In this document: positions 1 through 64,000 of the stretch, piece by piece
Numbering within the stretch: the stretch's first letter is position 1
Layout: each line of letters opens with the position of its first letter
Source of the DNA: a virus
DNA: 64,000 nucleotides
Direction: 5' to 3' (one strand)
Virus record (IMG/VR): IMGVR_UViG_3300038455_000036
Coordinates: 6,038-70,037 of that record
Translations under genes and position numbers: made by a program
Notes under the pieces: generated by a model
What the model saw: only the letters and a program-made list of their open reading frames with translations
Databases searched by the model: none
What the model was told of the DNA's origin: nothing

Positions 1-401
1 TTACATCAAAAGAAAACAAAATACCAGATAACACTACTGGAAAAAGACCGGATGTAAATTTTTGTAAATCTACTTCAAAGCAAGTAAAAATCTTAAAACA
101 ATATTTTGAAAATGATAAAAATGACAGTTTGAAAAATGATGATCTAGCAAATAACAAACTAGATGGAAAAAATTTATTGATTGAATTTCTAAAATTTATA
201 GACGAAAATTCTGTCAATGAAAAAATTCCTAAAGCATCTTTAATCGAAAATCATTTAGGAATCAGAAAACCTAAGCGACTTGAATTAAGTAACTGGGCAA
301 AAGAAAAAGATATATTAATTCCAATGCCTGATAATAGCTACAAGTTAAATGTCAATGTAGATATGAGTGAAATTATTGAAGAGATTGAGAAAGGGGAGTA
401 A
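1..401 (+). CDS. Hypothetical protein, probably the 3' part of a gene starting left of the window (neighbouring element)
   Basis: The ORF track gives 129-401 from a TTG. The upstream sequence looks coding, so the true start is probably outside the window. Confidence 0.4.
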   Translation, partial: TSKENKIPDNTTGKRPDVNFCKSTSKQVKILKQYFENDKNDSLKNDDLANNKLDGKNLLIEFLKFIDENSVNEKIPKASLIENHLGIRKPKRLELSNWAKEKDILIPMPDNSYKLNVNVDMSEIIEEIEKGE

Positions 402-521
402 ATAATGGATTTATTTAAAGACTTAAATGCAGTAGAACAGCTTTTAAAAGGCAATGACAAACCTGCAAAGCGTAAATTAAAAAATAAGATCAAGAAGCGA
501 ATTATAAACAAAATTTCCAAA

Positions 522-556
522 TAACCCTTCGGGGTTATTTTTTTGTGGTAAAATAA
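522..556 (+). repeat. 35-bp terminator/promoter block, identical copy at 60743-60777
   Basis: TAACCC-TTCG-GGGTTA hairpin, T7 run, then TGGTAAAAT (extended -10-like). Both copies are followed by a GAGGTG RBS and ATG. Confidence 0.85.
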
Positions 557-763
557 AAACGAGGTGAAAATTTATGGTATATCCAAATTTTCTAGGCAAT
601 AAGTGTCAAACAAGTAAAAATGTTATAATACCAAAATCAAATATAATTTGGGAAGTGAAAAATACGAAGATGAATGCATGGAAGAAACATCAACATACTT
701 CCACACATCACTTGATAGCTTGTTTGATGATATCAAGAAAAGAATAAAGGAGTTGGATTAACT

Positions 764-931
764 ATGGCGTGTAAATGTGCAATAAAAACAGATGAATGGC
801 ATGGCTGGGAATGTGATATAACTGGTGGAGCTTGTATGTATTTAATTCCCGACTCTAAACAATGTGCAAAAGATTTTAACGAGGGGCCAGATGCTGTTTT
901 TCCAAATGAGGTGCAAGATGGAAAAATATAA
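764..931 (+). CDS. Small Cys-rich phage protein (55 aa, MACKCAIKTDEWHGWEC...)
   Basis: AAAGGAG RBS, ATG at 764, TAA at 929-931; read manually because it is below the ORF-track cutoff. Confidence 0.55.
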   Translation: MACKCAIKTDEWHGWECDITGGACMYLIPDSKQCAKDFNEGPDAVFPNEVQDGKI

Positions 932-979
932 AAAGCCAAAATCATATCCAGTATACCCAAGGACTAAAAATTGTCCCAA

Positions 980-1040
980 CTTTGCCATTTAAATCAATTC
1001 TGTGTGTTTTGAGAATAAAATTTTTTATGCTAAAATAAAT
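980..1040 (+). promoter_or_regulatory. 61-bp promoter block upstream of cas12f, identical copy at 63241-63301
   Basis: 61/61 identity by eye; contains TTGAGA-N16-TAAAAT with a TG extension. Confidence 0.8.
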
Positions 1041-1051
1041 TAAAAACGGAG

Positions 1052-2311
1052 TTGAAAATTATGGAATTAACTAAAGTAATGAAATTTGAAATATATTCAG
1101 AAAATAAGGAAATATATAAATTATTGCATGAGTTAATGTTTGAGACAAGGAAAATACAGAATAAAACTATTATGGCTATGTATGAATGGAGTGATTTTAA
1201 ATTTGCTTATAAAGAAAAACATGGAGTATATCCAAGGCCTGACGAAATACTAGAGAAGAAAAATAAAAAACAATTTTACGGAACTATACAAGGTTATATT
1301 GATTATTTTGCTAGAGAAATATTTTATAAAAATATGAGTGGTAATAGCAGTAATGCAATACAATCAGCAGTAAAATTATTCAATGACAAAGAAAAAGAAA
1401 TGCAAAAATGCATATGTACTTTGCCGTATTACCGCACTAGTAATCGTATTTTTTTAAAAAAATGTAATTTTAAACTTTACAAGCATGATAATAAATATTA
1501 TATTGATATTGGTCTTTTATCGACTAAATATAAAAATGAATTAGAATTAGATTCTGGAAGAGTTATTTTTAATATGAAGATTGGCGATAACACACAAAGA
1601 ACTATTATTAAAAGGGTATTAGATGGCGAATATTCAATAGCAGAAAGTCAATTAATTTATAATAAAAGACTAAAAAAATTCTTTATATATTTGTCATACA
1701 GTTTTAATCAGAAAGTTTTTGCGAAATGTGATAATATATTAGGAATTGACTTAGGTATTAAATACCCTTTATACATAGCATTAAAAGATAGTTTAAAAAG
1801 ATGGAAGATAAACGGTGGAGAAATAGAGGCCTTTAGAAAACAGGTAGAAAAAAGAAGATATTTAATGCGAAAACAAAGATTAGTAGCGTCTAACAGGTCG
1901 AAAGGTCGAAATAAAATGTTAAAACCTGTTACTGATATAGGCGATAAAGTGGCACGTTTTAGAGATGCGATTAATCATAGATATTCTAAGTTTGTTATAG
2001 ACATTGCTAGAAAAAATAATGTAGACGAGATTGTGATGGAAAAACTAGAAGGAATAAGCAATAATAATTTATTCCTAAAAGATTGGAGTTACTACGATTT
2101 ACAGCAAAAAATAAAATATAAAGCTGAAATGGTAGGAATAAAAGTAACATTTATAAACCCTGCATATACAAGTCAAACATGTTCACATTGTGGCCATGTT
2201 GCCAAAGAAAATAGGCCAGAACAGGAAATATTTAAATGTCAATCATGTGAATTTGAAGAAAATGCGGATTATAATGCCGCTGTTAATATAGCTAATAAAA
2301 CTGTTGTTTAA
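1052..2311 (+). CDS. cas12f1: Miniature type V-F CRISPR effector, Cas12f1 (AsCas12f1/C2c10-like, TnpB-derived), 419 aa
   Basis: RuvC-I GIDLG, RuvC-II VMEKL, RuvC-III NADYNAA and CxxC..CxxC zinc finger all intact. Blocks EWSDFKFAYKEKHGVYP, GGEIEAFRKQVEKRR and WSYYDLQQKIKYKAE closely resemble AsCas12f1 as remembered. An array is adjacent. The true start may be ATG 1061. Confidence 0.88.
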   Translation: MKIMELTKVMKFEIYSENKEIYKLLHELMFETRKIQNKTIMAMYEWSDFKFAYKEKHGVYPRPDEILEKKNKKQFYGTIQGYIDYFAREIFYKNMSGNSSNAIQSAVKLFNDKEKEMQKCICTLPYYRTSNRIFLKKCNFKLYKHDNKYYIDIGLLSTKYKNELELDSGRVIFNMKIGDNTQRTIIKRVLDGEYSIAESQLIYNKRLKKFFIYLSYSFNQKVFAKCDNILGIDLGIKYPLYIALKDSLKRWKINGGEIEAFRKQVEKRRYLMRKQRLVASNRSKGRNKMLKPVTDIGDKVARFRDAINHRYSKFVIDIARKNNVDEIVMEKLEGISNNNLFLKDWSYYDLQQKIKYKAEMVGIKVTFINPAYTSQTCSHCGHVAKENRPEQEIFKCQSCEFEENADYNAAVNIANKTVV

Positions 2312-2319
2312 AAATTTAA

Positions 2320-2460
2320 TATGGGCAGACTCGGAGGCCTTAAGCTGAGATTTGTTATGAAAAATAGTTGGAAAAACTTATTAACAAAAACTCGGCAAGT
2401 CCTGATTATAGGACACCCCACGTGTGCGCGTGGTAAAGGTACGTATATTAAGAATGGCTT
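2320..2460 (+). ncRNA. Putative tracrRNA for Cas12f1
   Basis: Anti-repeat TAAAGGTACGTATATTAAG (2434-2452) matches the reverse complement of the repeat at 16/19. Hairpins at 2399-2414 and 2418-2433; long stem CTGAG/CTCGG plus TTTGTTA/TAACAAA (2345-2395). Ends are approximate. Confidence 0.75.
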
Positions 2461-2470
2461 AACGAGTAAG

Positions 2471-2745
2471 GTTTAAACTTGATATAAGTATGCTTAGAGG
2501 TATCAAGTTTTGTTTGCAGTGTTACTTGATATAAGTATGTTTAGAGGCTATTGTTATATACATAACTTCCCGTCGGTAATGATGTTTAAACTTAAAATAA
2601 GTACGTTTAGAGGTACATAGTTGTTTCATATCATCACCTATATTAATTCAGTTTAAACTTGATATAAGTATGTTTAGAGGTTACCAGTCAAAAAAAGAAA
2701 ATGGGAAAAAGTCTTGTTTAAACTTGATATAAGTACGTTTAGATG
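2471..2745 (+). CRISPR. Mini CRISPR array: five 30-nt repeats (consensus GTTTAAACTTGATATAAGTAYGTTTAGAGG) and four spacers (17, 36, 37, 35 nt)
   Basis: Repeats at 2471-2500, 2518-2547 (degenerate 5' end), 2584-2613, 2651-2680 and 2716-2745; possible decayed sixth repeat at 2767-2790. Confidence 0.92.
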
Positions 2746-2800
2746 GTAAAGCTCTTAATGTGTGTTGTTTAATCTTCAAAACGATTGAGGAAGTGTATTT

Positions 2801-3217
2801 ATGGGATTTAAAAAAATAAATGCCCAATATGAAATCGAAAAAAGAATAAAAGATGATGAAGAATTAAAAGAATGCTTAAGAGGAGGTTTTATGAGCAAAG
2901 AAGATATAAACATAAGTTTATGCAATATAATTTCCAAACTTGACAACATTGATACTCAACAAATAGAGATATTTGGACGATTAGATAAAATTGACATAAA
3001 ATTATACGAAATGAATTCAAAGCTAGATAAATTTGACGCAATATTAAGTCATGTTTTCGTAAAGAAAAAAGCAGAGGAAATAATATCGACTGATGATGAT
3101 AAAAATAATAAAATAGCACAATTGACTAAGGACATGGAAGATTTACAGAAGCAAGCTGATGGAATTATGTCTAAAAAAGTTAAGCTTAGAGAAGAATTGA
3201 ATAAATTATTGAAGTGA
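2801..3217 (+). CDS. Hypothetical coiled-coil protein
   Basis: 138-aa ORF with GAGG RBS and heptad pattern (LDKIDIKLYEMNSKLDKF). Confidence 0.6.
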   Translation: MGFKKINAQYEIEKRIKDDEELKECLRGGFMSKEDINISLCNIISKLDNIDTQQIEIFGRLDKIDIKLYEMNSKLDKFDAILSHVFVKKKAEEIISTDDDKNNKIAQLTKDMEDLQKQADGIMSKKVKLREELNKLLK

Positions 3218-3229
3218 AGTGATGTATTT

Positions 3230-3454
3230 ATGGGTACGTGGAAAGAATTAAAAAATTCAATTGACTCTATTTCTGACGAAGAAAAGAAGGAACTTGAAAT
3301 GATGGCTGATGAAATGAATAATAAATTAGGAGTTCCTTGGGAAGATGTAAAAAATGAATTATTAAAAGATTCTGAAACCTATAACGAATATAAAAAATTA
3401 GAACCTGAATATGGGATTATAAGAAAAATTATAAAGGCTAGAATATTTAAATAA
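3230..3454 (+). CDS. Small protein resembling HigA-type antitoxin N-termini, lacking the HTH
   Basis: VPWEDVKNELLKD..EYKKLEPEY.II..IIKARI is typical of the region preceding the XRE HTH in HigA-like antitoxins; the ORF stops there. Confidence 0.5.
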   Translation: MGTWKELKNSIDSISDEEKKELEMMADEMNNKLGVPWEDVKNELLKDSETYNEYKKLEPEYGIIRKIIKARIFK

Positions 3455-3478
3455 ATTTTAAAAAAATATAGTTTTATT

Positions 3479-3690
3479 TTTTGCATAAATTTTGCATAAG
3501 AAAACAGTGCAAAATTGTATTAAGTAGAATAAAATCACACCGTCAGGCGCATTGATATTACTGCAATGTGCCTATTTATCGTGTTCTATTCTGGTAAAAT
3601 ATAGCGAATTTCTAATCCGTTGGCCGGGGGTTCGAATCCCTTCAGGTACGCTAGATACAAGAAAAATCCGTTGAAAATTTGCATAAAAAT
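3479..3690 (+). repeat. Attachment-site direct repeat, left copy (attP-like junction)
   Basis: 212 bp matching 63789-64000 with 6 mismatches, all left of the core. TTGCATAA direct repeats (arm-type site candidates) lie on both sides of the core. Confidence 0.93.
3608..3650 (+). pseudogene. 3' half of tRNA-Arg(TCT), serving as the att core
   Basis: Anticodon loop TTTCTAA, TCCGT, T-arm GGGGG-TTCGAAT-CCCTT and acceptor strand CAGGTACG. No matching 5' acceptor strand or D-arm upstream. Confidence 0.85.
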
Positions 3691-3844
3691 TGCATACTAA
3701 AATTCAACAAACTTGATAAAAGTTACAGTATTTGATTAGCAGGACTAAATAAATTTTGTGCATAATCTGCATAAAGCAAAAATATTTAGTCCGTTGATTT
3801 GGATAAATATAACAAATAATTAAGTGAGGTAAAAGTCGATTTTG

Positions 3845-4200
3845 AAAATTGAATAATTATATATCTCTCGTTCGAAATTTGGTATCATGTACATGCCATT
3901 TTAATGATTTTCTTATAAATTTACTACTAAGTATAAAATACCTTTCTCGTTCGATAGAAGGCACGAATTAGACAAGTGATTTATATTGGCAAATTTTAGT
4001 TTAATTAAAAGATGTCAATTTTGTGTTTTGTTTTGTCTGATTAAAAATTGCTAAAATTATATTACTCTCGTTCGCAAAAATATATAATATTCGCACGAAA
4101 ATAAAATTTTCTTATAAATTTACCACTACATAAAAAATATGTCTCTCGTTTGCAAAAAGGCACTAATTAGAGAAGTAATATATATTAACAAAATATGTAT
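3845..4200. repeat. Degenerate ~199-bp tandem duplication with four TCTCGTTYG boxes
   Basis: TTTTCTTATAAATTTACYACTA...AAGGCACNAATTAGANAAGT occurs at about 3908-3987 and 4107-4186; CTCGTT boxes near 3867, 3947, 4067 and 4145. Confidence 0.7.
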
Positions 4201-4224
4201 TATATAAATTTTGCATATGTAAAG

Positions 4225-5331
4225 TTAATCTATGCTAAAATGCTTTATTTGCTCAATTCCAATTCCTTTTAAAGCCTTTTCCTGCAAGTCAGGTATCATA
4301 TGACTATAGGTATCAAGCGTTATTTTTACAGATGCATGACCTAGTCGTTCGCTTACAACTTTAGGATGTATATTGTTTCTCAATAACCACGTAGCGTGAT
4401 AATGTCTAAGAGACTTAAAAGAATAATTCTCATTCATCTCTAATTTTCGTATAATCTTTTTAAAAGTCTTGCTGATATTTTCCCCCTGCAATGGTGACCC
4501 ATCTTCATGCACCAATAAAAAATTATTTTCCTGCCAATTCAATCTATTTTTCATTTTATTTATTTGTCTTTGCTTCAAATACTCAATTATAGGCTTTTCA
4601 GTACCTTCTATCAATGGTATTTGTCTCTTACTTGTACGTGTTTTTAAATCGTCTAACTTGTAAACACCGTCTACACGCTGATACTGCATTCTTAAATTCA
4701 ATCTTTTATTCTTAATATCAAAATCCTCAACTTGTAACCCTGCTATTTCGCTCAATCTCATTCCGGTAATACTGCAAATATAAATCGCAATATAGCAAGA
4801 ATAATCTTTAGAAAGTTTTAATATCTCTCTCAATTCGTCGTCGCTTGGGATATATATTTCTGTATATGCTTTACTTGGTGGTGTAACAGCATAGCATGGG
4901 TTATACTTCAAATATTCATGCAATACAGCATGTTTAAAAGCTTCGCTAATTATACGATGTATTTGTAATACAGTAGTTGGAGATAATTCACCGCTACTAA
5001 CCTTGTCTATATAAAAACTGCTTATGTGTGCAGGTTTTAATTTAGACAATTTATGGTGTCCTAATTTTGGTATAACATGTAAATCTAATAATTCAAAATA
5101 TCTTTGCCGAGTACGTTCCGCAACAGATATATTAACGTACTCGTCATACCATTTAACAAGATATTCCTTTACAGTTATATCTCTATCAACAGCATGTAAA
5201 CTTTTTTCTTTGTATTCAATAGCCGCCGCTTCTGCTTCTTTTCTGCTTTTAAAACCGCTCAAATATACTTGATTACCGTCTTCATCATAAAATCTTATTG
5301 CTATTCCTTTTTTTAATTTTATAATCTGCAT
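4225..5331 (-). CDS. int: Phage tyrosine integrase
   Basis: TGMRLSEI, KSLRHYHAT, RLGHAS..TLDTYSH catalytic motifs; SAM-like N-terminal domain; adjacent to att. Confidence 0.95.
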   Translation of the reverse strand: MQIIKLKKGIAIRFYDEDGNQVYLSGFKSRKEAEAAAIEYKEKSLHAVDRDITVKEYLVKWYDEYVNISVAERTRQRYFELLDLHVIPKLGHHKLSKLKPAHISSFYIDKVSSGELSPTTVLQIHRIISEAFKHAVLHEYLKYNPCYAVTPPSKAYTEIYIPSDDELREILKLSKDYSCYIAIYICSITGMRLSEIAGLQVEDFDIKNKRLNLRMQYQRVDGVYKLDDLKTRTSKRQIPLIEGTEKPIIEYLKQRQINKMKNRLNWQENNFLLVHEDGSPLQGENISKTFKKIIRKLEMNENYSFKSLRHYHATWLLRNNIHPKVVSERLGHASVKITLDTYSHMIPDLQEKALKGIGIEQIKHFSID

Positions 5332-5736
5332 TTATTTCCCTCATTTCGTTATTAATGTATTAAATTTGTATATTTTTATAATAAAACGTCATGTTTTAGT
5401 AATAAAAATATTGTGTTTTAATGCATTTATTGTCCATTTAGACCATTATTTTTACCGTTCAAGTAGAGATTTTTACCATTCATCACTAAATTGTGTAATT
5501 GTCGATAAAAATATAAATTTAATATAAAATGCTAAATATTATTAGTATAATTAATATCTAACGATATTGGAGGTGTAATTATGAGTATATTTGCCAAAGA
5601 TTTAAAATTAATTAATGAAAATTTAAGCAATTTTGATGATACTTGTAAGAAAATATCAAAAATAATATCATTTATAATAATTGATAAAAATAAATGTTTT
5701 AATAATAAAAATTTTGAAAGTGACAAATCAGAAGAT

Positions 5737-6060
5737 CTATTGTTGTTGAAGTTTTCTGATTAATTCTTTAATCAGATCTAAGTCATCAACGTTTATATCT
5801 TTTAGTTTGCTTTTATCTATAGCTACATAATGCATAGTTTCTTTACTATCTGATTTTGACGTTAAATAATCTAAAGTACATTCGAATATATCAGATAATA
5901 CAATTAACTTTTCAATATCTGGTTCACGTGTTCCGTTTTCGTACCCAGATATAGCATTTCTAGTTATACCTAAAGCTTTGCCCAACTCTTCTTGTGTCAT
6001 TTTTTTCTCTTCTCTTAATTGTTTCAATCTTTTTCCAAATAACTTTCTATCAAAACTCAT
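5737..6060 (-). CDS. XRE-family HTH prophage repressor (CI-like)
   Basis: LKQLREEKKMTQEELGKALGITRNAISGYENG; divergent from the Cro-like gene. Confidence 0.9.
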   Translation of the reverse strand: MSFDRKLFGKRLKQLREEKKMTQEELGKALGITRNAISGYENGTREPDIEKLIVLSDIFECTLDYLTSKSDSKETMHYVAIDKSKLKDINVDDLDLIKELIRKLQQQ

Positions 6061-6162
6061 AACATGTAATCCTCCGAAAATATATCAGCTTAATTGTACT
6101 ATAATTAATATTTTTTTTGCACGATTGTAAACAAAAAGTTTTTTAAATTTTTCAAAAAGTTA

Positions 6163-6217
6163 TTGACTGTTAACAAAACGTGGCGTATAATAAAAATATA
6201 CAGTAACGAAAAGTTAC
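6163..6217 (+). promoter_or_regulatory. Rightward lytic promoter and operator
   Basis: TTGACT-N17-TATAAT (6163-6191); palindrome GTAAC-N5-GTTAC (6203-6217). Confidence 0.75.
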
Positions 6218-6249
6218 TAAAACTAATTTAACTTTCAAGGGGTGATATT

Positions 6250-6465
6250 ATGAATTATACTACTAGAATAAAGACTTTTATGGCATTAAACAAAATAGAT
6301 CAAGATGAAATGGCAAAAAAGTTGGGTATATCTAGAACCGCATTTAATCAAAAACTCAATAGGAATGGTTCAAAATTATTCAATATTGACGAAGCAATAA
6401 GGATATCAGAGATTCTAAACGTTACATTAGACCAAATTTTTTTGCTTGAGAAGGTAACGATTTGA
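6250..6465 (+). CDS. Cro-like HTH regulator
   Basis: QDEMAKKLGISRTAFNQKLN; position in the genetic switch. Confidence 0.85.
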   Translation: MNYTTRIKTFMALNKIDQDEMAKKLGISRTAFNQKLNRNGSKLFNIDEAIRISEILNVTLDQIFLLEKVTI

Positions 6466-6485
6466 TACTATTGGAGGGTAACTAA

Positions 6486-6743
6486 GTGAGTACAGAATTT
6501 TTAGACGCAGCTCAAGCAGCTGAAATGTTAAATCTAAAAAATAAAAGAGCTGTATTAAATGCCTGGAACAGTGGACAAATACCAGGAACTAAGATTAACA
6601 ATAGATACATTGTATCTAGAAAACAGCTAATAGAACACATCGAAAAAATATCGCTAAACAATTATAGAGAGCCTATTAATTATGGGAACTCAAATTACTA
6701 CATGAGAGTAGCAAAACGGAAGAAGGTTAAGCGAATGGGATAG
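6486..6743 (+). CDS. Excisionase-like HTH_17 protein
   Basis: FLDAAQAAEML...GQIPGTKINNRYIVSR pattern. Confidence 0.75.
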   Translation: MSTEFLDAAQAAEMLNLKNKRAVLNAWNSGQIPGTKINNRYIVSRKQLIEHIEKISLNNYREPINYGNSNYYMRVAKRKKVKRMG

Positions 6744-6945
6744 CTAAATGTAAAAAACTCCGTTCCCTCAAACGAAGTTTTTAGCAATAAATATTAAAAT
6801 AATTTGATTTGAATTTTAGAACAACGACCAAACATCTTTATTAACTACTTTTATGGAACGACTAGAACTGCAACTCAATCTAATCATACTATATTTTTCT
6901 ATTAATTTCAAGATTGAGTTTAAAATTTAATATAAAAATTCGGAG

Positions 6946-7194
6946 GTGATTACATTGAGTAATAGACTTAATGTTAGTTACATCAAATTTATAGTTAGAA
7001 ATGTTACTGCAACACTTAGTCACGAGGGATTAAAGCCCAGTGAATCAGCAGTAACAATAAATAGACAATTTCTTGAGGGGAAGATTACGAGTAAAGAAGC
7101 AATAGACAAAATAAAAATGATTTACATTGGGGGTAAAAGTAATGGCAGACCAAATAAAAAAAATAGAATACAAGTATTTTCAAGTACCAAATGA
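6946..7194 (+). CDS. VbhA-family antitoxin-like protein (no Fic partner seen)
   Basis: NVTATLSHEGLKPS...FLEGKITSKEAI contains the (S/T)xxxE(G/N) inhibitory motif. Confidence 0.7.
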   Translation: MITLSNRLNVSYIKFIVRNVTATLSHEGLKPSESAVTINRQFLEGKITSKEAIDKIKMIYIGGKSNGRPNKKNRIQVFSSTK

Positions 7195-8164
7195 CATATT
7201 TGAACTAAGTTTAAAACCTATTGAAATAGCTGTTTATATGTATCTTGTACGATGTGGAAATAATTCAACTGCATTTCCTAGCTATTCAACAATTGGTAAA
7301 AAAGTAAGTATATCTAGGGATTGTGCCATTAATACAGTTAAAAAATTAATAGAAAAAAAACTAGTAATCAAACATGAAAGAACAAAGGATATTAAGAAAA
7401 AGAAGGATCAAAAAATTGTTGCTATTCATGATAGTAATATCTATGAGGTCGTTGTAAATCTTGATAGTTTAGTCGTTGAGAACGACCAGGGTGGTAATCC
7501 TCAACGACTAGGGGTAGTCGTTGAGAACGACCAGGGTGGTAATCCTCAACGACTAGGGGTAGTCGTTGAGAACGACCAGGGTGGTAATCCTCAACGACTA
7601 GGGGTAGTCGTTGAGAACGACCCTAAGAATAACTATATTAAAAAGAACTATGAAGAAGAACTAAAAGAAGAAGAACTATTTAAGAATATTTCTTCTTCGC
7701 AACAAAAAAATGAACCTGATAATCAACAATCTTTTTCTGTTGAATCAAAAGATTCAACGAGCAAAGAAGATAAGCCCAAGAAACCAAAGAAAGTTACTAT
7801 TTTTAGTCCTGAATCAGTTGAGTTAAGAGCAAGTAAATATTTATTTGAGAAAATGTGTGAGAATAATCCCAATGCAAAAGTTCCGGATTTCCAAAAGTGG
7901 GCAGATTATATAAGGCTTATGATTGAGCAAGATAAAAGAGATCCAAAATTAATTGCAAAAGTAATTGAGTTTAGTCAAAAAGATGATTTCTGGAAAGCAA
8001 ATATTTTAAGTACTAAGAAACTGAGAGAAAAATATGAACAACTTTATTTAAAAATGAATAGTCAGGTACCACAAAATAATAAAAAGTCTGAATTAGACAA
8101 AATGAAAAATGTTTATGAAATGGCAAAAAAGCTAGATGAAGAAAGAAAAAGGAGGAATATGTAA
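7127..8164 (+). CDS. Phage replication initiator (N-terminal wHTH, internal iterons)
   Basis: AFPSYSTIGKKVSISR HTH; C-terminal DDFWKANILSTKKLREKY. Likely start ATG 7142. Confidence 0.88.
   Translation: MGVKVMADQIKKIEYKYFQVPNDIFELSLKPIEIAVYMYLVRCGNNSTAFPSYSTIGKKVSISRDCAINTVKKLIEKKLVIKHERTKDIKKKKDQKIVAIHDSNIYEVVVNLDSLVVENDQGGNPQRLGVVVENDQGGNPQRLGVVVENDQGGNPQRLGVVVENDPKNNYIKKNYEEELKEEELFKNISSSQQKNEPDNQQSFSVESKDSTSKEDKPKKPKKVTIFSPESVELRASKYLFEKMCENNPNAKVPDFQKWADYIRLMIEQDKRDPKLIAKVIEFSQKDDFWKANILSTKKLREKYEQLYLKMNSQVPQNNKKSELDKMKNVYEMAKKLDEERKRRNM
7470..7622. repeat. Replication-origin iterons: 3.4 x 45-bp perfect tandem repeat inside the initiator gene
   Basis: TAGTCGTTGAGAACGACCAGGGTGGTAATCCTCAACGACTAGGGG at 7470, 7515 and 7560, partial at 7605. 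Each unit contains the inverted repeat TAGTCGTTGAG/CTCAACGACTA. Confidence 0.9.
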
Positions 8165-8846
8165 TATGGATTATGCAGAAGCGAGCTTATTTTTAGCTCA
8201 AATGAAATCAATATACCCAAAATATTATTCAGATAGAACAGAAGAAGAATTACTTGCCGATTCTGTTACTTGGGGTGATTTGCTTTATGATATGGCATAT
8301 GACGAGGCAAAAGATTATTTATTTAGATATGCAAGTATAAATAAATGGCCGCCAAGTCCTGCTGATATAAGAGAAGAAAAAACGAAAATATCAAACAATT
8401 TACTTTCTGATGGCGAAGCCTGGCTAATGGCTAAAAGATTAACTAGAGCAAATTGGCGAGGACCTGGTGTAAAAGTTGAAATGAAATATTTAGATGCTGA
8501 TGAATTAACAATAAAAGCATGGAGAATATTAGGAATGGAAAGTATAGCAATGTCAGAAAATGAAGATGTAACTAGAAGTAACTTTTTAAATATCTATAGG
8601 ACTATGGAAAAAAGAGAAAGAGAGGAATTATCCATACCTAAAGAATTGAGAATAGAAGCAATGAAACAAAAATATTTATCCGAACAGCAAGAAATTAAAT
8701 TATTAGAAGAAAAAGAGAAACAAAAATTATTACAAGATACATTAATTAAGGCAAGCGAAGAAATAAGTAAATGTAATATAAGTGATGACGAGAAAATAGA
8801 AATACTAAAGAATTTTAAAACAAAATTAAAAGCCGGTATTCGCTAA
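8136..8846 (+). CDS. Replicative helicase loader/inhibitor (G39P-like)
   Basis: Follows the initiator; W.DLL.D..Y...KWPPSPADIRE motif. Likely start ATG 8166. Confidence 0.7.
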   Translation: MKKEKGGICNMDYAEASLFLAQMKSIYPKYYSDRTEEELLADSVTWGDLLYDMAYDEAKDYLFRYASINKWPPSPADIREEKTKISNNLLSDGEAWLMAKRLTRANWRGPGVKVEMKYLDADELTIKAWRILGMESIAMSENEDVTRSNFLNIYRTMEKREREELSIPKELRIEAMKQKYLSEQQEIKLLEEKEKQKLLQDTLIKASEEISKCNISDDEKIEILKNFKTKLKAGIR

Positions 8847-8940
8847 AGTAACCGGCAACTAAAATATTTTGAAATTTTAAGTTACACACATTATAGCACA
8901 AAAAGTGCTTGGTGTGTAGGAAAATATTGGAGGATAACAC

Positions 8941-9398
8941 ATGAAAACAATACTAGATGTTTGTTGTGGTAGCAGAATGTTTTACTACGACAAAGAAAAT
9001 GAAAATACTATATATATGGATAATAGAGAGTTTGAAGATATTTTGTGTGATGGCCGAAAATTAGAAATTAAACCTGATATAGTAGCAGATTTTAGGAATA
9101 TACCGTTTGGAGACAATACTTTTAAATTAGTGGTCTTTGACCCTCCACATTTGGTCAAGGTTGGAGAAAAAAGTTGGTTGGCCAAAAAATATGGAAGATT
9201 AAATCAAGATACCTGGCAGGATGATCTTAAAAAGGGGTTTAACGAATGCATGAGAGTTCTTGAAAAAAGCGGGATATTGTCTTTAAGTGGAATGAAGAAC
9301 AAATCAAACTTGGACAAATACTTAAAATTTTTAATAAAAATCCGCTCTTTGGAAATAAGAGAGCGAAAACACATTGGTTATTATTTTACAAAGATTAG
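8941..9398 (+). pseudogene. SAM-dependent (DNA amino-) methyltransferase with a frameshift near 9279
   Basis: ILDVCCGSRMF and VVFDPPH motifs. The family C-terminus VFKWNEEQIKL...PLFGNKRAKTHWLLF continues in the -1 frame to TAG 9396-9398. Confidence 0.85.
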
Positions 9399-9416
9399 GG
9401 AAAATGGAGGTTTGAC

Positions 9417-9758
9417 ATGAAAAATTTATATAAGTGGGAATTGAAAATCAGGACTGGAGAGTTAACGAAAGAAATTAAAGAGGATGTAACAGTTGCTAAT
9501 AAGACAGAAATTGTAAGAAGAAAAGAAAGAGCATATGATTTGAAATATCGCACTAATGTTCGTGTAAAGGACTTAAATATATATATTCAGTCAATAAGAA
9601 ATGATAAAATAGAGTATTTTTCTTTAAGTGATGATATCAATATTGAAACAATGAAGGATATGGCTTGCGAGCAACTTGTTAAAGAAAGAGAAGAACTAGA
9701 AAAAATGATTGCTTATAAACAGCAAATTATTCACAAGATAATGAAATTGGAGGTTTGA
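9417..9758 (+). CDS. Hypothetical phage protein
   Basis: GGAGG RBS, 113 aa, in operon. Confidence 0.6.
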   Translation: MKNLYKWELKIRTGELTKEIKEDVTVANKTEIVRRKERAYDLKYRTNVRVKDLNIYIQSIRNDKIEYFSLSDDINIETMKDMACEQLVKEREELEKMIAYKQQIIHKIMKLEV

Positions 9759-9759
9759 A

Positions 9760-9987
9760 ATGAAAGCAAAAGAAAAAATACCAGTTAAAAACAACTTAAG
9801 AAAATATAGAATATGGAAAAACATAACACAAGAGGACTTGGCAAGTGATTTGAAAATTTCAATCAGTCAAGTACGGTTAATCGAATGTCACAGTAAATAT
9901 CCCAAGTATCAAATTAGGTCAAGAATGTGTGTTTATTTTGGGGTGAGTATGAGACAAATGTTTTACGTTGAGGAGGGGATGAAATGA
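9760..9987 (+). CDS. XRE-family HTH protein
   Basis: NNLRKYRIWKNITQEDLASDLKIS. Confidence 0.8.
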   Translation: MKAKEKIPVKNNLRKYRIWKNITQEDLASDLKISISQVRLIECHSKYPKYQIRSRMCVYFGVSMRQMFYVEEGMK

Positions 9988-10117
9988 AACTTATTAGAAT
10001 GTTTAGGGAATTAATACACGAAAGAAATGAGTTACTTTCTTTCGTGACAAAAAGTGAATTGATGGAAATAATAAAGGACTATAAAAAATTGTTAAAAAAG
10101 GGAATGGAGGAATAGAA

Positions 10118-10459
10118 ATGAGAAGGCATCAAAGACCTACAGCAATAAACCGTATGTCTGTAGGGCAATTAAAACTAAAAGAATCAGAGATAAAAAATCA
10201 GATTAAAGCATATTTGCGTTATACAGGGTGGTTTACATTTCCTATACTGCAAGGATTGGGAGTACATAAGGGTATTAGCGATATGATAGCAATAAGGAAC
10301 GGTATTGTAATTTTTATTGAGGTAAAAACAGAGAACGGAAAACAATCACAAGATCAAAAACAGTTTGAATATGACATTGTTACACAGATGGGAAATTATT
10401 GTTTGGCGAGAAGTATTGAGGATGTGCAGGAATATATTAAAAATATTGAGGAGGAATGA
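10118..10459 (+). CDS. VRR-NUC domain nuclease (Holliday-junction resolvase-like)
   Basis: KGISDMIAI..G..IFIEVKTENGKQSQDQK, a PD-(D/E)xK motif. Confidence 0.85.
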   Translation: MRRHQRPTAINRMSVGQLKLKESEIKNQIKAYLRYTGWFTFPILQGLGVHKGISDMIAIRNGIVIFIEVKTENGKQSQDQKQFEYDIVTQMGNYCLARSIEDVQEYIKNIEEE

Positions 10460-10462
10460 TCG

Positions 10463-12686
10463 ATGTTGAATACAGCAATGACAGAAAGCAAATATCAAAA
10501 ATTTGTCGAGATGACAAAAAATAACGAAAGTGTTACAGCAATTAAGTCACAATTGAAATTAACTGAATACATGTATTATAAGTATTTTAATACATATTTT
10601 GGATTATTAGACGTAAAAAAAGAGAAGGAAAAACCAAAGAAGGAAATAAGACAGAATAAACCAAATGGATATACAAATTTTATAGACATAATATTAAATG
10701 TCAGATAAATAATATAAAAAGGAAGTGGAAAAAATGTGTGATTTTATAGATGAATTTGCAAAGGCAATGAAAGAAATACATACAATGTTAGATGATTTTC
10801 CTCTTGATAAACAGTTGGAAATTATCAATAATTACGAAAATGAATTAATATTACAATCTACAGGGTGGGGGAGCGATGAATGAGTATTTTGAATTTGGTT
10901 TATGCGTGGGAATAGTTATGACGACATTAGGCATAGCAGGAATAGCAATTTTGATAAATTTGATATTTTCGAGAGGTAGAAAATGACTGATTGGCAATTT
11001 GTAATGATGGCTGTGGCGTTTTTATATGCCACAACTGGAAGTATAGTGATGTTGACGTATGCGATATTTAAGTTTTTGAAAGATTGGAGGGATGAACATT
11101 AAAAGCCTGACAGGATACAGTAAATATTTTTACGATAGATGGTGTAAATTTTGCAAATTTGACAACGAGGACGCCGATCCTGTTTGCAAAATATTGATCA
11201 TAATTATGGAGGGTGAGAAACCGCCCTCCAAATGTGAAAAATTTAGGGAGGAGAGTGAAAGATGACAATAAGTGATGAATTATATAATAAATATAAAATT
11301 AAACAGGAGCAAAGTTATAATGAGTTAAATAAATTGGGTGATAAATATAATGGCATAATAGAAATGCTTAAAATGCCAAAACTACCAGTCGACAAAGATG
11401 CAGTAGCAAAAGAATTAAACAGTTTAACGAAAAAAATAGGAATGTATTGTGGAATATCGGAGGCGTTGAGAGAATTTCTACATGAAATTGCCATGGAAAA
11501 TAAGGAGAAAACAAATGAGCAAAGATAATAGAATATGTGGCGTGTTTATGTATCGGCTTAGTTACACAAAGTTGACATTGAAAGTCAAAAAAGAAGAAGA
11601 AAAAACTTATAATGCGGTGCTGATGGAATTTATTTTAAGGGAATTTAACGAAAAAAGATTTATTGCGACCAAGATAAATAAAGCTACTAGAAACGGTACG
11701 AGTGTTAAGTTTGAAGCCATAGAGGATTATCAAAGGGCAAAGGAACGATTGTTTGAGATAGCAAAGGAATTGAATATAAAACTGGAAGAAAAAGAGAGGA
11801 GTAAAGAAAATGTCTGATTTAAAAATATTTGAAGTAGAAGAAATGTATTGGGTGTTAACAACAACACCTGAAAAAGCAATAGAAATATTATTTGATGATG
11901 ATCTGATAGATGATAAAGATATAGATAATTATATAGTTAAAGAGTGTAATTACAAAGATGGTACATGCCAGCCGCTGAGTGTATTAAAAAATATATTTAC
12001 ACAAAAAGAACTATGGGAGATTGAATATCAATTAAAAAATTATACAGATTATTACACAAAAGAAAGAGATGGAATAAAATATCATTTTGAAGATATGAGA
12101 GATAGGTTTGATTATATAGGTGTAAACTTGACTTTTGGAGAGATATTAAATAATCCAAAAATATTATCGGAATTTGAAATAGATTCCGTAATATCGACTA
12201 CTGAATATTAGAGAGGTAACAAAGGAAATGACTGAGTTAGAGATACTTATAATAAAAATAATTAGTGCAATTATAACTACCTTTGTGGCAACTGGAATAA
12301 TTGCATATGGTTATTGGAGATACTTTATAAAAAATAGATAAAAATAAATGACATATAAAAAAGGGGAGTAACAAATGAGTAACAATGTAAAAATAGCTAT
12401 AATTGTATTTATTGTAATTATAGCATATGTAATATATAAAGTATTAAGAGTAAATTTAGAAAATAAATATACAAAAAGTTATGACAATTGTGTGAAAAAT
12501 TTATACATAAATTGTAACAATAGCGAAATGTATTTGTATATATTTACATTTAACAAAAAAATACAATATAAAATATTTTACGATATAGAAAAGTTGGTGG
12601 AATTTAAAAAAGAGTTTGAAAAAGATATTTTTCCTATAGATTTGATGAAAATAAATAGTTATGATAATTACATACAATTAGAATAA
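10463..12686 (+). CDS. Cluster of short hypothetical genes (10463-10708, 11262-11528, 11482-11817, 11810-12211, 12375-12686, plus several <60-aa hydrophobic peptides)
   Basis: Co-oriented, RBS-preceded, abutting ORFs; no recognisable motifs. Confidence 0.55.
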
Positions 12687-12706
12687 AAACTAATGGAGGT
12701 GTACTA

Positions 12707-13282
12707 ATGATATGTAAAGACAAATTACTAGAGGACACCAGGAAAAAAGCGATAGACATCTTGACACGTTACCACGAATGGAAAACATATATAAAAATCA
12801 AAGAATCAGAAATAAAGAACTTAAAAGAAATTGTGTTATCATCAGAGGAACTAATCGACTTGTATGATTGTTCTGAGGGTGATTTATATAGAATGTATTG
12901 CTATAACAACGATAGTATAGTAGAAATAGAGGTATTTAAATCGTTGAGAAGGGAAAAAAAGAGGGCAGTAAAGATAAGATTGATCAAAAAAGACATAGAA
13001 AATTATCAATCGAATGTGAACATAATTAAAGCAATATTGTTAATGATTGATGATATTATGAAAGACATGAATAGCGACTATAGATTACTTATTAAGTTGT
13101 GTTATACAGAACGGAAGATAACTAGAGATAGATTTGAGGATATAGTTAACAGGTTTAATGAGGGGAGAAGGATTAAACTAACAGACAAAAGGGTGACACA
13201 ACTTAAAAATGAAGCTGTGTTGATTATAGCAAAAAGATTAAAAGATATGAAGATTATGTCATATTACACGATTGGAGAGTGA
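12707..13282 (+). CDS. RinA/ArpU-like transcriptional activator
   Basis: Coiled coil followed by a sigma region-4-like C-terminus (LLIKLCY...RVTQLKNEAVLIIA); weak recognition. Confidence 0.5.
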   Translation: MICKDKLLEDTRKKAIDILTRYHEWKTYIKIKESEIKNLKEIVLSSEELIDLYDCSEGDLYRMYCYNNDSIVEIEVFKSLRREKKRAVKIRLIKKDIENYQSNVNIIKAILLMIDDIMKDMNSDYRLLIKLCYTERKITRDRFEDIVNRFNEGRRIKLTDKRVTQLKNEAVLIIAKRLKDMKIMSYYTIGE

Positions 13283-14106
13283 TAAAATATGTTTATATAT
13301 GCAATTATAGCACTTACAATATTTACGATTGGTGTTATTACAGGAATAAGAATAAAAAATAATAGAATGGCATATGGTGTTATTAATTTAGCTGAAATAA
13401 GGAGTAAAGAAAGGGATGATATTTACAAATGAAGAATGATTTTGATAATGATTTTTTTAAATTAGTTATTACAATATTTTGTTTAATTGTTTTTCTTTGT
13501 ATAATACTTGGAATATTGGCTAAGATTTTAGGAGCATAAAAAGTGAGGTGAGAAGATGAAATATAAAGATACTTTTATAAGATATTATTTTTTAAATCCG
13601 CTAATTGGAATTCGTGACAACATTCTTGTAAAATTAAATTATTGGTGGTGTGATGATTGCGGAAAATATCATTCATCAAGGGTTAAACATTACTGGAATC
13701 AAGACAGTTTGACATGTGTTGAAGAAAATGAGAAACTATCAAATTTTAATTTTAAATTTATGAAAGTGAGGTGATTTTGTGAGTGGTGGACATCTTGAGA
13801 TTATTTTTAAAACTAATAACAGTCAAGTAAAATATGTTTTTAAAGATGAAGAACTAAGAGAGTACTTTGAGAAATTAATATATGATAAGATGATTGATTT
13901 AGAGGGGTATAAAAGGTTAAGATTACAAGATGTCGTAAAAGTAAGAGGATAGATAATATAAAAAAATAAATAGAGAGAAATAAAAGGGTGAAATTGAATT
14001 GGAACAGTTAAGACAATAAAGACAAATCTATACAATTTATGTAAATATATAGTGTAGATTTGTTTTGTTATGTTCAAAAAACTACACAAAAGTATAATAT
14101 AACATT

Positions 14107-14721
14107 ATGTATATAAATGTTAGTATAAATATATATTATTTAATTTTAGGGAGGAATGATTTAATGAATTTAGAAAAAACTGATAAGAAAAAAATTATTA
14201 TTGGTGCTGTAATAATATTTTTTGTTATTTGCTGTTTTTGTTGTTGCGGTGGGTTTTTTACCGGAAAAGATAAAGCGAGTTTAGAAAAGGAAAAGAATGA
14301 GGAAAAAATTACTAAAGTAACTGCAACTAAAGCAGAAACAATAAAAATACCAGAACCAACACCGACCGAAACACCTACAGCAACACCAACTCCAACACCT
14401 GTCCAATATAAAATTATTTCCTATAGTGAATTAGCAAGATATCCAGAAAAATATGAAAAAACATTTGTTTCATTTTCGGGAAAAGTAGTACAAGTATTAC
14501 AAGATGGAGAAACTTATAATTTTAGAATTGCAGTTAATGGAGATTATAATGCTATTATTTTTTGTGAATACTATAATACAGATAAGACTAAAGCTAGAAT
14601 ATTGGAAGATGATTACGTAAATTTTAAAGGGATGTTTACAGGTCTTACGAGTTATAAATCGACTTTAGGTGGTACAATAACGATTCCGGGGATGTATCTT
14701 ACTGAGATAAATTTAAAATGA
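14107..14721 (+). CDS. Membrane-anchored exported protein with Pro/Thr linker and OB-fold-like domain (moron)
   Basis: TM helix ending CCFCCCGG, PEPTPTETPT linker, YSELARYPEKY...GKVVQV...RILEDD.V...G. Likely start ATG 14164. Confidence 0.7.
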   Translation: MYINVSINIYYLILGRNDLMNLEKTDKKKIIIGAVIIFFVICCFCCCGGFFTGKDKASLEKEKNEEKITKVTATKAETIKIPEPTPTETPTATPTPTPVQYKIISYSELARYPEKYEKTFVSFSGKVVQVLQDGETYNFRIAVNGDYNAIIFCEYYNTDKTKARILEDDYVNFKGMFTGLTSYKSTLGGTITIPGMYLTEINLK

Positions 14722-14806
14722 TTTTTGAAATAAAATTTACATTTGACGATTAATGTTGATTGATGTTAATATAAAAATATATTGATATTGATCGGGGGAT
14801 AAAATT

Positions 14807-14998
14807 ATGAAATGGAAAGTTGAGGATATTATTAATACAGTCCAGGCATCGGAAATATTAGGTATAAATATAGCCAATACAAAAATTTGGATACAAAAAA
14901 ATTTAAAAGAAAATATAGATTTTAAAAAATTTCCGCAAAATTATGTTATAAATAAAGCTAGTCTTTTAAAGGTCTTAGAGAAAAGTAAATCAAAATAG
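14807..14998 (+). CDS. Small HTH DNA-binding regulator
   Basis: IINTVQASEILGI...IDFKKF pattern; operator-like palindromes on both sides. Confidence 0.65.
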   Translation: MKWKVEDIINTVQASEILGINIANTKIWIQKNLKENIDFKKFPQNYVINKASLLKVLEKSKSK

Positions 14999-15080
14999 AA
15001 ATTAACAAATTAAGGATTAATGATTGTTTGAAGATCATTAATCCTTTTTATTTTGCAATGATTTATTAACATATTTGTAA

Positions 15081-15136
15081 TTGACAACAATCAAAGTTGA
15101 TTGTATAATATAAATATAGTCAATCAACATTGATTG
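15081..15136 (+). promoter_or_regulatory. Perfect sigmaA promoter with two palindromic operators
   Basis: TTGACA-N17-TATAAT (15081-15109). CAATCAA-NN-TTGATTG at 15088-15103 and 15121-15136; variant CGATTAATGTTGATTG at 14747-14762. Confidence 0.85.
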
Positions 15137-15548
15137 ATAACAACTCTACAAGAGAGAAGTTAAACGTAGCAATTTGATTTTACTCTCTTGTAAGAAAAAT
15201 TACAAGGAGGAAATTAACATGTCAGTATATCAATTAGCTTCAACAATAGGATTGGAAAGCAAAATAAATTTATCAGGGTCAGGATTTTTCTTTAATCTCT
15301 TAATCTCAAATTTCAGAAATGAAAACAATGAAAACTACAAATGGTCAAAACCATTAAGCAAAGAAAGACTTAAAAGGTTTGAAACTTCCAACAAAGAAGT
15401 GCTTGGCAAAAGTGAAGATACAATTTTATACAGAGTAGCAGGAAAACTATTTGTAAATAAGTTGTTCGCTGATGGATGGAAAGGCAAAAAGATTTACGGA
15501 TAAATATGAAGGGGAATTTAATTCCCCTAAAGAGAGGATAAATTTATA

Positions 15549-16079
15549 ATGATTGAGTTAGATGGAATGAAGTTTTATAAAGACAATAAAGGATACTACA
15601 GAACAGCAAAAATTAAAAATAGTGAACGAATCAGATTACATGTATACATTTACGAGAAGGCAAACAATATTAAAGTGCCTAAAGATTATGACATACATCA
15701 CAAAGATCTTAACAAAAGTAACAACGAACCGTCGAATTTAGCAATGATGACGCATTCGGAACACAGAAAATTGCATAGTATAGGCAAAAAACACAAACTT
15801 TCAGAAGAAACTAAGTTAAAAATGAGTGAGTCTAAAATAGGTAACAAAAATGCATTAGGTCATAAACACTCAGAAGAAACTAAATTAAAAATGAGTAAAT
15901 CTAAAAAAGGTTGTAAATGTTGGAAGGCTAAGTTAGACGATCATAAAGTGTGTATAATCAAAAATTTAATAGCTCGAGGTTTCAAAAATTTAGAAATAGC
16001 CAAGATATTTGACGTTGATAGACACACCATTAGCCATATAAGACACAATAAAACGTGGAAACATGTAAAACAAATATAA
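15549..16079 (+). CDS. HNH homing endonuclease with NUMOD3 repeats
   Basis: DIHHKDLNKSNNEPSNL; two SEETKLKMS repeats; C-terminal HTH. Confidence 0.88.
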   Translation: MIELDGMKFYKDNKGYYRTAKIKNSERIRLHVYIYEKANNIKVPKDYDIHHKDLNKSNNEPSNLAMMTHSEHRKLHSIGKKHKLSEETKLKMSESKIGNKNALGHKHSEETKLKMSKSKKGCKCWKAKLDDHKVCIIKNLIARGFKNLEIAKIFDVDRHTISHIRHNKTWKHVKQI

Positions 16080-16107
16080 ACAATAGGGAGGGTGAAACCT
16101 CCCGGAA

Positions 16108-16779
16108 ATGAAATGGAGGATGATGATTATGGCAGATGTATCAGTAATTAAAACAGATTCAGGCGAAATTAAATTAAGTTTAGGACTTATAAATAAATAC
16201 TTAGTAAGAGGACAGGGGAGAATAACAGAGCAAGAAGCATTATTATTTTTAAGCTTATGTAAACATCAGAGACTAAATCCATGGATAAACGAAGCTTACT
16301 TGATTAAATACGGAGATAGAGACCCTGCAACGATGGTTGTCGGTAAAGATGTATTTACAAAAAGAGCTTTTAAAAATCCTAATTGTGACGGATGGCAAGC
16401 TGGTATTACAATTTACAATAAGATTACTAGCGAAATAATAGACAGACAAGGAAGTGCTTATCATAAAGAAACTGAAACACTTATAGGTGGATGGTGTCAA
16501 GTATGGTTTAAAGACAAACAAATGCCGCTTAAACAATCAGTAGAAATTGGTGAATACATAAACCTTAAAAAAGATGGTACACCAAACAAAATGTGGGCAA
16601 CGAAACCAGCAACAATGATCAGGAAAGTTGCAATAGTACAGACATTAAGAGAAGCATTTCCTGACGACTTTCAAAATTGCTACTTTGAGGAAGAAATGAA
16701 AGTTGATACTGAGGAATTGAAAACACTTGATATTGAGGAAGAAATTTATATTACTGAGGAAGAAAATAAAGCAAGTTAA
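16108..16779 (+). CDS. bet: Bet/RecT-family single-strand annealing recombinase
   Basis: LCKHQRLNPWINEAYLIKYG, MWATKPATMIRKVAIVQTLREAFP. Confidence 0.9.
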   Translation: MKWRMMIMADVSVIKTDSGEIKLSLGLINKYLVRGQGRITEQEALLFLSLCKHQRLNPWINEAYLIKYGDRDPATMVVGKDVFTKRAFKNPNCDGWQAGITIYNKITSEIIDRQGSAYHKETETLIGGWCQVWFKDKQMPLKQSVEIGEYINLKKDGTPNKMWATKPATMIRKVAIVQTLREAFPDDFQNCYFEEEMKVDTEELKTLDIEEEIYITEEENKAS

Positions 16780-17883
16780 AAACGGAGGGGGTTAACCTCC
16801 TCCAAGAAAGGAGTGGAGTAGATGAAAAAGTTACTTAGTAGAATAATTGAACTTACAGGAAAGAAAGAAATAGAATGGAATGAAGTTGAAACTAAAGTAA
16901 GCAATTGCATAAGGTTTAAAGCTGTAGGACTTAAACATATATTTGTAATAATGGAGTTTACGGATGGAAACAAGAGTTATTCAGGATATACAGAAAAGGG
17001 AAAAGAACAGGAATTAATTTTAATAAGTGATAATAAGAAGGAAATGGATATGTTCCTAAAAATAATAAAACCACTAGCGAGGATAAAGGAGAAAGTATCA
17101 TGTTAGATAAAAATACATTGCAAGCAAAAATAAAAGAATTAATTCCAGAAGAATATAGTTTTATTTATGACTTAGAATTTGGAGAACTGGAAACACATAG
17201 AAATCCATTAACAGGCAATAATTTTATATACTTTAGTAATATTGCTTTATTTGAAGATAAAACAGGAGAAATAAGCGGACATATAAATACTTTGAATAGA
17301 TTAACAAGGGGGAATAAATTATGAGAAGATTATATAAACTAATAAAATGGTTTTGGACTTGCCCACACTGCAAGTCATTAAATGGAGATAAGGAAAAAAC
17401 TTGCTGGAAATGTTATAGATAAATAAAATTTAAGGGGGAATTGATTATGATTATGACAAATTTTTATATCGTATTGGCATTAAACATAATAAAATTTGAG
17501 AATCAAAAAACCCTTGAAATGGTGGAAAAGTGGAAAAAAGTTGACAATGGCAAAAGGTATACACTTGATGAAGTTTTAGAAGAAGCGGAATAATTTCATG
17601 GGGCATAAGCCCCGGAAAGGATAAACTAATGAAAAATATAGAAGATTTAAATGATTATCTAGCAATAGCAATCAATAAGAACATAACAATTTTTGGAATA
17701 TATACTAAAAAATTTAAAGAAGAAATAAAAAAAGATATAAAAAAATTGCTGTCAAAAGATGAAATACAATACTTTATTATCAGGATAAAATTGGAAAATG
17801 ACAAAAGAGTAATTGGATACGAAATTTATCAAGGGTGATAAAATAATTTGGTGGGGCTATAAAGCCCCAGAAAGGATGATAAT

Positions 17884-18453
17884 ATGCTTAAACTAAATAA
17901 TGGAGAATGGTTTGACAGCGATAATCAATTAGAAAATGCAATAAATATGAGACTTTGTAGGGCATGCGAATATTTAGCTAAAGGATATACAAAATGTATA
18001 GGGTGTTATATTGGTAAAAAAGAGTTTTTTAGTAAAGCAAAAATACAAATAAATGATAACAATAATAAAATAATTACAAATAAAGGAGATAAGAAGATGA
18101 ATAAATATTATGAAATTGCAAAGGTATGTTTTGAATTAGTCGTAAAAATAAGAAAATTAAACAACGAAAAGGAAGTTGATCTAAACGAAACATTTGATAC
18201 TATTTCAAAAGAAAGACAAAAATACCTATATGATAATATTGAGCATATTATTAAAAATCCTAATTTAACAGCAAAGGAAGAACATAATATTTGGATGAAA
18301 CCAAGGTTGGAAGATGGATGGGTATATGGTGAAAAGACAGATAGAAAAAACAAGATACACAATTGTTTGGTACCATTTGAGGATTTGAACTTTTATCAAA
18401 AATTAAAAGATCACTTAGTGATAGAAACTGTAAAAATGTATTTTGGATTATAA
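17884..18453 (+). CDS. RyR-domain protein (internal RBS and in-frame ATG at 18097)
   Basis: EHNIWMKPRLEDGWVYGEKTDRKNKIHNCLVPFEDL...QKLKD is the RyR repeat signature. Confidence 0.75.
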   Translation: MLKLNNGEWFDSDNQLENAINMRLCRACEYLAKGYTKCIGCYIGKKEFFSKAKIQINDNNNKIITNKGDKKMNKYYEIAKVCFELVVKIRKLNNEKEVDLNETFDTISKERQKYLYDNIEHIIKNPNLTAKEEHNIWMKPRLEDGWVYGEKTDRKNKIHNCLVPFEDLNFYQKLKDHLVIETVKMYFGL

Positions 18454-19068
18454 TAATTTGGCGGAGGGCGTGAAGTCCTCCAGAAAGGATTTGAAAAATG
18501 GATGAATGTGAAAAATGCGGAAGTAAAAATATTTATATGACAGTATCATTGATGTTTAAAATACCTGCAAAATATGAAGGGCATATTACAAAGAAAGTTT
18601 TGACAATGAAAGAAACGGAACTTTTAGCGGCGAATTGGGATAGAGTAATATATCATTGTGGAGATTGTGGGAAAAAACAAAAAGGTTGGGAGGATGATGG
18701 AAATTAACACCAAAATAATTATAGAATTAATATTAATTACAATTATTTATAGTTTTATGGGTTTTGGAATATTGATTATACTGTTATTATTTAAAAATAG
18801 GAAAGGATGATGGAAATGATTGATGTTTATGGTTTATCAGTAAATGAAATATCATGTATACATGATGATTTAGAAATTTTGCAAGAGGATCTAGAAAATT
18901 TTTTAGATGATAAAAATATTGAAAAATTGATGAATGAAGTAAAATTAATGAAAATTAATGAGATTAAAAATTTTAATATTTTTTTCCATAATATTAGTAT
19001 AAAATATTTTAAAATGTCAAAGGATGAATTTGAAAATTTACCAGAATTTGATGGATGGTGAATAAATT

Positions 19069-19110
19069 AAAAAAGCAACTATCGAGAATTACTCGGCAGT
19101 TGCTTTTTTT
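19069..19110. terminator. Bidirectional intrinsic terminator
   Basis: AAAAAAGCAACT.TCGAG-AATTA-CTCGG.AGTTGCTTTTTTT. Confidence 0.85.
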
Positions 19111-19190
19111 GTATCAAAAAGGCTATAGGTGGAAATTACTTTGTTTCCGTCCCCTGACGGGGAATATAGCCTTTTTTAAATGTCATCACG
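19070..19190 (-). ncRNA. Small RNA containing a solitary type III-like CRISPR repeat (19143-19181)
   Basis: Minus strand reads ...TATTCCCCGTCAGGGGACGGAAAC. Promoter TTGACT-N17-TAAAAT at 19225-19197 (minus); terminator downstream. Confidence 0.72.
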
Positions 19191-19256
19191 AGGTATATTT
19201 TATATTAGTTTTTATAGAAAGTCAAAATATGTAACACTATTTTAACATAAAAGGTA

Positions 19257-19285
19257 TTGCAAAGTATTGTATAGTATTGTATAAT
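19257..19285 (+). promoter_or_regulatory. sigmaA promoter overlapped by three GTATTG direct repeats
   Basis: TTGCAA-N17-TATAAT; the repeats could be sites for the RHH-like protein at 19780. Confidence 0.7.
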
Positions 19286-19325
19286 GAATATATCAAATAA
19301 ATAAATTTTACGGAGGAATGAGATT

Positions 19326-19727
19326 ATGAAAAAGACAAATATTGATGGAATTATTGAACAATTACAAGAGATAGGAAAAACAAGCGTAATAAATATTGAT
19401 AATTTAGGTGAGATCATGACGGAGTTAGAAGAATTAGGATATATTACAGAATTATCACCAGATACCGATTATCTTGTTTTAAAGAACAGAATAAGAGCAA
19501 TAGGTATTTACAATAGCGAATCAAAATTTACAAAGACTGATGATAACAATTGGGAATTTTATATACCACGAGCAAATAGAAGTTGGACAGTATTGGACGA
19601 AGAAATAAACGATATTTTGGATAGATGGATATATGATACAAATGAGCCGATTGATTTAAACAGTGATACAGAGGAAGATGATATAAAAGCTATTAAAAAA
19701 TGGTTAAAAAATAGGGATGAGATATAA
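19326..19727 (+). CDS. Hypothetical acidic protein
   Basis: GGAGG RBS; first gene after the promoter. Confidence 0.6.
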   Translation: MKKTNIDGIIEQLQEIGKTSVINIDNLGEIMTELEELGYITELSPDTDYLVLKNRIRAIGIYNSESKFTKTDDNNWEFYIPRANRSWTVLDEEINDILDRWIYDTNEPIDLNSDTEEDDIKAIKKWLKNRDEI

Positions 19728-19779
19728 AACAAAATTAAAAAAGTTATGGAGGTCATTGACCTCCTGAAAGGGTGATGAT

Positions 19780-20184
19780 ATGAAAAAGGCAGTTACTTAT
19801 AAGTTAGATCAGCAAGTGTTAGACATAATTGATAAAATGGCAGAAGAAAAAAAATGGTCTAAGGTTGCTATAATCGAAACATCTGTTAAGGAGTTTTATG
19901 AGAAAAATAAAGTTGAAAATAAACAACAAGAAGCTCAAAAAAGCACAATTAAAGTCGGTGATAAGTATTTTAAAGTTACTATGTATACATCGGTTGAGAT
20001 TGGAGAATGTGGAGATATTGGAATAGGTATCGACAGAATTTACGCCGATGAAGATATAAAATTTGAGGAATTTATTTATAAAAAAGGACAGCTGATATAT
20101 GACAATGATTCAGAAGATGAAAATCTAAGCAATATAAATAAAACGATTCTTGTATATCAAAATTATGATGATATACCTGATTGA
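19780..20184 (+). CDS. Ribbon-helix-helix (CopG-like) N-terminal domain protein
   Basis: MKKAVTYKLDQQVLDIIDKMAEEKKWSKVAIIE. Confidence 0.65.
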   Translation: MKKAVTYKLDQQVLDIIDKMAEEKKWSKVAIIETSVKEFYEKNKVENKQQEAQKSTIKVGDKYFKVTMYTSVEIGECGDIGIGIDRIYADEDIKFEEFIYKKGQLIYDNDSEDENLSNINKTILVYQNYDDIPD

Positions 20185-20456
20185 AAAAGGTTTGGCAGTG
20201 CCTTAACTGCCAGAAGGGTAGGATATTATGAACGATATATTAAAAAACGCTTTAGAGGAATTGAAAGACAAAGGAGTTAATGATTATGCTAAAATGGGAA
20301 ATGTCGAGATACTAAAATTAGCATTAGAAAATACCGTTTTAGCGGTAGACAATTTAAACGAAAGGCTGACAAAAGCTGAGACTGAAATTGTAAGTTTGAG
20401 ATTTGAAAATAATTTATTGAAAAATGATATCGAAAAATTGAAGGAGGATAAATAAG

Positions 20457-21401
20457 ATGAATAGAATGATTAAAGTATTCACACACACAGATTTAGATGG
20501 AATTAGTTGTGCGATTTTGGCAAAGATGGTTTATAAAGATTTGGTTGATATTGAATTTGTAAATTACAATGATGTTGACCAAAAAATTCTAAATTACATT
20601 GAAGAGAATGAAAAAGATCGTAAATTTAGATTTTGTTATATTACTGATATTTCAGTTAATGAAACAACTGCAAAAAAAATTAACGAGGAAAATGAAATGA
20701 GTATAAATTATTATGGAGATATGTGCTTTCAATTGATTGATCATCACAAAACGGCTGACTATCTAAATAAGTATTCATGGGCAGAGGTAGAGTCAGAAAG
20801 AGAAGAAGATGGAAAAATAAAATTAATGTCAGGAACAAACTTGCTATATGAAAATCTATTATATCATAAACTAATTTCTGAAAGTTATGCGTTAAATGAA
20901 TTTACAAATTTAGTTAGAATGTATGATACATGGGAGTGGAAAACATATGGCGGAACGGTAGTCGGACAAATGGCAAAGGATTTAAATGATATACTCTATA
21001 TTATTGGCAGAGATGATTTTATTAATTCATATGTTGAACAAATAGTCAGTTTAGGAGAAATGTTCAGTTTTAAATTAATAGAACTACATACAGCATTGTT
21101 GAAATATAAGAGACAAGAAATAGACTTTTATATCAATAAGAAATTAGAACAAGTGAAAGTAATAGATCGAGTTGCTTTTGTGGTAGCAGATAGCAATATA
21201 TCAGAATTAGGCAATAAAATTTGTGAGACTGTAGATTGTGATTATTGTGCAATCTATACAGGATTTAATATGAGTTTGCGTAGTATAGGAGATTTCGATG
21301 TATCTGAGATAGCCAAAAAGCATGGTGGTGGTGGACATAAAAATGCGGCTGGAATGCCATGTGTTGGATTAGAAGAATTATTTAAAGTATTTAATATATA
21401 A
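20457..21401 (+). CDS. DHH/DHHA1 phosphoesterase (oligoribonuclease-like)
   Basis: THTDLDG, ITDIS, IDHH, SLRS, GGGGHKNAAG. Confidence 0.9.
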   Translation: MNRMIKVFTHTDLDGISCAILAKMVYKDLVDIEFVNYNDVDQKILNYIEENEKDRKFRFCYITDISVNETTAKKINEENEMSINYYGDMCFQLIDHHKTADYLNKYSWAEVESEREEDGKIKLMSGTNLLYENLLYHKLISESYALNEFTNLVRMYDTWEWKTYGGTVVGQMAKDLNDILYIIGRDDFINSYVEQIVSLGEMFSFKLIELHTALLKYKRQEIDFYINKKLEQVKVIDRVAFVVADSNISELGNKICETVDCDYCAIYTGFNMSLRSIGDFDVSEIAKKHGGGGHKNAAGMPCVGLEELFKVFNI

Positions 21402-21460
21402 TCGGAACGGGTTCGCCCGTTCACCAGATTTGACCTACTGGTGCTGATGAGATAGGTTGA
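21401..21460 (+). ncRNA. Type II hammerhead ribozyme candidate (core variant GGAA)
   Basis: ATC-GGAA-CGGG(TTCG)CCCG-TT-CACCAG(loop)CTGGTG-CTGATGA-GAT, with a loop I/3' tail pseudoknot TTGACCT:AGGTTGA. Confidence 0.75.
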
Positions 21461-21474
21461 AGGAGGGATAGAAA

Positions 21475-21744
21475 ATGAATATGATTATAATTATAGTTAG
21501 CATAATATTATACATAATGGCTTCAATACTACTATTTAAGCAAAAAAAATTTGAAAAAATAGTATCGAACATTGATGGAGTTGATATACTACACCCAAAA
21601 TGGTATTGGATTACAACGTGGGGAATATATATATTATCTTTAATAGGATTTTGCGTTATATCGCCGATAATTTTTGTAGTTGCTATATTTACAATCGGAT
21701 TGATCGCAATGATAGAAAATGCGTTAGAGTGGGCAAGACCATAA
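21475..21744 (+). CDS. Small membrane protein
   Basis: Two to three hydrophobic segments; GGAGGG RBS. Confidence 0.6.
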   Translation: MNMIIIIVSIILYIMASILLFKQKKFEKIVSNIDGVDILHPKWYWITTWGIYILSLIGFCVISPIIFVVAIFTIGLIAMIENALEWARP

Positions 21745-21799
21745 AAATAACAGGTTAGTGGCTACCTAAACCACAATAAAAAATCGGAGGAATAAGAAT

Positions 21800-22351
21800 A
21801 TGAATAAAATAATAATGTTTGACTGTGAAAGTAACGGATTATATGGAGAAACATTTTCTGTAGGTGCTACAGTATATGACCTCATAAAGAAAGAATGTAT
21901 AGACAAGTTTGAATTAAAATCAGAAGAAGGAGAAAGAAATATAAGTAATCAATGGGTAATAGAAAATGTATTACCTCATCTAAAAGACATGGAAACATGC
22001 AAAAATAATAAGGAACTAAGAGAAGAATTTTATAACTTCCTACAAAAACACAAAGATGCTAGAGTGTTTTCAGATGTTAATTATCCGGTAGAAACTAATT
22101 TTTTATCGGATATCGTAAAAGATAATCCAGAAAATAGACAGTGGAATATGCCTTATCCACTTGAGGATGCAGCAACAAAAGAAAATATAGATATAGACAG
22201 GGCGAAATATTTTGAGGAAGAATTATTTAAAAGAGAACCACAGAAAATAGCTTCAAAGAGTGTTTACACACTTAGAAAACATAATCCTTTTGATGATGCG
22301 ACAGCCAGTTTATACTTTCTATTACACCATGAATCAGCACCAAAATTATAA
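21800..22351 (+). CDS. DEDDh-family 3'-5' exonuclease
   Basis: IMFDCES (Exo I) and HNPFDDA (Exo III). Confidence 0.7.
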   Translation: MNKIIMFDCESNGLYGETFSVGATVYDLIKKECIDKFELKSEEGERNISNQWVIENVLPHLKDMETCKNNKELREEFYNFLQKHKDARVFSDVNYPVETNFLSDIVKDNPENRQWNMPYPLEDAATKENIDIDRAKYFEEELFKREPQKIASKSVYTLRKHNPFDDATASLYFLLHHESAPKL

Positions 22352-22399
22352 TAACCCCAAAAATAAACTACTCACAAATTAGAGTAGTTTATTTTTATT

Positions 22400-22696
22400 T
22401 TAAAGCGTTCCGTTATTTTCGCTCCATTTCATATATTTTTTGATAAATTCTTCTTTTGTAAGTTTTTCTGAATCTGGTATATTAAGATTATAACAGCTTA
22501 CTGCATAATCTATATCTTCCATATTACGTTTTTTTAAAAACCAATCTTGCCAATCTTTTTCGTTATACTCATTAATGTAATAATCTTTATAATCTTCTAA
22601 TGTCAAAAATGGCGTAAGTGGTGCATCGGCAATACCGCTAAAATGCATGTAATGGTCTATGTCGTTTATTTTGTGTTTTATAGTGTATCTGGGCAT
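22400..22696 (-). CDS. Hypothetical protein (convergent moron)
   Basis: GGAGG RBS on the minus strand; bidirectional terminator at about 22358-22400. Confidence 0.6.
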   Translation of the reverse strand: MPRYTIKHKINDIDHYMHFSGIADAPLTPFLTLEDYKDYYINEYNEKDWQDWFLKKRNMEDIDYAVSCYNLNIPDSEKLTKEEFIKKYMKWSENNGTL

Positions 22697-23092
22697 GTTA
22701 TACCTCCAAGGATTTTTATATTATTATAGCACATTTATTTTACTGCAATCAAAAAAGGAGATATCACATCTCCCTCAATCAATATATTGATTTATATATA
22801 CTAGCCTAAATTGTGGCGTTATATTCATGGTGCTTAGTTTAATACACAATATACCTCAAAAACTAAGCTAAATAGTATAAGCGACTTAATAAAGTATCTA
22901 GAATATTATTAAGTAAATATATTATATGCAAATAATTAAGTAGCAGTCAAGTAAGATTATTTATTTGTATCCTACCTCAAAAATATTATGTGGGCCAGGG
23001 AATTTTTTGTTTATTTGGATCTGATTTTTTAATTTTATAAACAAAAATATATAAAGTTTGAGTTTAGATGGGATAAATTAGAGTTTTGAAAA

Positions 23093-23261
23093 TGTAAAGG
23101 AAAACAAATCTTAATCCTTTCATTTTCAAATTAGATTTTTAGAAAATTTTCGAATGAAAAATAGATGGTTTGAAGGTAATAAAATTGTAAAGGATATTTT
23201 ATTACCTTTTACTTTACAAAATATTTTATTCATGATATTATATTTATATCAAATGTAAAGG
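23093..23261. promoter_or_regulatory. Putative res site
   Basis: TGTAAAGG at 23093, 23186 and 23254, with inverted CCTTT/CTTTACA partners, directly upstream of the resolvase. Confidence 0.55.
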
Positions 23262-23278
23262 AAAGGGGGTTAAAAGAA

Positions 23279-23920
23279 ATGTTAGAAATATTATATGGCT
23301 ATGCTAGATGTAGCACAGATGAAGAAAGGCAAGATATTACAAGACAAAAAAGAGATTTAAAAAACATGGGAGTAGATGAAAAGAACATTTATTTCGAATA
23401 TGAATCTGGAAGTAAAGTTAATAGAATAGAATTAAAAAGGATGATGGATAAAATAGAATCTGACAGAAAAATATTCGAAATAAATAAACAAGATGTAAAA
23501 ATATCTATAGTGGCAACTGAATTGAGCAGGATTACAAGAAGCACAAGACAATTATATGACATTATAGAATTTACTAAAAAGAATAAAATTAGATTAGTTT
23601 TAGGAAGTTTTGTCGTGGATTGTAGTTTGGAAAAATTAGATCCAATGACAGAAGGAATGTTAAAAATGATGGGTATTTTCGCAGAGTTAGAATTAAATAT
23701 GACAAGATATCGAGTTAAAAGTGGAATGGAAAACGCAAGAGCAAACGGAAAACAGATAGGAAGACCACAAACAGAATTAAAAGATATACCAACAAGCGTT
23801 ATACAAGCATATGAATTATTAAATGATGGTAAAATTAATAAAAGTCAATGTGCTAGAATGTGCAAGATATCAAGACCGACGTTAAATAAATATTTAAAAA
23901 TACTTGATAATGAAAAATAA
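23279..23920 (+). CDS. Serine recombinase (resolvase) with C-terminal HTH
   Basis: YGYARCST, ELSRITRS, GKQIGRP, ISRPTLNKY. Confidence 0.92.
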   Translation: MLEILYGYARCSTDEERQDITRQKRDLKNMGVDEKNIYFEYESGSKVNRIELKRMMDKIESDRKIFEINKQDVKISIVATELSRITRSTRQLYDIIEFTKKNKIRLVLGSFVVDCSLEKLDPMTEGMLKMMGIFAELELNMTRYRVKSGMENARANGKQIGRPQTELKDIPTSVIQAYELLNDGKINKSQCARMCKISRPTLNKYLKILDNEK

Positions 23921-23942
23921 ATATAACAAAGGAGATTAAAAA

Positions 23943-25052
23943 ATGGCAAGCAGATTTTATATATATCGGTTTAAAAATAATGATGATGAAATAATATATG
24001 TAGGTAAAACAGGAAATATAAAGTATAGGATGAATCAACATTTTACGGCTGGACATTTACCAAAAGAATGTTATGATGCTGTTAAAGAAATAGAATTTGT
24101 TAAACTGAGTTCTAATACAGAAATGGACATATATGAAACATATTTTATAAATAAATATAATCCTAAATATAACACAGTAAATACTTATAATGAAAAATGC
24201 TTATTGGAATTACCGGAAGTTTATTGGCAGTTATTTTCTTCAAATAATAAAGATCGTTACCTAGATATTGAGAGAAAATATGTTGAATTACTAAATAAAA
24301 ATAAGCAAATTGAAAACGAAAACAAGTTACTTAAATCGCATATAGAAAATATAAGTAAAATAAAAAATGATTCTAAAGTATTATACCATAATCAAAATTC
24401 TATAATGTTTGATTGGGATGATATAGTGTATGTATATACAAAATTGAAATCAAACAAATTGACTTTTAATACAACGATAAGCTATGGAAATAAAATAATA
24501 TACGGTAAATACAAAATTTATTATGATGATGATGAAAAAATAAATTTAGTAAGTTATTATACATGTGGTGAAAAATCAAATGATATAGTTCAAAAATTCA
24601 ATTTAGAAAAATCAAACAAAATCAAGGGTTTTTATTATGGGATGTGTGTAAAATATTTACCTTCTCATAATGTGGCGTATACTGTATTAAAATCCAGATA
24701 TCAAGGAGAATGTGAAAAACTAAAAAAAGAATACGAAATAGAGTATTTTGCTAGTGATATTATAAACAATTTGCATTCTAATACACTATTTAATCCGAGA
24801 CTAACAGATATTACTAATGAAAATGATGATAGATTAAATGTATCAAATAATGATAATAAGATAACTATATATTATAGTGCCAAAGCATTTGATAAATATG
24901 AAGAATTAACAGAAAGTGAATTTATTAATAAGTTTAGTAGTTCTGTTTTTAAACATGATAATTGTAAAAGTTTGAAATGTATTTACAATGAATTACAGGA
25001 AAAAATAAACCAGATAGATATATTGATGAATTACAATTCAAAAATATCATAA
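23943..25052 (+). CDS. GIY-YIG nuclease-domain protein
   Basis: YIYRF...IIYVGKT....RMNQHF, E.YFINKYNPKYN. Confidence 0.8.
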   Translation: MASRFYIYRFKNNDDEIIYVGKTGNIKYRMNQHFTAGHLPKECYDAVKEIEFVKLSSNTEMDIYETYFINKYNPKYNTVNTYNEKCLLELPEVYWQLFSSNNKDRYLDIERKYVELLNKNKQIENENKLLKSHIENISKIKNDSKVLYHNQNSIMFDWDDIVYVYTKLKSNKLTFNTTISYGNKIIYGKYKIYYDDDEKINLVSYYTCGEKSNDIVQKFNLEKSNKIKGFYYGMCVKYLPSHNVAYTVLKSRYQGECEKLKKEYEIEYFASDIINNLHSNTLFNPRLTDITNENDDRLNVSNNDNKITIYYSAKAFDKYEELTESEFINKFSSSVFKHDNCKSLKCIYNELQEKINQIDILMNYNSKIS

Positions 25053-25128
25053 ATAATAAGCTTCTACAGTTATAAAAAAATATAGCTGTAGAAGCGACAA
25101 AAGAATATAAAAAGAAAGAAGGGATAGA

Positions 25129-26214
25129 ATGAGTAAAATACACATGATTGACATATTAGAAGATAATAAGGTTCCTGAATGGGACGAAAACAAACAACTT
25201 GGCTATGCTGTTTGTAAGTGTGGATATCAACGAAAAGAATATACTTTTCGTGATGATGAAGTGACTTGCAGAGCGTGTAATAATGTAATTACTAAAGAAT
25301 TTAAGAAAAGAGCGGATAATTATTTACTGCACAAGACAATAGAGCAGCTTAAAAAGAAAATTACAGCATGGGAGGATAGTGTTAATACTTTGAAGAAAAC
25401 AAATTTTAAAAAGGCATTAATGGCAAGAGAACAGGAATTAGAAGATTATAGACAACAATTAAAAGCATTGGAGGGATAGAATAATGAATTTTGATTTAAG
25501 TGATGAAGAGAAAAAAGCAATGATGAGGCATTTGAAAAATTGCATGAAGAAACCAACACCATTGATGCCAATACCAGATACGGAATATATTAAGTTACCA
25601 GACAGTGTATTCATTATTGTAAATGAACTAGGAGAAATAGACAACGTGTTTTACGGTGAAGATAAGGCAAATAATTATTGCGAAATGCTTAATAATACAA
25701 GTGTGGCGAATAATTATTTTGTTGAAAAGCATGGAATAAGTGATGGAGGAATGATTGATGATACTTAAAAAAGATAGATACGATAAAAATTTTTATGATG
25801 GCGATGAAATGTGTATAGGGTGCGGAACGGAATTTGATGGATTAGAAGAAATAATAATACTAGGTGATGTAATAGGTGGTGGAGATAATTTTATATGTAT
25901 GGATTGTGCTAAGGCATTACATCAATATTTAGGTAATCATATTAAAGAGGATGGTGGAAAAAATGACTAAAGAAGAATTTAAGAAATTTAAGGAAGATCA
26001 CAAGTTTAGAGACTTAAAAAACTTATTTGTATATCAAGTGTTTTATTCATGTAGCAATCTTTATACAAATAATATCGAGGATATTTTCAAAGACATAAAA
26101 GATATTGATTGGAGCCAAGATTGGAAACTTATGCAACAAGAAGAAATAACAAGCTTATTTAATAAAGTACTTGAATTTGTAAAGAATCATCGTATTTATA
26201 AAGCATATCATTAG
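25129..26214 (+). CDS. Four short hypothetical genes, two with CxxC zinc motifs (25129-25479, 25484-25768, 25755-25970, 25951-26214)
   Basis: Abutting co-oriented ORFs. Confidence 0.55.
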
Positions 26215-27088
26215 ATGAAATAATCAAGAAGAATGAGCCGACAAGGCTTATTTTTTTACCCCAAAATTCAACCCACAAAAACACATCATATTCAATCTAA
26301 AAATAATTCTAGGTATAAAATCACCTCTAAAAATAAAACACAAAATAAACACAATTTTGTGCGTAATAAACGTGTAATACTTATATGCGTTGATATTACA
26401 TGTATTGAGCAACATAACAATGTATTTTTTTGTGTACATAGTTCCAAAAAATTTCTATTTTTCTTCTATTTTTCTTCCTAAAAAGTTCTTAAAAATTAGT
26501 ACTTTATTAGTACTTTATTAGCAAAAAAGTTCTAAAAAGTTTCCAAAAAATTTCTATTGTATTTCTATTTTTGACGATTTATAATCAAAGTATGCTAGAT
26601 TGAAATTTGTGTCTAGTAAATTTATTTAAACAATTGCAAATGGCAGTGAATATTATATTTTTTATGTAATATATTTAATCAAAAAAATTTTAGCTGGTAA
26701 AATAAAAGGGTGTTCTAAGGTGCTATAACAATAGTGCCTTTTCTGCTTTTTAGAGGAAAGTATGAAATATATAAGAAAATTAGGACTACTTTGCAAATGC
26801 TGGTTTTGTGGGCATGAATCGAAGTGGTCTATTTATTGTGTCAAGTGTGGGAAAAATAAGTTAATATGATGATAATAACAACAATGTTTTACATAGTGAA
26901 AAAAAGAATAATGCTTATTATGTGGCTAATTGTGGCTTTAGAAGCAGGGTTTGACTTTGGGGTGTGGTTAGTTGCAAATAATAAGCTTGACATATAAATG
27001 AGTTTTGATTTTTTCATGATTAGTTCTCCATTTTAAAAGAGCACAGTAAAGAGACTGTGTTCTTTTATTTTGGGGAAAGTGAGGGTAT

Positions 27089-27382
27089 ATGTTTGATACA
27101 AAATTGATAGATGAATTGCTTTTATATAATCATTGCAAATATGAAAATATAAGCGGTCAAAGAAATAAGATCACAGAGGAATATTTAGAGTTTATAGATG
27201 CTCTTACTAAGCAGAAATATAACCCTACTAAAGAAAATAAAGATCACTTGGCAGAGGAAATAATTGATTTTATTCAATCTGGCTATACTTTCTTGATAAA
27301 TAATTTTACTAAAGAGGAAGTAGAAAATGCGATACATAGACACTTGCAGAAACTTATAGATAGGGACAATGAGGTAAAATGA
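27089..27382 (+). CDS. MazG-like all-alpha NTP pyrophosphatase-like protein
   Basis: KITEEYLEF...HLAEEIIDFIQ pattern. Confidence 0.55.
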   Translation: MFDTKLIDELLLYNHCKYENISGQRNKITEEYLEFIDALTKQKYNPTKENKDHLAEEIIDFIQSGYTFLINNFTKEEVENAIHRHLQKLIDRDNEVK

Positions 27383-27887
27383 AAAAGGTTGATAGATTGA
27401 TTGATAAACTAAAAAAAATATAAAACTAAAAAGGATAATAGCATGAGAACTGAAAAAGAAATCAAAGAACTAATACAGAAATATGAAGATATAATTTGGG
27501 TTAATGAATTTACTAATGATGAATGTAAGAAGTATAAGCACAAGCCAATGTCTTACATGTATGCAGAATGGAAGAAAAACGATAAATATAATGAGTTAGA
27601 AGCAAAGTATGATAAAGATGAATTATTTCCTGATGATGAAGGATTGTTTTCGTTATACGGCAAATTGATGGCTTTAAAATGGGTAGCTGGTGAAAAGATG
27701 TATGATTTAGATAATTTTATAAATGCTACTTTGAATAAATCAAAAGGCGTAAATTGATAAAATAAATGACTTGGTTTCTGTGAAAAAAAGTGGAAGTAAT
27801 AGATACATATAAATATTTGAAACTATGATAAAAAGGGAATTCTTTAAATAATTTTTACGTAACAGAACATGATTGTGGGAATGGTAA

Positions 27888-28457
27888 ATGAATACAGTAG
27901 AACCTATTAGAGATAAATATTTGATATATGAAATATATGACTATCTTAAAGAAGTAAATAAAATTGGCGTGCCTAAGATGAGGGATTATGTTTTAGTTTA
28001 TGCTGGTTTTAATATTGGATTAAGAATAAGTGATTTATTACAACTTAGAGTAAGTCAATTTAGTATAGAGCGTAAACATGTAATTATCAGAGAGCAAAAG
28101 ACAGGAAAAACAAAGAAATTTATAATAAAACCTAAGATGAGAAAGATAGTCTTAGGCTATGCAAAGGAAAATAAAATAGATGATTATTTGTTTGTTGCAA
28201 GGTATACAAACAATGTGATATGCAGAAAAACAGCTTATGAAATAATGAAAGACTTAGAAAAAAAATTTAAATTAGAAAATTTGGGAACTCATACACTTAG
28301 GAAAACTTATGGTTATCATTTTTATCGAGATAAAGGAGATAAAAGCCTTGTATTGCTTCAAGATTTGTTTAATCACGCAAGCCAATCTATTACATTGAAA
28401 TATATTGGCATAAGTCAAGATGAAAAGGATTCTATTGAGTTAGACTTTGAAATTTAG
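27888..28457 (+). CDS. Small tyrosine recombinase (catalytic domain only)
   Basis: MNTVEPIRD, GLRISDLL, GTHTLRKTYGY, FNHAS..ITLKYIG. Confidence 0.9.
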   Translation: MNTVEPIRDKYLIYEIYDYLKEVNKIGVPKMRDYVLVYAGFNIGLRISDLLQLRVSQFSIERKHVIIREQKTGKTKKFIIKPKMRKIVLGYAKENKIDDYLFVARYTNNVICRKTAYEIMKDLEKKFKLENLGTHTLRKTYGYHFYRDKGDKSLVLLQDLFNHASQSITLKYIGISQDEKDSIELDFEI

Positions 28458-29222
28458 GTGAATATATTGGAACATATATATAGAAATGCTAGGAAAAAAG
28501 GAAGAGAGAGAAAAGAAAGAGAAGAAAAATTACCTCCAAAGCAAGAGTTATTTTGTGAATTATATGTAAAGAGTTTTAATGCAACAATGTCATATGTAGA
28601 AGCTTTTGACTGTAAAGATAAAAACAGAGCAGCAGTGGAGGGGTGTAAATTACTAAAAAATTCTAAAGTTAATAATAGGGTTAAATATCTTAAAGAACTT
28701 AAAAGACAATCGATAATGTTAACTAAAGATGATGTTGTTGAGAGACGTATGAAAATAGCCTTTTCAGACATGACAGACTTTGTCGAATGGGGACAGGAAG
28801 AAATAAATGTAATTGGCAGATTTGGACCTATTGAAATAAAAAATCCTATTACCGGGGAAAAAGAAATATTAAAAGAAAAAACGAATGTTGTTAGGTTTAA
28901 AGATAGCAACTTAGTTGATGGGGGATTAATATCTGAAATAAAAACAGGTAAAGACACGTCAATTAAACTTGAAGATAGGCAAAAGGCTTTAGATTGGTTG
29001 GCTAAGTATTTCCTTATGAATCCTCTTGATAAACATAAAATTGATTTTGATAATAAGAAATTTGAACAGGATAAACAGGAACATGCTGATAAGATGGCTA
29101 TGGAAAAGGAAAAAACAAGTAATGATACAGGATTACCACCAGTTGTATTTATAGAAAATAGTGATAAATATTTAGAATGGAAAAAGAGAAGGGATTTAGA
29201 AAATGGGTTGCCTGAAACTTGA
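28458..29222 (+). CDS. terS: Terminase small subunit
   Basis: LPPKQELFCELYV.SFNAT..Y, LLKN.KV, IKLEDRQKAL.WL. Confidence 0.88.
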   Translation: MNILEHIYRNARKKGRERKEREEKLPPKQELFCELYVKSFNATMSYVEAFDCKDKNRAAVEGCKLLKNSKVNNRVKYLKELKRQSIMLTKDDVVERRMKIAFSDMTDFVEWGQEEINVIGRFGPIEIKNPITGEKEILKEKTNVVRFKDSNLVDGGLISEIKTGKDTSIKLEDRQKALDWLAKYFLMNPLDKHKIDFDNKKFEQDKQEHADKMAMEKEKTSNDTGLPPVVFIENSDKYLEWKKRRDLENGLPET

Positions 29223-30522
29223 TCCGATGGACTTCGTTAATGATAATTTTGTCGAATGGTGGTATGAGTTAAGTAATAAATATTTATTCAATGTTTTAAA
29301 AGGCGGTCGTAATAGTGCTAAAAGCACACATGTAAGTTTTAAAATAATCTATGACATGATGAAATATAGAGTTAATTCTTTATGCATAAGGCGAGTTGCA
29401 AATACTTTATCGACAAGTATGTTTGAGCAATTAAAAGAAGCAACTTGTATCATGAATGTTGATCATTATTGGAAAGATTATAAAAGTCCTTTGAGACTTG
29501 TATATAAACCAACTGGGCAGGAGATTCTATTTAGAGGTGCTGACGATAGTAGTAAAATTAAATCAATCAAGACAAGTAAATTTCCGCTTGCTTTTATGTG
29601 GGTTGAAGAATTGGCAGAATTTAGAATGGAAGAGGAATTACAAACTATTATTGATTCTATTATCAGGGCTGAGTTAAGAAATGGATTAAAATATAAGATT
29701 TATTATACTTATAATCCACCAAAGCTGAGGACTAGTTGGGTTAATAAAAAATTTAATTCTCAATTCATTGGAAGCAATACAATAGTTCATCATTCGGATT
29801 ATACACAAAATCCCCATGTATCTATGCAATTTAAAATAGAAGCCGAAGAAGTAAGGAATAGGAATGAAAATAGATATAGATGGTTGTATCTTGGTGAAGC
29901 AATCGGTGGTGGTATAGTACCATTTAGTAATTTAGTGTTTCGCACTATTACAGATGATGAAGTTAAAATATTTGCTAATATAAGGCAAGGTCTTGACTTT
30001 GGTTCTACTGCACCAACACATTTTAGCAGGCAACATCTAGACAATAAGAGAGATATACTTTACTGTCTGGATGAAATTAGAGGAATAAAACTTAAAGATC
30101 AGCCTTTGTATAACAAAATTGTTGAAAAAAATTACAATGATTTTAGAGTTAAAGGCGATTCCGAAGATGGAAATAGAATAGACAGTTTAAAGGCACTGGG
30201 ACTAAAAATTGTAGGAGCGAAAAAAGGACCTGGGAGCGTCGAATTTGGTTTGGAATGGCTTGATTCTTTAAAAGAAATAGTTGTTGATGTAAAAAGAACT
30301 CCTCATACTGCTAGAGAGTTTGAAAATGCCGATTATAAATATGATAGATTTGGCGAACCATTGCCAGAACTAGACGGAGAAGACCACGCAATTGACAGCA
30401 TTCGCTATAGTTGCGAGGATGACATGATAAAAAGGGGTAACGCAAAGCCTCAGGGTGTAAAAAACTATATGCCACAAGCTGATGGTATTACATATAACGG
30501 CAATGTTAATGATTGGGGTTGA
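29203..30522 (+). CDS. terL: PBSX-family terminase large subunit
   Basis: KGGRNSAKS Walker A, WVEE Walker B, YNPP, GLDFG, DHAIDSIRY. Confidence 0.95.
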   Translation: MGCLKLDPMDFVNDNFVEWWYELSNKYLFNVLKGGRNSAKSTHVSFKIIYDMMKYRVNSLCIRRVANTLSTSMFEQLKEATCIMNVDHYWKDYKSPLRLVYKPTGQEILFRGADDSSKIKSIKTSKFPLAFMWVEELAEFRMEEELQTIIDSIIRAELRNGLKYKIYYTYNPPKLRTSWVNKKFNSQFIGSNTIVHHSDYTQNPHVSMQFKIEAEEVRNRNENRYRWLYLGEAIGGGIVPFSNLVFRTITDDEVKIFANIRQGLDFGSTAPTHFSRQHLDNKRDILYCLDEIRGIKLKDQPLYNKIVEKNYNDFRVKGDSEDGNRIDSLKALGLKIVGAKKGPGSVEFGLEWLDSLKEIVVDVKRTPHTAREFENADYKYDRFGEPLPELDGEDHAIDSIRYSCEDDMIKRGNAKPQGVKNYMPQADGITYNGNVNDWG

Positions 30523-30619
30523 TGGTTAAGGAGTGAAATATATATTTAGATAAGTTTAAGCATAATAGTTGAATTATTGTGGGTTATATGATATAATACA
30601 ATAAAAGTTAAATTGAGGA

Positions 30620-31312
30620 GTGATAATATTGTATTATGTATATATACTTAGGGAAAAAGCTAGTAATAATGTTATTTACGTTGGATATACAAAATACCCA
30701 ACAAGAAGATTTAAAGAACATAAAGAATCACTTGATGATAATCATGATAGAAAGTGTCAAGATGTTCATCAATATATGAAAGACAATAATTTAATGCTAT
30801 ATAAAGATGTTGAAATTTCATTAATTGATTGTTTAGAGTTTGAAGAAGAAGCAATTGCTAGAGAGATTTATTATACTAATTATTATTCTAGTACAGTTAA
30901 AAATCATTTATTAGGAAATATAAAAGATGGTAAATACAATCAACATGCAAGAAAAATAATGTGTTTAAATGATGGTAAAGTATTTGATACAGTCAGAGAA
31001 TGTTCTAAATACTACAAGTTAAGAGAAGATAGGATATCAGGACAATTAAACAAAACGTATCATAATAATTTATTTAGCAAAGTTATAAATGATTATATAT
31101 TTTTTGTAGATGTAGAAGATAATATAAATATAGAAACAAGAAAGATACAATTAGGTTTTTATAAGGTGTTTTGTGTTGAGAATAATAAATATTTTAGGAC
31201 ATTAAAAGAGTGTGGCGGATATTATAATATAACTCCGGCATATTTAAATGCAAAATTAAAAAAGAATGGAATTGCAAATATAAAAAATCTAACATTTAAA
31301 AAACCGTCTTGA
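30620..31312 (+). CDS. Free-standing GIY-YIG homing endonuclease with NUMOD1-like repeats
   Basis: YVYIL...VIYVGYT....RFKEH; IMCLNDGKVFDTVRECS repeated in variant form. Confidence 0.8.
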   Translation: MIILYYVYILREKASNNVIYVGYTKYPTRRFKEHKESLDDNHDRKCQDVHQYMKDNNLMLYKDVEISLIDCLEFEEEAIAREIYYTNYYSSTVKNHLLGNIKDGKYNQHARKIMCLNDGKVFDTVRECSKYYKLREDRISGQLNKTYHNNLFSKVINDYIFFVDVEDNINIETRKIQLGFYKVFCVENNKYFRTLKECGGYYNITPAYLNAKLKKNGIANIKNLTFKKPS

Positions 31313-31624
31313 TTATAGTACTTTTAAAAAATAATAAAATTTGATTTAAAGAAGCTTTTGGATGTTATCCAAGGGCTTTTATTTTATGGTAAGGAGGTTA
31401 TATGGAAACATTAATTGAAAAAGTCAAGCAAATAAAGGAACTAAACGAACTTATTAACTGTGTAACTAACATATGCAGTAATAGAGACGACAACTTAGTT
31501 TTAAAGGCACTAAAACAGCAAAAGACAAATACTTTTGCAGAAGCTCAAGAAATTGCAAAATCTTTGTTATATCCTGCTGAGATAAAGAAGGGCAAAAAGA
31601 AAGAAACCGAAGAGGTGAAGTAAA

Positions 31625-32812
31625 TTGGGAATAAAGCGAAAAGACGGCATATATACAAATATTGACGATGGAAAAAACGTTACATTAGGTAATAAAGCTG
31701 ATAACAGAAATGCTGCAACAGACACAACTGAGATTACTGCTATGTCTATACTTAAGCAAATTAGTTATTTGTTGCAAAATCCTATTGCACAAGGAGTATC
31801 TGCTGGTAGTAATATAATTGGAAAAGTAGGTATTGATCAAACAACAGATGGAACAACAAACAAAGTAAACGCTCAAAATTCTACGCACGATAATCTTAAT
31901 GCTAATGCTAATATACAGGTAAATAATACAGATGTAGCAAGTGGGAATCCTATTTTTGCTACATTAGAAGATGGGAAAAATGTAACATTAGGTACTAAGA
32001 CGGATAATAAAAGCACAGCAACAGATACAACTAGCGTTTCGGCAATATCTTTATTTAAGGAAATGTCTTACATGTTACAAAATCCCGCTTTTGTCAGGAG
32101 TGGTAGTAAGGCGTTTAAGATTTTGACTAGCTTCACAAGACCTGCTGACACTAATGTATACGCCGCAGATGATTCTATATCTAATGTATCAAGTGCTATT
32201 GCAGTGAGTTTCCATGATACTGGTGATACCGTGACGTTGAATAGTCATGGATTGCAAAATGGAACAGTAGTTAGTTTTGCGACAGTGGTAACTACTACAG
32301 GAATAAGCACATCTACTAATTATTATGTTATAGGTGCAACTACTAATACATTTCAAGTTAGTTCAACTTTTGGGGGAACGGCGTTAACTTTGACAAATGA
32401 TGGTAGCGGTACAATGAACGCTTTGACTCTATGTTATGATTTGGCGGCAGATGGTGCAGTAAATGGGCAAATGTACCAAATTACAAATGCTAGGGTAATT
32501 AGTAGTGTTAAGGGTACTAGTTTAGATTTAAATTCAAATATATGGATGTTTAATACAATATTTTCAGGCACCCTGGATAATGCGGCTTTGTCGATAGATG
32601 ATACAACAGCACAAACGGGTGGAATAGTAATCCCATGCATTAATACTTACCGAAATGCATTAAATCATAGATGTACATCAGATCCCGGAGCATGGAAGGG
32701 TAAATTAGCTGCAAATGACACTAAATTGTTTTTTAATTTGCAGGCAAGTAATGCTTATACTCCTCAAAGTGGAGAAGTATTAACGGTAGTATTAGAAGGT
32801 GATTTATTATGA
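31625..32812 (+). CDS. Probable virion decoration/fibre protein with internal repeat
   Basis: Thr/Asn-rich; duplicated DGKNVTLG.K.DN...ATDTT...A.S..K..SY.LQNP; HGL..G..V.F...YYV repeat-domain motif. Confidence 0.55.
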   Translation: MGIKRKDGIYTNIDDGKNVTLGNKADNRNAATDTTEITAMSILKQISYLLQNPIAQGVSAGSNIIGKVGIDQTTDGTTNKVNAQNSTHDNLNANANIQVNNTDVASGNPIFATLEDGKNVTLGTKTDNKSTATDTTSVSAISLFKEMSYMLQNPAFVRSGSKAFKILTSFTRPADTNVYAADDSISNVSSAIAVSFHDTGDTVTLNSHGLQNGTVVSFATVVTTTGISTSTNYYVIGATTNTFQVSSTFGGTALTLTNDGSGTMNALTLCYDLAADGAVNGQMYQITNARVISSVKGTSLDLNSNIWMFNTIFSGTLDNAALSIDDTTAQTGGIVIPCINTYRNALNHRCTSDPGAWKGKLAANDTKLFFNLQASNAYTPQSGEVLTVVLEGDLL

Positions 32813-33726
32813 TGTCACCGTGCCAAAAAGGGGTATTTTCAAAGAAAAAATACTTTCAATGTACAATAAACACGGCTAATACAAGCACTGGAAGTACTAA
32901 CAATAATCAATTCAAACCACCTACAGAAAGTAGTGGTACTTATGATTGCATTATATCGTGGGGTGATGGCTGTAGAGACCGTATTTCTGCTTGGAATCAA
33001 GCGGAATTGACGCATACGTATAGTGAGATTGGCGTATATGACGTTAAGATATATGGGACATTTAAGGGCTTGCGGTTTAATAATACTGGCGATAGATTAA
33101 AAATTACTAATATACAAAAATGGGATAATTTACAACTTGGTAATTCTAACGGGTATTTTTACGGATGTACTAATTTACAAATTACCGCAACAGATGTTTT
33201 AAAAAACCCAACAATGACAACTATGTACACAGCTTTTTATAATTGTACAAATTTAAATAGTTTAATAAATTTATCAGATAATAATATATTAAATATGTAT
33301 GCGATGTTTTATGGTTGTACTTTGTATAACAAGCCTATCACATTTTCAACTGCTAGTGTATCAAATATGTATGCTACTTTTGGTAATACATCATTTAATA
33401 AATCTGTAAGTGCTATTATTACTAATAATGTAACAACGATGGCATATATGTTTTTAAATTGCCCAATTAATCAAGATATATCTAATCTGAGCTTAAAACT
33501 AGTTACAACGATGGAAGGTATGTTACAGGGGGCAACAGCATGGTCTAGAGCCAATTATGACTTATTCTTAATTGGTGCACACGCACAAGCATTAAGCACA
33601 GGTGTACAATCAGGTGTTCCATTTAGATGTGTACCTGGTTACACGCTTGGAGGAGCTGCACAAGCCGCACATGATTATTTAAGCGGCACTAAAAACTGGA
33701 TATTTACAGATGGAGGAGGTGTATAA
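32809..33726 (+). CDS. DUF285/BspA-like repeat surface or virion protein
   Basis: ISWGDG PKD-like motif followed by repeated V..M..MF.....N.DIS units. Confidence 0.7.
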   Translation: MMSPCQKGVFSKKKYFQCTINTANTSTGSTNNNQFKPPTESSGTYDCIISWGDGCRDRISAWNQAELTHTYSEIGVYDVKIYGTFKGLRFNNTGDRLKITNIQKWDNLQLGNSNGYFYGCTNLQITATDVLKNPTMTTMYTAFYNCTNLNSLINLSDNNILNMYAMFYGCTLYNKPITFSTASVSNMYATFGNTSFNKSVSAIITNNVTTMAYMFLNCPINQDISNLSLKLVTTMEGMLQGATAWSRANYDLFLIGAHAQALSTGVQSGVPFRCVPGYTLGGAAQAAHDYLSGTKNWIFTDGGGV

Positions 33727-34044
33727 AATGGTTATACGATACGAAACTACTAAATTTACTTGTATGCAACTTAAATCTAATTTAAGTGTCGTAATTTTTC
33801 AAAAAGTTTCTCCACCCGATGTTACGACTTTTAACGAAGAAGTGTGGAATTATTGGGAATTTGATAGTTATACAGAATTGTATAGCTTTGTTGAAACTAA
33901 TATGCCTGAGCAATTAGAAAATATACCAGAAGAGGAAATGATGTAATTTAGAGTCAACAAGGCTCTTTTTTTCTGCATCTAAGTAAATAGACGAAAATGG
34001 TAATAACATTACTAAATAATGATAAATAGTATTAGAGGTACAAA

Positions 34045-35826
34045 ATGGCAACAACATTAAAACAAGAATACGGAAGTGTAGGGCGTAGTAATTCCGCATT
34101 ATTCCAATATAACCTAGCAACAGATGAATATTTATCAACCCTCACATGGCCTAATGACATAAAAATATACGATAAGATGGAGCGGTCTGACAGTCAAGTA
34201 AAAGCCACATTGTTATTGTTAGAATTACCTTTACGCTCGACAAATTGGTTTATTCAGCCTAAAGATAAGAGTGGCAAGGCTCAGCAGATAGCGGATTTCA
34301 TAGAGGAAACATTATTCAATAATATGTTTTCTTTTGATGAGTTATTGAAGAACATTTGCACGATGTTTGCGTTTGGGCATAGCGTTTTTGAAAAGGTATT
34401 CGAGGTCAAAAATGGATTTTTACAGTGGAAAAAGTTTGCCATCCGTCCACAAAGCACTATATATGACCTGATATATGATGATGTAGGAGATATATCGAGT
34501 ATACAACAATATCTAATCAATAAATGTTTTACAATTGTTGATATTCCTATTGAAAAGTTATTATTGTTTTCGCACGACATTAAACAAGGTGATTATAGAG
34601 GGCGAAGCGTTTTAAGAAGTGCATATAAGCATTGGTCAATAAAAGAGTTCTTGTATAAAATAACAAATATAGGAATTGAAAGAAATTTTGTCGGAACTCC
34701 TACAGTTAAACTGCCACCTAATGCAAATGATGATGATATTACATTGGCAAAAAGTATTGTAACATCACTTAGAAGTAACGAAAATGGCGGTGTAACTATA
34801 CCGGAAGACTTTTTATTGGAAATGTTCGAGGGCAAGCGTACCCTAATGGATGTAATGCCATATATAGAGTACCATGACAAACTTATATCTAGGTCTATAT
34901 TAGCTCAATTCATCAATCTTGATTCTAAAGGCGGCTCTTATGCATTAGGACAGGGGCAAATGGATTTATTTTTAATGTTGCTTAATGCAAGTGGTAATTA
35001 TATCTGTAATATAATCAATACCCATGCTGTCAAACAGCTTGTTGATTATAATTTTGCATCTGACTTATACCCGGAATTGAAATTTAAACCTTTGGGCAGT
35101 GAAAAAATAATTGATAGTATTAAGTTATTAACAGATGGAAAAATAGTTATACCTGATAAGGATTTAGAAACGTTTGTTCGTGAGTTATTGAAATTGCCCG
35201 AAAAGGCAAAAAAATCTTATACGGACCAGGCAAATAAAATTGAAAATGATAATCAAAATCAAAATAAAGGGACAAAAACCGAGGATGATTTAAATGATTC
35301 TACCGAAGAATTGCAAAATGAAAATGGCAAGGTTGAAGATCCGCAATCTAAAGATATGAAAAATAAAAATCCTGATGAGACTAAAAAGATGAGTGAAGAT
35401 TACAGCAAATATAATGATCTTAATAAAAAAATTGACGAGCTTGAGAATGAGTTTGAATCAGGATGTAAGACAATTATACAAAAGCAATTAAAAGACCTAT
35501 CTACAAGGGTTAAAAATACCGATTTAAGCAAATTATCAGAAATGCAAGTAAAATACAAGGGTGAGTTAACTAATTTTGTATTTAACGCACTTATCAAAGC
35601 ATACAAGGAAGGTAGAACGCAGATTTTAGACGAATTGAATCTGAAAGCTGATAAAAACGACATAAAGGATATAGATGTAATCAAGGCTAAGGCTGGTATT
35701 GTGGCAAATAATATCAGTGAGAGAGTTAAAACAAGGTTTTTATCGAAGTTTATGAACACTTATAGTGATGGTATGGACATAGAGAAGGTAAGTAAACAGG
35801 CTCTTAAATCTGTATTAGGTAATTAG
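34045..35826 (+). CDS. Portal protein (Mu gp29/DUF935-like)
   Basis: FGHSVFEKV, GRSVLRSAY..W..K, IERNFVGTP, GGSYALG. Confidence 0.88.
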   Translation: MATTLKQEYGSVGRSNSALFQYNLATDEYLSTLTWPNDIKIYDKMERSDSQVKATLLLLELPLRSTNWFIQPKDKSGKAQQIADFIEETLFNNMFSFDELLKNICTMFAFGHSVFEKVFEVKNGFLQWKKFAIRPQSTIYDLIYDDVGDISSIQQYLINKCFTIVDIPIEKLLLFSHDIKQGDYRGRSVLRSAYKHWSIKEFLYKITNIGIERNFVGTPTVKLPPNANDDDITLAKSIVTSLRSNENGGVTIPEDFLLEMFEGKRTLMDVMPYIEYHDKLISRSILAQFINLDSKGGSYALGQGQMDLFLMLLNASGNYICNIINTHAVKQLVDYNFASDLYPELKFKPLGSEKIIDSIKLLTDGKIVIPDKDLETFVRELLKLPEKAKKSYTDQANKIENDNQNQNKGTKTEDDLNDSTEELQNENGKVEDPQSKDMKNKNPDETKKMSEDYSKYNDLNKKIDELENEFESGCKTIIQKQLKDLSTRVKNTDLSKLSEMQVKYKGELTNFVFNALIKAYKEGRTQILDELNLKADKNDIKDIDVIKAKAGIVANNISERVKTRFLSKFMNTYSDGMDIEKVSKQALKSVLGN

Positions 35827-35828
35827 AT

Positions 35829-36155
35829 ATGATTGATAAGCTAATTGATGATTGCATTAAATTAGGCGGTTTGATGTATGCCCATATTGATTCTTATAGT
35901 GAATATAGAAGCATTGTAAGGGATTCAAATAGTGAATTATATAGTGTATTTAACAAGGGTAGGGACAGCATAGCTAGTAACTTTGCTCAAACTGCTATAT
36001 TTACGACTGTAAAGGATGAGTGGAGATGTGAAACGTGTAGATTATTGCAAGGTAAACGTTTTAAGGTTGGCACAAATGAATATAATGAGAATATGCCACC
36101 TTTACATAATCATTGTAGATGTATTTATCAATATATTTTGGGAAGGAATTATTAA
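35829..36155 (+). CDS. Head morphogenesis protein (MuF/SPP1 gp7-like, short)
   Basis: D..RCETCR.L.G...PPLHNHCRC. Confidence 0.8.
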   Translation: MIDKLIDDCIKLGGLMYAHIDSYSEYRSIVRDSNSELYSVFNKGRDSIASNFAQTAIFTTVKDEWRCETCRLLQGKRFKVGTNEYNENMPPLHNHCRCIYQYILGRNY

Positions 36156-36722
36156 ATAATGAGTGCAATTAAAATTAAACATACTACTTATTGTGGTATA
36201 TGTGGCAACAAACATGAAATAGAATATGATTTAGCTTTTAACTGTGAAACTCCAAAATATTGCAAACCGCCAGATTGGGTTAATTTGAATAATTTCTTGA
36301 TTTGCGATAAGCATAGCATGAGTGATATTTCGGAATTTTTGAAATCAATGGTATAATTATTCTAAAATTAAAGCGGAGGTTTTTATGGTTAGAATAATTA
36401 AAGAAGAAGAAAAATTTATTGCAAAAAGAGAAATACCCAAAGATGCATATAATAAAAACAAAGAACATTTTAGAAAATCTTTATATTGCGATGCATATGA
36501 ATTTATTGATCCTGCTGATGATTTATTTTACTCATTTAAGTTTATGACACAAGATTTACCAAATGGAGCTTGGAAAAGAAGAACGGAACATATAGAAATC
36601 ATATTGATAATACAAAAACATAAATTAGATCAAATAGGACATAGGTTACTAAATAGTGATGAAGAATATTCAGTGTAATAAATAAATTTTAAATAAATAA
36701 CTTAATAAAGAAGGTGTAAATT

Positions 36723-37880
36723 ATGCCAAATCAAGTATCGAAAGATACTTTTTTTTATTGCGTAAAATTAAGCGAAAATACAAGTCAAATTGAAATAATG
36801 CGAACAGGAACATGGAAACATCCTGTCTACGGCAATTTTTCAATAACTGAAAACGACCTTGATGATTTCATATTACATTTTATTGAGAATGTTCGAGGTA
36901 TAGATATTGCAATAGATTTAGAACATGGAGAGACGCCACACAAGAGTGCTTCTGCTGGATGGATTAAACATCTAACAAAACAAGGTAACTCCTTGCTGGC
37001 AGAAATTGAATGGACAGATTTAGGTAAAGAAAAACTAAAGTCCAAGGAATATAAGTATTTTTCTCCTGAATTTAAGTTTAGCTATGAAGATCATGAGACA
37101 GGCAAGAAATACAGCAATGTATTGATGGGTGGAGGTCTTACAAATAGACCGTTTATTAAGAATATGCAACCTGTATTGTTGAGCGAAGATGTGCAAATAG
37201 AAGCACATCAAGATAATACAAGTTTTATATATATGCAAAATATTGAAAAAGAAAGGATTGATAAAAAAATGAATGCAAAATTATTAACAGTTTTGAAATT
37301 GTCTGAAAATGCTACAGAAGAGCAAGTAAGCGAAGCTATTGAAAATGTTGTCAAAGAAAATGAGACTTTAACAAAAGAAGTTGAGACTAAAACAAATGAA
37401 ATAGCTGATAAAAACAAGGAAATCACAGAGAAAACAACTGAAAATGTTGAGTTATCTGAGAAAATAAAGACCTTAACTAGCAATAAGACTGATCTCGAGA
37501 AGGATAACATAAAGTTATCCGAGAGAATCACAAGTATTGAGACAAAATTAGTTGAATCTGAATGGGAAAAGGTGTCAAGTAAATTACTATCAGAAGGAAA
37601 ATTAACTCCTGCTATGGCTGAAAAGTTTAAAGTAGGTTACATGAAAGATAAAGAAACTACTTTGGCATTGATGGAAACACTTCAACCAATTGTAGAACTT
37701 GGTGAGAGAGGAAATTCTCAAGGTAATAATGAGGTCAAATCAAATATTGAGTTATTTGAAAATGAGGTTAATACAATTGTTGCAAATAGAAAAGTTAGCT
37801 ATGCAGATGCTTTAGTTTTGGCTGAAAAAGAAAAACCAGAACTATTTAATTTGTATCAGAAAGAAAGGGGTGTCCATTAA
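36723..37880 (+). CDS. Mu I-like prohead protease/scaffold
   Basis: IDLEH, AGWIK, EWT..G...L....YKYFSPEF, LTNRPF, followed by a coiled coil. Confidence 0.88.
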   Translation: MPNQVSKDTFFYCVKLSENTSQIEIMRTGTWKHPVYGNFSITENDLDDFILHFIENVRGIDIAIDLEHGETPHKSASAGWIKHLTKQGNSLLAEIEWTDLGKEKLKSKEYKYFSPEFKFSYEDHETGKKYSNVLMGGGLTNRPFIKNMQPVLLSEDVQIEAHQDNTSFIYMQNIEKERIDKKMNAKLLTVLKLSENATEEQVSEAIENVVKENETLTKEVETKTNEIADKNKEITEKTTENVELSEKIKTLTSNKTDLEKDNIKLSERITSIETKLVESEWEKVSSKLLSEGKLTPAMAEKFKVGYMKDKETTLALMETLQPIVELGERGNSQGNNEVKSNIELFENEVNTIVANRKVSYADALVLAEKEKPELFNLYQKERGVH

Positions 37881-38266
37881 TGGCCGCAGGAGAAAACGGA
37901 ATTTTATTAAAAACTTTTACCGCCGCCGCTGATTTATCAAGTTATCAATACCATTTTGTTAAATTGGCAAGTGCTACAACTGTTACATATGCTGATGATG
38001 CCGGAGCGGCTATTGGTATATTGCAGAATAAGCCGGAAAGCGGAGAGTCGGCAAGCGTAATGATGATAGGAATAAGTTGCATGAAAGTTGGTACAACTGG
38101 TGTTGCCGCTGTTATGGATAAGATAAAAACCGAAGGTACTTACGGTTACGGTACGACATCGGCAACAAACTTGGATAACTACAATGCAATAGCTTTGGAA
38201 ACTGGTGTTAGTGGAGATGTTATATCCGTATTACTTACACCATGTAGTACTTTAGCGCATTCTTAA
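37880..38266 (+). CDS. Capsid cement/decoration protein
   Basis: AIGILQNKP..GE.A.V...G, ALE....GDVI.VLL. Confidence 0.75.
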   Translation: MAAGENGILLKTFTAAADLSSYQYHFVKLASATTVTYADDAGAAIGILQNKPESGESASVMMIGISCMKVGTTGVAAVMDKIKTEGTYGYGTTSATNLDNYNAIALETGVSGDVISVLLTPCSTLAHS

Positions 38267-38280
38267 AGGAGGGATAAACG

Positions 38281-39228
38281 ATGAGACCAGTGACAAGTGA
38301 CGTACATGTTGATGCTGTGATGACAAATGTTAGCGTTTTATATAGAAATAGAGATTATATAGCTGAAATGATTGCCCCAATCGTGCCAGTATTACATAGA
38401 TCGGATAAATATTATATCTTCGATAAAGGCGATCAATTTAGGGATACAGCGGAATATAGAGCACCAGGAACAGCGGCAAGCCGTCATGGATTTGGATTAA
38501 GCACAGATACATATTCATGTGAAGAAATAGCAGAAGCAACTATATTGAACGATAAAGAGAGAAGGAACGCTGATTCTGTCTTGAGACTAGAAACAGCTAA
38601 ATCAAACTTTGTAACTAATAAAGTATTGCTTAAATTAGAGAGATTAATTGCGGCTAAATGCTGTATTACTTCAAATTGGGGTAGTAATTATTCTACACCA
38701 AGCAATTTATGGGATGATTACGATAATAGTGACCCTATTGCAGACTTCGAAACCGCTATTGATACAGTAGAAGAAGGCACAGGGGAAATGGTAAACAAAA
38801 TTGTAATATCTAAAAACGCGTGGAAAAAATTAAAACATCATCCACAACTTTTGGAGAGATTACCATCAACAAATCTTAAAACCGCTACTATAGATACTTT
38901 AAGATCAATATTAGCAAATGGAAATAATATTGAAATACTGATTGGTAGTGCTATGTATAACACAGAAAAGGAAGGCCAAACTGCTTCATTTTCTCCTATT
39001 TGGGACAAAGACGTATGGGTTGGTCATGTTGCTCCTGCTCCTGCTTTGGAAACTGCAACAGCATTATATACTTTTGTATTTCCAGAGGAATCAACTGGGG
39101 CTATTAGGGGAATTTGGAGATGGAGAGAAGAAAAAATACACAGTGATGTTTTTGAGTGTGCTATGGACTTTGATTCTAAAGTCGTAGGTAGTGACTTAGG
39201 ATATTTACTCAATAACGTTATATCTTAA
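38281..39228 (+). CDS. Major capsid protein
   Basis: VHVDAVMTNVSVLYRN.DYIAE.I.P.VPV, SDPIAD, LKHHPQL; position and size. Confidence 0.88.
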   Translation: MRPVTSDVHVDAVMTNVSVLYRNRDYIAEMIAPIVPVLHRSDKYYIFDKGDQFRDTAEYRAPGTAASRHGFGLSTDTYSCEEIAEATILNDKERRNADSVLRLETAKSNFVTNKVLLKLERLIAAKCCITSNWGSNYSTPSNLWDDYDNSDPIADFETAIDTVEEGTGEMVNKIVISKNAWKKLKHHPQLLERLPSTNLKTATIDTLRSILANGNNIEILIGSAMYNTEKEGQTASFSPIWDKDVWVGHVAPAPALETATALYTFVFPEESTGAIRGIWRWREEKIHSDVFECAMDFDSKVVGSDLGYLLNNVIS

Positions 39229-39304
39229 TAATAAATATAAATAAAATCGGAATCCCTGATATAAATAATCAGGAGTTCCCCTTTTTAAAGGGAGGTAAGT
39301 ATAT

Positions 39305-40522
39305 ATGAGCGATTTTATCGGAAATTTTAGACAACTTACTACAGGTAAGTTACATATAAGAAGTCAATTAACAATAGGTAATCAGGCTATTATATCTAAT
39401 AATGGCAATACTTATTATGTTGACAGCACTGCAAGTAATAAAAGCGATACTAATACAGGTAAGTCATGGGCGCATCCTTTGGCAACTTTGGACGGTGCAA
39501 TAAATAAATGCACTGCAAACAATGGTGATGTTATTTTATTGGCTCCTGGACATTCGGAAACTTACACTACTACAGGAGCAAAAGCGGTGTTTGATATTGC
39601 TGGTATAACTGTAATTAGTACAGGTATGGGAACGGATAGAGCGACATTTAACTTTGGTCACACAGGTGCAACATTTACGATTAGTGCGGCAAGTATTACA
39701 CTTGTTGGCTTATTATTTATAACTGCTGTAGATCAAGTTGTTACATTCGGTACAATTAGCGGTGCTGACTGTACATTAATCGAATGTGAAACAAGGGACG
39801 TAACAGACAAAGAAGTTGTAGATGCTTTTATTTGCACTGGTGCAAGGTTAACAGTGTATAAACATTACCATAATGGTTATACTGGTGGCGATGCTAACGC
39901 AAGGGTATTCAAGATGAATGGCGTTGCTGGCGCGTTATTTGATGGATGTAGATTTTTAGGAAAGGTAACAACAGGCGTAATCAATTTTGTTACAACTGCA
40001 TGTACAAATGTAATTGTAAAGAATTGTGACTTTCTTGTTACATCTACTACAAACTTAAGTAAAAACGTGGTAGATACAATTACAGGCTCAACATGGGAAT
40101 GTAATGGTTGCTTTGATCTTGGGGCTGGTGCTGGATTTTCTGGCGGTTCTGGCGGTGCTTTGGCTGTAGATGATATAGCATCTATATACTCAAGGCTTGG
40201 TGCTCCTGCTGGCGCGAGTGTCAGTGCTGACATAGCGGCAATTAAATCAATTGTAGATGATGTAAAAAGCTATACCGATACAGAGATAGCGGCAATAAAA
40301 GCTAAAACTGATAATTTGCCCGCTTCTCCTTGTGCTACTGCCGATGTTGCTAATGCTCTTGTTGATGTTAAAAACAAAGATATAGGAGCTACATTTAGTG
40401 CCGCTACCGATTCATTAGAGGCTATATCTGAAAAAGTTGGAGAATTAGCAGATGTAGCAGGAACAACTAGTATAATAGCTTATCTTAAGGCAATAAAGGC
40501 GAAAACAGATACTATTACTTAA
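39305..40522 (+). CDS. Virion accessory protein with probable beta-helix (head fibre-like)
   Basis: YYVDS...SD.NTGKSWAHPLATLDGAI...GDVILLAPGH pectin-lyase-like start. Confidence 0.6.
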   Translation: MSDFIGNFRQLTTGKLHIRSQLTIGNQAIISNNGNTYYVDSTASNKSDTNTGKSWAHPLATLDGAINKCTANNGDVILLAPGHSETYTTTGAKAVFDIAGITVISTGMGTDRATFNFGHTGATFTISAASITLVGLLFITAVDQVVTFGTISGADCTLIECETRDVTDKEVVDAFICTGARLTVYKHYHNGYTGGDANARVFKMNGVAGALFDGCRFLGKVTTGVINFVTTACTNVIVKNCDFLVTSTTNLSKNVVDTITGSTWECNGCFDLGAGAGFSGGSGGALAVDDIASIYSRLGAPAGASVSADIAAIKSIVDDVKSYTDTEIAAIKAKTDNLPASPCATADVANALVDVKNKDIGATFSAATDSLEAISEKVGELADVAGTTSIIAYLKAIKAKTDTIT

Positions 40523-40545
40523 ATATAATTAAGGAGGTATAAGAC

Positions 40546-40980
40546 ATGGCTTATAGTGATTCTAACGACATACAAGCATTAATTAAGTGGGTTACTTTTT
40601 CTAATACAAGCAAAGTAACCTTAACAGAACTACAGCAATATATTTCTGACGCTGACACGATTATTGATGCAAAACTAGAGCGGATATATACAGTACCTAT
40701 TACGGACATGGACGATATGCAAAAATTAAAGTATATTTCTGCCAGGATGGCGGCTTCGGAAGTCGCACAAGTATTGGTTTTACATTCAGCTGGTCAAATA
40801 CCTCCTGTAGTTAAAAAATGGCAAGATTCAGCTTATGAACAGTTAGAGAAGATAATGGATGGAACTATAGAATTGACTAATAGCCAAAAATTAATAAGTA
40901 ATAAGGGTTTATATAGCTATACGGCAGATACGGCAAATGAATGTGACCCTATATGGACAATGAGCGGTGATGAATGGTGA
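40546..40980 (+). CDS. Head-tail adaptor (Mu gp36-like)
   Basis: MAYSD..DI, I.DA...IDAKL...YTVPI. Confidence 0.75.
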   Translation: MAYSDSNDIQALIKWVTFSNTSKVTLTELQQYISDADTIIDAKLERIYTVPITDMDDMQKLKYISARMAASEVAQVLVLHSAGQIPPVVKKWQDSAYEQLEKIMDGTIELTNSQKLISNKGLYSYTADTANECDPIWTMSGDEW

Positions 40981-40986
40981 TGTTTT

Positions 40987-41313
40987 ATGGTTACATTTAC
41001 TGATAATACTAATGAGTTTAAAAGAAAATTTGAAGAAACTCAAAAGTCCGTATTGGAAAAAGTCGGGAAATTTATTAAAAGCAAGATGGATGAATATGTA
41101 GCTGTAGATACAGGTAATCTAAAATCACATAACAGTTATGCATTGCAAGATAGTAATACTTTGGTTATCTGGAACTTTTGCGAATATGCTGTATATCAAG
41201 AATATGGAACTTATAAAATGGCAGCACATCCATTTTTCCGTATAGCCGTTGATAATCACATGGCAGAAATTAACGCAATAATAGAAGCGGGGTTTAGGAA
41301 TGGAATTGGGTGA
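40987..41313 (+). CDS. HK97 gp10-like neck protein
   Basis: VDTGNLKS, YAVYQEYGTYKMAAHPFF. Confidence 0.85.
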   Translation: MVTFTDNTNEFKRKFEETQKSVLEKVGKFIKSKMDEYVAVDTGNLKSHNSYALQDSNTLVIWNFCEYAVYQEYGTYKMAAHPFFRIAVDNHMAEINAIIEAGFRNGIG

Positions 41314-41698
41314 TTTAAAGACTTATATAAAATCAAGGTTGGAAAGCCTTGTTGATATAGACGTTTACGAAGAAAATCAATACGGAATTTCTCCATTTCC
41401 ATATTTAGTATTTAAAATACCTTCTGGAAATCCTGTTATAGACATTCGGATAGATAGAGTATTGGAAATAGATTACTGGGATAATAGTCTGGATAGTTCA
41501 GCCGTAAAAGAAGCCGCCGAATTAGTCAAAAAAGGCGTTTATGTAGATGGAGAATTAACAATACCAGGCTTCGATTATACTTATCAGTGTGAAGCAGAGG
41601 GATTTTATAGAAGTTACTTAGAATTCGAAGGAGAAATTCCCGACACAGAGCAAAATATATATCGCATTAATCAAAGATATATATTAATCGTTCGGTAA
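41300..41698 (+). CDS. Tail terminator/completion protein
   Basis: FPYLVF, LEIDYWD; position. Confidence 0.7.
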   Translation: MELGDLKTYIKSRLESLVDIDVYEENQYGISPFPYLVFKIPSGNPVIDIRIDRVLEIDYWDNSLDSSAVKEAAELVKKGVYVDGELTIPGFDYTYQCEAEGFYRSYLEFEGEIPDTEQNIYRINQRYILIVR

Positions 41699-41712
41699 AG
41701 TGAGGTGATTAA

Positions 41713-42792
41713 ATGAGTATAGGAGTGGAAACAATTATTGCTCCGGAAAAAAGTGACATTATATTAGCGGCTGGTAAGGTATATGCCAACTATGGTTGTC
41801 CAGATGTTTTAGAAGTAGGAGCAACAAGGGGTGGTTCGTTTAATGTTGCTAGAACTCTAAAAGCAATTGATTTTGATGGAGCATTAGGAAAAGTAAAAGG
41901 TTTTGTTCGGAAAACGGAAATAATTCCTAAAATAAAATTCAATTTTTTGTCATTAAGATATTTAAATAAAAAAGAAATAAGTTATATAAATAGTTTAGAC
42001 AGTGTTGCGTGGGCTTCTAAGGATTGGGATGATACCGGAGGAAATTATACGGCGGAAACAACTTTATACCAGCACGAAGATAGATCGGCAAAGATAACAG
42101 CAAGCACGGACGGACACGGAATACATAAAGCTTTTGCAAGTGCGATTGATTTAACCGAATTTGATAATGCCGAGGTTTCTGCTGATGCTGATTATATATG
42201 TTTTGCTATATATATTACTACAGCTGAAATAACAAATTTAAATCCTGCTAGCTTAAGATTTGTCTTGCCTTGTGATGCTTATAATACATTTACTAATTAT
42301 TTTCATTATGATGTAGCATATGATGATTTAGTTAATGGATGGAATGTATTTAAAGTTGCTAAGTCTGCATTTACAGAGGTCGGAACTGGTGATTGGTCGG
42401 CAATAACTGGCGTAGCTCTTCACGTCGAAGGAAGTCCGACAGCTGAATTTGATGCTTATATTGACAATATATTCTTATTACAAAATATAAGTAAATCTGC
42501 TTTAGTTCCGATAAATGGCGGAAGTTTTACGTTAACTCAGGAAGAAACGTATAGAAAAATACTCGAAAGAGCCAACATTGAGAATGGCGATTACTTAGAT
42601 AATTTAACCTGGGTAGGCAATACCCATGATGGAAAAGCAATTAAGATTATTATCAAAAATGCTTTGTGTGATGAAAACTTATCTGGAGAAATAGCCAAAC
42701 AAAGCGAAATTGTAAGCGATATTACATATACAGGTCATTATCTAAAGGGTGCTATGACAACAGTACCTTACGAAATGCATATTTATAAATAA
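41713..42792 (+). CDS. Tail tube protein paralogue with a ~180-aa inserted domain
   Basis: N- and C-termini align with 42806-43345 (MSIGVE..AP..SDI.LA.GK.Y; VGNTH.GK; TT.PYE). Confidence 0.75.
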   Translation: MSIGVETIIAPEKSDIILAAGKVYANYGCPDVLEVGATRGGSFNVARTLKAIDFDGALGKVKGFVRKTEIIPKIKFNFLSLRYLNKKEISYINSLDSVAWASKDWDDTGGNYTAETTLYQHEDRSAKITASTDGHGIHKAFASAIDLTEFDNAEVSADADYICFAIYITTAEITNLNPASLRFVLPCDAYNTFTNYFHYDVAYDDLVNGWNVFKVAKSAFTEVGTGDWSAITGVALHVEGSPTAEFDAYIDNIFLLQNISKSALVPINGGSFTLTQEETYRKILERANIENGDYLDNLTWVGNTHDGKAIKIIIKNALCDENLSGEIAKQSEIVSDITYTGHYLKGAMTTVPYEMHIYK

Positions 42793-42805
42793 AGAGGTGA
42801 ATTAA

Positions 42806-43345
42806 ATGAGTATAGGTGTTGAAGCTGTAACCGCGCCAGCCCAAAGTGACATAGTTTTGGCTATGGGTAAGATATATAAAGATTATACTAATGCAGGTGG
42901 GACAGAATACGGAGCAGTAAACGGTGGTACATTTAGTGTTAAAAGGGAAATCCATAATATAGAAGTTGCAGGACAATTAGGAAAAATAAAGGGTTTAAAC
43001 AGGAAAACTGAGATTATACCGAGCTTAAAAATTGATGCTTTGGCTGTTAATTATACTAATTTTGTATACGGTGGTGGTTTTACCGTAACAGATGAAGGCG
43101 CATATCATAAAATAATTGAGGATGTAGAAATTGCAGATGCAGACTATTTGACCGATATAACTTTTGTTGGGAACACGCACGCTGGTAAAGGTGTAATTAT
43201 AATTGTTTATAATCCATTGATGGTTAGTAATACACAATTAGACTTTGCCGCAAAGAAGGAAATAGTAAATGGCGTTGAATACGAGGGATGTTATGCAAGT
43301 AATGCGCTAACTACACCACCTTATGAAATTAGATATATTGATTAA
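42806..43345 (+). CDS. Major tail (tube) protein
   Basis: GA..GGTFSVKRE...IE..G..GKIKG; position before the tail chaperones. Confidence 0.8.
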   Translation: MSIGVEAVTAPAQSDIVLAMGKIYKDYTNAGGTEYGAVNGGTFSVKREIHNIEVAGQLGKIKGLNRKTEIIPSLKIDALAVNYTNFVYGGGFTVTDEGAYHKIIEDVEIADADYLTDITFVGNTHAGKGVIIIVYNPLMVSNTQLDFAAKKEIVNGVEYEGCYASNALTTPPYEIRYID

Positions 43346-43430
43346 TTATAAATAAAGTTTATTAGGTCGAGATAGTGTAATCTCATTTTATATTATCTTG
43401 ATCTTTTTTAATTAAAGGAGATTACGAAAA

Positions 43431-44119
43431 ATGTTGAATTTAGATCAAGTTTTAATTTTGTTTGATATTTTCGGAGAAATGGAAATAGAAAAGATGCCAT
43501 TTGAACTTTCTGCAAAAGATAAAGAAAATATGCAAATAGAATTAAGAAAAGCTTATAAAATAAAGAATTCAGATGAGCAAGAAGCTGAAATTAAGTCGAT
43601 TCAAACAAAATATGGGGTTGATGTATTGCCATCAATTATTAAATTTATTATTGGCAATCTTGGTAAAGCAAAATTATCCGTTAAAGAATTTATTGCTTGT
43701 TATAAGGGAATTTCTATTGATGAAGCTTCAAAACTAGGAATAAAAGATATTTCTAAAATTATTTTCGAAATAAAAGACGAAATTGTCGAAGCGGTGAAAG
43801 ATTTTTTATCTCAAAAGTAAGCAGAATAGATGTTCTTGACTTACTTTTGTCCAGATATTCAGATATAAATTACATCTTAAAATTACCCGCTCAAAAAGGT
43901 GTGAAGCTATATTTTAAAGCCTTAGAGCAAGAACAGGATAAGCGTAGCTGGGATATATTTATACACGAAAACCACGATAAACCTATTTTATTTGATGATT
44001 GGAAAAAACAAAAGATAAAACAGTATAACAATAGTTTAAATCAAGTTACAAATACGATTGTTGTCGATGATGCAAGAATACAAGCGATTATAAATAAAGA
44101 TAAAGGCAATAAAAAGTAA
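43431..44119 (+). CDS. Tail assembly chaperones G (43431-43820) and GT via programmed -1 frameshift
   Basis: Slippery T-TTT-TTA at 43802-43808; the -1 frame is open from there into ORF 43847-44119. Confidence 0.85.
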
Positions 44120-44139
44120 TTTAGAAGGGAGGTATTGCA

Positions 44140-47016
44140 TTGGATTTATATAACTTAGTTGGTAGAATTTCGTTACAAGGATTCAACAATATTTCTCCAC
44201 AATTAACACAAATTAACAATCAATTTACCCAATTAAATGTAAAAATAAATCAAACAACACAAAAAACACAGTCATTTACTCAAAATATTTCTGCTTATGC
44301 AAGTAACTTAGGTAGTAGATTACAAAGCATAGGTGCAGGATTAACAAGTGTTGGAACAAAATTAACAGCAAGCGTAACACTTCCTATTCTTGGGATTGGT
44401 GCCGCCGCTATAAAAGTCGGAATGGATTTTGAGGCTGGAATGGCAAAAGTTCAGGCTATGGCTGGTGTTTCTGCTAAAGATATGGAAAAACTTTCAGACA
44501 AAGCAAAAGAAATGGGTATCAAGACAAAATTTTCCGCAAAAGAAGCGGCTGATGCTTTATATTATTTAGCTTCGGCAGGGTGGAAAACACAAGAAATGTT
44601 AGGCGGATTAGAGGGTATTATGAATTTAGCCGCCGCATCTGGCGAGGATTTAGCCAGTACATCTAACTATGTCGTAGGAAGTATGAAGGCATTAGGTTTG
44701 CAAGCTAACGAATCAGCTCGTTTCGCTGATGTTTTAGCAAAAGCCGCTTCTAACAGTAATACAAATGTTGCTCAAATGGGAGAAGCTTTCAAGGCTGGTG
44801 CTGGTACCGCTGGTATGCTTAAATATAAATTAGAAGACGTTTCTTTGGCAATGGGATTAATGGCAAATAGTAACATCAAAGGAAGTCAAGCAGGAAGATT
44901 GTTTAGCACTGGATTATTAAGAATGGTATCTCCTACTGATGATGTAGCGTTAGCAATGAAAAAACTTAACATAAATATGACTGATGCATCGGGGCAAATG
45001 ATACCACTTAATAAATTAATTGATAATATAAGATCAAGCTTTAGTAAGTTAACTCCTGCTCAACAAGCATCAAACGCATCTATTATATTCGGGAAAAATG
45101 CAATAAAAGCATGGCAAGCAATAATTAACGCCACTCCCGAAGATGTCGAAAAGCTAACTAAAGCAATTGCCAATAGTGGTGGAGCAGCTCAGAAAATGGC
45201 TGACATACAATTAGCAACTCTAAGCGGTAGAATTACACTTATTAAATCTAGTTTAGAGGGACTAGGAATCAAACTATATGAGACTTTTAACAACAATGAT
45301 GTTATTAAAAAAATGGCTAACGTTGTCTTGGACTTAGTTAATAAATTTGCCGCACTACCAAAGTCTACCTTAACAATTATTAGTGTTTTTGCTGGTTTAC
45401 TCGCCGCAATAGGACCTATTGTTACAATTATAGGCATGGCTATAACTGGCGTTGCTGGATTGGCTTTTGCATTTTCTGCTATTATTACACCTGTTGGACT
45501 TATAGCAACAGCTATTAGTATACTGATTGGTGCTGGTGCCTTAGGTGGATTAGTTGCTTTATTAGCTGGTTTAAAATTTGCTAATATGGATCAATTGGCA
45601 GATGCTTTTAACAGTATAAAAGACAAAGCTATAGAAGTATATAGTTATCTAAAAGAGCAATGGATACCTGCAATAAAATTTATACTATCTGGCGATAAAA
45701 AAGAATTGGCAAAAGTTGATGATAAGAATTTCCAAGAATCATTAGAAAATACTAGAAAATCATTAGAAACTTTAGGTAAAAAAATTAATGAATTTGTGGA
45801 CGGTATAGCTAATACGTTTTCTAGTCTAAATAATCAAAATTTAGATGATTTTTCGACATCTGTAGCTAATGCGGTTACAGATATTTCGAATGCGGCATCT
45901 ACAATATTAGATATAATACAAACTATAAAAGACGCTTATGATGCGATTAAAAGATTTCAGCTTGAATTAAGAGTTAGTGCTGGTAAAATTGATTCATTTT
46001 TTGGTTTTGACAAAATAGATACGAGTAATGCAAAAATGGCGGCAAAAGCGGCACTTGATTTGCTAGATATGGATATACAAAAACTTTTTGCAGAGAAGAA
46101 AAAATATACTAGAGAATACGAAATGGCAACAACAGTAAAGGGGAAAGAAGAAGCGCAGAAAAAAATTGATGAAGCAAATAAAGATTTGGATAGCAAGATC
46201 AAAGAATTATCTAAAGAAGAAAAATCTTATAATAAAAAATATAAAACTACTTTAGATATTGATTCTAGCTATGCAAGCCAGCAAATCGAAAGTAATAATA
46301 GGCTTTTAGAAACTCAAATAAAAAAGGAACTAAAAGGAAATAAAATTATTGAAGTTGATGGAAGTATAAAAGATGAAAAAGTAAGAAATCAAATTGAAAA
46401 ACATAATGAAGAAATAAAATTAAAAATAGCAAGTGGTCATATTAGCGAAACTGAAAAGGTTACTATTAATGCTAATGTTAATACTGAGCCAGCTAAGAGT
46501 AGTGTAAATAAAGGACATGATGATGTTAAAACTACAGCTAATAGTAACAACATTGTCAACACAACAAAGAAAGTTAATATTAATGCTAATACAGATACAA
46601 AAAAGGCTAAAGAAAGTGTAACTTCGGCTTTTTCGGTATTATCATCTTTTATTGACAGTATTAAGCTACCTTCATTCACCAAATCTGTATCTATAGGTAT
46701 TAACACTATAATTAAAGGTATAACAGGTAAGGCGAGAGGTGGGCCAGCCGAAGGATTAACTTTAGTCGGCGAAGAAGGCCCTGAACTTTTAGCATTGCCA
46801 AAAGGGTCTTATGTATACAATAATGGAGATACTAGAAGCATTTTAGCAGGAAAACAAGTTAGACAAGCTGATGGAATTAATTCAAACGGAAATAATAATA
46901 CAGTTATAAATAATTATTTAAATATAAATTTTGATGATATTAACGATGTTGTAAAATTAAAGAACTTTTTAAATCAAATAAAATCCGAAAGCGTAGCTAG
47001 AGGGGGTGCTTCTTAA
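44140..47016 (+). CDS. Tape measure protein (TP901-family core)
   Basis: DFEAGMAKVQA, TKFSAKEAADALYYLA.AGW, Ala/Gly-rich; C-terminal LVGEEGPEL. Confidence 0.95.
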   Translation: MDLYNLVGRISLQGFNNISPQLTQINNQFTQLNVKINQTTQKTQSFTQNISAYASNLGSRLQSIGAGLTSVGTKLTASVTLPILGIGAAAIKVGMDFEAGMAKVQAMAGVSAKDMEKLSDKAKEMGIKTKFSAKEAADALYYLASAGWKTQEMLGGLEGIMNLAAASGEDLASTSNYVVGSMKALGLQANESARFADVLAKAASNSNTNVAQMGEAFKAGAGTAGMLKYKLEDVSLAMGLMANSNIKGSQAGRLFSTGLLRMVSPTDDVALAMKKLNINMTDASGQMIPLNKLIDNIRSSFSKLTPAQQASNASIIFGKNAIKAWQAIINATPEDVEKLTKAIANSGGAAQKMADIQLATLSGRITLIKSSLEGLGIKLYETFNNNDVIKKMANVVLDLVNKFAALPKSTLTIISVFAGLLAAIGPIVTIIGMAITGVAGLAFAFSAIITPVGLIATAISILIGAGALGGLVALLAGLKFANMDQLADAFNSIKDKAIEVYSYLKEQWIPAIKFILSGDKKELAKVDDKNFQESLENTRKSLETLGKKINEFVDGIANTFSSLNNQNLDDFSTSVANAVTDISNAASTILDIIQTIKDAYDAIKRFQLELRVSAGKIDSFFGFDKIDTSNAKMAAKAALDLLDMDIQKLFAEKKKYTREYEMATTVKGKEEAQKKIDEANKDLDSKIKELSKEEKSYNKKYKTTLDIDSSYASQQIESNNRLLETQIKKELKGNKIIEVDGSIKDEKVRNQIEKHNEEIKLKIASGHISETEKVTINANVNTEPAKSSVNKGHDDVKTTANSNNIVNTTKKVNINANTDTKKAKESVTSAFSVLSSFIDSIKLPSFTKSVSIGINTIIKGITGKARGGPAEGLTLVGEEGPELLALPKGSYVYNNGDTRSILAGKQVRQADGINSNGNNNTVINNYLNINFDDINDVVKLKNFLNQIKSESVARGGAS

Positions 47017-49328
47017 TGGGATGGTATTATAATGTAACCAACAACAGCACACCTCCAACGCCTAATGATTATGACTGGTTCGGAACAAATACATCTAACC
47101 AAGAAGCGGCTTATATTTACATTGGTGGAACTTATGCAATTACTAAAATTAGGGTTTATGCTAGTGCTCGAAGTAGTGCGGTATTATGTAGATTATGCAT
47201 GTGGGCTGAAAACACATATGTTTTAACACAATCAGATAGTTTTTCAATGGCAGCTGGTAGCGAATCAGTAGGCGGTCAGGCGTGGCAAGAGATTACATTA
47301 CCTACACCATTGGTAGTTACAGCTGGTAATTATTATGTAGGCTTATATCGTAATCCTACAGGTGCTCATATAGCTGGAACAAATACGGCTGTAGACAGTT
47401 ATCGGAAAACTAATACAAATGGATTTCCCTCCTTGGTTTCGATGTCGGGTTATAGTCAAGACACTGGCGAAGGCTTGTTAGTTGGTGTTTTTGTTACAGG
47501 TGCACCAACAGCACCAAGTAGTTTAACAGCAACAAGGAATAGCGATACAAGCATATCATTAAGTTTTACTAACAACGCAAGCGAAGATAATCCTTACACA
47601 TCTGTAAAAGTACAGAGATACGATAATGTAACTGGTACTTATTATGAGATAGCAACATTAAGCGGTAGTGCAACAAGCTTTACGGACACTACAGTTATCG
47701 CAAATAGGAAATATAAATATGCGATAAATGCATATAATTATGTTGCCTATTCAGCATTTACTTATTCTGATTATGTTAATACGACACCAGCCGCACCAAG
47801 TAATGTTGTTGCCGCTAGTTCTGGAACTAGCGTTAATATAACATGGACTGATAATAGTAGTAATGAAAACCATTTTTATATACAAAGTTCGGAATATTCT
47901 GGTGGAACATGGCAATCATGGGTTAACGAGGTAGAAGTCGCCACAGGAACTACAAGTTGGACGGACACAACACCTCCTAGTATTGTAAAATATCGGGTTA
48001 AGTCTCTAACTGATGAATATGGTAATTTATCAAGTGCTTATGTTGAATCAAATGAATTAACGATATTGCAAGCACCATCGGCACCGACTAATTTAAGCCC
48101 TGACAATCAATTTTTCGATGGTGCAGACGAAAAAATATTTACCTGGCAACATAATCCACTTGATGGCAGTACCCAAACAAAATACAGTATTCAATACAAG
48201 GTAAGTGGTGGTAGTTATCCCGGAACTCCTCAAGTAAACGAAACAGCTTCTAGCACTTCAAGTCACACTTTTGCGGCTGAAACATTTTCAAGTAGCACAA
48301 TATATAAATATCAAGTTAAAACGTGGGGAGCTTATAGCACTGGTTCAGCTTGGAGCACAGAAAAACAATTTGCGTGTTATGCTAAGCCAATCGGGACAAT
48401 AACAAGTCCAACCGTAGCAGACGATTATGCTTCTAGTTTCTTGACTATGACTTGGAGTTTTACAGGAGTTGCCCAAACTGAGTTTTTAGCTAAATTATAT
48501 GACAACAATGATGTATTATTAGAAACTCAATCGGTGGCTAGTAGCGCAGAAACAGTTAATTTTACTACACAATTAAGTAATCTAGCAACTTATACGGTAA
48601 CTTTGCAGGTTAAAGACAGCACTAACTTATGGAGTTTGGAAACCGAAACAGAATTCAACACAGTTTTTGCAGTACCTCCAACACCAACAATTGTATTAAC
48701 AGAAGATACAGTCAATGGATTAGTTAATATAGCCATAACAAATCCAAGTCCAGAAGGAGCGGAAATAGAAGCTGTTACTAATAATGTTTATAGAAGTCTA
48801 GACGGTGGGACTACTTACGAATTAATACTCGAAGATATACCTTTAAACACAACAGTTGTTGACTATGTTCCTAATATTGGAGGCACAACATATTATTACG
48901 TTGATTCCGTTAGTGCTACACCGACAATCGCTTCATCGGTGGCAAGTTATGTAACAATCAATATGACAGGTGATTATATCTTTAATACAGGTAATAATTT
49001 TGAAAATTATCTTGTTATGACAGGTGATATAAACTTTGGCGAGAAAATAAATCCTGATATAACCCTAAATAAATTTGAAGGTCGCACTTATCCAGTTAAA
49101 TTTACAGGGACTTCTATCAATCAAAATATAAGTTTTGGGTGTGACTTGCTATTTACGGACTATGACACGATGACATCAATTATAAATTCTACTAATGATA
49201 TAGTTTTTAGAGACTGGAAAAATAGATGGTTTTATTGTGCTATTACTAACTCTAATTTTAACAAGAAAGATCATGAAGCTTATCAATTTTCTTGCGAAAT
49301 TATAAGGGTTGAGGGTGGTGATAGTTAG
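47016..49328 (+). CDS. Fibronectin type III-repeat tail/baseplate protein
   Basis: Repeated P.APS.L.A...I.W.DN...Y..Q motifs; follows the tape measure gene. Confidence 0.75.
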   Translation: MGWYYNVTNNSTPPTPNDYDWFGTNTSNQEAAYIYIGGTYAITKIRVYASARSSAVLCRLCMWAENTYVLTQSDSFSMAAGSESVGGQAWQEITLPTPLVVTAGNYYVGLYRNPTGAHIAGTNTAVDSYRKTNTNGFPSLVSMSGYSQDTGEGLLVGVFVTGAPTAPSSLTATRNSDTSISLSFTNNASEDNPYTSVKVQRYDNVTGTYYEIATLSGSATSFTDTTVIANRKYKYAINAYNYVAYSAFTYSDYVNTTPAAPSNVVAASSGTSVNITWTDNSSNENHFYIQSSEYSGGTWQSWVNEVEVATGTTSWTDTTPPSIVKYRVKSLTDEYGNLSSAYVESNELTILQAPSAPTNLSPDNQFFDGADEKIFTWQHNPLDGSTQTKYSIQYKVSGGSYPGTPQVNETASSTSSHTFAAETFSSSTIYKYQVKTWGAYSTGSAWSTEKQFACYAKPIGTITSPTVADDYASSFLTMTWSFTGVAQTEFLAKLYDNNDVLLETQSVASSAETVNFTTQLSNLATYTVTLQVKDSTNLWSLETETEFNTVFAVPPTPTIVLTEDTVNGLVNIAITNPSPEGAEIEAVTNNVYRSLDGGTTYELILEDIPLNTTVVDYVPNIGGTTYYYVDSVSATPTIASSVASYVTINMTGDYIFNTGNNFENYLVMTGDINFGEKINPDITLNKFEGRTYPVKFTGTSINQNISFGCDLLFTDYDTMTSIINSTNDIVFRDWKNRWFYCAITNSNFNKKDHEAYQFSCEIIRVEGGDS

Positions 49329-50428
49329 TGAGTATCTTTACCGGGAATAGATATGAAAATTTTAAATTTGAGCTATTATCTTTAAATAACGAAAAATACG
49401 AAAATGCTGGATGGATTACGGACTATGTAATTAGAGATAGCTCTAATATTAATATAAATTTTACTAGGGATGTAATAGGATCGGCAAATTTCAACATTAG
49501 AAATAATACTGATATTAACTATTTAAGCGACTTAATAAGACCTTGGTATGTATTGAATGATGTATATCAATATCCGTTAGGGACTTATATGCTATCAGTA
49601 CCCAGCAAAAAATCTGACGGTAAAATGGTATCAAGACAAATACAAGGTTTTGATTTATTATTAGCCTTAGAACAAGATAAAACAATAAATAGCACTACAT
49701 TCGAAGCTGGTGAAGTAGTGACTGACTTGATAGAAACATTGTTATATAGTTATACCATGTTGTGGGTTAATGCTGATATTGTACCATCTACCGAAGTTCT
49801 AGCAACTGATGTTAGTTATGAGTTAGGCAAGAGCAAACTATTTATAATCAATAGTTTGCTGAATATGATCAATTATTACCCTCTTTGGGCAGATGGTAAC
49901 GGTGTGTTTAGGGCTATCCCTTGGGATAGTGAAATAAATTCTTGTTATACGTTCATTGACAATGAATTGTCAATATATAATTCGGGAATTGACCTTAATT
50001 TAGACTATACAGAAATGTATAACAGAGTTGTAATCATAAATAATCAATTAAGCCAAGATACAGCACCACTTTATAAGGTGTGGACATTCGAAGATGAAGA
50101 CTTAGATAATCATCCATTTTCTTATTCTAGCTTAGGGAGATATATAACAAAAATATTTCAATCTGAAGCAGTAAGTCAGGATTACGTAGACTTAAGAGCA
50201 AGACGAGAATTATTGAAAATGCTTGAAATAGAAGAAAGTGTTAATTATAATCATGCTTTTATTAGTGCTAGGGAAAACGACGGTTTACCTTGGCAAGGGG
50301 ACGGATACAGGTTTAAAAATACTCTACTAGACATTGACAGTGTATATAAAATAGAATATTTAACCTATAACCTAAGCCCTGGAAGTATGGTGCAAACTAA
50401 AATAAAGCGAATACGGAGTACCTATTGA
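49328..50428 (+). CDS. Baseplate hub/tail tip protein
   Basis: YPLGTY, INYYPLWADGNGVF, YNRVV; position. Confidence 0.65.
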   Translation: MSIFTGNRYENFKFELLSLNNEKYENAGWITDYVIRDSSNININFTRDVIGSANFNIRNNTDINYLSDLIRPWYVLNDVYQYPLGTYMLSVPSKKSDGKMVSRQIQGFDLLLALEQDKTINSTTFEAGEVVTDLIETLLYSYTMLWVNADIVPSTEVLATDVSYELGKSKLFIINSLLNMINYYPLWADGNGVFRAIPWDSEINSCYTFIDNELSIYNSGIDLNLDYTEMYNRVVIINNQLSQDTAPLYKVWTFEDEDLDNHPFSYSSLGRYITKIFQSEAVSQDYVDLRARRELLKMLEIEESVNYNHAFISARENDGLPWQGDGYRFKNTLLDIDSVYKIEYLTYNLSPGSMVQTKIKRIRSTY

Positions 50429-51084
50429 TGGATATTTATGATTATATAATTAACAAAAAACCTGATAATAAATTCTTTACTGCAACGGTTTATGACTTAG
50501 ATCCGCTTCAAGTAAAAATATATCCCGATGATGGGGCAATTAATTGTAAGGCAACTACTGGTTTATTAGGTTTAAGCGTGGGGTCAAATGTTGTTTTGAT
50601 GAAGATTGGTAATCAGTTTGTCATTACTCAAATAATCGGCAATCCGTTTGTAGATAGTATAATGATTAACAGAAATAGCACTCAAACTATTACAGATACT
50701 AATCAAGCCAAAGTTCAGTTTAACAGTCAGAAAGCACTAATAGGTAGTCGTTTAAGTTATGATTCCGGAAATTATGGCGTTAAAATTGGAAAAGGCGTTA
50801 ATTCGGTTTTAGTTTTTCTTGATCTATGGAACGAAAGAACTACAGGAAGTTATTCCAGTATTCATGTTTATAAAAATAGTACTCAATTAACTTATGCTAT
50901 TGGTGCTGCTCGCATGACAGGTCAAGAACCTTGGATAACTCAACATAGCCATGCCATTGTTGCAGTAGTAGAAAATGATTTGATTTATGGATATGTTCGC
51001 TTTAGTGCTTCTCATGCTAGTGAAAATAGAATTGCTGGTGGTTATGCTGATAGTTGCAATATGATTGTGAGAGCAATTAACTAA
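50425..51084 (+). CDS. Tail tip/receptor-binding candidate
   Basis: N-terminal ATV..LDPLQVK OB-like domain and beta-rich C-terminus. Confidence 0.55.
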   Translation: MMDIYDYIINKKPDNKFFTATVYDLDPLQVKIYPDDGAINCKATTGLLGLSVGSNVVLMKIGNQFVITQIIGNPFVDSIMINRNSTQTITDTNQAKVQFNSQKALIGSRLSYDSGNYGVKIGKGVNSVLVFLDLWNERTTGSYSSIHVYKNSTQLTYAIGAARMTGQEPWITQHSHAIVAVVENDLIYGYVRFSASHASENRIAGGYADSCNMIVRAIN

Positions 51085-51101
51085 ATTAAACGAGGTAAAA
51101 T

Positions 51102-51347
51102 ATGGAACATAAATGTATAAATAAAGAAATTATAGAAGCACTAAGAAAAGAAGTCCAACACTTGCAAACAAGATACGAAGTCCTTGAAAGCAATGTAAGT
51201 GCAGTAAAAGAAAACATAAAGGACATGAAAAGTAGTATTAAAGATATAAGAAATAAAATGGATTCTATAACACGAACTAATATAGCTATTTTAAGTGGCG
51301 TAATAATTGCCATAATTGGTGCTATAGCTAATTTTGTTATAAAGTGA
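51102..51347 (+). CDS. XhlA-like lysis membrane protein
   Basis: Coiled coil plus C-terminal TM helix, upstream of the holin. Confidence 0.65.
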   Translation: MEHKCINKEIIEALRKEVQHLQTRYEVLESNVSAVKENIKDMKSSIKDIRNKMDSITRTNIAILSGVIIAIIGAIANFVIK

Positions 51348-51354
51348 GAGCGAT

Positions 51355-51624
51355 ATGAATAAATATATAAATAAATATAATGATATACAGCCTATAAAGT
51401 TCAGCACAGATAATAACAATAAAAGTAAAGTACAAAATAGGCTAAAAAGTAAGGTGGTATGGATGTCAATTACGACATCTATTTTGCTAATTATAGGTAA
51501 TTTAGGACTATATAAAAAGATCGGCATAACAGAAGATGCTACAAAAGCAATCGTTAATTCTATATTAGAGATGTTAACAGTTGTAGGGATTTTAAACAAC
51601 CCTAAAGATGTAGAAAAATTCTAG
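51355..51624 (+). CDS. Holin
   Basis: QNRLKSKVVW...GILNNP signature, two TM segments. Confidence 0.85.
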   Translation: MNKYINKYNDIQPIKFSTDNNNKSKVQNRLKSKVVWMSITTSILLIIGNLGLYKKIGITEDATKAIVNSILEMLTVVGILNNPKDVEKF

Positions 51625-51635
51625 GAGGTGAAAAC

Positions 51636-52424
51636 ATGTATAGAGTTGGTGTTGACGATGGTCATGGTGTCGAAACTTGCGGAAAGAGAACGCCTGACGG
51701 ATACAAAGAAAATGAATTTAATCATTACACAAAAGTTTACTTGATAGAAGCTTTAAAAAGATGTGGAATAGAGCCAATTGATTGCAGTCCTAGCAGAAAT
51801 GATAATAGTTTAGCTGATAGGTGTAATATTGCTAATCGCGCTAGTTGTGATGTGTTTGTCAGTGTACATTATAACGCCATGGGTAACAATTGGAATGATG
51901 GTGTTGGTGGTATAGAGACATATTATTGGAATAATAGCATAGATGGCAAAAGGTTAGCTACCTTGATACATAATGAATTAATGCAAGGTACGCCACTAAA
52001 AAATCGCGGTGTAAAAAGTGCTGATTTTTACGTATTAAGAGAGACAAATATGATTGCAGCTCTTTGCGAATGCGGTTTTATGGACAATCACAAAGAAGCG
52101 GAATTAATGAAGTCGGAAAATTATAGGCGAGAATGTAGCGAAGAAATTTGCCGGGGTATTTGTAAATACCTAGGCGTTAATTATATACCTGGTCAAAATC
52201 AGATAAGCAATTTTGTTGGTGCTGTATATAAAAGAGGTATCCAAGGCGAGCAAGTTAAAGTAATCCAGCAAAAAATAAATGATTATTTTAATAGCCTAAG
52301 AATTGATATAGATGGTGATTTTGGACCCAAGACTGAAAATGCAGTTAAAATATATCAGCAGCTTAAAAAATTAGAAGTCGATGGGATAGTTGGCCCGCAA
52401 ACTCAAAAAAGTTTAGGTATGTAA
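51636..52424 (+). CDS. Endolysin: Amidase_3 plus PG_binding_1
   Basis: DDGHG, E..FN, VSVHYNA, LCECGFMDN; DGDFGPKT..AVK.YQ....L.VDGIVGPQT. Confidence 0.93.
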   Translation: MYRVGVDDGHGVETCGKRTPDGYKENEFNHYTKVYLIEALKRCGIEPIDCSPSRNDNSLADRCNIANRASCDVFVSVHYNAMGNNWNDGVGGIETYYWNNSIDGKRLATLIHNELMQGTPLKNRGVKSADFYVLRETNMIAALCECGFMDNHKEAELMKSENYRRECSEEICRGICKYLGVNYIPGQNQISNFVGAVYKRGIQGEQVKVIQQKINDYFNSLRIDIDGDFGPKTENAVKIYQQLKKLEVDGIVGPQTQKSLGM

Positions 52425-52426
52425 AA

Positions 52427-52846
52427 ATGACAAAAGACACAATAATTAAATTAAATAATCTAATAGAAAAAGTAAATATTATACAAAATGAATTGAAAAC
52501 ATTGGTAGAAGAAATAAAAAATGAAAATCAAATTGAAATAGAAAATAATTCTGAATTTACCTTAGATAAAACTAATTACATTTTATTACATAAAGAAAGC
52601 AATAAAAAAATGAATTTAACCATAACCGAATTTAAGATATTGGAATTTTTGTTTATAAATCGTCCTTGTGTAATGTCAACTAGTGAAATACACAAAAATA
52701 TATATCTTGGAGAAGAATACATTGAGGAACTAAGCAATGCTATATCTACACATATTTGCAGAATTAACAATAAGTTAAGGTGTTGCTTACATGTTAATAA
52801 ATCAATTATTAGGAGCCGACATGGATTTGGTTACTTTATAAAATAA
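52427..52846 (+). CDS. Orphan OmpR/PhoB-type winged-helix protein (no receiver domain)
   Basis: LTITEFKILEFL, ISTHICRINNKL, IRSRHGFGY. Confidence 0.8.
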   Translation: MTKDTIIKLNNLIEKVNIIQNELKTLVEEIKNENQIEIENNSEFTLDKTNYILLHKESNKKMNLTITEFKILEFLFINRPCVMSTSEIHKNIYLGEEYIEELSNAISTHICRINNKLRCCLHVNKSIIRSRHGFGYFIK

Positions 52847-52911
52847 ACTTGATTATAAAATAAATATAATATATATTTATTGTGTTATTTTAACGAAAAG
52901 GGGAGTAAAAT

Positions 52912-53889
52912 ATGAAAAAAATATTTAGTTTACTGTTAATAATGACATTTATATGCATTATGACAATTGGGGTATATTGCCAAATAGATAAATATGGCGG
53001 TACCTTTGTAACAAAAGAAGTTAAAACTCAGGAATATATTCCTGCAAAAGCGGAAATTCCTGAAAAATCAACATGGAGTGCGGTAGAAAAAGTTGATAAA
53101 AGAATTGCCGACCCGACTCAAGTATTAACAAATTACGATATTACAGCTAATGCAACTTTTAACGAGACAGATTCAACATTGGATTATGTTATTACAGTAA
53201 AGGGGAAAATTGATGCAACATCATCCATTGATAAAACTTTTACAGATAAATTAAACAAAGAACCTGGTGAACAATCAATAACGGTTACATGGGAACTTAA
53301 TAGTCAGACTAAAAAATTAACATGTGTATTCGATGTGACTAAAACAGTAGTGCAAGAACACGAAAATGCAGTACCAGAACAGCCAGGAATAAAAGAAATA
53401 CATGTAATTGGCTATAAATTTGTAAAGGGAAAATACAAAGGTTGTGAAGTGAAGTTTAGACCAACAATTATAAAAAATACAATAACTAAGACATCTAATG
53501 GTGTAAAAAATAGCGAAGTTACTAATGATTATAAGAAACTTTTGAGCATGCGACCATTTAAACCTAATACAACAAGAGTATGGTCAAAGGGAAAATGGTT
53601 ATACTTGAGATGTGACTGGACTATTCCCACACCGAAACCAACACAAAGTGAGTCTACTTCTCCATCGATATCACCGAGCGAGTCTATTTCTCCAAGTGAA
53701 TCTACAGAGCCAACAATAGACCCAAGTGTAGACCCGACAGTTAATCCGACTAATAATGTAGTTTATGGAAATAATAGTTTGCCAAAAACTGGCGAAAGTG
53801 AAAATGTAGCTTTAGTTATCGCTGGTATCTTAGTTGTGGCAGTTGGCATATTGACCATAGTAAAAATATGTAAACCTAATAATAGTTGA
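52912..53889 (+). CDS. Sortase-anchored (LPXTG) cell-surface protein, lysogenic-conversion candidate
   Basis: Signal peptide, Ser/Pro/Thr linker, LPKTG followed by a TM helix. Confidence 0.85.
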   Translation: MKKIFSLLLIMTFICIMTIGVYCQIDKYGGTFVTKEVKTQEYIPAKAEIPEKSTWSAVEKVDKRIADPTQVLTNYDITANATFNETDSTLDYVITVKGKIDATSSIDKTFTDKLNKEPGEQSITVTWELNSQTKKLTCVFDVTKTVVQEHENAVPEQPGIKEIHVIGYKFVKGKYKGCEVKFRPTIIKNTITKTSNGVKNSEVTNDYKKLLSMRPFKPNTTRVWSKGKWLYLRCDWTIPTPKPTQSESTSPSISPSESISPSESTEPTIDPSVDPTVNPTNNVVYGNNSLPKTGESENVALVIAGILVVAVGILTIVKICKPNNS

Positions 53890-54524
53890 CAATCTTATTA
53901 AGTATATATAATATAAATATAATAAAAAATAAATTTATTTATCATTTGTAGATAATTATGACAAACAAAAACTTGATTATCCCAAGCCTTTCATTGAGAT
54001 AAAATCGAGTTTTTGTTTTTGTTGACATTATTGCCAATATAAATTATTATCTTTGTAATAACAATCTAAACTTTAGTTTTGACTAACCAAAACAAAACTA
54101 GCCCCGTTAACTTCCTAGCAACTTGCTAGGTTTATTTTTTTTGCCTAAAAAGGTTGACTCGATTAACATAATATGTTAATGTAACTGAGTATCTTTAGTT
54201 GTAATTACAACTTATGTTTTCTGATATAAAGTAATTTTATTTTAAATATATAATTTATATGACAAATGTTGTAATGTTGGCGTAGAAATTATATATTTTT
54301 TATATGCAGAGATGCAACATAAAAAAACTGTTAAATACTTTAAAGGCTGGCATGTCCATACGTTAAAATCATTCTACCCTTATGCTAGCCTTATTTTTTT
54401 ATTGACAATTCTCAAAATATTCAATACAATTTTTGTGATATTATTAAAGCAATTATTTAATTTAAAAAATCATAGACCAATAAAAAAATAACCACTGGCC
54501 TTATATCACCAGTGGTTATTTTTT
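53886..54524 (+). ncRNA. Four tandem promoter-terminator units without ORFs (putative sRNA cluster)
   Basis: TTGACA/TTGACT at 53886, 54022, 54154 and 54402 with -10-like boxes; hairpin plus T-run ending near 54020, 54142, 54400 and 54524. Confidence 0.55.
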
Positions 54525-54627
54525 AACCGTATATTAATTTCCCGATAAAAACACAAAATATAATTCAATAATTTTAACCAAAAGAAAAAGAATAAATTTA
54601 TATTATCACTATTTTGTTGTTTGTCAA

Positions 54628-55182
54628 TTACTTAACATAAGTTCCTTGAACTCCACGTTTTTGTCTATTATTAGTCCTCTTCCTTAACCACATCAACGAT
54701 TCTTCTAATTTAGTTATAGCACAAGCATTTTCACGACATCTAAAATCGCTATTCTGAAAATTTTCAAGTCTGTTTATGCATATTGCAATAAGGTCTTCCA
54801 TAAAGATTCCGTTTAATCCTGTTTCTTTAATAGCACCTTCTTGAAAGTGTACTCCACATAAAATATCACCTTCGATACCTCTAATAATATAGTTATGAGG
54901 TGAATTAAAAGTATTGTTATCATGCTCAATGAATGTATTATCTGTTGTTATAAGATCACTCTTTATCGTTTTTAAATCTAATCCTGATTCGATATTAAGT
55001 TTCTTATAAGCTTTTTCAAACATTATCTTAGGGCTCCATGAAACATAGTTATCAGAATATCTTACTTTGTATCCTTCCATATCTTCAATTGTATTATCTG
55101 TTTTACCATATTTCTCAATTTCAAAAGTTTTCTTACTCATTTTTTCTGCTTCAATCATTTTTGTGCCTATGTATATATCCAT
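54628..55182 (-). CDS. tad1: Tad1-family anti-defence sponge with an extra N-terminal domain
   Basis: PHNY...FQEGAIKETGLNG..MEDLI.I...RL..FQ.S.F.CRENACAITKLEE.LMWL.KRT..R..RGV.GT matches the Tad1 signature. AAGGAG RBS precedes ATG 55182. Confidence 0.85.
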   Translation of the reverse strand: MDIYIGTKMIEAEKMSKKTFEIEKYGKTDNTIEDMEGYKVRYSDNYVSWSPKIMFEKAYKKLNIESGLDLKTIKSDLITTDNTFIEHDNNTFNSPHNYIIRGIEGDILCGVHFQEGAIKETGLNGIFMEDLIAICINRLENFQNSDFRCRENACAITKLEESLMWLRKRTNNRQKRGVQGTYVK

Positions 55183-55238
55183 TTCAATCTCCTTTAAATT
55201 TAATATAGCAACCATTTTAATTTTCTAAAAATTATTTG

Positions 55239-55715
55239 TCAAATAATAATAAGTTTTGATTTACAATTATTAACCATTTGCCTAATTTCTTCTTGAGAAT
55301 ATTCTTTCCCACTCAATTTTACATTATGTTCAACACATGCCCCAGGTTCCGTAAATTGCATTCCATCATCAGCTTCCCATACTCTCACTGTTTTTACTCC
55401 ACATTTAAAACATACTCTACGCCATTTTTCCTCAGTTGTATGCCCATCCCAATTTTTCTCAATCTGTGGCAAATCCCCAATATTGAAATCATCAGGAATA
55501 TGAAAACAATACTTACCTCTTTCAAGTGATATAACCCTTTTCCATCCATCAGTATCATAATACCAGCCAGATTCTTTCATACTCCCATATATTTCTTTGC
55601 TATGTAATTCATTCATCACATTTGCCAATAGCAACACTAACATATTTCTTTCCCAATATGCACCTTTAACTTGTTCTTCACAACTCATTCCTTCTTCGTA
55701 TACGTATATATCCAT
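55239..55715 (-). CDS. WDGH-motif domain protein
   Basis: AYWERNML...FHIP...NWDGHTTEEKWRR. Confidence 0.6.
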   Translation of the reverse strand: MDIYVYEEGMSCEEQVKGAYWERNMLVLLLANVMNELHSKEIYGSMKESGWYYDTDGWKRVISLERGKYCFHIPDDFNIGDLPQIEKNWDGHTTEEKWRRVCFKCGVKTVRVWEADDGMQFTEPGACVEHNVKLSGKEYSQEEIRQMVNNCKSKLIII

Positions 55716-55846
55716 TTATCAATCATCTCCCAATAATATTTTAAACAATTCCTTTAACGACCTAACTTTATATTTATTTTTAATCTTAGTCCATAAATTT
55801 CTATTGACTTTCAATTTTACAGTTTGTTCAAACCATGTAAATTTAA

Positions 55847-56230
55847 TTATTTTCCCTCCTTTATTGATTTTATATATAGTTCCGCTTCTTTTTTGGTTGT
55901 AAATTCTTTAACATCTTTAGGTATTCTTAATATATAATGCTCGCTGTCATAATTTATATCTTTAATCCCACTTCTATACATTGCATTATTTATATCAATA
56001 CCTTCTAATAAGTGTATTTCGTTTGATTCATAATACCCCGTTTGTTCTTCTGTATCTATTTTACAGACATAATACATTATCTTATTTTTATAACAATCAG
56101 GACATAAGTCAACTCCCTTGTATCTTAACTTTCCACATTTACATTTTAATTTTCCATTCTTTCCCCCAAGTATTTTAAACTTCTTTTCAGTATTCTTGTA
56201 AAATAAACTTGGTACACCTGTGTAATTCAT
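55847..56230 (-). CDS. Hypothetical zinc-finger protein
   Basis: CKCG...CPDC; AAGGAG RBS. Confidence 0.55.
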   Translation of the reverse strand: MNYTGVPSLFYKNTEKKFKILGGKNGKLKCKCGKLRYKGVDLCPDCYKNKIMYYVCKIDTEEQTGYYESNEIHLLEGIDINNAMYRSGIKDINYDSEHYILRIPKDVKEFTTKKEAELYIKSIKEGK

Positions 56231-56531
56231 TTTATTTATTCTCCTTTAAATAAATTTAAATAAAATTATCCCAAACTTTAATAAAAAAATCCACAAAAAT
56301 TTTAATACATTTTTTCTTGCTAATATTAAAATCACATTTCAATCAATCTCAATAAATTTATGTCGAGCAAGAAACTAAAATTTTTTAGCAAAACTCAAAC
56401 CTATATTTATTTTAAAAATATATTTGCTAAGTATGGTTTAAGCTGAAATAATTTTTCATTTGACAGTATGCTGGCATAGTGGTATAATTATATTTGTAAG
56501 GTAAATATTTTTTTGAAGGAGGGAGGAAAGT

Positions 56532-56690
56532 ATGGCAAAAATTACAATACCAATAAGCGAAATTAGTCATAATAACCTAAGAGAAATAAGTTACCTAACA
56601 AGAAAATCAATAAACAAGATTGTCAATGAAGTTTTAGAAACTTATTTACCTGACTACTTGAAAAGAGTAAAAGAAGAAAAGAAAGATTAA
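56532..56690 (+). CDS. Small ribbon-helix-helix regulator (52 aa)
   Basis: MAKITIPISEISHNNLREISYLTRKSINKIVNEVL; GGAGG RBS; TTGACA-N17-TATAAT at about 56460-56488; read manually. Confidence 0.7.
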   Translation: MAKITIPISEISHNNLREISYLTRKSINKIVNEVLETYLPDYLKRVKEEKKD

Positions 56691-56855
56691 ATTAAAGGGA
56701 TAGCACCACGCACCGCCTAAAGTAAATGGCACTATCCAAGTAACAACACCATAGGATATTGTTATGCATATAATTATAATATATCCCTCTGGTGTGAGTA
56801 AACAAGAATGTTTGTTTGTACTTTGAAAAATAAATAAAAACCAGGGGGAATTTTA

Positions 56856-58001
56856 ATGAAAAAATTTACAATTTTACATTTTAGTTTGTTAAGTTTGTCC
56901 TTACTATATAGTTTTATATTTTACAGTTCTATTGCAATAGAACTTGCAATAATGGCTATAATATTCGACTTAGTAAAACCAAGTATGTTTATTACAGCCT
57001 TACAAAGTAAAGGTATAAAGCGAAATGTATTTGGAATATTAGTTATAATCTTAGTTTCCTTCAATCTTCTTGCTATATCAAGCAGTTTTATAAACAAATA
57101 TAATAAAGAATCTTCTACTAAAACACTAAATAGCGAATATACAAAACAACAAGATAAATTAAAACAACTAAAATCAAATATTATAAGTATTGAGACTGAA
57201 TTAAATAGTTATCCAACACTAGAAGCATTTACATCAAAGTCTCCTAAATGGGAAGATAAAACACAGTTAAATCAAACTTGGCAGGACGGAAAGAAGGATA
57301 TTAATAACAGATTAACGACAGCACAACAAGAATACAATAAAGAATTATCTAAGAAAATAGCTAAATACAATGTTGTAAATAAAGATAATGGATATAATGC
57401 AATATTTACGGCATTAAGCCAAAAGCTAAATGTTAAAACATCTAACTTAGTCCTAGTGATATATATTCTATTTGCGATAATGCTAGAAATACTTATCTTT
57501 TATACTAAAACATTAAGTGTAAAAGAGCAAAAAAACTATATCAAGTCTACCGATGAAATGACTGCTGATTTAATAAAAGAAATGAATTATCAATTGCATT
57601 TAAAGCAGTTACAGGCACTTAAAAATAGTTTTGATGAAAATGTTGTTGTTGCAGTAAAAGAAATTGTAGAGCAACCAAAAAAACAAGTATTTCAACAAAT
57701 ATCCGAGCCAGATCCAGAGATAGAAACAAAATTGATCGAAGCTGATCTACAAGAAAATAGATTTCGAAAAAAAGTTGTAGAAATTGAGAACATTAAAAAA
57801 TATCTTGAATATCTCTTAGAAAATTCTGAAAATGACATTGCAATAGGCTATAAAAAAGTAGCCGAGGGATTGGGACTTACAGAAAGTGAAGCTTTAAGGA
57901 TATTCGATAAATTAAAGAAAAAAGAATATTTAGAAACAGAGGGCAAGAAGACTTTTATAAAAAAAGAAGAGTTTAACGAAAGTGATTTTGAGGAGGTTTG
58001 A
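56856..58001 (+). CDS. Membrane protein with coiled coil and C-terminal winged helix
   Basis: 3-4 TM segments; IGYKKVAEGLGLTESEALRIFDKLKK. Confidence 0.65.
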   Translation: MKKFTILHFSLLSLSLLYSFIFYSSIAIELAIMAIIFDLVKPSMFITALQSKGIKRNVFGILVIILVSFNLLAISSSFINKYNKESSTKTLNSEYTKQQDKLKQLKSNIISIETELNSYPTLEAFTSKSPKWEDKTQLNQTWQDGKKDINNRLTTAQQEYNKELSKKIAKYNVVNKDNGYNAIFTALSQKLNVKTSNLVLVIYILFAIMLEILIFYTKTLSVKEQKNYIKSTDEMTADLIKEMNYQLHLKQLQALKNSFDENVVVAVKEIVEQPKKQVFQQISEPDPEIETKLIEADLQENRFRKKVVEIENIKKYLEYLLENSENDIAIGYKKVAEGLGLTESEALRIFDKLKKKEYLETEGKKTFIKKEEFNESDFEEV

Positions 58002-58734
58002 ACATGGGATTATTAAAATTTCTGTTCGGTGAAGAAGATTGTTATTATCATCAAACTTTAAAAAATAGCAATATGACTAAAGATGAATTACTAGAAGCAA
58101 AGAAATTAAATCAAGAATGGCTAAAAGAAAGCAAAAAATATAAATTAGATAACTGTACAAAGCAACATAAGGAAAGTATAAACATCATAGATCAGTTATT
58201 AGGAGACAAAGAAAGTACACAAGATAAAAAAGAAAGTGGATGGAAATTCTGGTAAACGATATTGACTTATATAAACAATTTATGTAAATATTAATTAATG
58301 GGAGGTTGATAAAATGAGTGATAAAACATATGGAATTGAAGATAGATTCTGGGCTGAAAAATATAATATCCAATCTGTAGATGAGTTACAGATACTAAAG
58401 GAACATGGAGCGAAGTTCCTAGAAAAGAAAAGGGAAATAGATACTGAATATTCAGCATGGAGACACGAAAAAAATGAAAAAAGTTTTCAGAATTTTAAAA
58501 TACTTTTGCAAGTTATAATTTTTCCTGTAGGTTTGTATAACTTGCATAGAAAGAAAGTTAAATCATTGGAAACAATAATAATCAAGAAAGACAAGGAAAT
58601 TGAACGTTTAAAAACAGTTCATGAGAGTATTAAAAAGCAAAGGAATAGATATAAAGGTGGAAGTATAGAATGGCAAGACGAATTTTTAGAAGAAGAAATG
58701 ACAAAAATAGAAGAGGTAAAGGAGGCTTGATTAT

Positions 58735-59559
58735 ATGAAATTCTGTGTTGGTGTTAATGTTAGAACGCATGGAAAATATTATATTGATTTCAATGTCCAG
58801 AGCAATCTTCTTATAGGTGGTTGTCCTGGAAGTGGGAAAAGTGCGTTTATGGATTTATTGATTTATCAAGCTCTTAAATGCCAACACAATGTTATTATTG
58901 GTGATTTTAAAGGCTTAGACGTTCAAGAATATGAGTCAAAATGTAAGGTTGTTTATACTCATGAAGAATTAATAAATGCTTTAATATTTTTGCAAGCAGA
59001 ATTAAAACGCAGGGTAAAAATTTTTAGATCTGCAAAAGTAAAAAATATAACCCAGTACAATAGGAAGACTGGGACAAATATGAAAAGGTGGTTTCTTTTT
59101 ATAGACGAACTTGGAGAAGCCACCGAGATCATAGATGCAACTATAAAGCCCAATGAAAAAAAAGAGATGGAAAAAACAATTGATGGATTAATGAAAAGCT
59201 TAGCACGTTTAGGACGTGCTTTAGGTATTAATCTTATTTTTGGAACTCAACGACCAGATGTAGGCATCTTACAAGGGCAAACTAGGAGTCAATTTATTTA
59301 TAGAGTATGTTTCTTGGCTGATAGATACACTAGTCAAATAGTTCTTGATGATGTCATAGCAACGACTATAAATGAAAATTACAAAGGACGTTGCTATATC
59401 AGACGCAATATTTCATTTGATGAAGTTCAAGTATACTATTTGCCTGAAAAGTTAATCAGGACTTTGGAAGATAAAATTATTGATTTTAAGCAAAATTCAA
59501 AAAAAATTGCTGCTAAGAAAAAAAATATCGAAGTAGTAGAGTATGACTGGGATGAATGA
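58735..59559 (+). CDS. FtsK/SpoIIIE-family ATPase
   Basis: LLIGGCPGSGKS, DFKG, LFIDE, LARLGRALGI.LIFGTQRPD. Confidence 0.9.
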   Translation: MKFCVGVNVRTHGKYYIDFNVQSNLLIGGCPGSGKSAFMDLLIYQALKCQHNVIIGDFKGLDVQEYESKCKVVYTHEELINALIFLQAELKRRVKIFRSAKVKNITQYNRKTGTNMKRWFLFIDELGEATEIIDATIKPNEKKEMEKTIDGLMKSLARLGRALGINLIFGTQRPDVGILQGQTRSQFIYRVCFLADRYTSQIVLDDVIATTINENYKGRCYIRRNISFDEVQVYYLPEKLIRTLEDKIIDFKQNSKKIAAKKKNIEVVEYDWDE

Positions 59560-59870
59560 CAATTTTATTTAGGGAAGTAATCGGCTACATGTTAAATTAT
59601 TCCAACCTTGAAAGCCGCTAAAACAGCGACTTTATTTTTTAAAAATTTCGATTTGCTTTGGTCGAATTTTGGTGGCTGAATTGGTTGGTATGAGTGGAGC
59701 GAGTGGCAGTTTAATATTAGGGTTGTAATAAGTATATATTTATATAAATATATACTAGCGAGCGGGCGAGCTTTGAGCGAAGCGAAAAATTTTCGGACGA
59801 AGGACGATAAATTTTGAGTAAGTGATAAGACGAACGGGCGCACTAATAAACCCTGCTCAGGAGGTAAAAT

Positions 59871-60557
59871 ATGACGAATAACACGAAAAAACTATATTTA
59901 GCGAGATTAAAAAAGTTTTTTGATTTTGAAAAAAATGAAATTTATTTTGAAAAAGTCGAAAATAAATCAAAAAATTATATTTGCCAAATTCGGGCAGCTG
60001 TTAAGTATTATTTTAAGTCTAAAGGAATGTTTTACCATGATGACAAATTAAATAATATGTTTTATAATGCTAGTAAAGGCAAAAAAAAGAAAAAAGAAGA
60101 ATTGCAATTAAAAACTGTTATACACAAAATCAACGCAATTCGCAATAAAAAGTTAAAAACTTTGTTCAAATTGCAGATGATATCAGGATTAAGAGTTGAG
60201 GAAATATCAAAATTGGATTTAAAAAAAGATGTTGAATACATAAGTAATAATAGACTTGTTTTGTTTGTACACGGCAAGGGAGATAAGGAGAGAAAAATTA
60301 AAACTTTGCCAGATAAGTATGTTTTTGAAAATCTTAAATTAATTGATAAACCATACTCACACAAAACAATAATAAATAAATGTTGTCAATATGGTATGAG
60401 TACCCATGATTTCAGAAGGGTATTCGCTCAGATTGTTTATTATAGAACTGGTGACAAAGAATTAGTAAGGAAACTATTGGGTCATGAAAAAATAAAAACA
60501 ACGGAAATTTATTTAAAACGGGATATAAATTTTTATGGTACGAAATGGGATTTTTAG
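59871..60557 (+). CDS. Tyrosine recombinase
   Basis: SGLRVEEI, GKGDKER, HDFRRVFA, LLGH...TTEIY. Confidence 0.9.
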   Translation: MTNNTKKLYLARLKKFFDFEKNEIYFEKVENKSKNYICQIRAAVKYYFKSKGMFYHDDKLNNMFYNASKGKKKKKEELQLKTVIHKINAIRNKKLKTLFKLQMISGLRVEEISKLDLKKDVEYISNNRLVLFVHGKGDKERKIKTLPDKYVFENLKLIDKPYSHKTIINKCCQYGMSTHDFRRVFAQIVYYRTGDKELVRKLLGHEKIKTTEIYLKRDINFYGTKWDF

Positions 60558-60797
60558 GGAGGTTGATAAAATTGGCTAGTAAGTGGGACATAAAGAAAAA
60601 GAATAATGAATATTGGCAGATTACGCCAACACCAGAAGACGATATGTTGTGGCCTTGTGCAATGATTTTGATTGTATTATTTATTTATTTAAAATATCCA
60701 GTAGTATTTCAAATAGTGCAGGAATTTATAAATAAAATTTTTTAACCCTTCGGGGTTATTTTTTTGTGGTAAAATAATAAAATCGAGGTGAAAAATT

Positions 60798-62020
60798 ATG
60801 GATGAAAATAAAAAAATAGTTGATGATCTTATAAATAAATTAAACTTGGCTAAAGATTATATATTACAAAATTTAGAAAATATTGAATTTGCAACATGTT
60901 TTGATGATGTTGTAAAAGATGGAAAATTAACATATTATATTGGCTTTGAAAATGGTAAGGATATCCACTTCGAAACAAAAATAATAGGTTCAATAACTTT
61001 TATGGATTTTTCGGAATGCAAAAATGTTGATGAAAAGTTAATACAAGATATAATTCAAGATTCAGAAAAAAATCGAGGTGATAATTTTGGCGAGCAGAGG
61101 TAAAATAAAAAAATTACTCAGAGAACAAAGAGAAGCGGAAGAAAATGAATTAAAAGAGTCTATGTATAATGCTTTAGACGATTATATGAATTCAGAAATG
61201 GGCAAAATATTTAGTTCTGGAAGTGAAAATAATTATACATCTACTAACAACTATGTTGACAATTCAAATTTGTGCGATAACAAAGAATTTAAAAGATTGC
61301 TAGAAAATAGATCCCCATTGTTTGGGTACGAAATAATAAAAATTAACAAATGTTATATTCCTAATTTTTACAAAGGTAACAAGCGAAAATATAAGTCAAA
61401 ATCATTGAAATTGGCTAAAATTAATTGTGCTAAAAAATTTAAATTAGTGCCAAATAAAGTTATTGTAAATCACGTGCATAAAGTAATATATGCACCAGCG
61501 AACATATACGATAAAATAAAAAATTATTTTTAAGAGGTGAAAAATATGTGTAAATGCAATCCAAATATACGAAGTATATATTGCAGTAAATGTGATCCAA
61601 GGCAACCAAAAATAACTAAAGGCTATGAAGTAATTTTAAAACTCTTGAATATTGGTGGGATTAATGATATTAGTATAAAAATAAATGGCGTAGAATACAA
61701 CAATAATGACATTGAATGGAATGATGTAATAATAAATAGTGACAAAATAACTTTTATGATTCCCCATCTTGAAACTAATCAAGAATATATACAAAGGCGA
61801 GGTGATAATTTTGGCGTGTATTAACAAAGAAGTTCAAGAATTAGCACAATCAACTATATTCTCGTATAACGATGTATTATCTTTATACGACCATTACAGA
61901 AGCATAGATATGGTAGAATATGTATGTACATTTTTAGCATTACATGCATTATCCGCCAGTTGGCTTATGTATGAAATATCGAGAGGAAGAGACCCATTTG
62001 AAAAAGTTATTTTTTATTGA
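60798..62020 (+). CDS. Four short hypothetical accessory genes (60798-61103, 61078-61533, 61537-61824, ~61803-62020)
   Basis: Overlapping ORFs; CGAGGTGATAATTTTGGCG recurs at the junctions near 61075 and 61799. Confidence 0.5.
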
Positions 62021-62118
62021 CCATTTTCGGGAGATTACGAAAATGGTTTTAAACTTTTTGTTGACAAAAGCAAAAATGTATATGTAAAATATATAATTAT
62101 TCTACAAAGGAGATAATT

Positions 62119-62844
62119 ATGGATAAATTAAATCAAGTTGTTGCAGTAGAAAAGGGCATAAAATCTAGATCATACGCAGAAATCACAAATTTACATAAAG
62201 CAAATCAAAAGCCAGACAATTTCAACGGCTTTGTAAAGCAATACAGTCCAGTTAATGAAGATGGAGAAACCTTGCCAAGTGAGTCAAAAAAGGTTTTAAT
62301 GAATGTTGATGAATCTCTAAATGGATTGAAAAAGGCTTTATCTGATTTGCTAGATATATCTTTAACAAAAGATATAGGTAACTGTAAAGCATTTAGTGAT
62401 TTAACTATTGGAGATAGTCAAATAAGTGTACCAGCTACATTTTTATTATTCCTTGAAAAACAAATTGTTGATATAAAAACTTTTGTTACTAATTTGCCTG
62501 TCCTTGATGGAAATGAGGACTGGACAAAGGATGATAATATAGGATTATACAAAAGCAATCCTACAAAAACTCATAGAACTAAAAAGACTGTAAAGCCTAT
62601 TGTGTTGTATGATGCAACAGATAAGCATCCAGCACAATGTCAGTTAATCAATGAAGATGTGACAGTAGGATATTGGCACGTTACCAAAAATTCTGGTGCT
62701 ATACCCGAAAATCGTAAAAAGGAAATCCTAAACAGGATTGAAGAATTTTCCGATCAGGTTAAAAAAGCACGTGAAAAAGCAAATATGGTTGAAGTAGAAA
62801 ATAAAGAAATTGGATTATTGTTATTCAATTATCTTTTTAAATAA
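62119..62844 (+). CDS. Conserved uncharacterised protein (241 aa)
   Basis: Own TTGACA promoter (62061) and AAGGAG RBS. Motifs KLNQ.VA.EKG, P.T.LLFLEKQ, RTKK, ATDKHPAQ and G.W.....SGA are recalled from a widespread bacterial/phage family (possibly DUF7873, unverified). Confidence 0.75.
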   Translation: MDKLNQVVAVEKGIKSRSYAEITNLHKANQKPDNFNGFVKQYSPVNEDGETLPSESKKVLMNVDESLNGLKKALSDLLDISLTKDIGNCKAFSDLTIGDSQISVPATFLLFLEKQIVDIKTFVTNLPVLDGNEDWTKDDNIGLYKSNPTKTHRTKKTVKPIVLYDATDKHPAQCQLINEDVTVGYWHVTKNSGAIPENRKKEILNRIEEFSDQVKKAREKANMVEVENKEIGLLLFNYLFK

Positions 62845-62846
62845 AA

Positions 62847-62980
62847 TTTTGAGACAAGCTGAGATTAAGATTTAAGTTAAATAAAAATATGTTTTGTGGG
62901 TTCGAGTCCTACCCTTCGTATTGTGCGAAGGTGGCGTAATGGCAAACGCACATATTATCAAGTTTAAGTTATTCTCAAAA
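62847..62980 (+). ncRNA. Circularly permuted tRNA-like RNA domain 1
   Basis: AATATG, T-arm GTGGG-TTCGAGT-CCTAC, acceptor CCTTCGT/GCGAAGG closed by a loop, TG, D-arm GCGT-AATGGCAA-ACGC, CATATT; outer stem TTTTGAGA/TCTCAAAA. Confidence 0.85.
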
Positions 62981-62986
62981 AGCTCA

Positions 62987-63152
62987 GTATTGCTATGGTT
63001 GTTAAATCAAGTTCTACTAAATTTATATATCAGTCGCAAGTTCAAATCTTGTCATTCGCTTTAAATGTGCGAATGTAGCTCAGTGGCCAGAGCGGATATA
63101 CTAAGACTTAAAATAGTAGATTAAACGCCGTTAACAACATAAATCATAGTAC
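62987..63152 (+). ncRNA. Circularly permuted tRNA-like RNA domain 2
   Basis: TATATC, T-arm GCAAG-TTCAAAT-CTTGT, acceptor CATTCGC/GCGAATG, TA, D-arm GCTC-AGTGGCCA-GAGC, GATATA; outer stems TCTACTA/TAGTAGA, GTTGTTAA/TTAACAAC and CTATGGT/ATCATAG. Confidence 0.85.
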
Positions 63153-63189
63153 TTTTTAAATTAATACAATTTGACTGTATTAAATGCAG

Positions 63190-63220
63190 AGGTGGCACAT
63201 TGGATAAGTGTCACCTTTTT
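63190..63220 (+). terminator. Intrinsic terminator closing the ORF241-ncRNA cassette
   Basis: AGGTGGCAC-N9-GTGTCACCT-TTTT. Confidence 0.8.
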
Positions 63221-63314
63221 ATGCCCAAAAATAGTTTTTTCTTTGCCATTTAAATCAATTCTGTGTGTTTTGAGAATAAAATTTTTTATGCTAAAATAAA
63301 TCTGAGGTGAAATT

Positions 63315-63809
63315 ATGGATAAACAAATAAGTTTGATTGATACTGAACTAAGTAAGGATTTATTTATTCCAGTTAAAAATAGATTAGGATTAAATAAGCC
63401 AGAAGGTGGATTATGGTCTTGTCCATATACGCCAAACAATAAATATATTTCTGATTGGCACGAATTTTGTATGGAACAATTCCGGGATGGACTTAAAGAA
63501 AAAGCTGCAATATTCGACTTTAAATCAAATACTAGAATTTACACAGTAAATAGTCTACGAGATTTAAATGAATTATATATATCCTATGAACATAATGTCG
63601 GGGAATATGCGTTATTCAATACTTTAAACTATGAGGAATTATCAAAATATTTTGATATAATATATCTCACGCCAAAAGGACAGAGCGAAACAAGATTTAC
63701 TACGCCTGGATTATATGGATGGGACATAGAAAGTTGCCTAATTATGAATTTTGATTGCATAATGATAGACAAATATCTTGAAGATAAATTTTGCATAAAT
63801 TTTGCATAA
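63315..63809 (+). CDS. Hypothetical protein (KPxGGLWS...YGWDxES motifs)
   Basis: GAGGTG RBS after the shared 61-bp promoter; the stop codon lies inside the att arm. Confidence 0.7.
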   Translation: MDKQISLIDTELSKDLFIPVKNRLGLNKPEGGLWSCPYTPNNKYISDWHEFCMEQFRDGLKEKAAIFDFKSNTRIYTVNSLRDLNELYISYEHNVGEYALFNTLNYEELSKYFDIIYLTPKGQSETRFTTPGLYGWDIESCLIMNFDCIMIDKYLEDKFCINFA

Positions 63810-64000
63810 GAAAACAGTGCAAAATTGTATCAAGTCGAATAAAATCACATCGTCAGGCACGTTGATATTACTACAATGTGCCTATTTATCGTGTTCTATT
63901 CTGGTAAAATATAGCGAATTTCTAATCCGTTGGCCGGGGGTTCGAATCCCTTCAGGTACGCTAGATACAAGAAAAATCCGTTGAAAATTTGCATAAAAAT
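63789..64000 (+). repeat. Attachment-site direct repeat, right copy (tRNA-Arg 3' half at 63918-63960)
   Basis: Matches 3479-3690 up to the window edge. Confidence 0.93.

Follow-up and report, generated by a model that had tools for sequence, protein, structure and literature searches.

The window, the 64,000-nt stretch of a 70,037-bp siphovirus record that was analysed here, carries a compact CRISPR-Cas12f cassette inserted between a promoter block and a phage attachment site, and a second version of the same slot near its other end. The features are as follows.

980–1040, + strand: 61-bp promoter block, with the same sequence at 63241–63301 in the other accessory arm; a contig of the public run covers it with 0 differences
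1041–3478, + strand: 2,438-bp cargo cassette with cas12f, tracrRNA, array and two small ORFs
1052–2311, + strand: cas12f (type V-F1, former V-U3), from the ORF call, profiles, structures and aligned residues
2323–2470, + strand: predicted tracrRNA scaffold, four helices followed by a tail, with compensatory changes in eight loci
2323–2328/2335–2340, + strand: predicted helix 1, with 4 of 6 pairs formed in the window
2330–2332, + strand: helix-1 loop triplet, predicted from covariation to form a pseudoknot with repeat positions 27–29 (2497–2499 in repeat 1)
2344–2347/2393–2396, + strand: predicted helix 2, enclosing a variable hairpin
2399–2404/2409–2414, + strand: predicted helix 3
2418–2423/2428–2433, + strand: predicted helix 4
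2435–2459, + strand: putative anti-repeat within the tail of the tracrRNA, predicted to pair with nucleotides 1–26 of the repeat, from cognate-versus-foreign pairing
2471–2745, + strand: CRISPR mini-array of five repeats, starting 160 nt past the cas12f stop codon
2471–2500, 2518–2547, 2584–2613, 2651–2680 and 2716–2745, + strand: the repeats, 30 nt each
2501–2517, + strand: first spacer, atypical, only 17 nt
2548–2583, 2614–2650 and 2681–2715, + strand: regular spacers of 36, 37 and 35 nt
2801–3217, + strand: 138-aa helical ORF, with only a weak JetC-like match (E 0.0033) and no family
3230–3454, + strand: 74-aa ORF, with no profile matches
3479–3690, + strand: attachment-site arm common to both accessory arms (equals 63789–64000, 97% identical)
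~3610–3651, + strand: 3′ end of a tRNA-Arg(UCU) gene, within the attachment-site arm
4225–5331, − strand: phage tyrosine integrase, facing the attachment site
63315–63809, + strand: 164-aa ORF, the alternative cargo of the slot (phrog_8582 match, 1.8e-5)

The cas12f reading frame is uninterrupted and encodes 419 aa from TTG 1052, the length given in the first-pass annotation. However, ATG 1061 is the more likely start, because GGAG at 1048–1051 stands 9 nt ahead of it, and the protein would then have 416 aa. In the alignment with AsCas12f and its relatives, the RuvC residues D233, E330 and D406, together with R388 and the zinc-finger cysteines C377, C380, C396 and C399, are all present, in agreement with the intact D-E-D triad and zinc finger noted earlier. 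The PADLOC profiles match the protein over its full length (Cas12f, 3.4e-113, residues 4–416; Cas12u3, 1.4e-110), its best PDB matches by sequence are the AsCas12f structures (1.3e-84), and the predicted structure (pLDDT 84.3) finds AsCas12f 8j12_A as its best match by fold in Foldseek (4.3e-41). The effector lies within the ~400–550 aa of V-F1 effectors, matches the Cas12f1 profile and structure over its full length, and combines the split RuvC D-E-D and CxxC..CxxC motifs with an array beside the gene, as V-F1 does. From its sequence and modelled fold, it is a genuine, ordinary Cas12f1 (V-F1/V-U3). The AsCas12f-like assignment made at first sight is thereby confirmed, while the “new compact editor” suggested with it is rather a further ortholog that has 38% identity to AsCas12f by Foldseek.

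The region between the gene and the array contains a tracrRNA-type scaffold that is predicted to pair with the repeat. In the alignment of eight loci, 90.5% of the cells in its 22 pairs are paired, as compared to 31–43% when the alignment is slid, and the covariation is 0.451, as compared to at most 0.135. The compensatory changes in these loci thus back the structured intergenic region that had been seen in the window alone. The window retains helices 2–4, the pseudoknot triplet and the anti-repeat unbroken, but it is the only one of the eight loci with two broken pairs in helix 1. Between the helix-1 loop and the repeat, pair 10/181 is C:G in three loci and U:A in three, and pair 8/183 is C:G in five and U:A in one; the native AsCas12f locus likewise has GUUC in the helix-1 loop and GAAC at the end of its repeat. 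The predicted anti-repeat:repeat duplex comprises 19 pairs (−12.3 kcal/mol). Shuffled repeats give the window an equally good duplex energy (z 0.2), and the energy is significant in 0 of 7 loci; in contrast, when cognate and foreign tail–repeat pairings were compared, only 25 of 5040 permutations reached as low a value. The anti-repeat proposed earlier is therefore supported by its cognate pairing and not by its duplex energy.

A covariance model of the tracrRNA, trained on the eight loci, yielded 39 matches beyond the training loci at E ≤1, and 36 of them lie within ~1 kb of a cas12f gene on the same strand. With E ≤0.01, all 17 matches are near cas12f on its strand, including one in the cultured Alicyclobacillus phage MMB025 (45.9 bits). 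The native AsCas12f locus (L091) scores just 7 bits with this phage-clade model; it has the same helix order and the same UAAGCCGAG...CUCGGUAAG elements, so the likeness to the AsCas12f scaffold, which the first-pass annotation had noted, holds.

The five 30-nt repeats and three regular spacers agree with the first description, the spacers also in their coordinates. Relative to the copy at 2651, the repeats contain 1, 5, 3, 0 and 2 mismatches in order, four of the five thus deviating, and the first 10 nt of the 17-nt spacer are the exact reverse complement of 2475–2484, inside repeat 1. The search for spacer targets that had been proposed for inferring the PAM gave none: the three regular spacers have no protospacer within the 70-kb record (the rival arm included), among 50,697 INPHARED phage records or among 72,556 PLSDB plasmids. 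A scan of IMG/VR with exact 24–25-mers, a type of scan that misses mismatched targets, also found none, and for spacer 1, five related virus records contain no target at ≤3 mismatches either.

Profiles of Cas1, Cas2 and the Y1 transposase match nowhere in the whole 70,037-bp record, which bears out the reported lack of cas1, cas2 and an IS200/IS605 transposase. One paper (PMC7229846) describes the absence of cas1 and cas2 as the norm for V-U3, cellular genomes included, and the phage and plasmid collections yielded no host array with this repeat. The proposed borrowing of the adaptation machinery of the host is not backed.

In the phylogeny, the window protein belongs to a clade with strong support (SH-aLRT 100) that comprises eight viral or unbinned metagenome loci: the window, four IMG/VR loci and three metagenome loci, with none of the 46 cellular-genome rows inside it. 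The 16 nearest proteins listed, from 84% down to 45% identity, all come from metagenomes. Terminal repeats and an estimated completeness of 100% characterize the virus genomes in which L005 and L006, both members of the clade, and L012, the viral locus next nearest to it, are located. In L005 the RuvC-I D is changed to N, and in L004 the RuvC-III D is changed to N and an R to I; judging from these residues, both are probably natural nuclease-dead variants. In the sister locus L164, spacer 14 matches the FtsK-like gene of its own element at 34 of 34 positions, and further spacers match its own element family at 33 of 36 and at 32 of 36 positions, the last being found also in L163. Both L163 and L164 share a plasmid-/ICE-like backbone with the arms of the window, and L164 adds a Rep3 initiator. 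In IMG/VR, an alignment-based scan gave matches, whereas a single-protein scan gave none. Blastn of the region 900–2850 against the phage collection gave no match, and the tracrRNA and array DNA has none in four genomes encoding Cas12f homologs. Our literature search found no paper on this Cas12f1 clade, although such an absence is not proof.

Where does the cassette reside in the phage? The record encodes a terminase, portal, protease and tape measure of a siphovirus, so the locus lies on a phage record, in line with the initial description. This record spans more than one ~60.3-kb unit with two versions of the accessory arm: the attachment arm recurs 60.3 kb apart, and the record begins and ends precisely at repeat boundaries. 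No attachment core separates the lysis genes from the second arm. The accessory arms have a plasmid-/ICE-like backbone, consisting of an HTH_36 protein, an FtsK/SpoIIIE ATPase and a small tyrosine recombinase. Past the cassette, the attachment-site core at tRNA-Arg follows after ~130 bp and the integrase gene after ~750 bp, and in the other arm ~487 bp at 63302–63788 stand in place of the 2,438 bp. No informative family was found for the two small cassette ORFs or the 164-aa alternative cargo. The best promoter-like site in the 61-bp block is TTGAGA-16-TAAAAT with TG (1009–1036), although such sites are not enriched region-wide over shuffles (22 vs 20.1). Of the 399 Clostridia genomes scored, 81 gave a match to the attachment-site and integrase DNA, solely over the 3′ end of tRNA-Arg, which does not single out a host.

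A single public run containing the cassette reveals both versions of the slot. The cassette contig (1011–3508) has a depth of 6.8 and the alternative arm one of 27–35, while the junction 1040→3479, which skips 2438 bp, is at depth 35.3. The depth of the phage core, 33–38, approximates the sum of the arm versions (6.8 + 27.4). In this run, contigs lead across the slot, past the attachment site and on into the integrase, and the cassette contig overlaps the flanks by 30 nt only. No RNA run is listed as containing the stretch. Most phage genomes in this wetland sample thus lack the cassette; the run is not independent of the record, because it is possibly the very sample behind its assembly. Loose contig ends at 3610 and 3641 resemble tRNA flanks, a short contig there differing at 2 of 37 letters; these ends may come from the tRNA genes of other organisms.

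We consider it probable that the locus is a complete type V-F1 CRISPR-Cas12f1 interference module, carried as cargo by a temperate siphovirus and serving to exclude competing elements. Its parts, all on the + strand, would be the nuclease of ~416 aa, the four-helix tracrRNA and the four-spacer array. The tracrRNA tail and the helix-1 loop would pair with the repeat, and by analogy with its family, a Cas12f dimer with the tracrRNA:crRNA would cut PAM-flanked double-stranded DNA matching the spacers. Competing phages or plasmid-like kin would thereby be kept out of the lysogen or the infected cell. Since no protospacer was found for the spacers of the window, this role in inter-element competition is one that we infer. 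More tentatively, the Cas12f1 sub-clade may be confined to mobile elements, as a promoter-anchored cassette that moves between plasmids and the plasmid-like arms of temperate phages, carries spacers against the FtsK-type backbone of kin elements, serves as a heritable incompatibility weapon and is polymorphic within one phage population; we regard this broader picture as possible but doubtful.

Several other explanations have to be weighed against the interference module. The cassette might be decaying, non-functional cargo, gained by recombination and now being lost, as the divergent repeats, the 17-nt first spacer, the helix-1 pairs broken in the window alone, the low depth of the cassette beside that of the alternative and the catalytic residues lost in L005 and L004 would suggest. 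Nevertheless, the uninterrupted ORF retains every catalytic and zinc-binding residue, the remaining scaffold elements are intact and three spacers are of regular length, which makes decay unlikely. We assign a similarly low probability to an active module that is aimed not at rival phages but at the host chromosome or its defence islands, or that regulates the genes of its own element. The 34 of 34 match of the L164 spacer to its own FtsK-like gene and the existence of nuclease-dead relatives point in this direction, but the spacers of the window match nothing in their own 70-kb record, and its intact nuclease residues fit cutting better than binding alone.

It is quite improbable that the cassette is foreign to the phage and was joined to its core by assembly through shared repeats, its true carrier being a distinct integrative or plasmid-like element or else an adjacent tandem prophage. 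Such an origin would account for the plasmid-/ICE-like backbone common to the arms, L163 and L164, for the Rep3 of L164, for the record ending exactly at repeat boundaries and for the overlap of just 30 nt, yet the second arm follows the lysis genes with no attachment core between them, the core depth equals about the sum of the two arms, and the relatives are found within virus genomes that are complete and bear terminal repeats. A 1:1 tandem is also argued against, because the arm depths are unequal. Finally, the protein could be an IS200/IS605-type TnpB with an omega RNA, in a transposon rather than a CRISPR locus, given a weak Pfam OrfB_IS605 match (0.00027, under the cut-off) and a match to guided_TnpB, a general NCBIfam family. 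This is extremely improbable: the record has no Y1 transposase, five repeats with spacers are present, the Cas12f/Cas12u3 profiles match over the full length (1e-110 to 1e-113) while IS200_TnpB reaches 66.9 bits where 425 are required, and the TnpB structure 8iaz scores 8.3e-9 as against 1.3e-84 for Cas12f1. On these grounds, an IS-associated TnpB was refuted.

With the interference module as the preferred reading, the locus is a well-documented addition to the miniature V-F1 systems on temperate phages. Its exact cassette bounds, together with both slot versions in one sample, provide a case for studying the gain and loss of CRISPR systems by phages, and the clade supplies compact orthologs whose tracrRNA scaffold is defined, two of them probably nuclease-dead. 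The biology itself is unsurprising, as viral compact type V effectors and plasmid V-F systems are already described in the reports cited below.

The closest known system is that of AsCas12f1 (Acidibacillus sulfuroxidans/Sulfoacidibacillus thermotolerans; PDB 8J12, 8DZJ and 7WJU), which resembles the window effector in size, D-E-D triad and zinc finger and aligns with it over the full length (E 1.3e-84). The order of cas12f, tracrRNA and array is the same, and adaptation genes are likewise lacking. In the AsCas12f1 tracrRNA, too, the helices follow this order, the UAAGCYGAG...CUCGGYAAG stem is present and the helix-1 loop complements the 3′ end of the repeat, but the AsCas12f1 repeat and tail sequences are unrelated to those of the window, and the AsCas12f1 array is long (a naive finder spans 4390–5606) and chromosomal, whereas that of the window has four spacers and lies on a phage. 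Among phages, the “transposase” genes of Alicyclobacillus phage MMB025 and Bacillus phage Mgbh1 (gp53) are full-length Cas12f homologs with 34% identity (E 2e-59 and 6e-62, respectively), although their sequences are distant from that of the window and they bear a transposase annotation. Beside the MMB025 gene a CRISPR is annotated, with the array and tracrRNA upstream of the gene, unlike the window; for Mgbh1, the feature table annotates no array in the region, and the tracrRNA model has no match at E ≤1.

Viral mini-arrays use the Cas proteins of the host and copy its repeats. The window module, in contrast, supplies its own effector and tracrRNA, and no similar repeat occurs in INPHARED phages or PLSDB plasmids; the module accordingly does not fit a mini-array exploiting host Cas proteins. 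The resemblance to plasmid-borne CRISPR systems and viral mini-arrays lies in the short array on a mobile element, with spacers against kin elements, as in the sister L164, and subtype V-F is described as enriched on plasmids in PMC11656645. Other virus-encoded compact type V systems belong to different branches of Cas12, and of these, Cas12j and Cas-lambda are not known to require a tracrRNA. Two reports (PMC12607003; bioRxiv 2025.01.20.633832) describe Cas12j/CasPhi, Cas-lambda and the Cas12p “hacker” as virus-encoded, and place V-F1/V-U3-like effectors on landfill viral contigs. Like the window module, such systems have a single effector and a small array, lack adaptation genes and are presumed to act against rivals, while the effector of the window is an ordinary Cas12f1.

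The cas12f gene occupies 1052-2311 on the plus strand and encodes 419 amino acids if translation begins at a TTG codon. Sequence inspection located GGAG at 1048-1051, 9 nt upstream of the ATG at 1061, and the latter is therefore the more likely start, giving a protein of 416 amino acids. The protein matches the Pfam profile Cas12f1-like_TNB (1.8e-24) and the NCBIfam profile guided_TnpB (1.9e-55), and over its full length PADLOC assigns it to Cas12f (3.4e-113) and Cas12u3 (1.4e-110). Its closest solved structures are five entries of AsCas12f, the Acidibacillus sulfuroxidans effector (1.3e-84 to 3.1e-83, residues 17-415), followed by OsCas12f and SpCas12f1, while the TnpB structure 8iaz scores only 8.3e-9. 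The AlphaFold2 model (mean pLDDT 84.3, pTM 0.65) has AsCas12f as its top fold match (8j12_A, E 4.3e-41, 38% identity, TM ~0.5). In addition, Asp233, Glu330, Asp406, Arg388 and the four zinc-finger cysteines are all kept. The first-pass annotation had described a Cas12f1 system on a phage, and this observation is borne out with small corrections. The locus is firmly identified as an AsCas12f-like V-F1 (formerly V-U3) module with a tracrRNA, carried by a temperate phage.

Downstream of the gene, the repeat search placed five CRISPR repeats.

CRISPR repeats (30 nt each), with mismatches to the copy at 2651
start 2471, plus strand: repeat 1, 1 mismatch
start 2518, plus strand: repeat 2, 5 mismatches
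start 2584, plus strand: repeat 3, 3 mismatches
start 2651, plus strand: repeat 4, 0 mismatches
start 2716, plus strand: repeat 5, 2 mismatches

Of the four spacers, three have regular lengths (36, 37 and 35 nt). The first is only 17 nt long; its first ten bases (2501-2510) form a perfect 10-bp inverted repeat with 2475-2484 in repeat 1. The first spacer of the sister locus L003 is likewise short (21 nt).

How is the guide RNA organized? The stretch between the cas12f stop codon and the array (2323-2470) can be aligned with its counterpart in seven related loci, and RNAalifold on these eight loci yields 22 pairs in four helices; compensatory changes occur in 9 of the pairs. Pairing is found in 90.5% of the pairing cells of the alignment, as compared to 31-43% after a shift of the pairing partners by 1-3 columns, and the covariation score of 0.451 is reached by none of 500 shuffles and by none of the shifted versions (at most 0.135). 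Two broken pairs in helix 1 occur in the window alone. A covariance model trained on the eight loci and run on 67 sources (850,250 bases) produced 47 matches at E ≤1, including the 8 training loci. Of the 39 remaining matches, 36 share the strand of a cas12f gene and are no more than ~1 kb away from it, and the three located elsewhere (two in the window, one in the fetched locus L016) are weak; all 17 matches with E ≤0.01 adjoin cas12f.

The tail past helix 4 (2435-2459) is the anti-repeat, and pairs with nucleotides 1-26 of the repeat in the window. In none of the seven loci tested does the duplex have a better energy than with shuffled repeats. The tail ranks its own repeat first or second in six of the seven loci, and the summed energy of the cognate pairing is equalled or undercut by only 25 of 5040 permutations, in a test that is not fully independent because L163 and L164 are close kin. 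Moreover, three bases of the helix-1 loop are predicted to pair with repeat positions 27-29. One of these pairs is C:G in three loci and U:A in three, another is C:G in five and U:A in one, and the sole locus failing to pair is misaligned by one column. The tail and loop contacts would tie the tracrRNA scaffold to the repeat. Together with the scaffold itself, they place the RNAs on the plus strand, with the repeat 5′ of the spacer.

The window corresponds to bases 6038-70037 of an IMG/VR virus record. This 70,037-bp record is classed as linear, with a CheckV estimate of 85%. It encodes a large terminase, a portal, a head protease, a tape measure and a DnaD-like or replication-initiator protein, as well as the following.

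4225-5331, minus strand: tyrosine integrase, with repressor-like genes alongside

Self-comparison revealed that record positions 1-9727 (arm B1, with cas12f; window 1-3690 plus the fetched locus L002) and 60541-70037 (arm B2; window 54504-64000) are mosaic versions of one region. They share a 212-bp attachment arm in two copies 60.3 kb apart (97% identity), several further blocks at 84-98% identity and four homologous protein pairs. No attachment core was found from the lysis genes to B2. Since the arms repeat 60.3 kb apart with no core before B2, the record exceeds a single unit of a ~60-kb genome. The accessory arm is thus located between the lysis genes and attP, with two arm versions in the assembly. 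The attachment arm contains the final ~42 nt of a tRNA-Arg(UCU) gene, and hits to it occur within annotated tRNA-Arg genes in 81 of 399 Clostridia genomes, at no more than 95% identity.

Two direct repeats of ~150 bp (73% identity; record 9879-10030 and 10078-10229) with recurrent CTCTCGTTCG-like words lie at 3842-4192, in the interval that separates the attachment core from the integrase gene, and may act as arm-type binding sites for the integrase. At 62925-63060, a tRNA match from Rfam (34.5 bits) is spread across 136 nt; ARAGORN called no tRNA anywhere in the window. Within a 345-aa replication-initiator-like ORF, exact tandem direct repeats of 63 bp at 7470-7622 (record 13507-13569 and 13597-13659) code for a repeated peptide.

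The exact boundaries of the cassette are one point of interest. The 61 bp immediately upstream of cas12f (980-1040) are identical in B1 and B2. Among the promoter-like sites of the region, which as a class are not enriched (22 versus 20.1 in shuffles), the best one falls inside this block (1009-1036; TTGAGA-16-TAAAAT with a TG in front). Past the block, B1 carries the 2,438-bp cassette (1041-3478) and B2 carries ~487 bp with a 164-aa ORF, and both versions converge again on the attachment arm.

The co-occurrence of both slot versions in one sample is another. One public DNA run, a wetland metagenome that may be the source sample of the record, contains 97% of the sampled words, and we mapped its contigs onto window 1-9000. 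With coarse depths and contig overlaps of only 30 nt, the cassette contig (2,498 nt, 1011-3508) has a depth of 6.8; a contig of depth 27.4 terminates inside 980-1040; the joint from 1040 to 3479, which skips the 2,438 bp, has a depth of 35.3; and the contig at 3479-7499, with six B2-type differences at 3521-3563, has a depth of 32.8. The phage core reaches 38.4. The core depth approximates the sum of the two versions, and the versions are unequal, which fits two phage variants with a common core; a 1:1 tandem of two prophages matches these depths less well. The two-variant reading fits a cassette present in roughly one in five or six genomes of the sampled phage population.

Next, we considered the relatives of the effector. 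The protein search recovered 810 proteins at E ≤0.001 among 3,327 candidates, and among the matches listed the closest have identities of 84, 69, 68, 68 and 62%. The top 16 of the list (45% identity or more) are from metagenome sources only, and the first NCBI-source protein stands at 42%. Scans queried with a 22-sequence alignment found 176 relatives in IMG/VR (best 80 of 176 kept), 225 in species-representative genomes (best 80 of 225 kept; top identity 43%) and at least 383 in metagenome contigs (best 80 kept). A simple repeat finder detected an array beside cas12f in 22 of 26 examined loci, and a tolerant search found two repeats in L005.

From 121 distinct full-length candidates, a tree (IQ-TREE quick, LG+G4, midpoint root) was built on 75 rows, namely those of every viral and genome locus together with metagenome loci L163-L176, leaving out 46 rows from metagenome loci L177-L242. 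The window falls in a clade of eight (SH-aLRT 100, branch 0.47) with IMG/VR loci L003, L004, L005 and L006 and metagenome loci L163, L164 and L166; all 46 cellular-genome rows fall outside it. The next row outside is viral (L012), and beyond it lies a 26-row clade in which viral L020 joins 25 cellular-genome rows, most of them Clostridia from gut and rumen. AsCas12f sits in a wider 56-row group. Viral labels do not cluster across the tree (13 changes versus a shuffled mean of 14.8), and therefore phage carriage arose many times. The L005, L006 and L012 records carry direct terminal repeats, and their completeness is estimated at 100%. Full-length homologs labelled "transposase" also occur in two cultured phages, Bacillus phage Mgbh1 (L243, gp53) and Alicyclobacillus phage MMB025 (L244, record 81738-83316). 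In MMB025 a CRISPR is also annotated, and the tracrRNA model matches at 45.9 bits.

Besides being confined to mobile elements, the clade is of further interest for relatives that target kin or are probably nuclease-dead. In L005 (7974-9254), the Asp of RuvC-I is changed to Asn; in L004 (7992-9251), the Asp of RuvC-III is changed to Asn and the conserved Arg to Ile. The tracrRNA scaffold is retained in both loci, and both proteins probably bind DNA without cutting. Downstream of the L004 tracrRNA (9390-9950), no regular array was found; this stretch has a long series of short TTGAAG-type units at irregular spacing.

The arms share a backbone with L163 and L164, consisting of an HTH_36 protein, an FtsK/SpoIIIE ATPase and a small tyrosine recombinase (the recombinase-like gene of B2 encodes 228 aa); L164 additionally encodes a Rep3 plasmid initiator and an MT-A70 methylase. 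This shared backbone indicates that the cassette moves together with a plasmid- or ICE-like module, here within a phage genome, and the phage may be a phage-plasmid hybrid. In L164, 3 of 14 spacers match its own element family: spacer 14 (10290-10323) matches the FtsK-like gene of L164 (6371-6404) at 34/34, spacer 13 (10224-10259) matches 761-796 of L164 at 33/36, and spacer 11 (10092-10127) matches L164 5170-5205 and L163 1399-1434 at 32/36. The 5′ flanks of the three self-matching copies in L164 have no common motif, as expected if a resident copy escapes cutting. These matches, the sole direct functional hint in the clade, point to a conflict between kin elements. Neither arm nor any fetched locus was matched by the spacers of the window, and it is from the kin loci, rather than from the window's array, that a role against rival elements can reasonably be inferred.

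The first-pass annotation had also proposed that the module borrows host adaptation machinery, a proposal that finds no support. Cas1, Cas2 and Y1 transposase profiles had no match in the entire record, with control genomes positive. According to Karvelis et al., the missing module is the norm for this family; it is therefore no special trait of this phage, and no borrowing hypothesis is needed.

How does the system compare with those already known? According to the review PMC11656645, V-F systems are enriched on plasmids and viral mini-arrays aim at related viruses. PMC12607003 describes viral contigs with effectors near V-F1/V-U3, and also cites Al-Shayeb et al. The Cas12p "hacker", the subject of a preprint, belongs to a different family from Cas12f; PMC13186708 and PMC10806358 offered nothing specific. 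The native AsCas12f locus (L091), whose protein scores 962 bits against 8j12, had no match to the phage-clade covariance model with default filters and reached 7 bits (E 0.1 in 601 bases) with filters off. Its helix-1 loop contains GUUC, and GAAC stands at the end of its repeat. The resemblance to the AsCas12f scaffold suggested in the first-pass annotation is real, since the alignment shares the helix order and the stem UAAGCCGAG...CUCGGUAAG, yet distant, at 7 bits. The window system is a Cas12f1 module of an already known kind.

What the first reader, a model, noticed from the sequence alone, without database searches (positions are those of the whole stretch)
19069..19225. Solitary type III-like CRISPR repeat with dedicated promoter and terminator (RNA anti-CRISPR candidate)
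Seen on the minus strand: TTGACT-N17-TAAAAT, then ATTTAAAAAAGGCTATATTCCCCGTCAGGGGACGGAAAC, a 32-nt spacer-like tail and a strong terminator. I found only one copy, and it is unrelated to the Cas12f repeat. Known: a CCCC/GGGG hairpin followed by ACGGAAAC is the Cas6 site and 8-nt 5' handle of type III-A (Csm) repeats, and phage solitary repeat units can act as Racrs. Also seen: the tail pairs back with the repeat 5' part (AAAAAGGCTATA/TATAGCCTTTTT, 12 bp) and with the handle (GGAAA/TTTCC), forming a three-way junction. Inference: a Cas6/Csm decoy or a crRNA-like regulator, located among early accessory operons.
Basis: partly seen in the sequence, partly recalled or inferred. Interest (0 to 1): 0.8.

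Follow-up and report, generated by a model that had tools for sequence, protein, structure and literature searches.

The report
Phage-borne lone type III-A CRISPR repeat
A temperate phage from a wetland carries one copy of the working end of a widespread type III-A CRISPR repeat inside a small, tightly folded RNA unit; it is most likely a decoy against host CRISPR immunity, a known kind of phage device that has not yet been proven for this CRISPR type.

Summary
On the minus strand at 19143-19162 lies CCCCGTCAGGGGACGGAAAC, once in the window and in its 70-kb virus record. The chance expectation is 7e-10. The same 20-mer is the 3' end of real CRISPR repeats in 21 genome loci and 31 metagenome loci. 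All 5 arrays I checked sit beside type III-A genes. Its last 8 nt equal the S. thermophilus III-A crRNA tag (PMC9297841). Only this half is repeat-like: the best match over 36 nt is 29. The unit lies in a 264-bp gap between plus-strand genes, behind a promoter-like site and before a two-way terminator, and it folds into a three-way junction.

Best reading (0.5): a Racr-type crRNA/Cas6 decoy. Untested here: transcription, host identity, Cas6 cutting, inhibition. It folds equally well on the plus strand, promoter-like sites are not enriched, and no covariation was seen.

Solitary repeat units of type III in viruses are already catalogued (PMC10651486), and this scan has reported several on other DNA. 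I therefore class it as a new member of a known kind. The caged three-way junction is its one unusual feature.

The parts
19197..19225 (-). Promoter-like site: TTGACT (19225-19220), a 17-nt spacer, then TAAAAT (19202-19197). The predicted start is near 19190.
   Evidence: It matches 10 of 12 consensus positions. Such sites are not enriched here: 20 were found against 19.0 +/- 3.9 in shuffles. The two substitutions seen in variant contigs in this stretch (19193, 19208) fall outside both hexamers.
19165..19176 (-). P1 5' arm, AAAAAGGCTATA. It occupies the place of the 5' half of a repeat but is not repeat-like.
   Evidence: It pairs 12 of 12 with 19127-19116. Over the 16 nt upstream of the core, the best match to any array repeat is 9 of 16.
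19143..19166 (-). Repeat-derived core. The hairpin is TCCCC (19163-19159), loop GTCA, GGGGA (19154-19150). The 8-nt crRNA tag ACGGAAAC follows at 19150-19143. The predicted Cas6 cut lies between 19151 and 19150.
   Evidence: 20 of 20 nt are identical to CRISPR repeats in loci L002-L022 and L059-L089. 24 nt are identical to the L008/L009 repeat. The tag equals the S. thermophilus III-A tag (PMC9297841). There are weak partial Rfam matches: CRISPR-DR18 at 20.2 bits (gathering 50) over model positions 15-37 of 37, and CRISPR-DR10 at 15.7 bits (gathering 39). The cut site is inferred, not tested.
19111..19142 (-). 32-nt tail. TTTCC (19135-19131) pairs with GGAAA of the tag (P3). TATAGCCTTTTT (19127-19116) is the P1 3' arm and ends in a U run.
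   Evidence: Folds. No target was found. The tail plus terminator matched only itself and 12-13-nt noise in 744 kb of held DNA. A 22-mer of the tail had 0 matches in viral contigs.
19066..19110 (.). Two-way intrinsic terminator: an A run, an 18-nt inverted repeat and a T run. It ends both the plus-strand gene 18807-19061 and the predicted minus-strand RNA.
   Evidence: Inverted repeat 19069-19086 / 19092-19109. It forms a stem on both strands. The scan lists its inner hairpin, 19082-19096, on the plus strand.

Best explanation
The 264-bp gap between two plus-strand early genes holds a small minus-strand transcription unit of about 120-125 nt (about 19190 to about 19066). Its RNA carries the Cas6-recognition hairpin and the 8-nt 5' tag of a very widespread family of type III-A CRISPR repeats. 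I read it as a Racr-type RNA anti-CRISPR.

Proposed mechanism:
1. Host Cas6 binds the hairpin and cuts between G19151 and A19150.
2. This yields a crRNA-like fragment that starts with ACGGAAAC but has no useful guide.
3. The RNA then either ties up Cas6, because the 12-bp P1 stem keeps the two cleavage products annealed, or loads into Csm complexes as a dead-end crRNA.
4. Either way it competes with the host's phage-targeting crRNAs.

The only RNA complementary to its 'guide' is the phage's own plus-strand read-through transcript. That transcript carries the full anti-tag, which in type III systems blocks Cas10 activation, so the unit should be harmless to the phage.

Shown here: the sequence identity, the link of the repeat family to type III-A, the solitary intergenic position, and the predicted fold, promoter and terminator. 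Inferred: transcription, Cas6 cutting, binding to Csm, and inhibition.
For: **1. It is a real repeat end.**
- The 20-mer occurs once in the window and record, with an expected chance count of 7e-10.
- It is the invariant 3' end of 50 distinct 36-nt repeat variants in the genome and metagenome loci. Many stand in arrays with a period of about 72 nt.

**2. The family is type III-A and Cas6-processed.**
- 5 of 5 arrays examined (L008, L009, L017, L010, L065) lie next to Csm1, Csm3, Csm4, Csm5, Csm6, Cas1 or Cas2, all above the NCBIfam cut-offs.
- A Cas6 match (E <= 0.001) is present in 4 of 5 of those genomes, and on the array's own contig in 3.

**3. The strand is right.**
- The tag ACGGAAAC reads 5'-3' on the minus strand and ends exactly where the Rfam CRISPR-DR partial matches end.
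- A 10-of-12 promoter-like site lies 35 nt upstream, and a terminator lies 6 nt downstream of the junction.
- On the plus strand the junction lies behind a terminator, where little transcription is expected.

**4. It travels as a module.**
- Contigs from three other wetland runs carry the unit nearly unchanged.
- The core 19143-19162 is identical in 2 of 2 contigs that span it (X2 record 8, X4 record 20).
- X2 record 8 runs on unlike the window to the left of 19103.

**5. It fits published precedent.**
- Phage solitary repeat units act as Racrs by binding Cas6f and Cas7f, and even a non-targeting crRNA lowers interference (PMC10651486 passages).
- Tag-PFS pairing blocks cOA and DNase activity (PMC9297841).

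**6. The context is suggestive.**
- It sits back to back with the promoter of an operon that encodes an acidic 133-aa orphan protein (pI 4.3) and a protein with a weak N-terminal match to transcription regulators.
- This resembles the acr-aca neighbourhoods reported for racr candidates (PMC10651486 section 9).
Against: - **Host unknown.** No array with this repeat could be tied to this phage. 0 of 303 downstream-of-repeat 40-mers from the fetched arrays match the window with 24 or more letters.
- **Only part of the repeat is present.** Just the 3' 20-24 of 36 nt are repeat-like. Rfam scores are far below gathering. Cas6 enzymes that need the 5' half would not bind.
- **The promoter is not statistically distinguishable from background**.
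- **The fold does not pick a strand.** All helices are Watson-Crick, so the junction folds as well on the plus strand and is followed there by six T.
- **No covariation.** The variant contigs differ only by run lengths, a 3-nt insertion in the P3 region and two substitutions near the promoter. The fold therefore rests on thermodynamics alone.
- **P1 and P3 bury the tag and the 'guide',** which could hinder rather than help loading into Csm.
- **The downstream terminator may not be conserved.** Left of 19103 the X2 variant shows a different short hairpin that, in the 30 letters shown, has a T run only for the plus strand.
- **No type III Racr has been tested** in the papers I read.
Confidence: 0.5

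Rival explanations
1. Single-guide viral crRNA (a one-repeat 'mini-array'). Cas6 cuts the repeat and host nucleases trim the 3' end. The tag plus tail is then loaded into host Csm as a working guide against a competing phage, a plasmid or a host transcript.
For: Type III crRNAs need only the upstream repeat for their 5' tag, and their 3' ends are trimmed (PMC9297841 passages). From the cut site to the end of P1 is 35 nt, close to crRNA size. [quoted passage not shown]
Against: No protospacer was found. The tail matches only itself in 744 kb of held phage, host and metagenome DNA, and its 22-mer has 0 hits in viral contigs. 17 of the first 27 tail nucleotides are paired within the RNA. That pattern is expected for a structural element, not for a captured spacer. 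The search space was small.
Confidence: 0.12
2. The plus strand is the functional one. The junction would be a second, back-up terminator of the upstream operon. Alternatively, read-through RNA carries an anti-repeat/anti-tag (the complement of the repeat end) that pairs with host pre-crRNA repeats or marks the transcript as 'self'.
For: The junction folds equally well on the plus strand (-26.3 kcal/mol, z -4.3). It is followed there by TTTTTT, and all neighbouring genes are on the plus strand. In the X2 variant the hairpin left of 19103 has a T run for the plus strand only, in the 30 letters shown. Earlier notes of this scan raised the same antisense reading for other phages.
Against: A terminator needs no 20-nt identity to a CRISPR repeat (expected count 7e-10). 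The junction lies downstream of a strong plus-strand terminator with a seven-T run, so little plus-strand RNA should reach it. The scan did not list the branched structure as a terminator. A single anti-tag would shield only one adjacent protospacer.
Confidence: 0.12
3. Non-functional relic: a piece of a host CRISPR array picked up by recombination and now decaying.
For: Only the 3' 20-24 nt survive. No relatives beyond near-identical variants were found to show long-term conservation.
Against: The surviving piece is exactly the functional hairpin plus tag, with 0 changes in 20 nt. It is framed by a perfect 12-bp stem, a promoter-like site and a terminator. It is unchanged in 2 of 2 variant contigs that span it, while the DNA to its left has been exchanged. 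A relic would be expected to keep some spacer or a second repeat.
Confidence: 0.15
4. Chance resemblance, or part of the 59-codon plus-strand ORF 19055-19234.
For: An ORF of 59 aa spans the region on the plus strand.
Against: The expected chance count is 7e-10. The ORF starts inside the stop region of the upstream gene, with no ribosome-binding site visible in the sequence, and it would be translated through two strong hairpins. I ran no homology search for it.
Confidence: 0.02

Closest known systems
Racr RNA anti-CRISPRs / viral solitary repeat units (RacrIF1-3, RacrIE1-2, RacrIC1, RacrVA1-3; Camara-Wilpert et al. 2023, PMC10651486; abstract, section 9 and passages read)
   Same: One lone copy of a host-type CRISPR repeat. 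It is intergenic on a (pro)phage, has a predicted promoter of its own, keeps the Cas6 hairpin and the handle, and sits beside small orphan genes.
   Different: The nine tested Racrs are of types I-F, I-E, I-C and V-A; none is type III. Here only the 3' 20-24 nt of the repeat are kept, and they are locked into a three-way junction by a 12-bp stem. In type III, Cas6 is not a stable part of the effector and the tag lies 3' of the hairpin. The part that would act on the effector is therefore the downstream fragment, not the hairpin-bearing one.
Type III-A CRISPR repeats with the ACGGAAAC tag
   Same: Identical hairpin and 8-nt tag, and the same strand sense.
   Different: It is solitary, with no spacer-repeat periodicity. 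The 5' half is replaced by sequence that pairs with the tail. No cas genes of type III lie nearby in the 70-kb record.
Viral CRISPR mini-arrays used in inter-virus conflict (as reviewed in PMC11656645, passages read)
   Same: A host-type repeat on a virus, followed by a spacer-length sequence.
   Different: Mini-arrays have two or more repeats and spacers that match related viruses. This unit has one repeat and no match.
Phage crRNA-like regulatory RNAs (Cracr/crlRNA; bioRxiv 10.1101/2024.10.29.618823, abstract in listing and two passages read)
   Same: A phage-encoded repeat-like RNA that engages host Cas proteins.
   Different: Those RNAs guide DNA-binding type I effectors to cas or defence promoters through partial spacer matches. 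The text has no mention of type III. Type III effectors bind RNA, and no target was found here.
AcrIIIA1 protein-RNA anti-CRISPR (PMC11662646, abstract read)
   Same: Directed against type III-A, and RNA is involved.
   Different: AcrIIIA1 is a protein that binds Csm2 and associates with t(m)RNA fragments. It is not a repeat mimic.

Membership tests
Racr / viral solitary repeat unit (PMC10651486) | Lies in an intergenic region of a virus, prophage or plasmid | tested here: met
   It sits in a 264-bp gap between ORFs 18807-19061 and 19326-19727. The record is a virus record with an integrase, a terminase and a portal.
Racr / viral solitary repeat unit (PMC10651486) | Matches a known CRISPR repeat in its Cas-binding part (hairpin and handle) | tested here: met
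   20 of 20 nt are identical to repeats in 21 genome and 31 metagenome loci, and 24 nt to the L008/L009 repeat. The hairpin is predicted in the fold.
Racr / viral solitary repeat unit (PMC10651486) | High identity to the repeat over its whole length | tested here: not met
   The best match is 29 of 36, of which 20 are the core. Rfam CRISPR-DR18 scores 20.2 bits against a gathering score of 50. The threshold used by SRUFinder is not known to me.
Racr / viral solitary repeat unit (PMC10651486) | Not accompanied by other full or partial repeats | tested here: met
   There is 1 match at up to 3 mismatches in the window and in the whole record.
Racr / viral solitary repeat unit (PMC10651486) | Host carries the cognate CRISPR-Cas subtype | not testable with these tools
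   The host was not identified. There are only hints of a Gram-positive Bacillota host: an LPXTG anchor and terminase clusters.
Racr / viral solitary repeat unit (PMC10651486) | Expressed as a small RNA and inhibits the cognate system | not testable with these tools
   Only promoter-like and terminator-like motifs are available. This needs wet-lab assays.
Viral CRISPR mini-array | Two or more repeats flanking at least one spacer | tested here: not met
   There is a single copy.
Viral CRISPR mini-array | Spacer matches a related virus or other target | tested here: not met
   No match in the DNA held or in viral contigs. The search space was limited.
Type III-A CRISPR repeat | The 3' terminal 8 nt form the crRNA 5' tag, preceded by the Cas6 hairpin | tested here: met
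   ACGGAAAC lies at 19150-19143, right after the CCCC/GGGG hairpin. The tag is as published.
Type III-A CRISPR repeat | The same repeat family stands next to csm genes | tested here: met
   5 of 5 arrays examined. Cas6 is present in 4 of 5 genomes.
Type III-A CRISPR repeat | Regularly spaced copies (an array) | tested here: not met
   It is solitary.
Intrinsic terminator (plus-strand reading of the junction) | A stable G+C-containing stem directly followed by a U run | tested here: inconclusive
   On the plus strand P1 is followed by TTTTTT. However, the structure is branched, and the terminator scan did not list it.

The most novel reading that the evidence does not exclude
A type III-A-specific RNA anti-CRISPR that works as a caged Cas6 trap. 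The hairpin and tag are presented in a three-way junction, and its 12-bp closing stem keeps the two Cas6 cleavage products annealed. As a result Cas6 cannot release or hand over the tagged fragment, and host crRNA maturation stalls. This would be the first RNA inhibitor shown for type III. Its mechanism (product clamping) would differ from the aberrant Cas6f-Cas7f subcomplex of RacrIF1. Because the 20-nt core is invariant across arrays of many lineages, it could act on a broad range of hosts.
Probability: 0.2. Interest if true: 0.7.

Novelty: new member of a known kind. Interest (0 to 1): 0.42.

Why it matters
Few inhibitors of type III CRISPR-Cas are known. The abstract of PMC11662646 counts three Acr families before AcrIIIA1, and none of the nine tested Racrs is type III (PMC10651486).

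A working RNA decoy for Csm/Cas6 would add a new class of type III inhibitor. It could also serve as a simple off-switch for type III-based RNA knock-down and diagnostics.

This candidate is easy to test. It carries exactly the tag of the S. thermophilus system, which already works in E. coli (PMC9297841), and it is only about 125 nt long. The three-way junction suggests a design principle, clamping of Cas6 products, that mutagenesis can probe.

If it proves inactive or a relic, it remains one more entry in the catalogue of viral solitary repeat units.

Tried and rejected
**Relatives of the phage or the unit**
- The exact 20-mer had 0 hits in viral contigs.
- blastn of 18000-21500 against 50,697 phage records gave none.
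- The search for related loci with the DHH protein and with the 133-aa ORF gave none.
- The pattern GGCTATATTCCCCNNNNGGGGAC gave 2 viral loci (L096, L097). Both are G+C-rich stretches with no hairpin-tag unit, which I judged by eye to be coding, and I rejected them as chance.

**Host**
- Portal tblastn against phages gave at most 32% identity.
- Portal against 399 scored genomes of the class of G001 gave 6 matches at 29-31% identity, and no close prophage.
- The atlas points only to Bacillota-type terminase clusters.
- The first 6.1 kb of the record hold further ORFs that I did not annotate.

**Spacers against the phage**
- 216 + 87 downstream-of-repeat 40-mers gave 0 hits with 24 or more matched letters. 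The output was cut, so I re-counted.

**Target of the tail:** none found.

**Expression**
- No RNA holder was listed. The 5 runs found are wetland DNA runs kept as contigs.
- Parts of the stretch without cover in X2-X4 say nothing.

**Rfam:** at gathering thresholds there is nothing at the locus.

**Similar caged architecture elsewhere**
- Among the single-copy sites folded, none has a comparable 12-bp closing stem. L035 has a 7-bp one.
- L039 shows a lone repeat end followed by a terminator-like hairpin and a T run.

**Rough census of viral single-copy sites**
- There are 20 distinct sites among 36 loci.
- 7 of them lie outside any open frame of 80 or more codons.
- Several of the rest are G+C-rich stretches inside long open frames, which I took for chance matches.

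**PADLOC:** among 10 neighbours there were only weak hits: a 15.8-bit Csx20-model hit for the 75-aa ORF 20228-20455 and two homing-endonuclease models for ORF 15549-16079. I gave them no weight.

**Literature**
- 'type III' + Racr + Cas6 + Csm returned 1 review.
- 'RNA anti-CRISPR' + III-A + repeat returned 5 papers, none a type III Racr.
- A search for the tag alone returned primer noise.
- I found no tested type III Racr in these searches. The supplementary lists of PMC10651486, which may already include this record because IMG/VR3 was searched, were closed, and I did not open them.
Full report
**What is there**

The window is bases 6038-70037 of a 70,037-base IMG/VR virus record, linear and estimated 85% complete. 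Its G+C content is 30.1%. It encodes:
- an integrase (4225-5331, minus strand);
- a PBSX-type large terminase (29203-30522);
- a Mu-like portal (34045-35826);
- a Cas12f1-like/TnpB protein (1052-2311).

It is therefore a temperate tailed phage or prophage. The finding lies in a 264-bp gap between two plus-strand ORFs, 18807-19061 and 19326-19727, and every sizeable neighbouring ORF is on the plus strand.

Read on the minus strand, the gap holds, in order:
1. TTGACT-17 nt-TAAAAT at 19225-19197;
2. a short leader;
3. AAAAAGGCTATA at 19176-19165;
4. TT;
5. CCCCGTCAGGGGACGGAAAC at 19162-19143;
6. a 32-nt tail at 19142-19111;
7. an 18-nt inverted repeat between an A run and a T run, at 19110-19066.

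**Is it more than chance?**

The 20-mer occurs once in the window at up to 3 mismatches, against 0 in 100 shuffles, and once in the whole record. With the window's composition the expected number is 7e-10.

The decisive result is the scan of public genomes. The exact 20-mer was found in 21 loci of the species-representative genome collection and in 31 metagenome loci. In many of them it recurs with a period of about 70-75 nt, always as the 3' end of a repeat of about 36 nt. Examples are uncultured Oscillospiraceae, Ruminococcaceae, Lachnospiraceae and other Clostridia, Thermosyntropha lipolytica, and activated-sludge and other metagenomes.

Across these loci there are 50 distinct 36-mers ending in the 20-mer. 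Their 5' 16 nt vary freely while the 3' 20 nt are fixed. I examined five arrays, and all five lie beside type III-A genes with scores above the NCBIfam cut-offs:
- L008: Csm4, Csm5, Cas1, Cas2, Csm6;
- L009: Csm6, Cas2;
- L017: Csm3, Csm4, Csm5;
- L010: Csm3, Csm4, Csm5, Csm6;
- L065: Cas1, Cas2, and Cas10/Csm1 at 685 bits.

A Cas6 family match (E <= 0.001) is present in 4 of 5 of the genomes searched. It lies on the same contig as the array in three of them, and two matches exceed the curated cut-off.

The last eight letters, ACGGAAAC, are the published 5' tag of S. thermophilus type III-A crRNAs (PMC9297841, passage seen). So the phage element is a genuine copy of the hairpin plus tag of a large type III-A repeat family, in the sense orientation on the minus strand.

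**What is not repeat-like**

Only the 3' part is conserved. The longest run of identity is 24 nt, with the L008/L009 repeat. Over 36 nt the best ungapped match is 29, which is 9 of the 16 upstream letters. Rfam gives only sub-threshold partial matches: CRISPR-DR18 at 20.2 bits against a gathering score of 50, over model positions 15-37 of 37 at 19143-19165; and CRISPR-DR10 at 15.7 bits against 39.

In place of the 5' half of a repeat, the phage has a sequence that pairs perfectly over 12 bp with the tail (19176-19165 with 19127-19116). The GGAAA of the tag can pair with TTTCC of the tail.

The minimum-energy fold is a three-way junction made of P1, the repeat hairpin, and a weak tag hairpin. 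For the 69-nt junction the energy is -25.3 kcal/mol with z -4.7, and for the 141 nt including the terminator it is -45.7 kcal/mol with z -7.3. In both cases 0 of 200 shuffles fold as well.

All pairs are Watson-Crick, so the complement folds just as well. The fold therefore says nothing about the strand.

**Which strand?**

Three things favour the minus strand:
- The sense orientation of the repeat end.
- A 10-of-12 promoter-like site with 17-nt spacing, 35 nt upstream.
- The position of the junction downstream of the strong plus-strand terminator (19069-19109, followed by seven T). Plus-strand transcription should mostly stop before reaching it.

Against over-reading this:
- Promoter-like sites are as common in shuffled sequence (20 found against 19.0 +/- 3.9).
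- The terminator works on both strands.
- On the plus strand the junction is itself followed by six T.

No RNA data could be had (see Tried and rejected).

**Variants**

Logan contigs of three other wetland DNA runs carry the unit. X1 is probably the source sample and is not independent.
- X2 record 8 covers 19103-19342 with 1 substitution and 5 gap letters, then continues to the left of 19103 with unlike sequence.
- X4 record 20 covers 19133-19274.
- X3 record 15 covers 19158-19276.

The 20-nt core is unchanged in 2 of 2 contigs that span it (X2, X4). The differences are:
- one base fewer in the A run at 19172 (X2, X3, X4);
- one base more at 19115 (X2);
- AAT put in behind 19132, in the tail strand of the weak tag hairpin (X2, with the X4 loose end agreeing);
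- substitutions at 19193 and 19208, which fall between or beside the promoter hexamers.

These contigs have depths of 2.5-3.2, so single differences may be errors. There is no compensatory change, so the fold gets no covariation support.

The switch to unlike sequence at 19103 suggests that the junction travels with the promoter region and the right-hand operon, not with the left-hand gene and its terminator.

**Mechanism**

Established points from papers read here:
- Type III-A pre-crRNA is cut in the repeat by Cas6, which leaves eight repeat nucleotides as the 5' tag. The 3' ends are trimmed (PMC9297841).
- Pairing of the tag with the sequence flanking the target blocks cOA synthesis and DNase activity but not RNA cutting.
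- Phage solitary repeat units of types I-F, I-E, I-C and V-A inhibit their cognate systems. RacrIF1 binds Cas6f and Cas7f in an aberrant subcomplex, and even a non-targeting crRNA lowers interference (PMC10651486).

By analogy I infer the following. The minus-strand RNA is bound by host Cas6 and cut between 19151 and 19150. The resulting tagged fragment has no useful guide, and it competes for Cas6 and/or Csm subunits.

Two sub-variants cannot be told apart here:
- A decoy crRNA that fills Csm complexes.
- A Cas6 trap, in which P1 keeps the two products annealed.

The only RNA complementary to the tail is the phage's own plus-strand read-through transcript. It carries the complete anti-tag, so it would not trigger Cas10.

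I put 0.5 on this family of explanations. The rivals are:
- a working one-repeat guide (0.12; no target found);
- a plus-strand terminator or anti-repeat RNA (0.12);
- a relic of recombination with a host array (0.15);
- chance or a small ORF (0.02).

**Context**

The unit is back to back with the plus-strand promoter TTGCAA-17 nt-TATAAT at 19257-19285. That promoter is overlapped by three GTATTG motifs spaced exactly 10 bp apart.

The operon it drives begins with an acidic 133-aa orphan protein (pI 4.3; no Pfam, PHROG or PADLOC family). Next comes a 134-aa protein whose first ~45-70 residues weakly match PHROG transcription regulators (E 4e-4 and 6e-4). A DHH-DHHA1 phosphoesterase follows at 20457-21401.

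Racr candidates are reported to lie near acr genes (PMC10651486 section 9), and a DHH-DHHA1 nuclease is known to degrade cA4 (PMC8284326 passage). These are leads, not evidence.

An LPXTG anchor in ORF 52912-53889 and the nearest terminase clusters point to a Gram-positive Bacillota host. That fits the taxa that carry this repeat family, but the host itself was not found. None of 303 candidate spacers from the fetched arrays matches the phage.

**Comparison and novelty**

The closest known kind is the viral solitary repeat unit, or Racr. That study searched IMG/VR3 and reports 2,103 viral SRUs covering all CRISPR types except VI. Type III SRUs are thus already catalogued, and this very record may be in their supplementary list, which I could not open.

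None of the nine tested Racrs is type III, and my searches found no tested type III Racr.

This scan has already reported several lone type III repeats in other phages (e1-5873933, e1-4397155, e1-5818223, e1-5989406). I therefore class this one as a new member of a known kind.

It has two noteworthy traits. Only the hairpin-plus-tag half is retained, at 20 of 20 identity to a repeat end shared by arrays from many lineages. And it is caged in a three-way junction, which I did not see in the other single-copy sites folded.

**Verdict**

The element is real and derives from a type III-A repeat, but its function as a decoy is plausible and untested. Interest 0.42.

Noticed in passing
window 1052-2311 and 2471-2753: A 419-aa protein carries a Cas12f1-like TNB domain (86 bits) and a weak OrfB_IS605 match. 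It is followed by five copies of a roughly 30-38-nt repeat spaced 47-67 nt apart. This is a phage-borne miniature type V-F-like or TnpB-derived array, with repeats unrelated to the type III unit.
   Followed up: partly
window 19254-19285 and ORFs 19326-19727, 19780-20184: Three GTATTG motifs spaced exactly 10 bp apart overlap the plus-strand promoter TTGCAA-17-TATAAT. The operon encodes an acidic orphan protein (pI 4.3) and a protein with a weak N-terminal match to transcription regulators. The layout resembles an acr-aca operon with its operator.
   Followed up: partly
window 20457-21401: A DHH-DHHA1 phosphoesterase (Pfam DHHA1 26.9 bits; PHROG 4771 E 4e-26) lies 1.2 kb from the repeat unit. 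A DHH-DHHA1 nuclease is known to degrade the type III messenger cA4 (PMC8284326). Whether this enzyme does so is untested.
   Followed up: no
window 54628-55215 (minus strand): A 195-aa ORF has a sub-threshold match to the Acb2/Tad1 hairpin domain (22.9 bits against a cut-off of 27, E 1e-4).
   Followed up: partly
window 62119-62844 and 62925-63060: A full-length DUF7873 protein (301 bits) is followed by an Rfam tRNA match of unusual length (136 nt, 34.5 bits). ARAGORN does not call it.
   Followed up: no
window 7470-7622: A perfect 45-bp tandem repeat of 3.4 copies at 100% identity lies inside the DnaD/HTH_36-like ORF 7127-8164.
   Followed up: no
window 59871-60557 and 58735-59559: There is a second, short integrase-family ORF (C-terminal catalytic part only) and an FtsK/SpoIIIE-like ATPase near the right end.
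   Followed up: no
L039 (IMG/VR contig), minus strand near 5484: Another virus contig has a lone copy of the repeat end (loop GTTA). It is followed after 10 nt by a long G+C-rich hairpin and a T run. This is an independent example of a lone type III-A repeat end with a terminator.
   Followed up: partly
L003 and L015 (one Roseburia contig), L072: There are lone copies of the same repeat end in bacterial DNA. Two on one Roseburia contig share nearly the same downstream sequence. One in L072 sits directly before a GAAAGGA...ATG translation start. These may be regulatory or Cas6-processed leaders.
   Followed up: no
window 19103 (variant contig of run X2): To the left of 19103 a related phage has unrelated sequence, ending in a different short hairpin with a T run on the plus strand. 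A mosaic joint therefore lies between the repeat unit and the terminator.
   Followed up: partly
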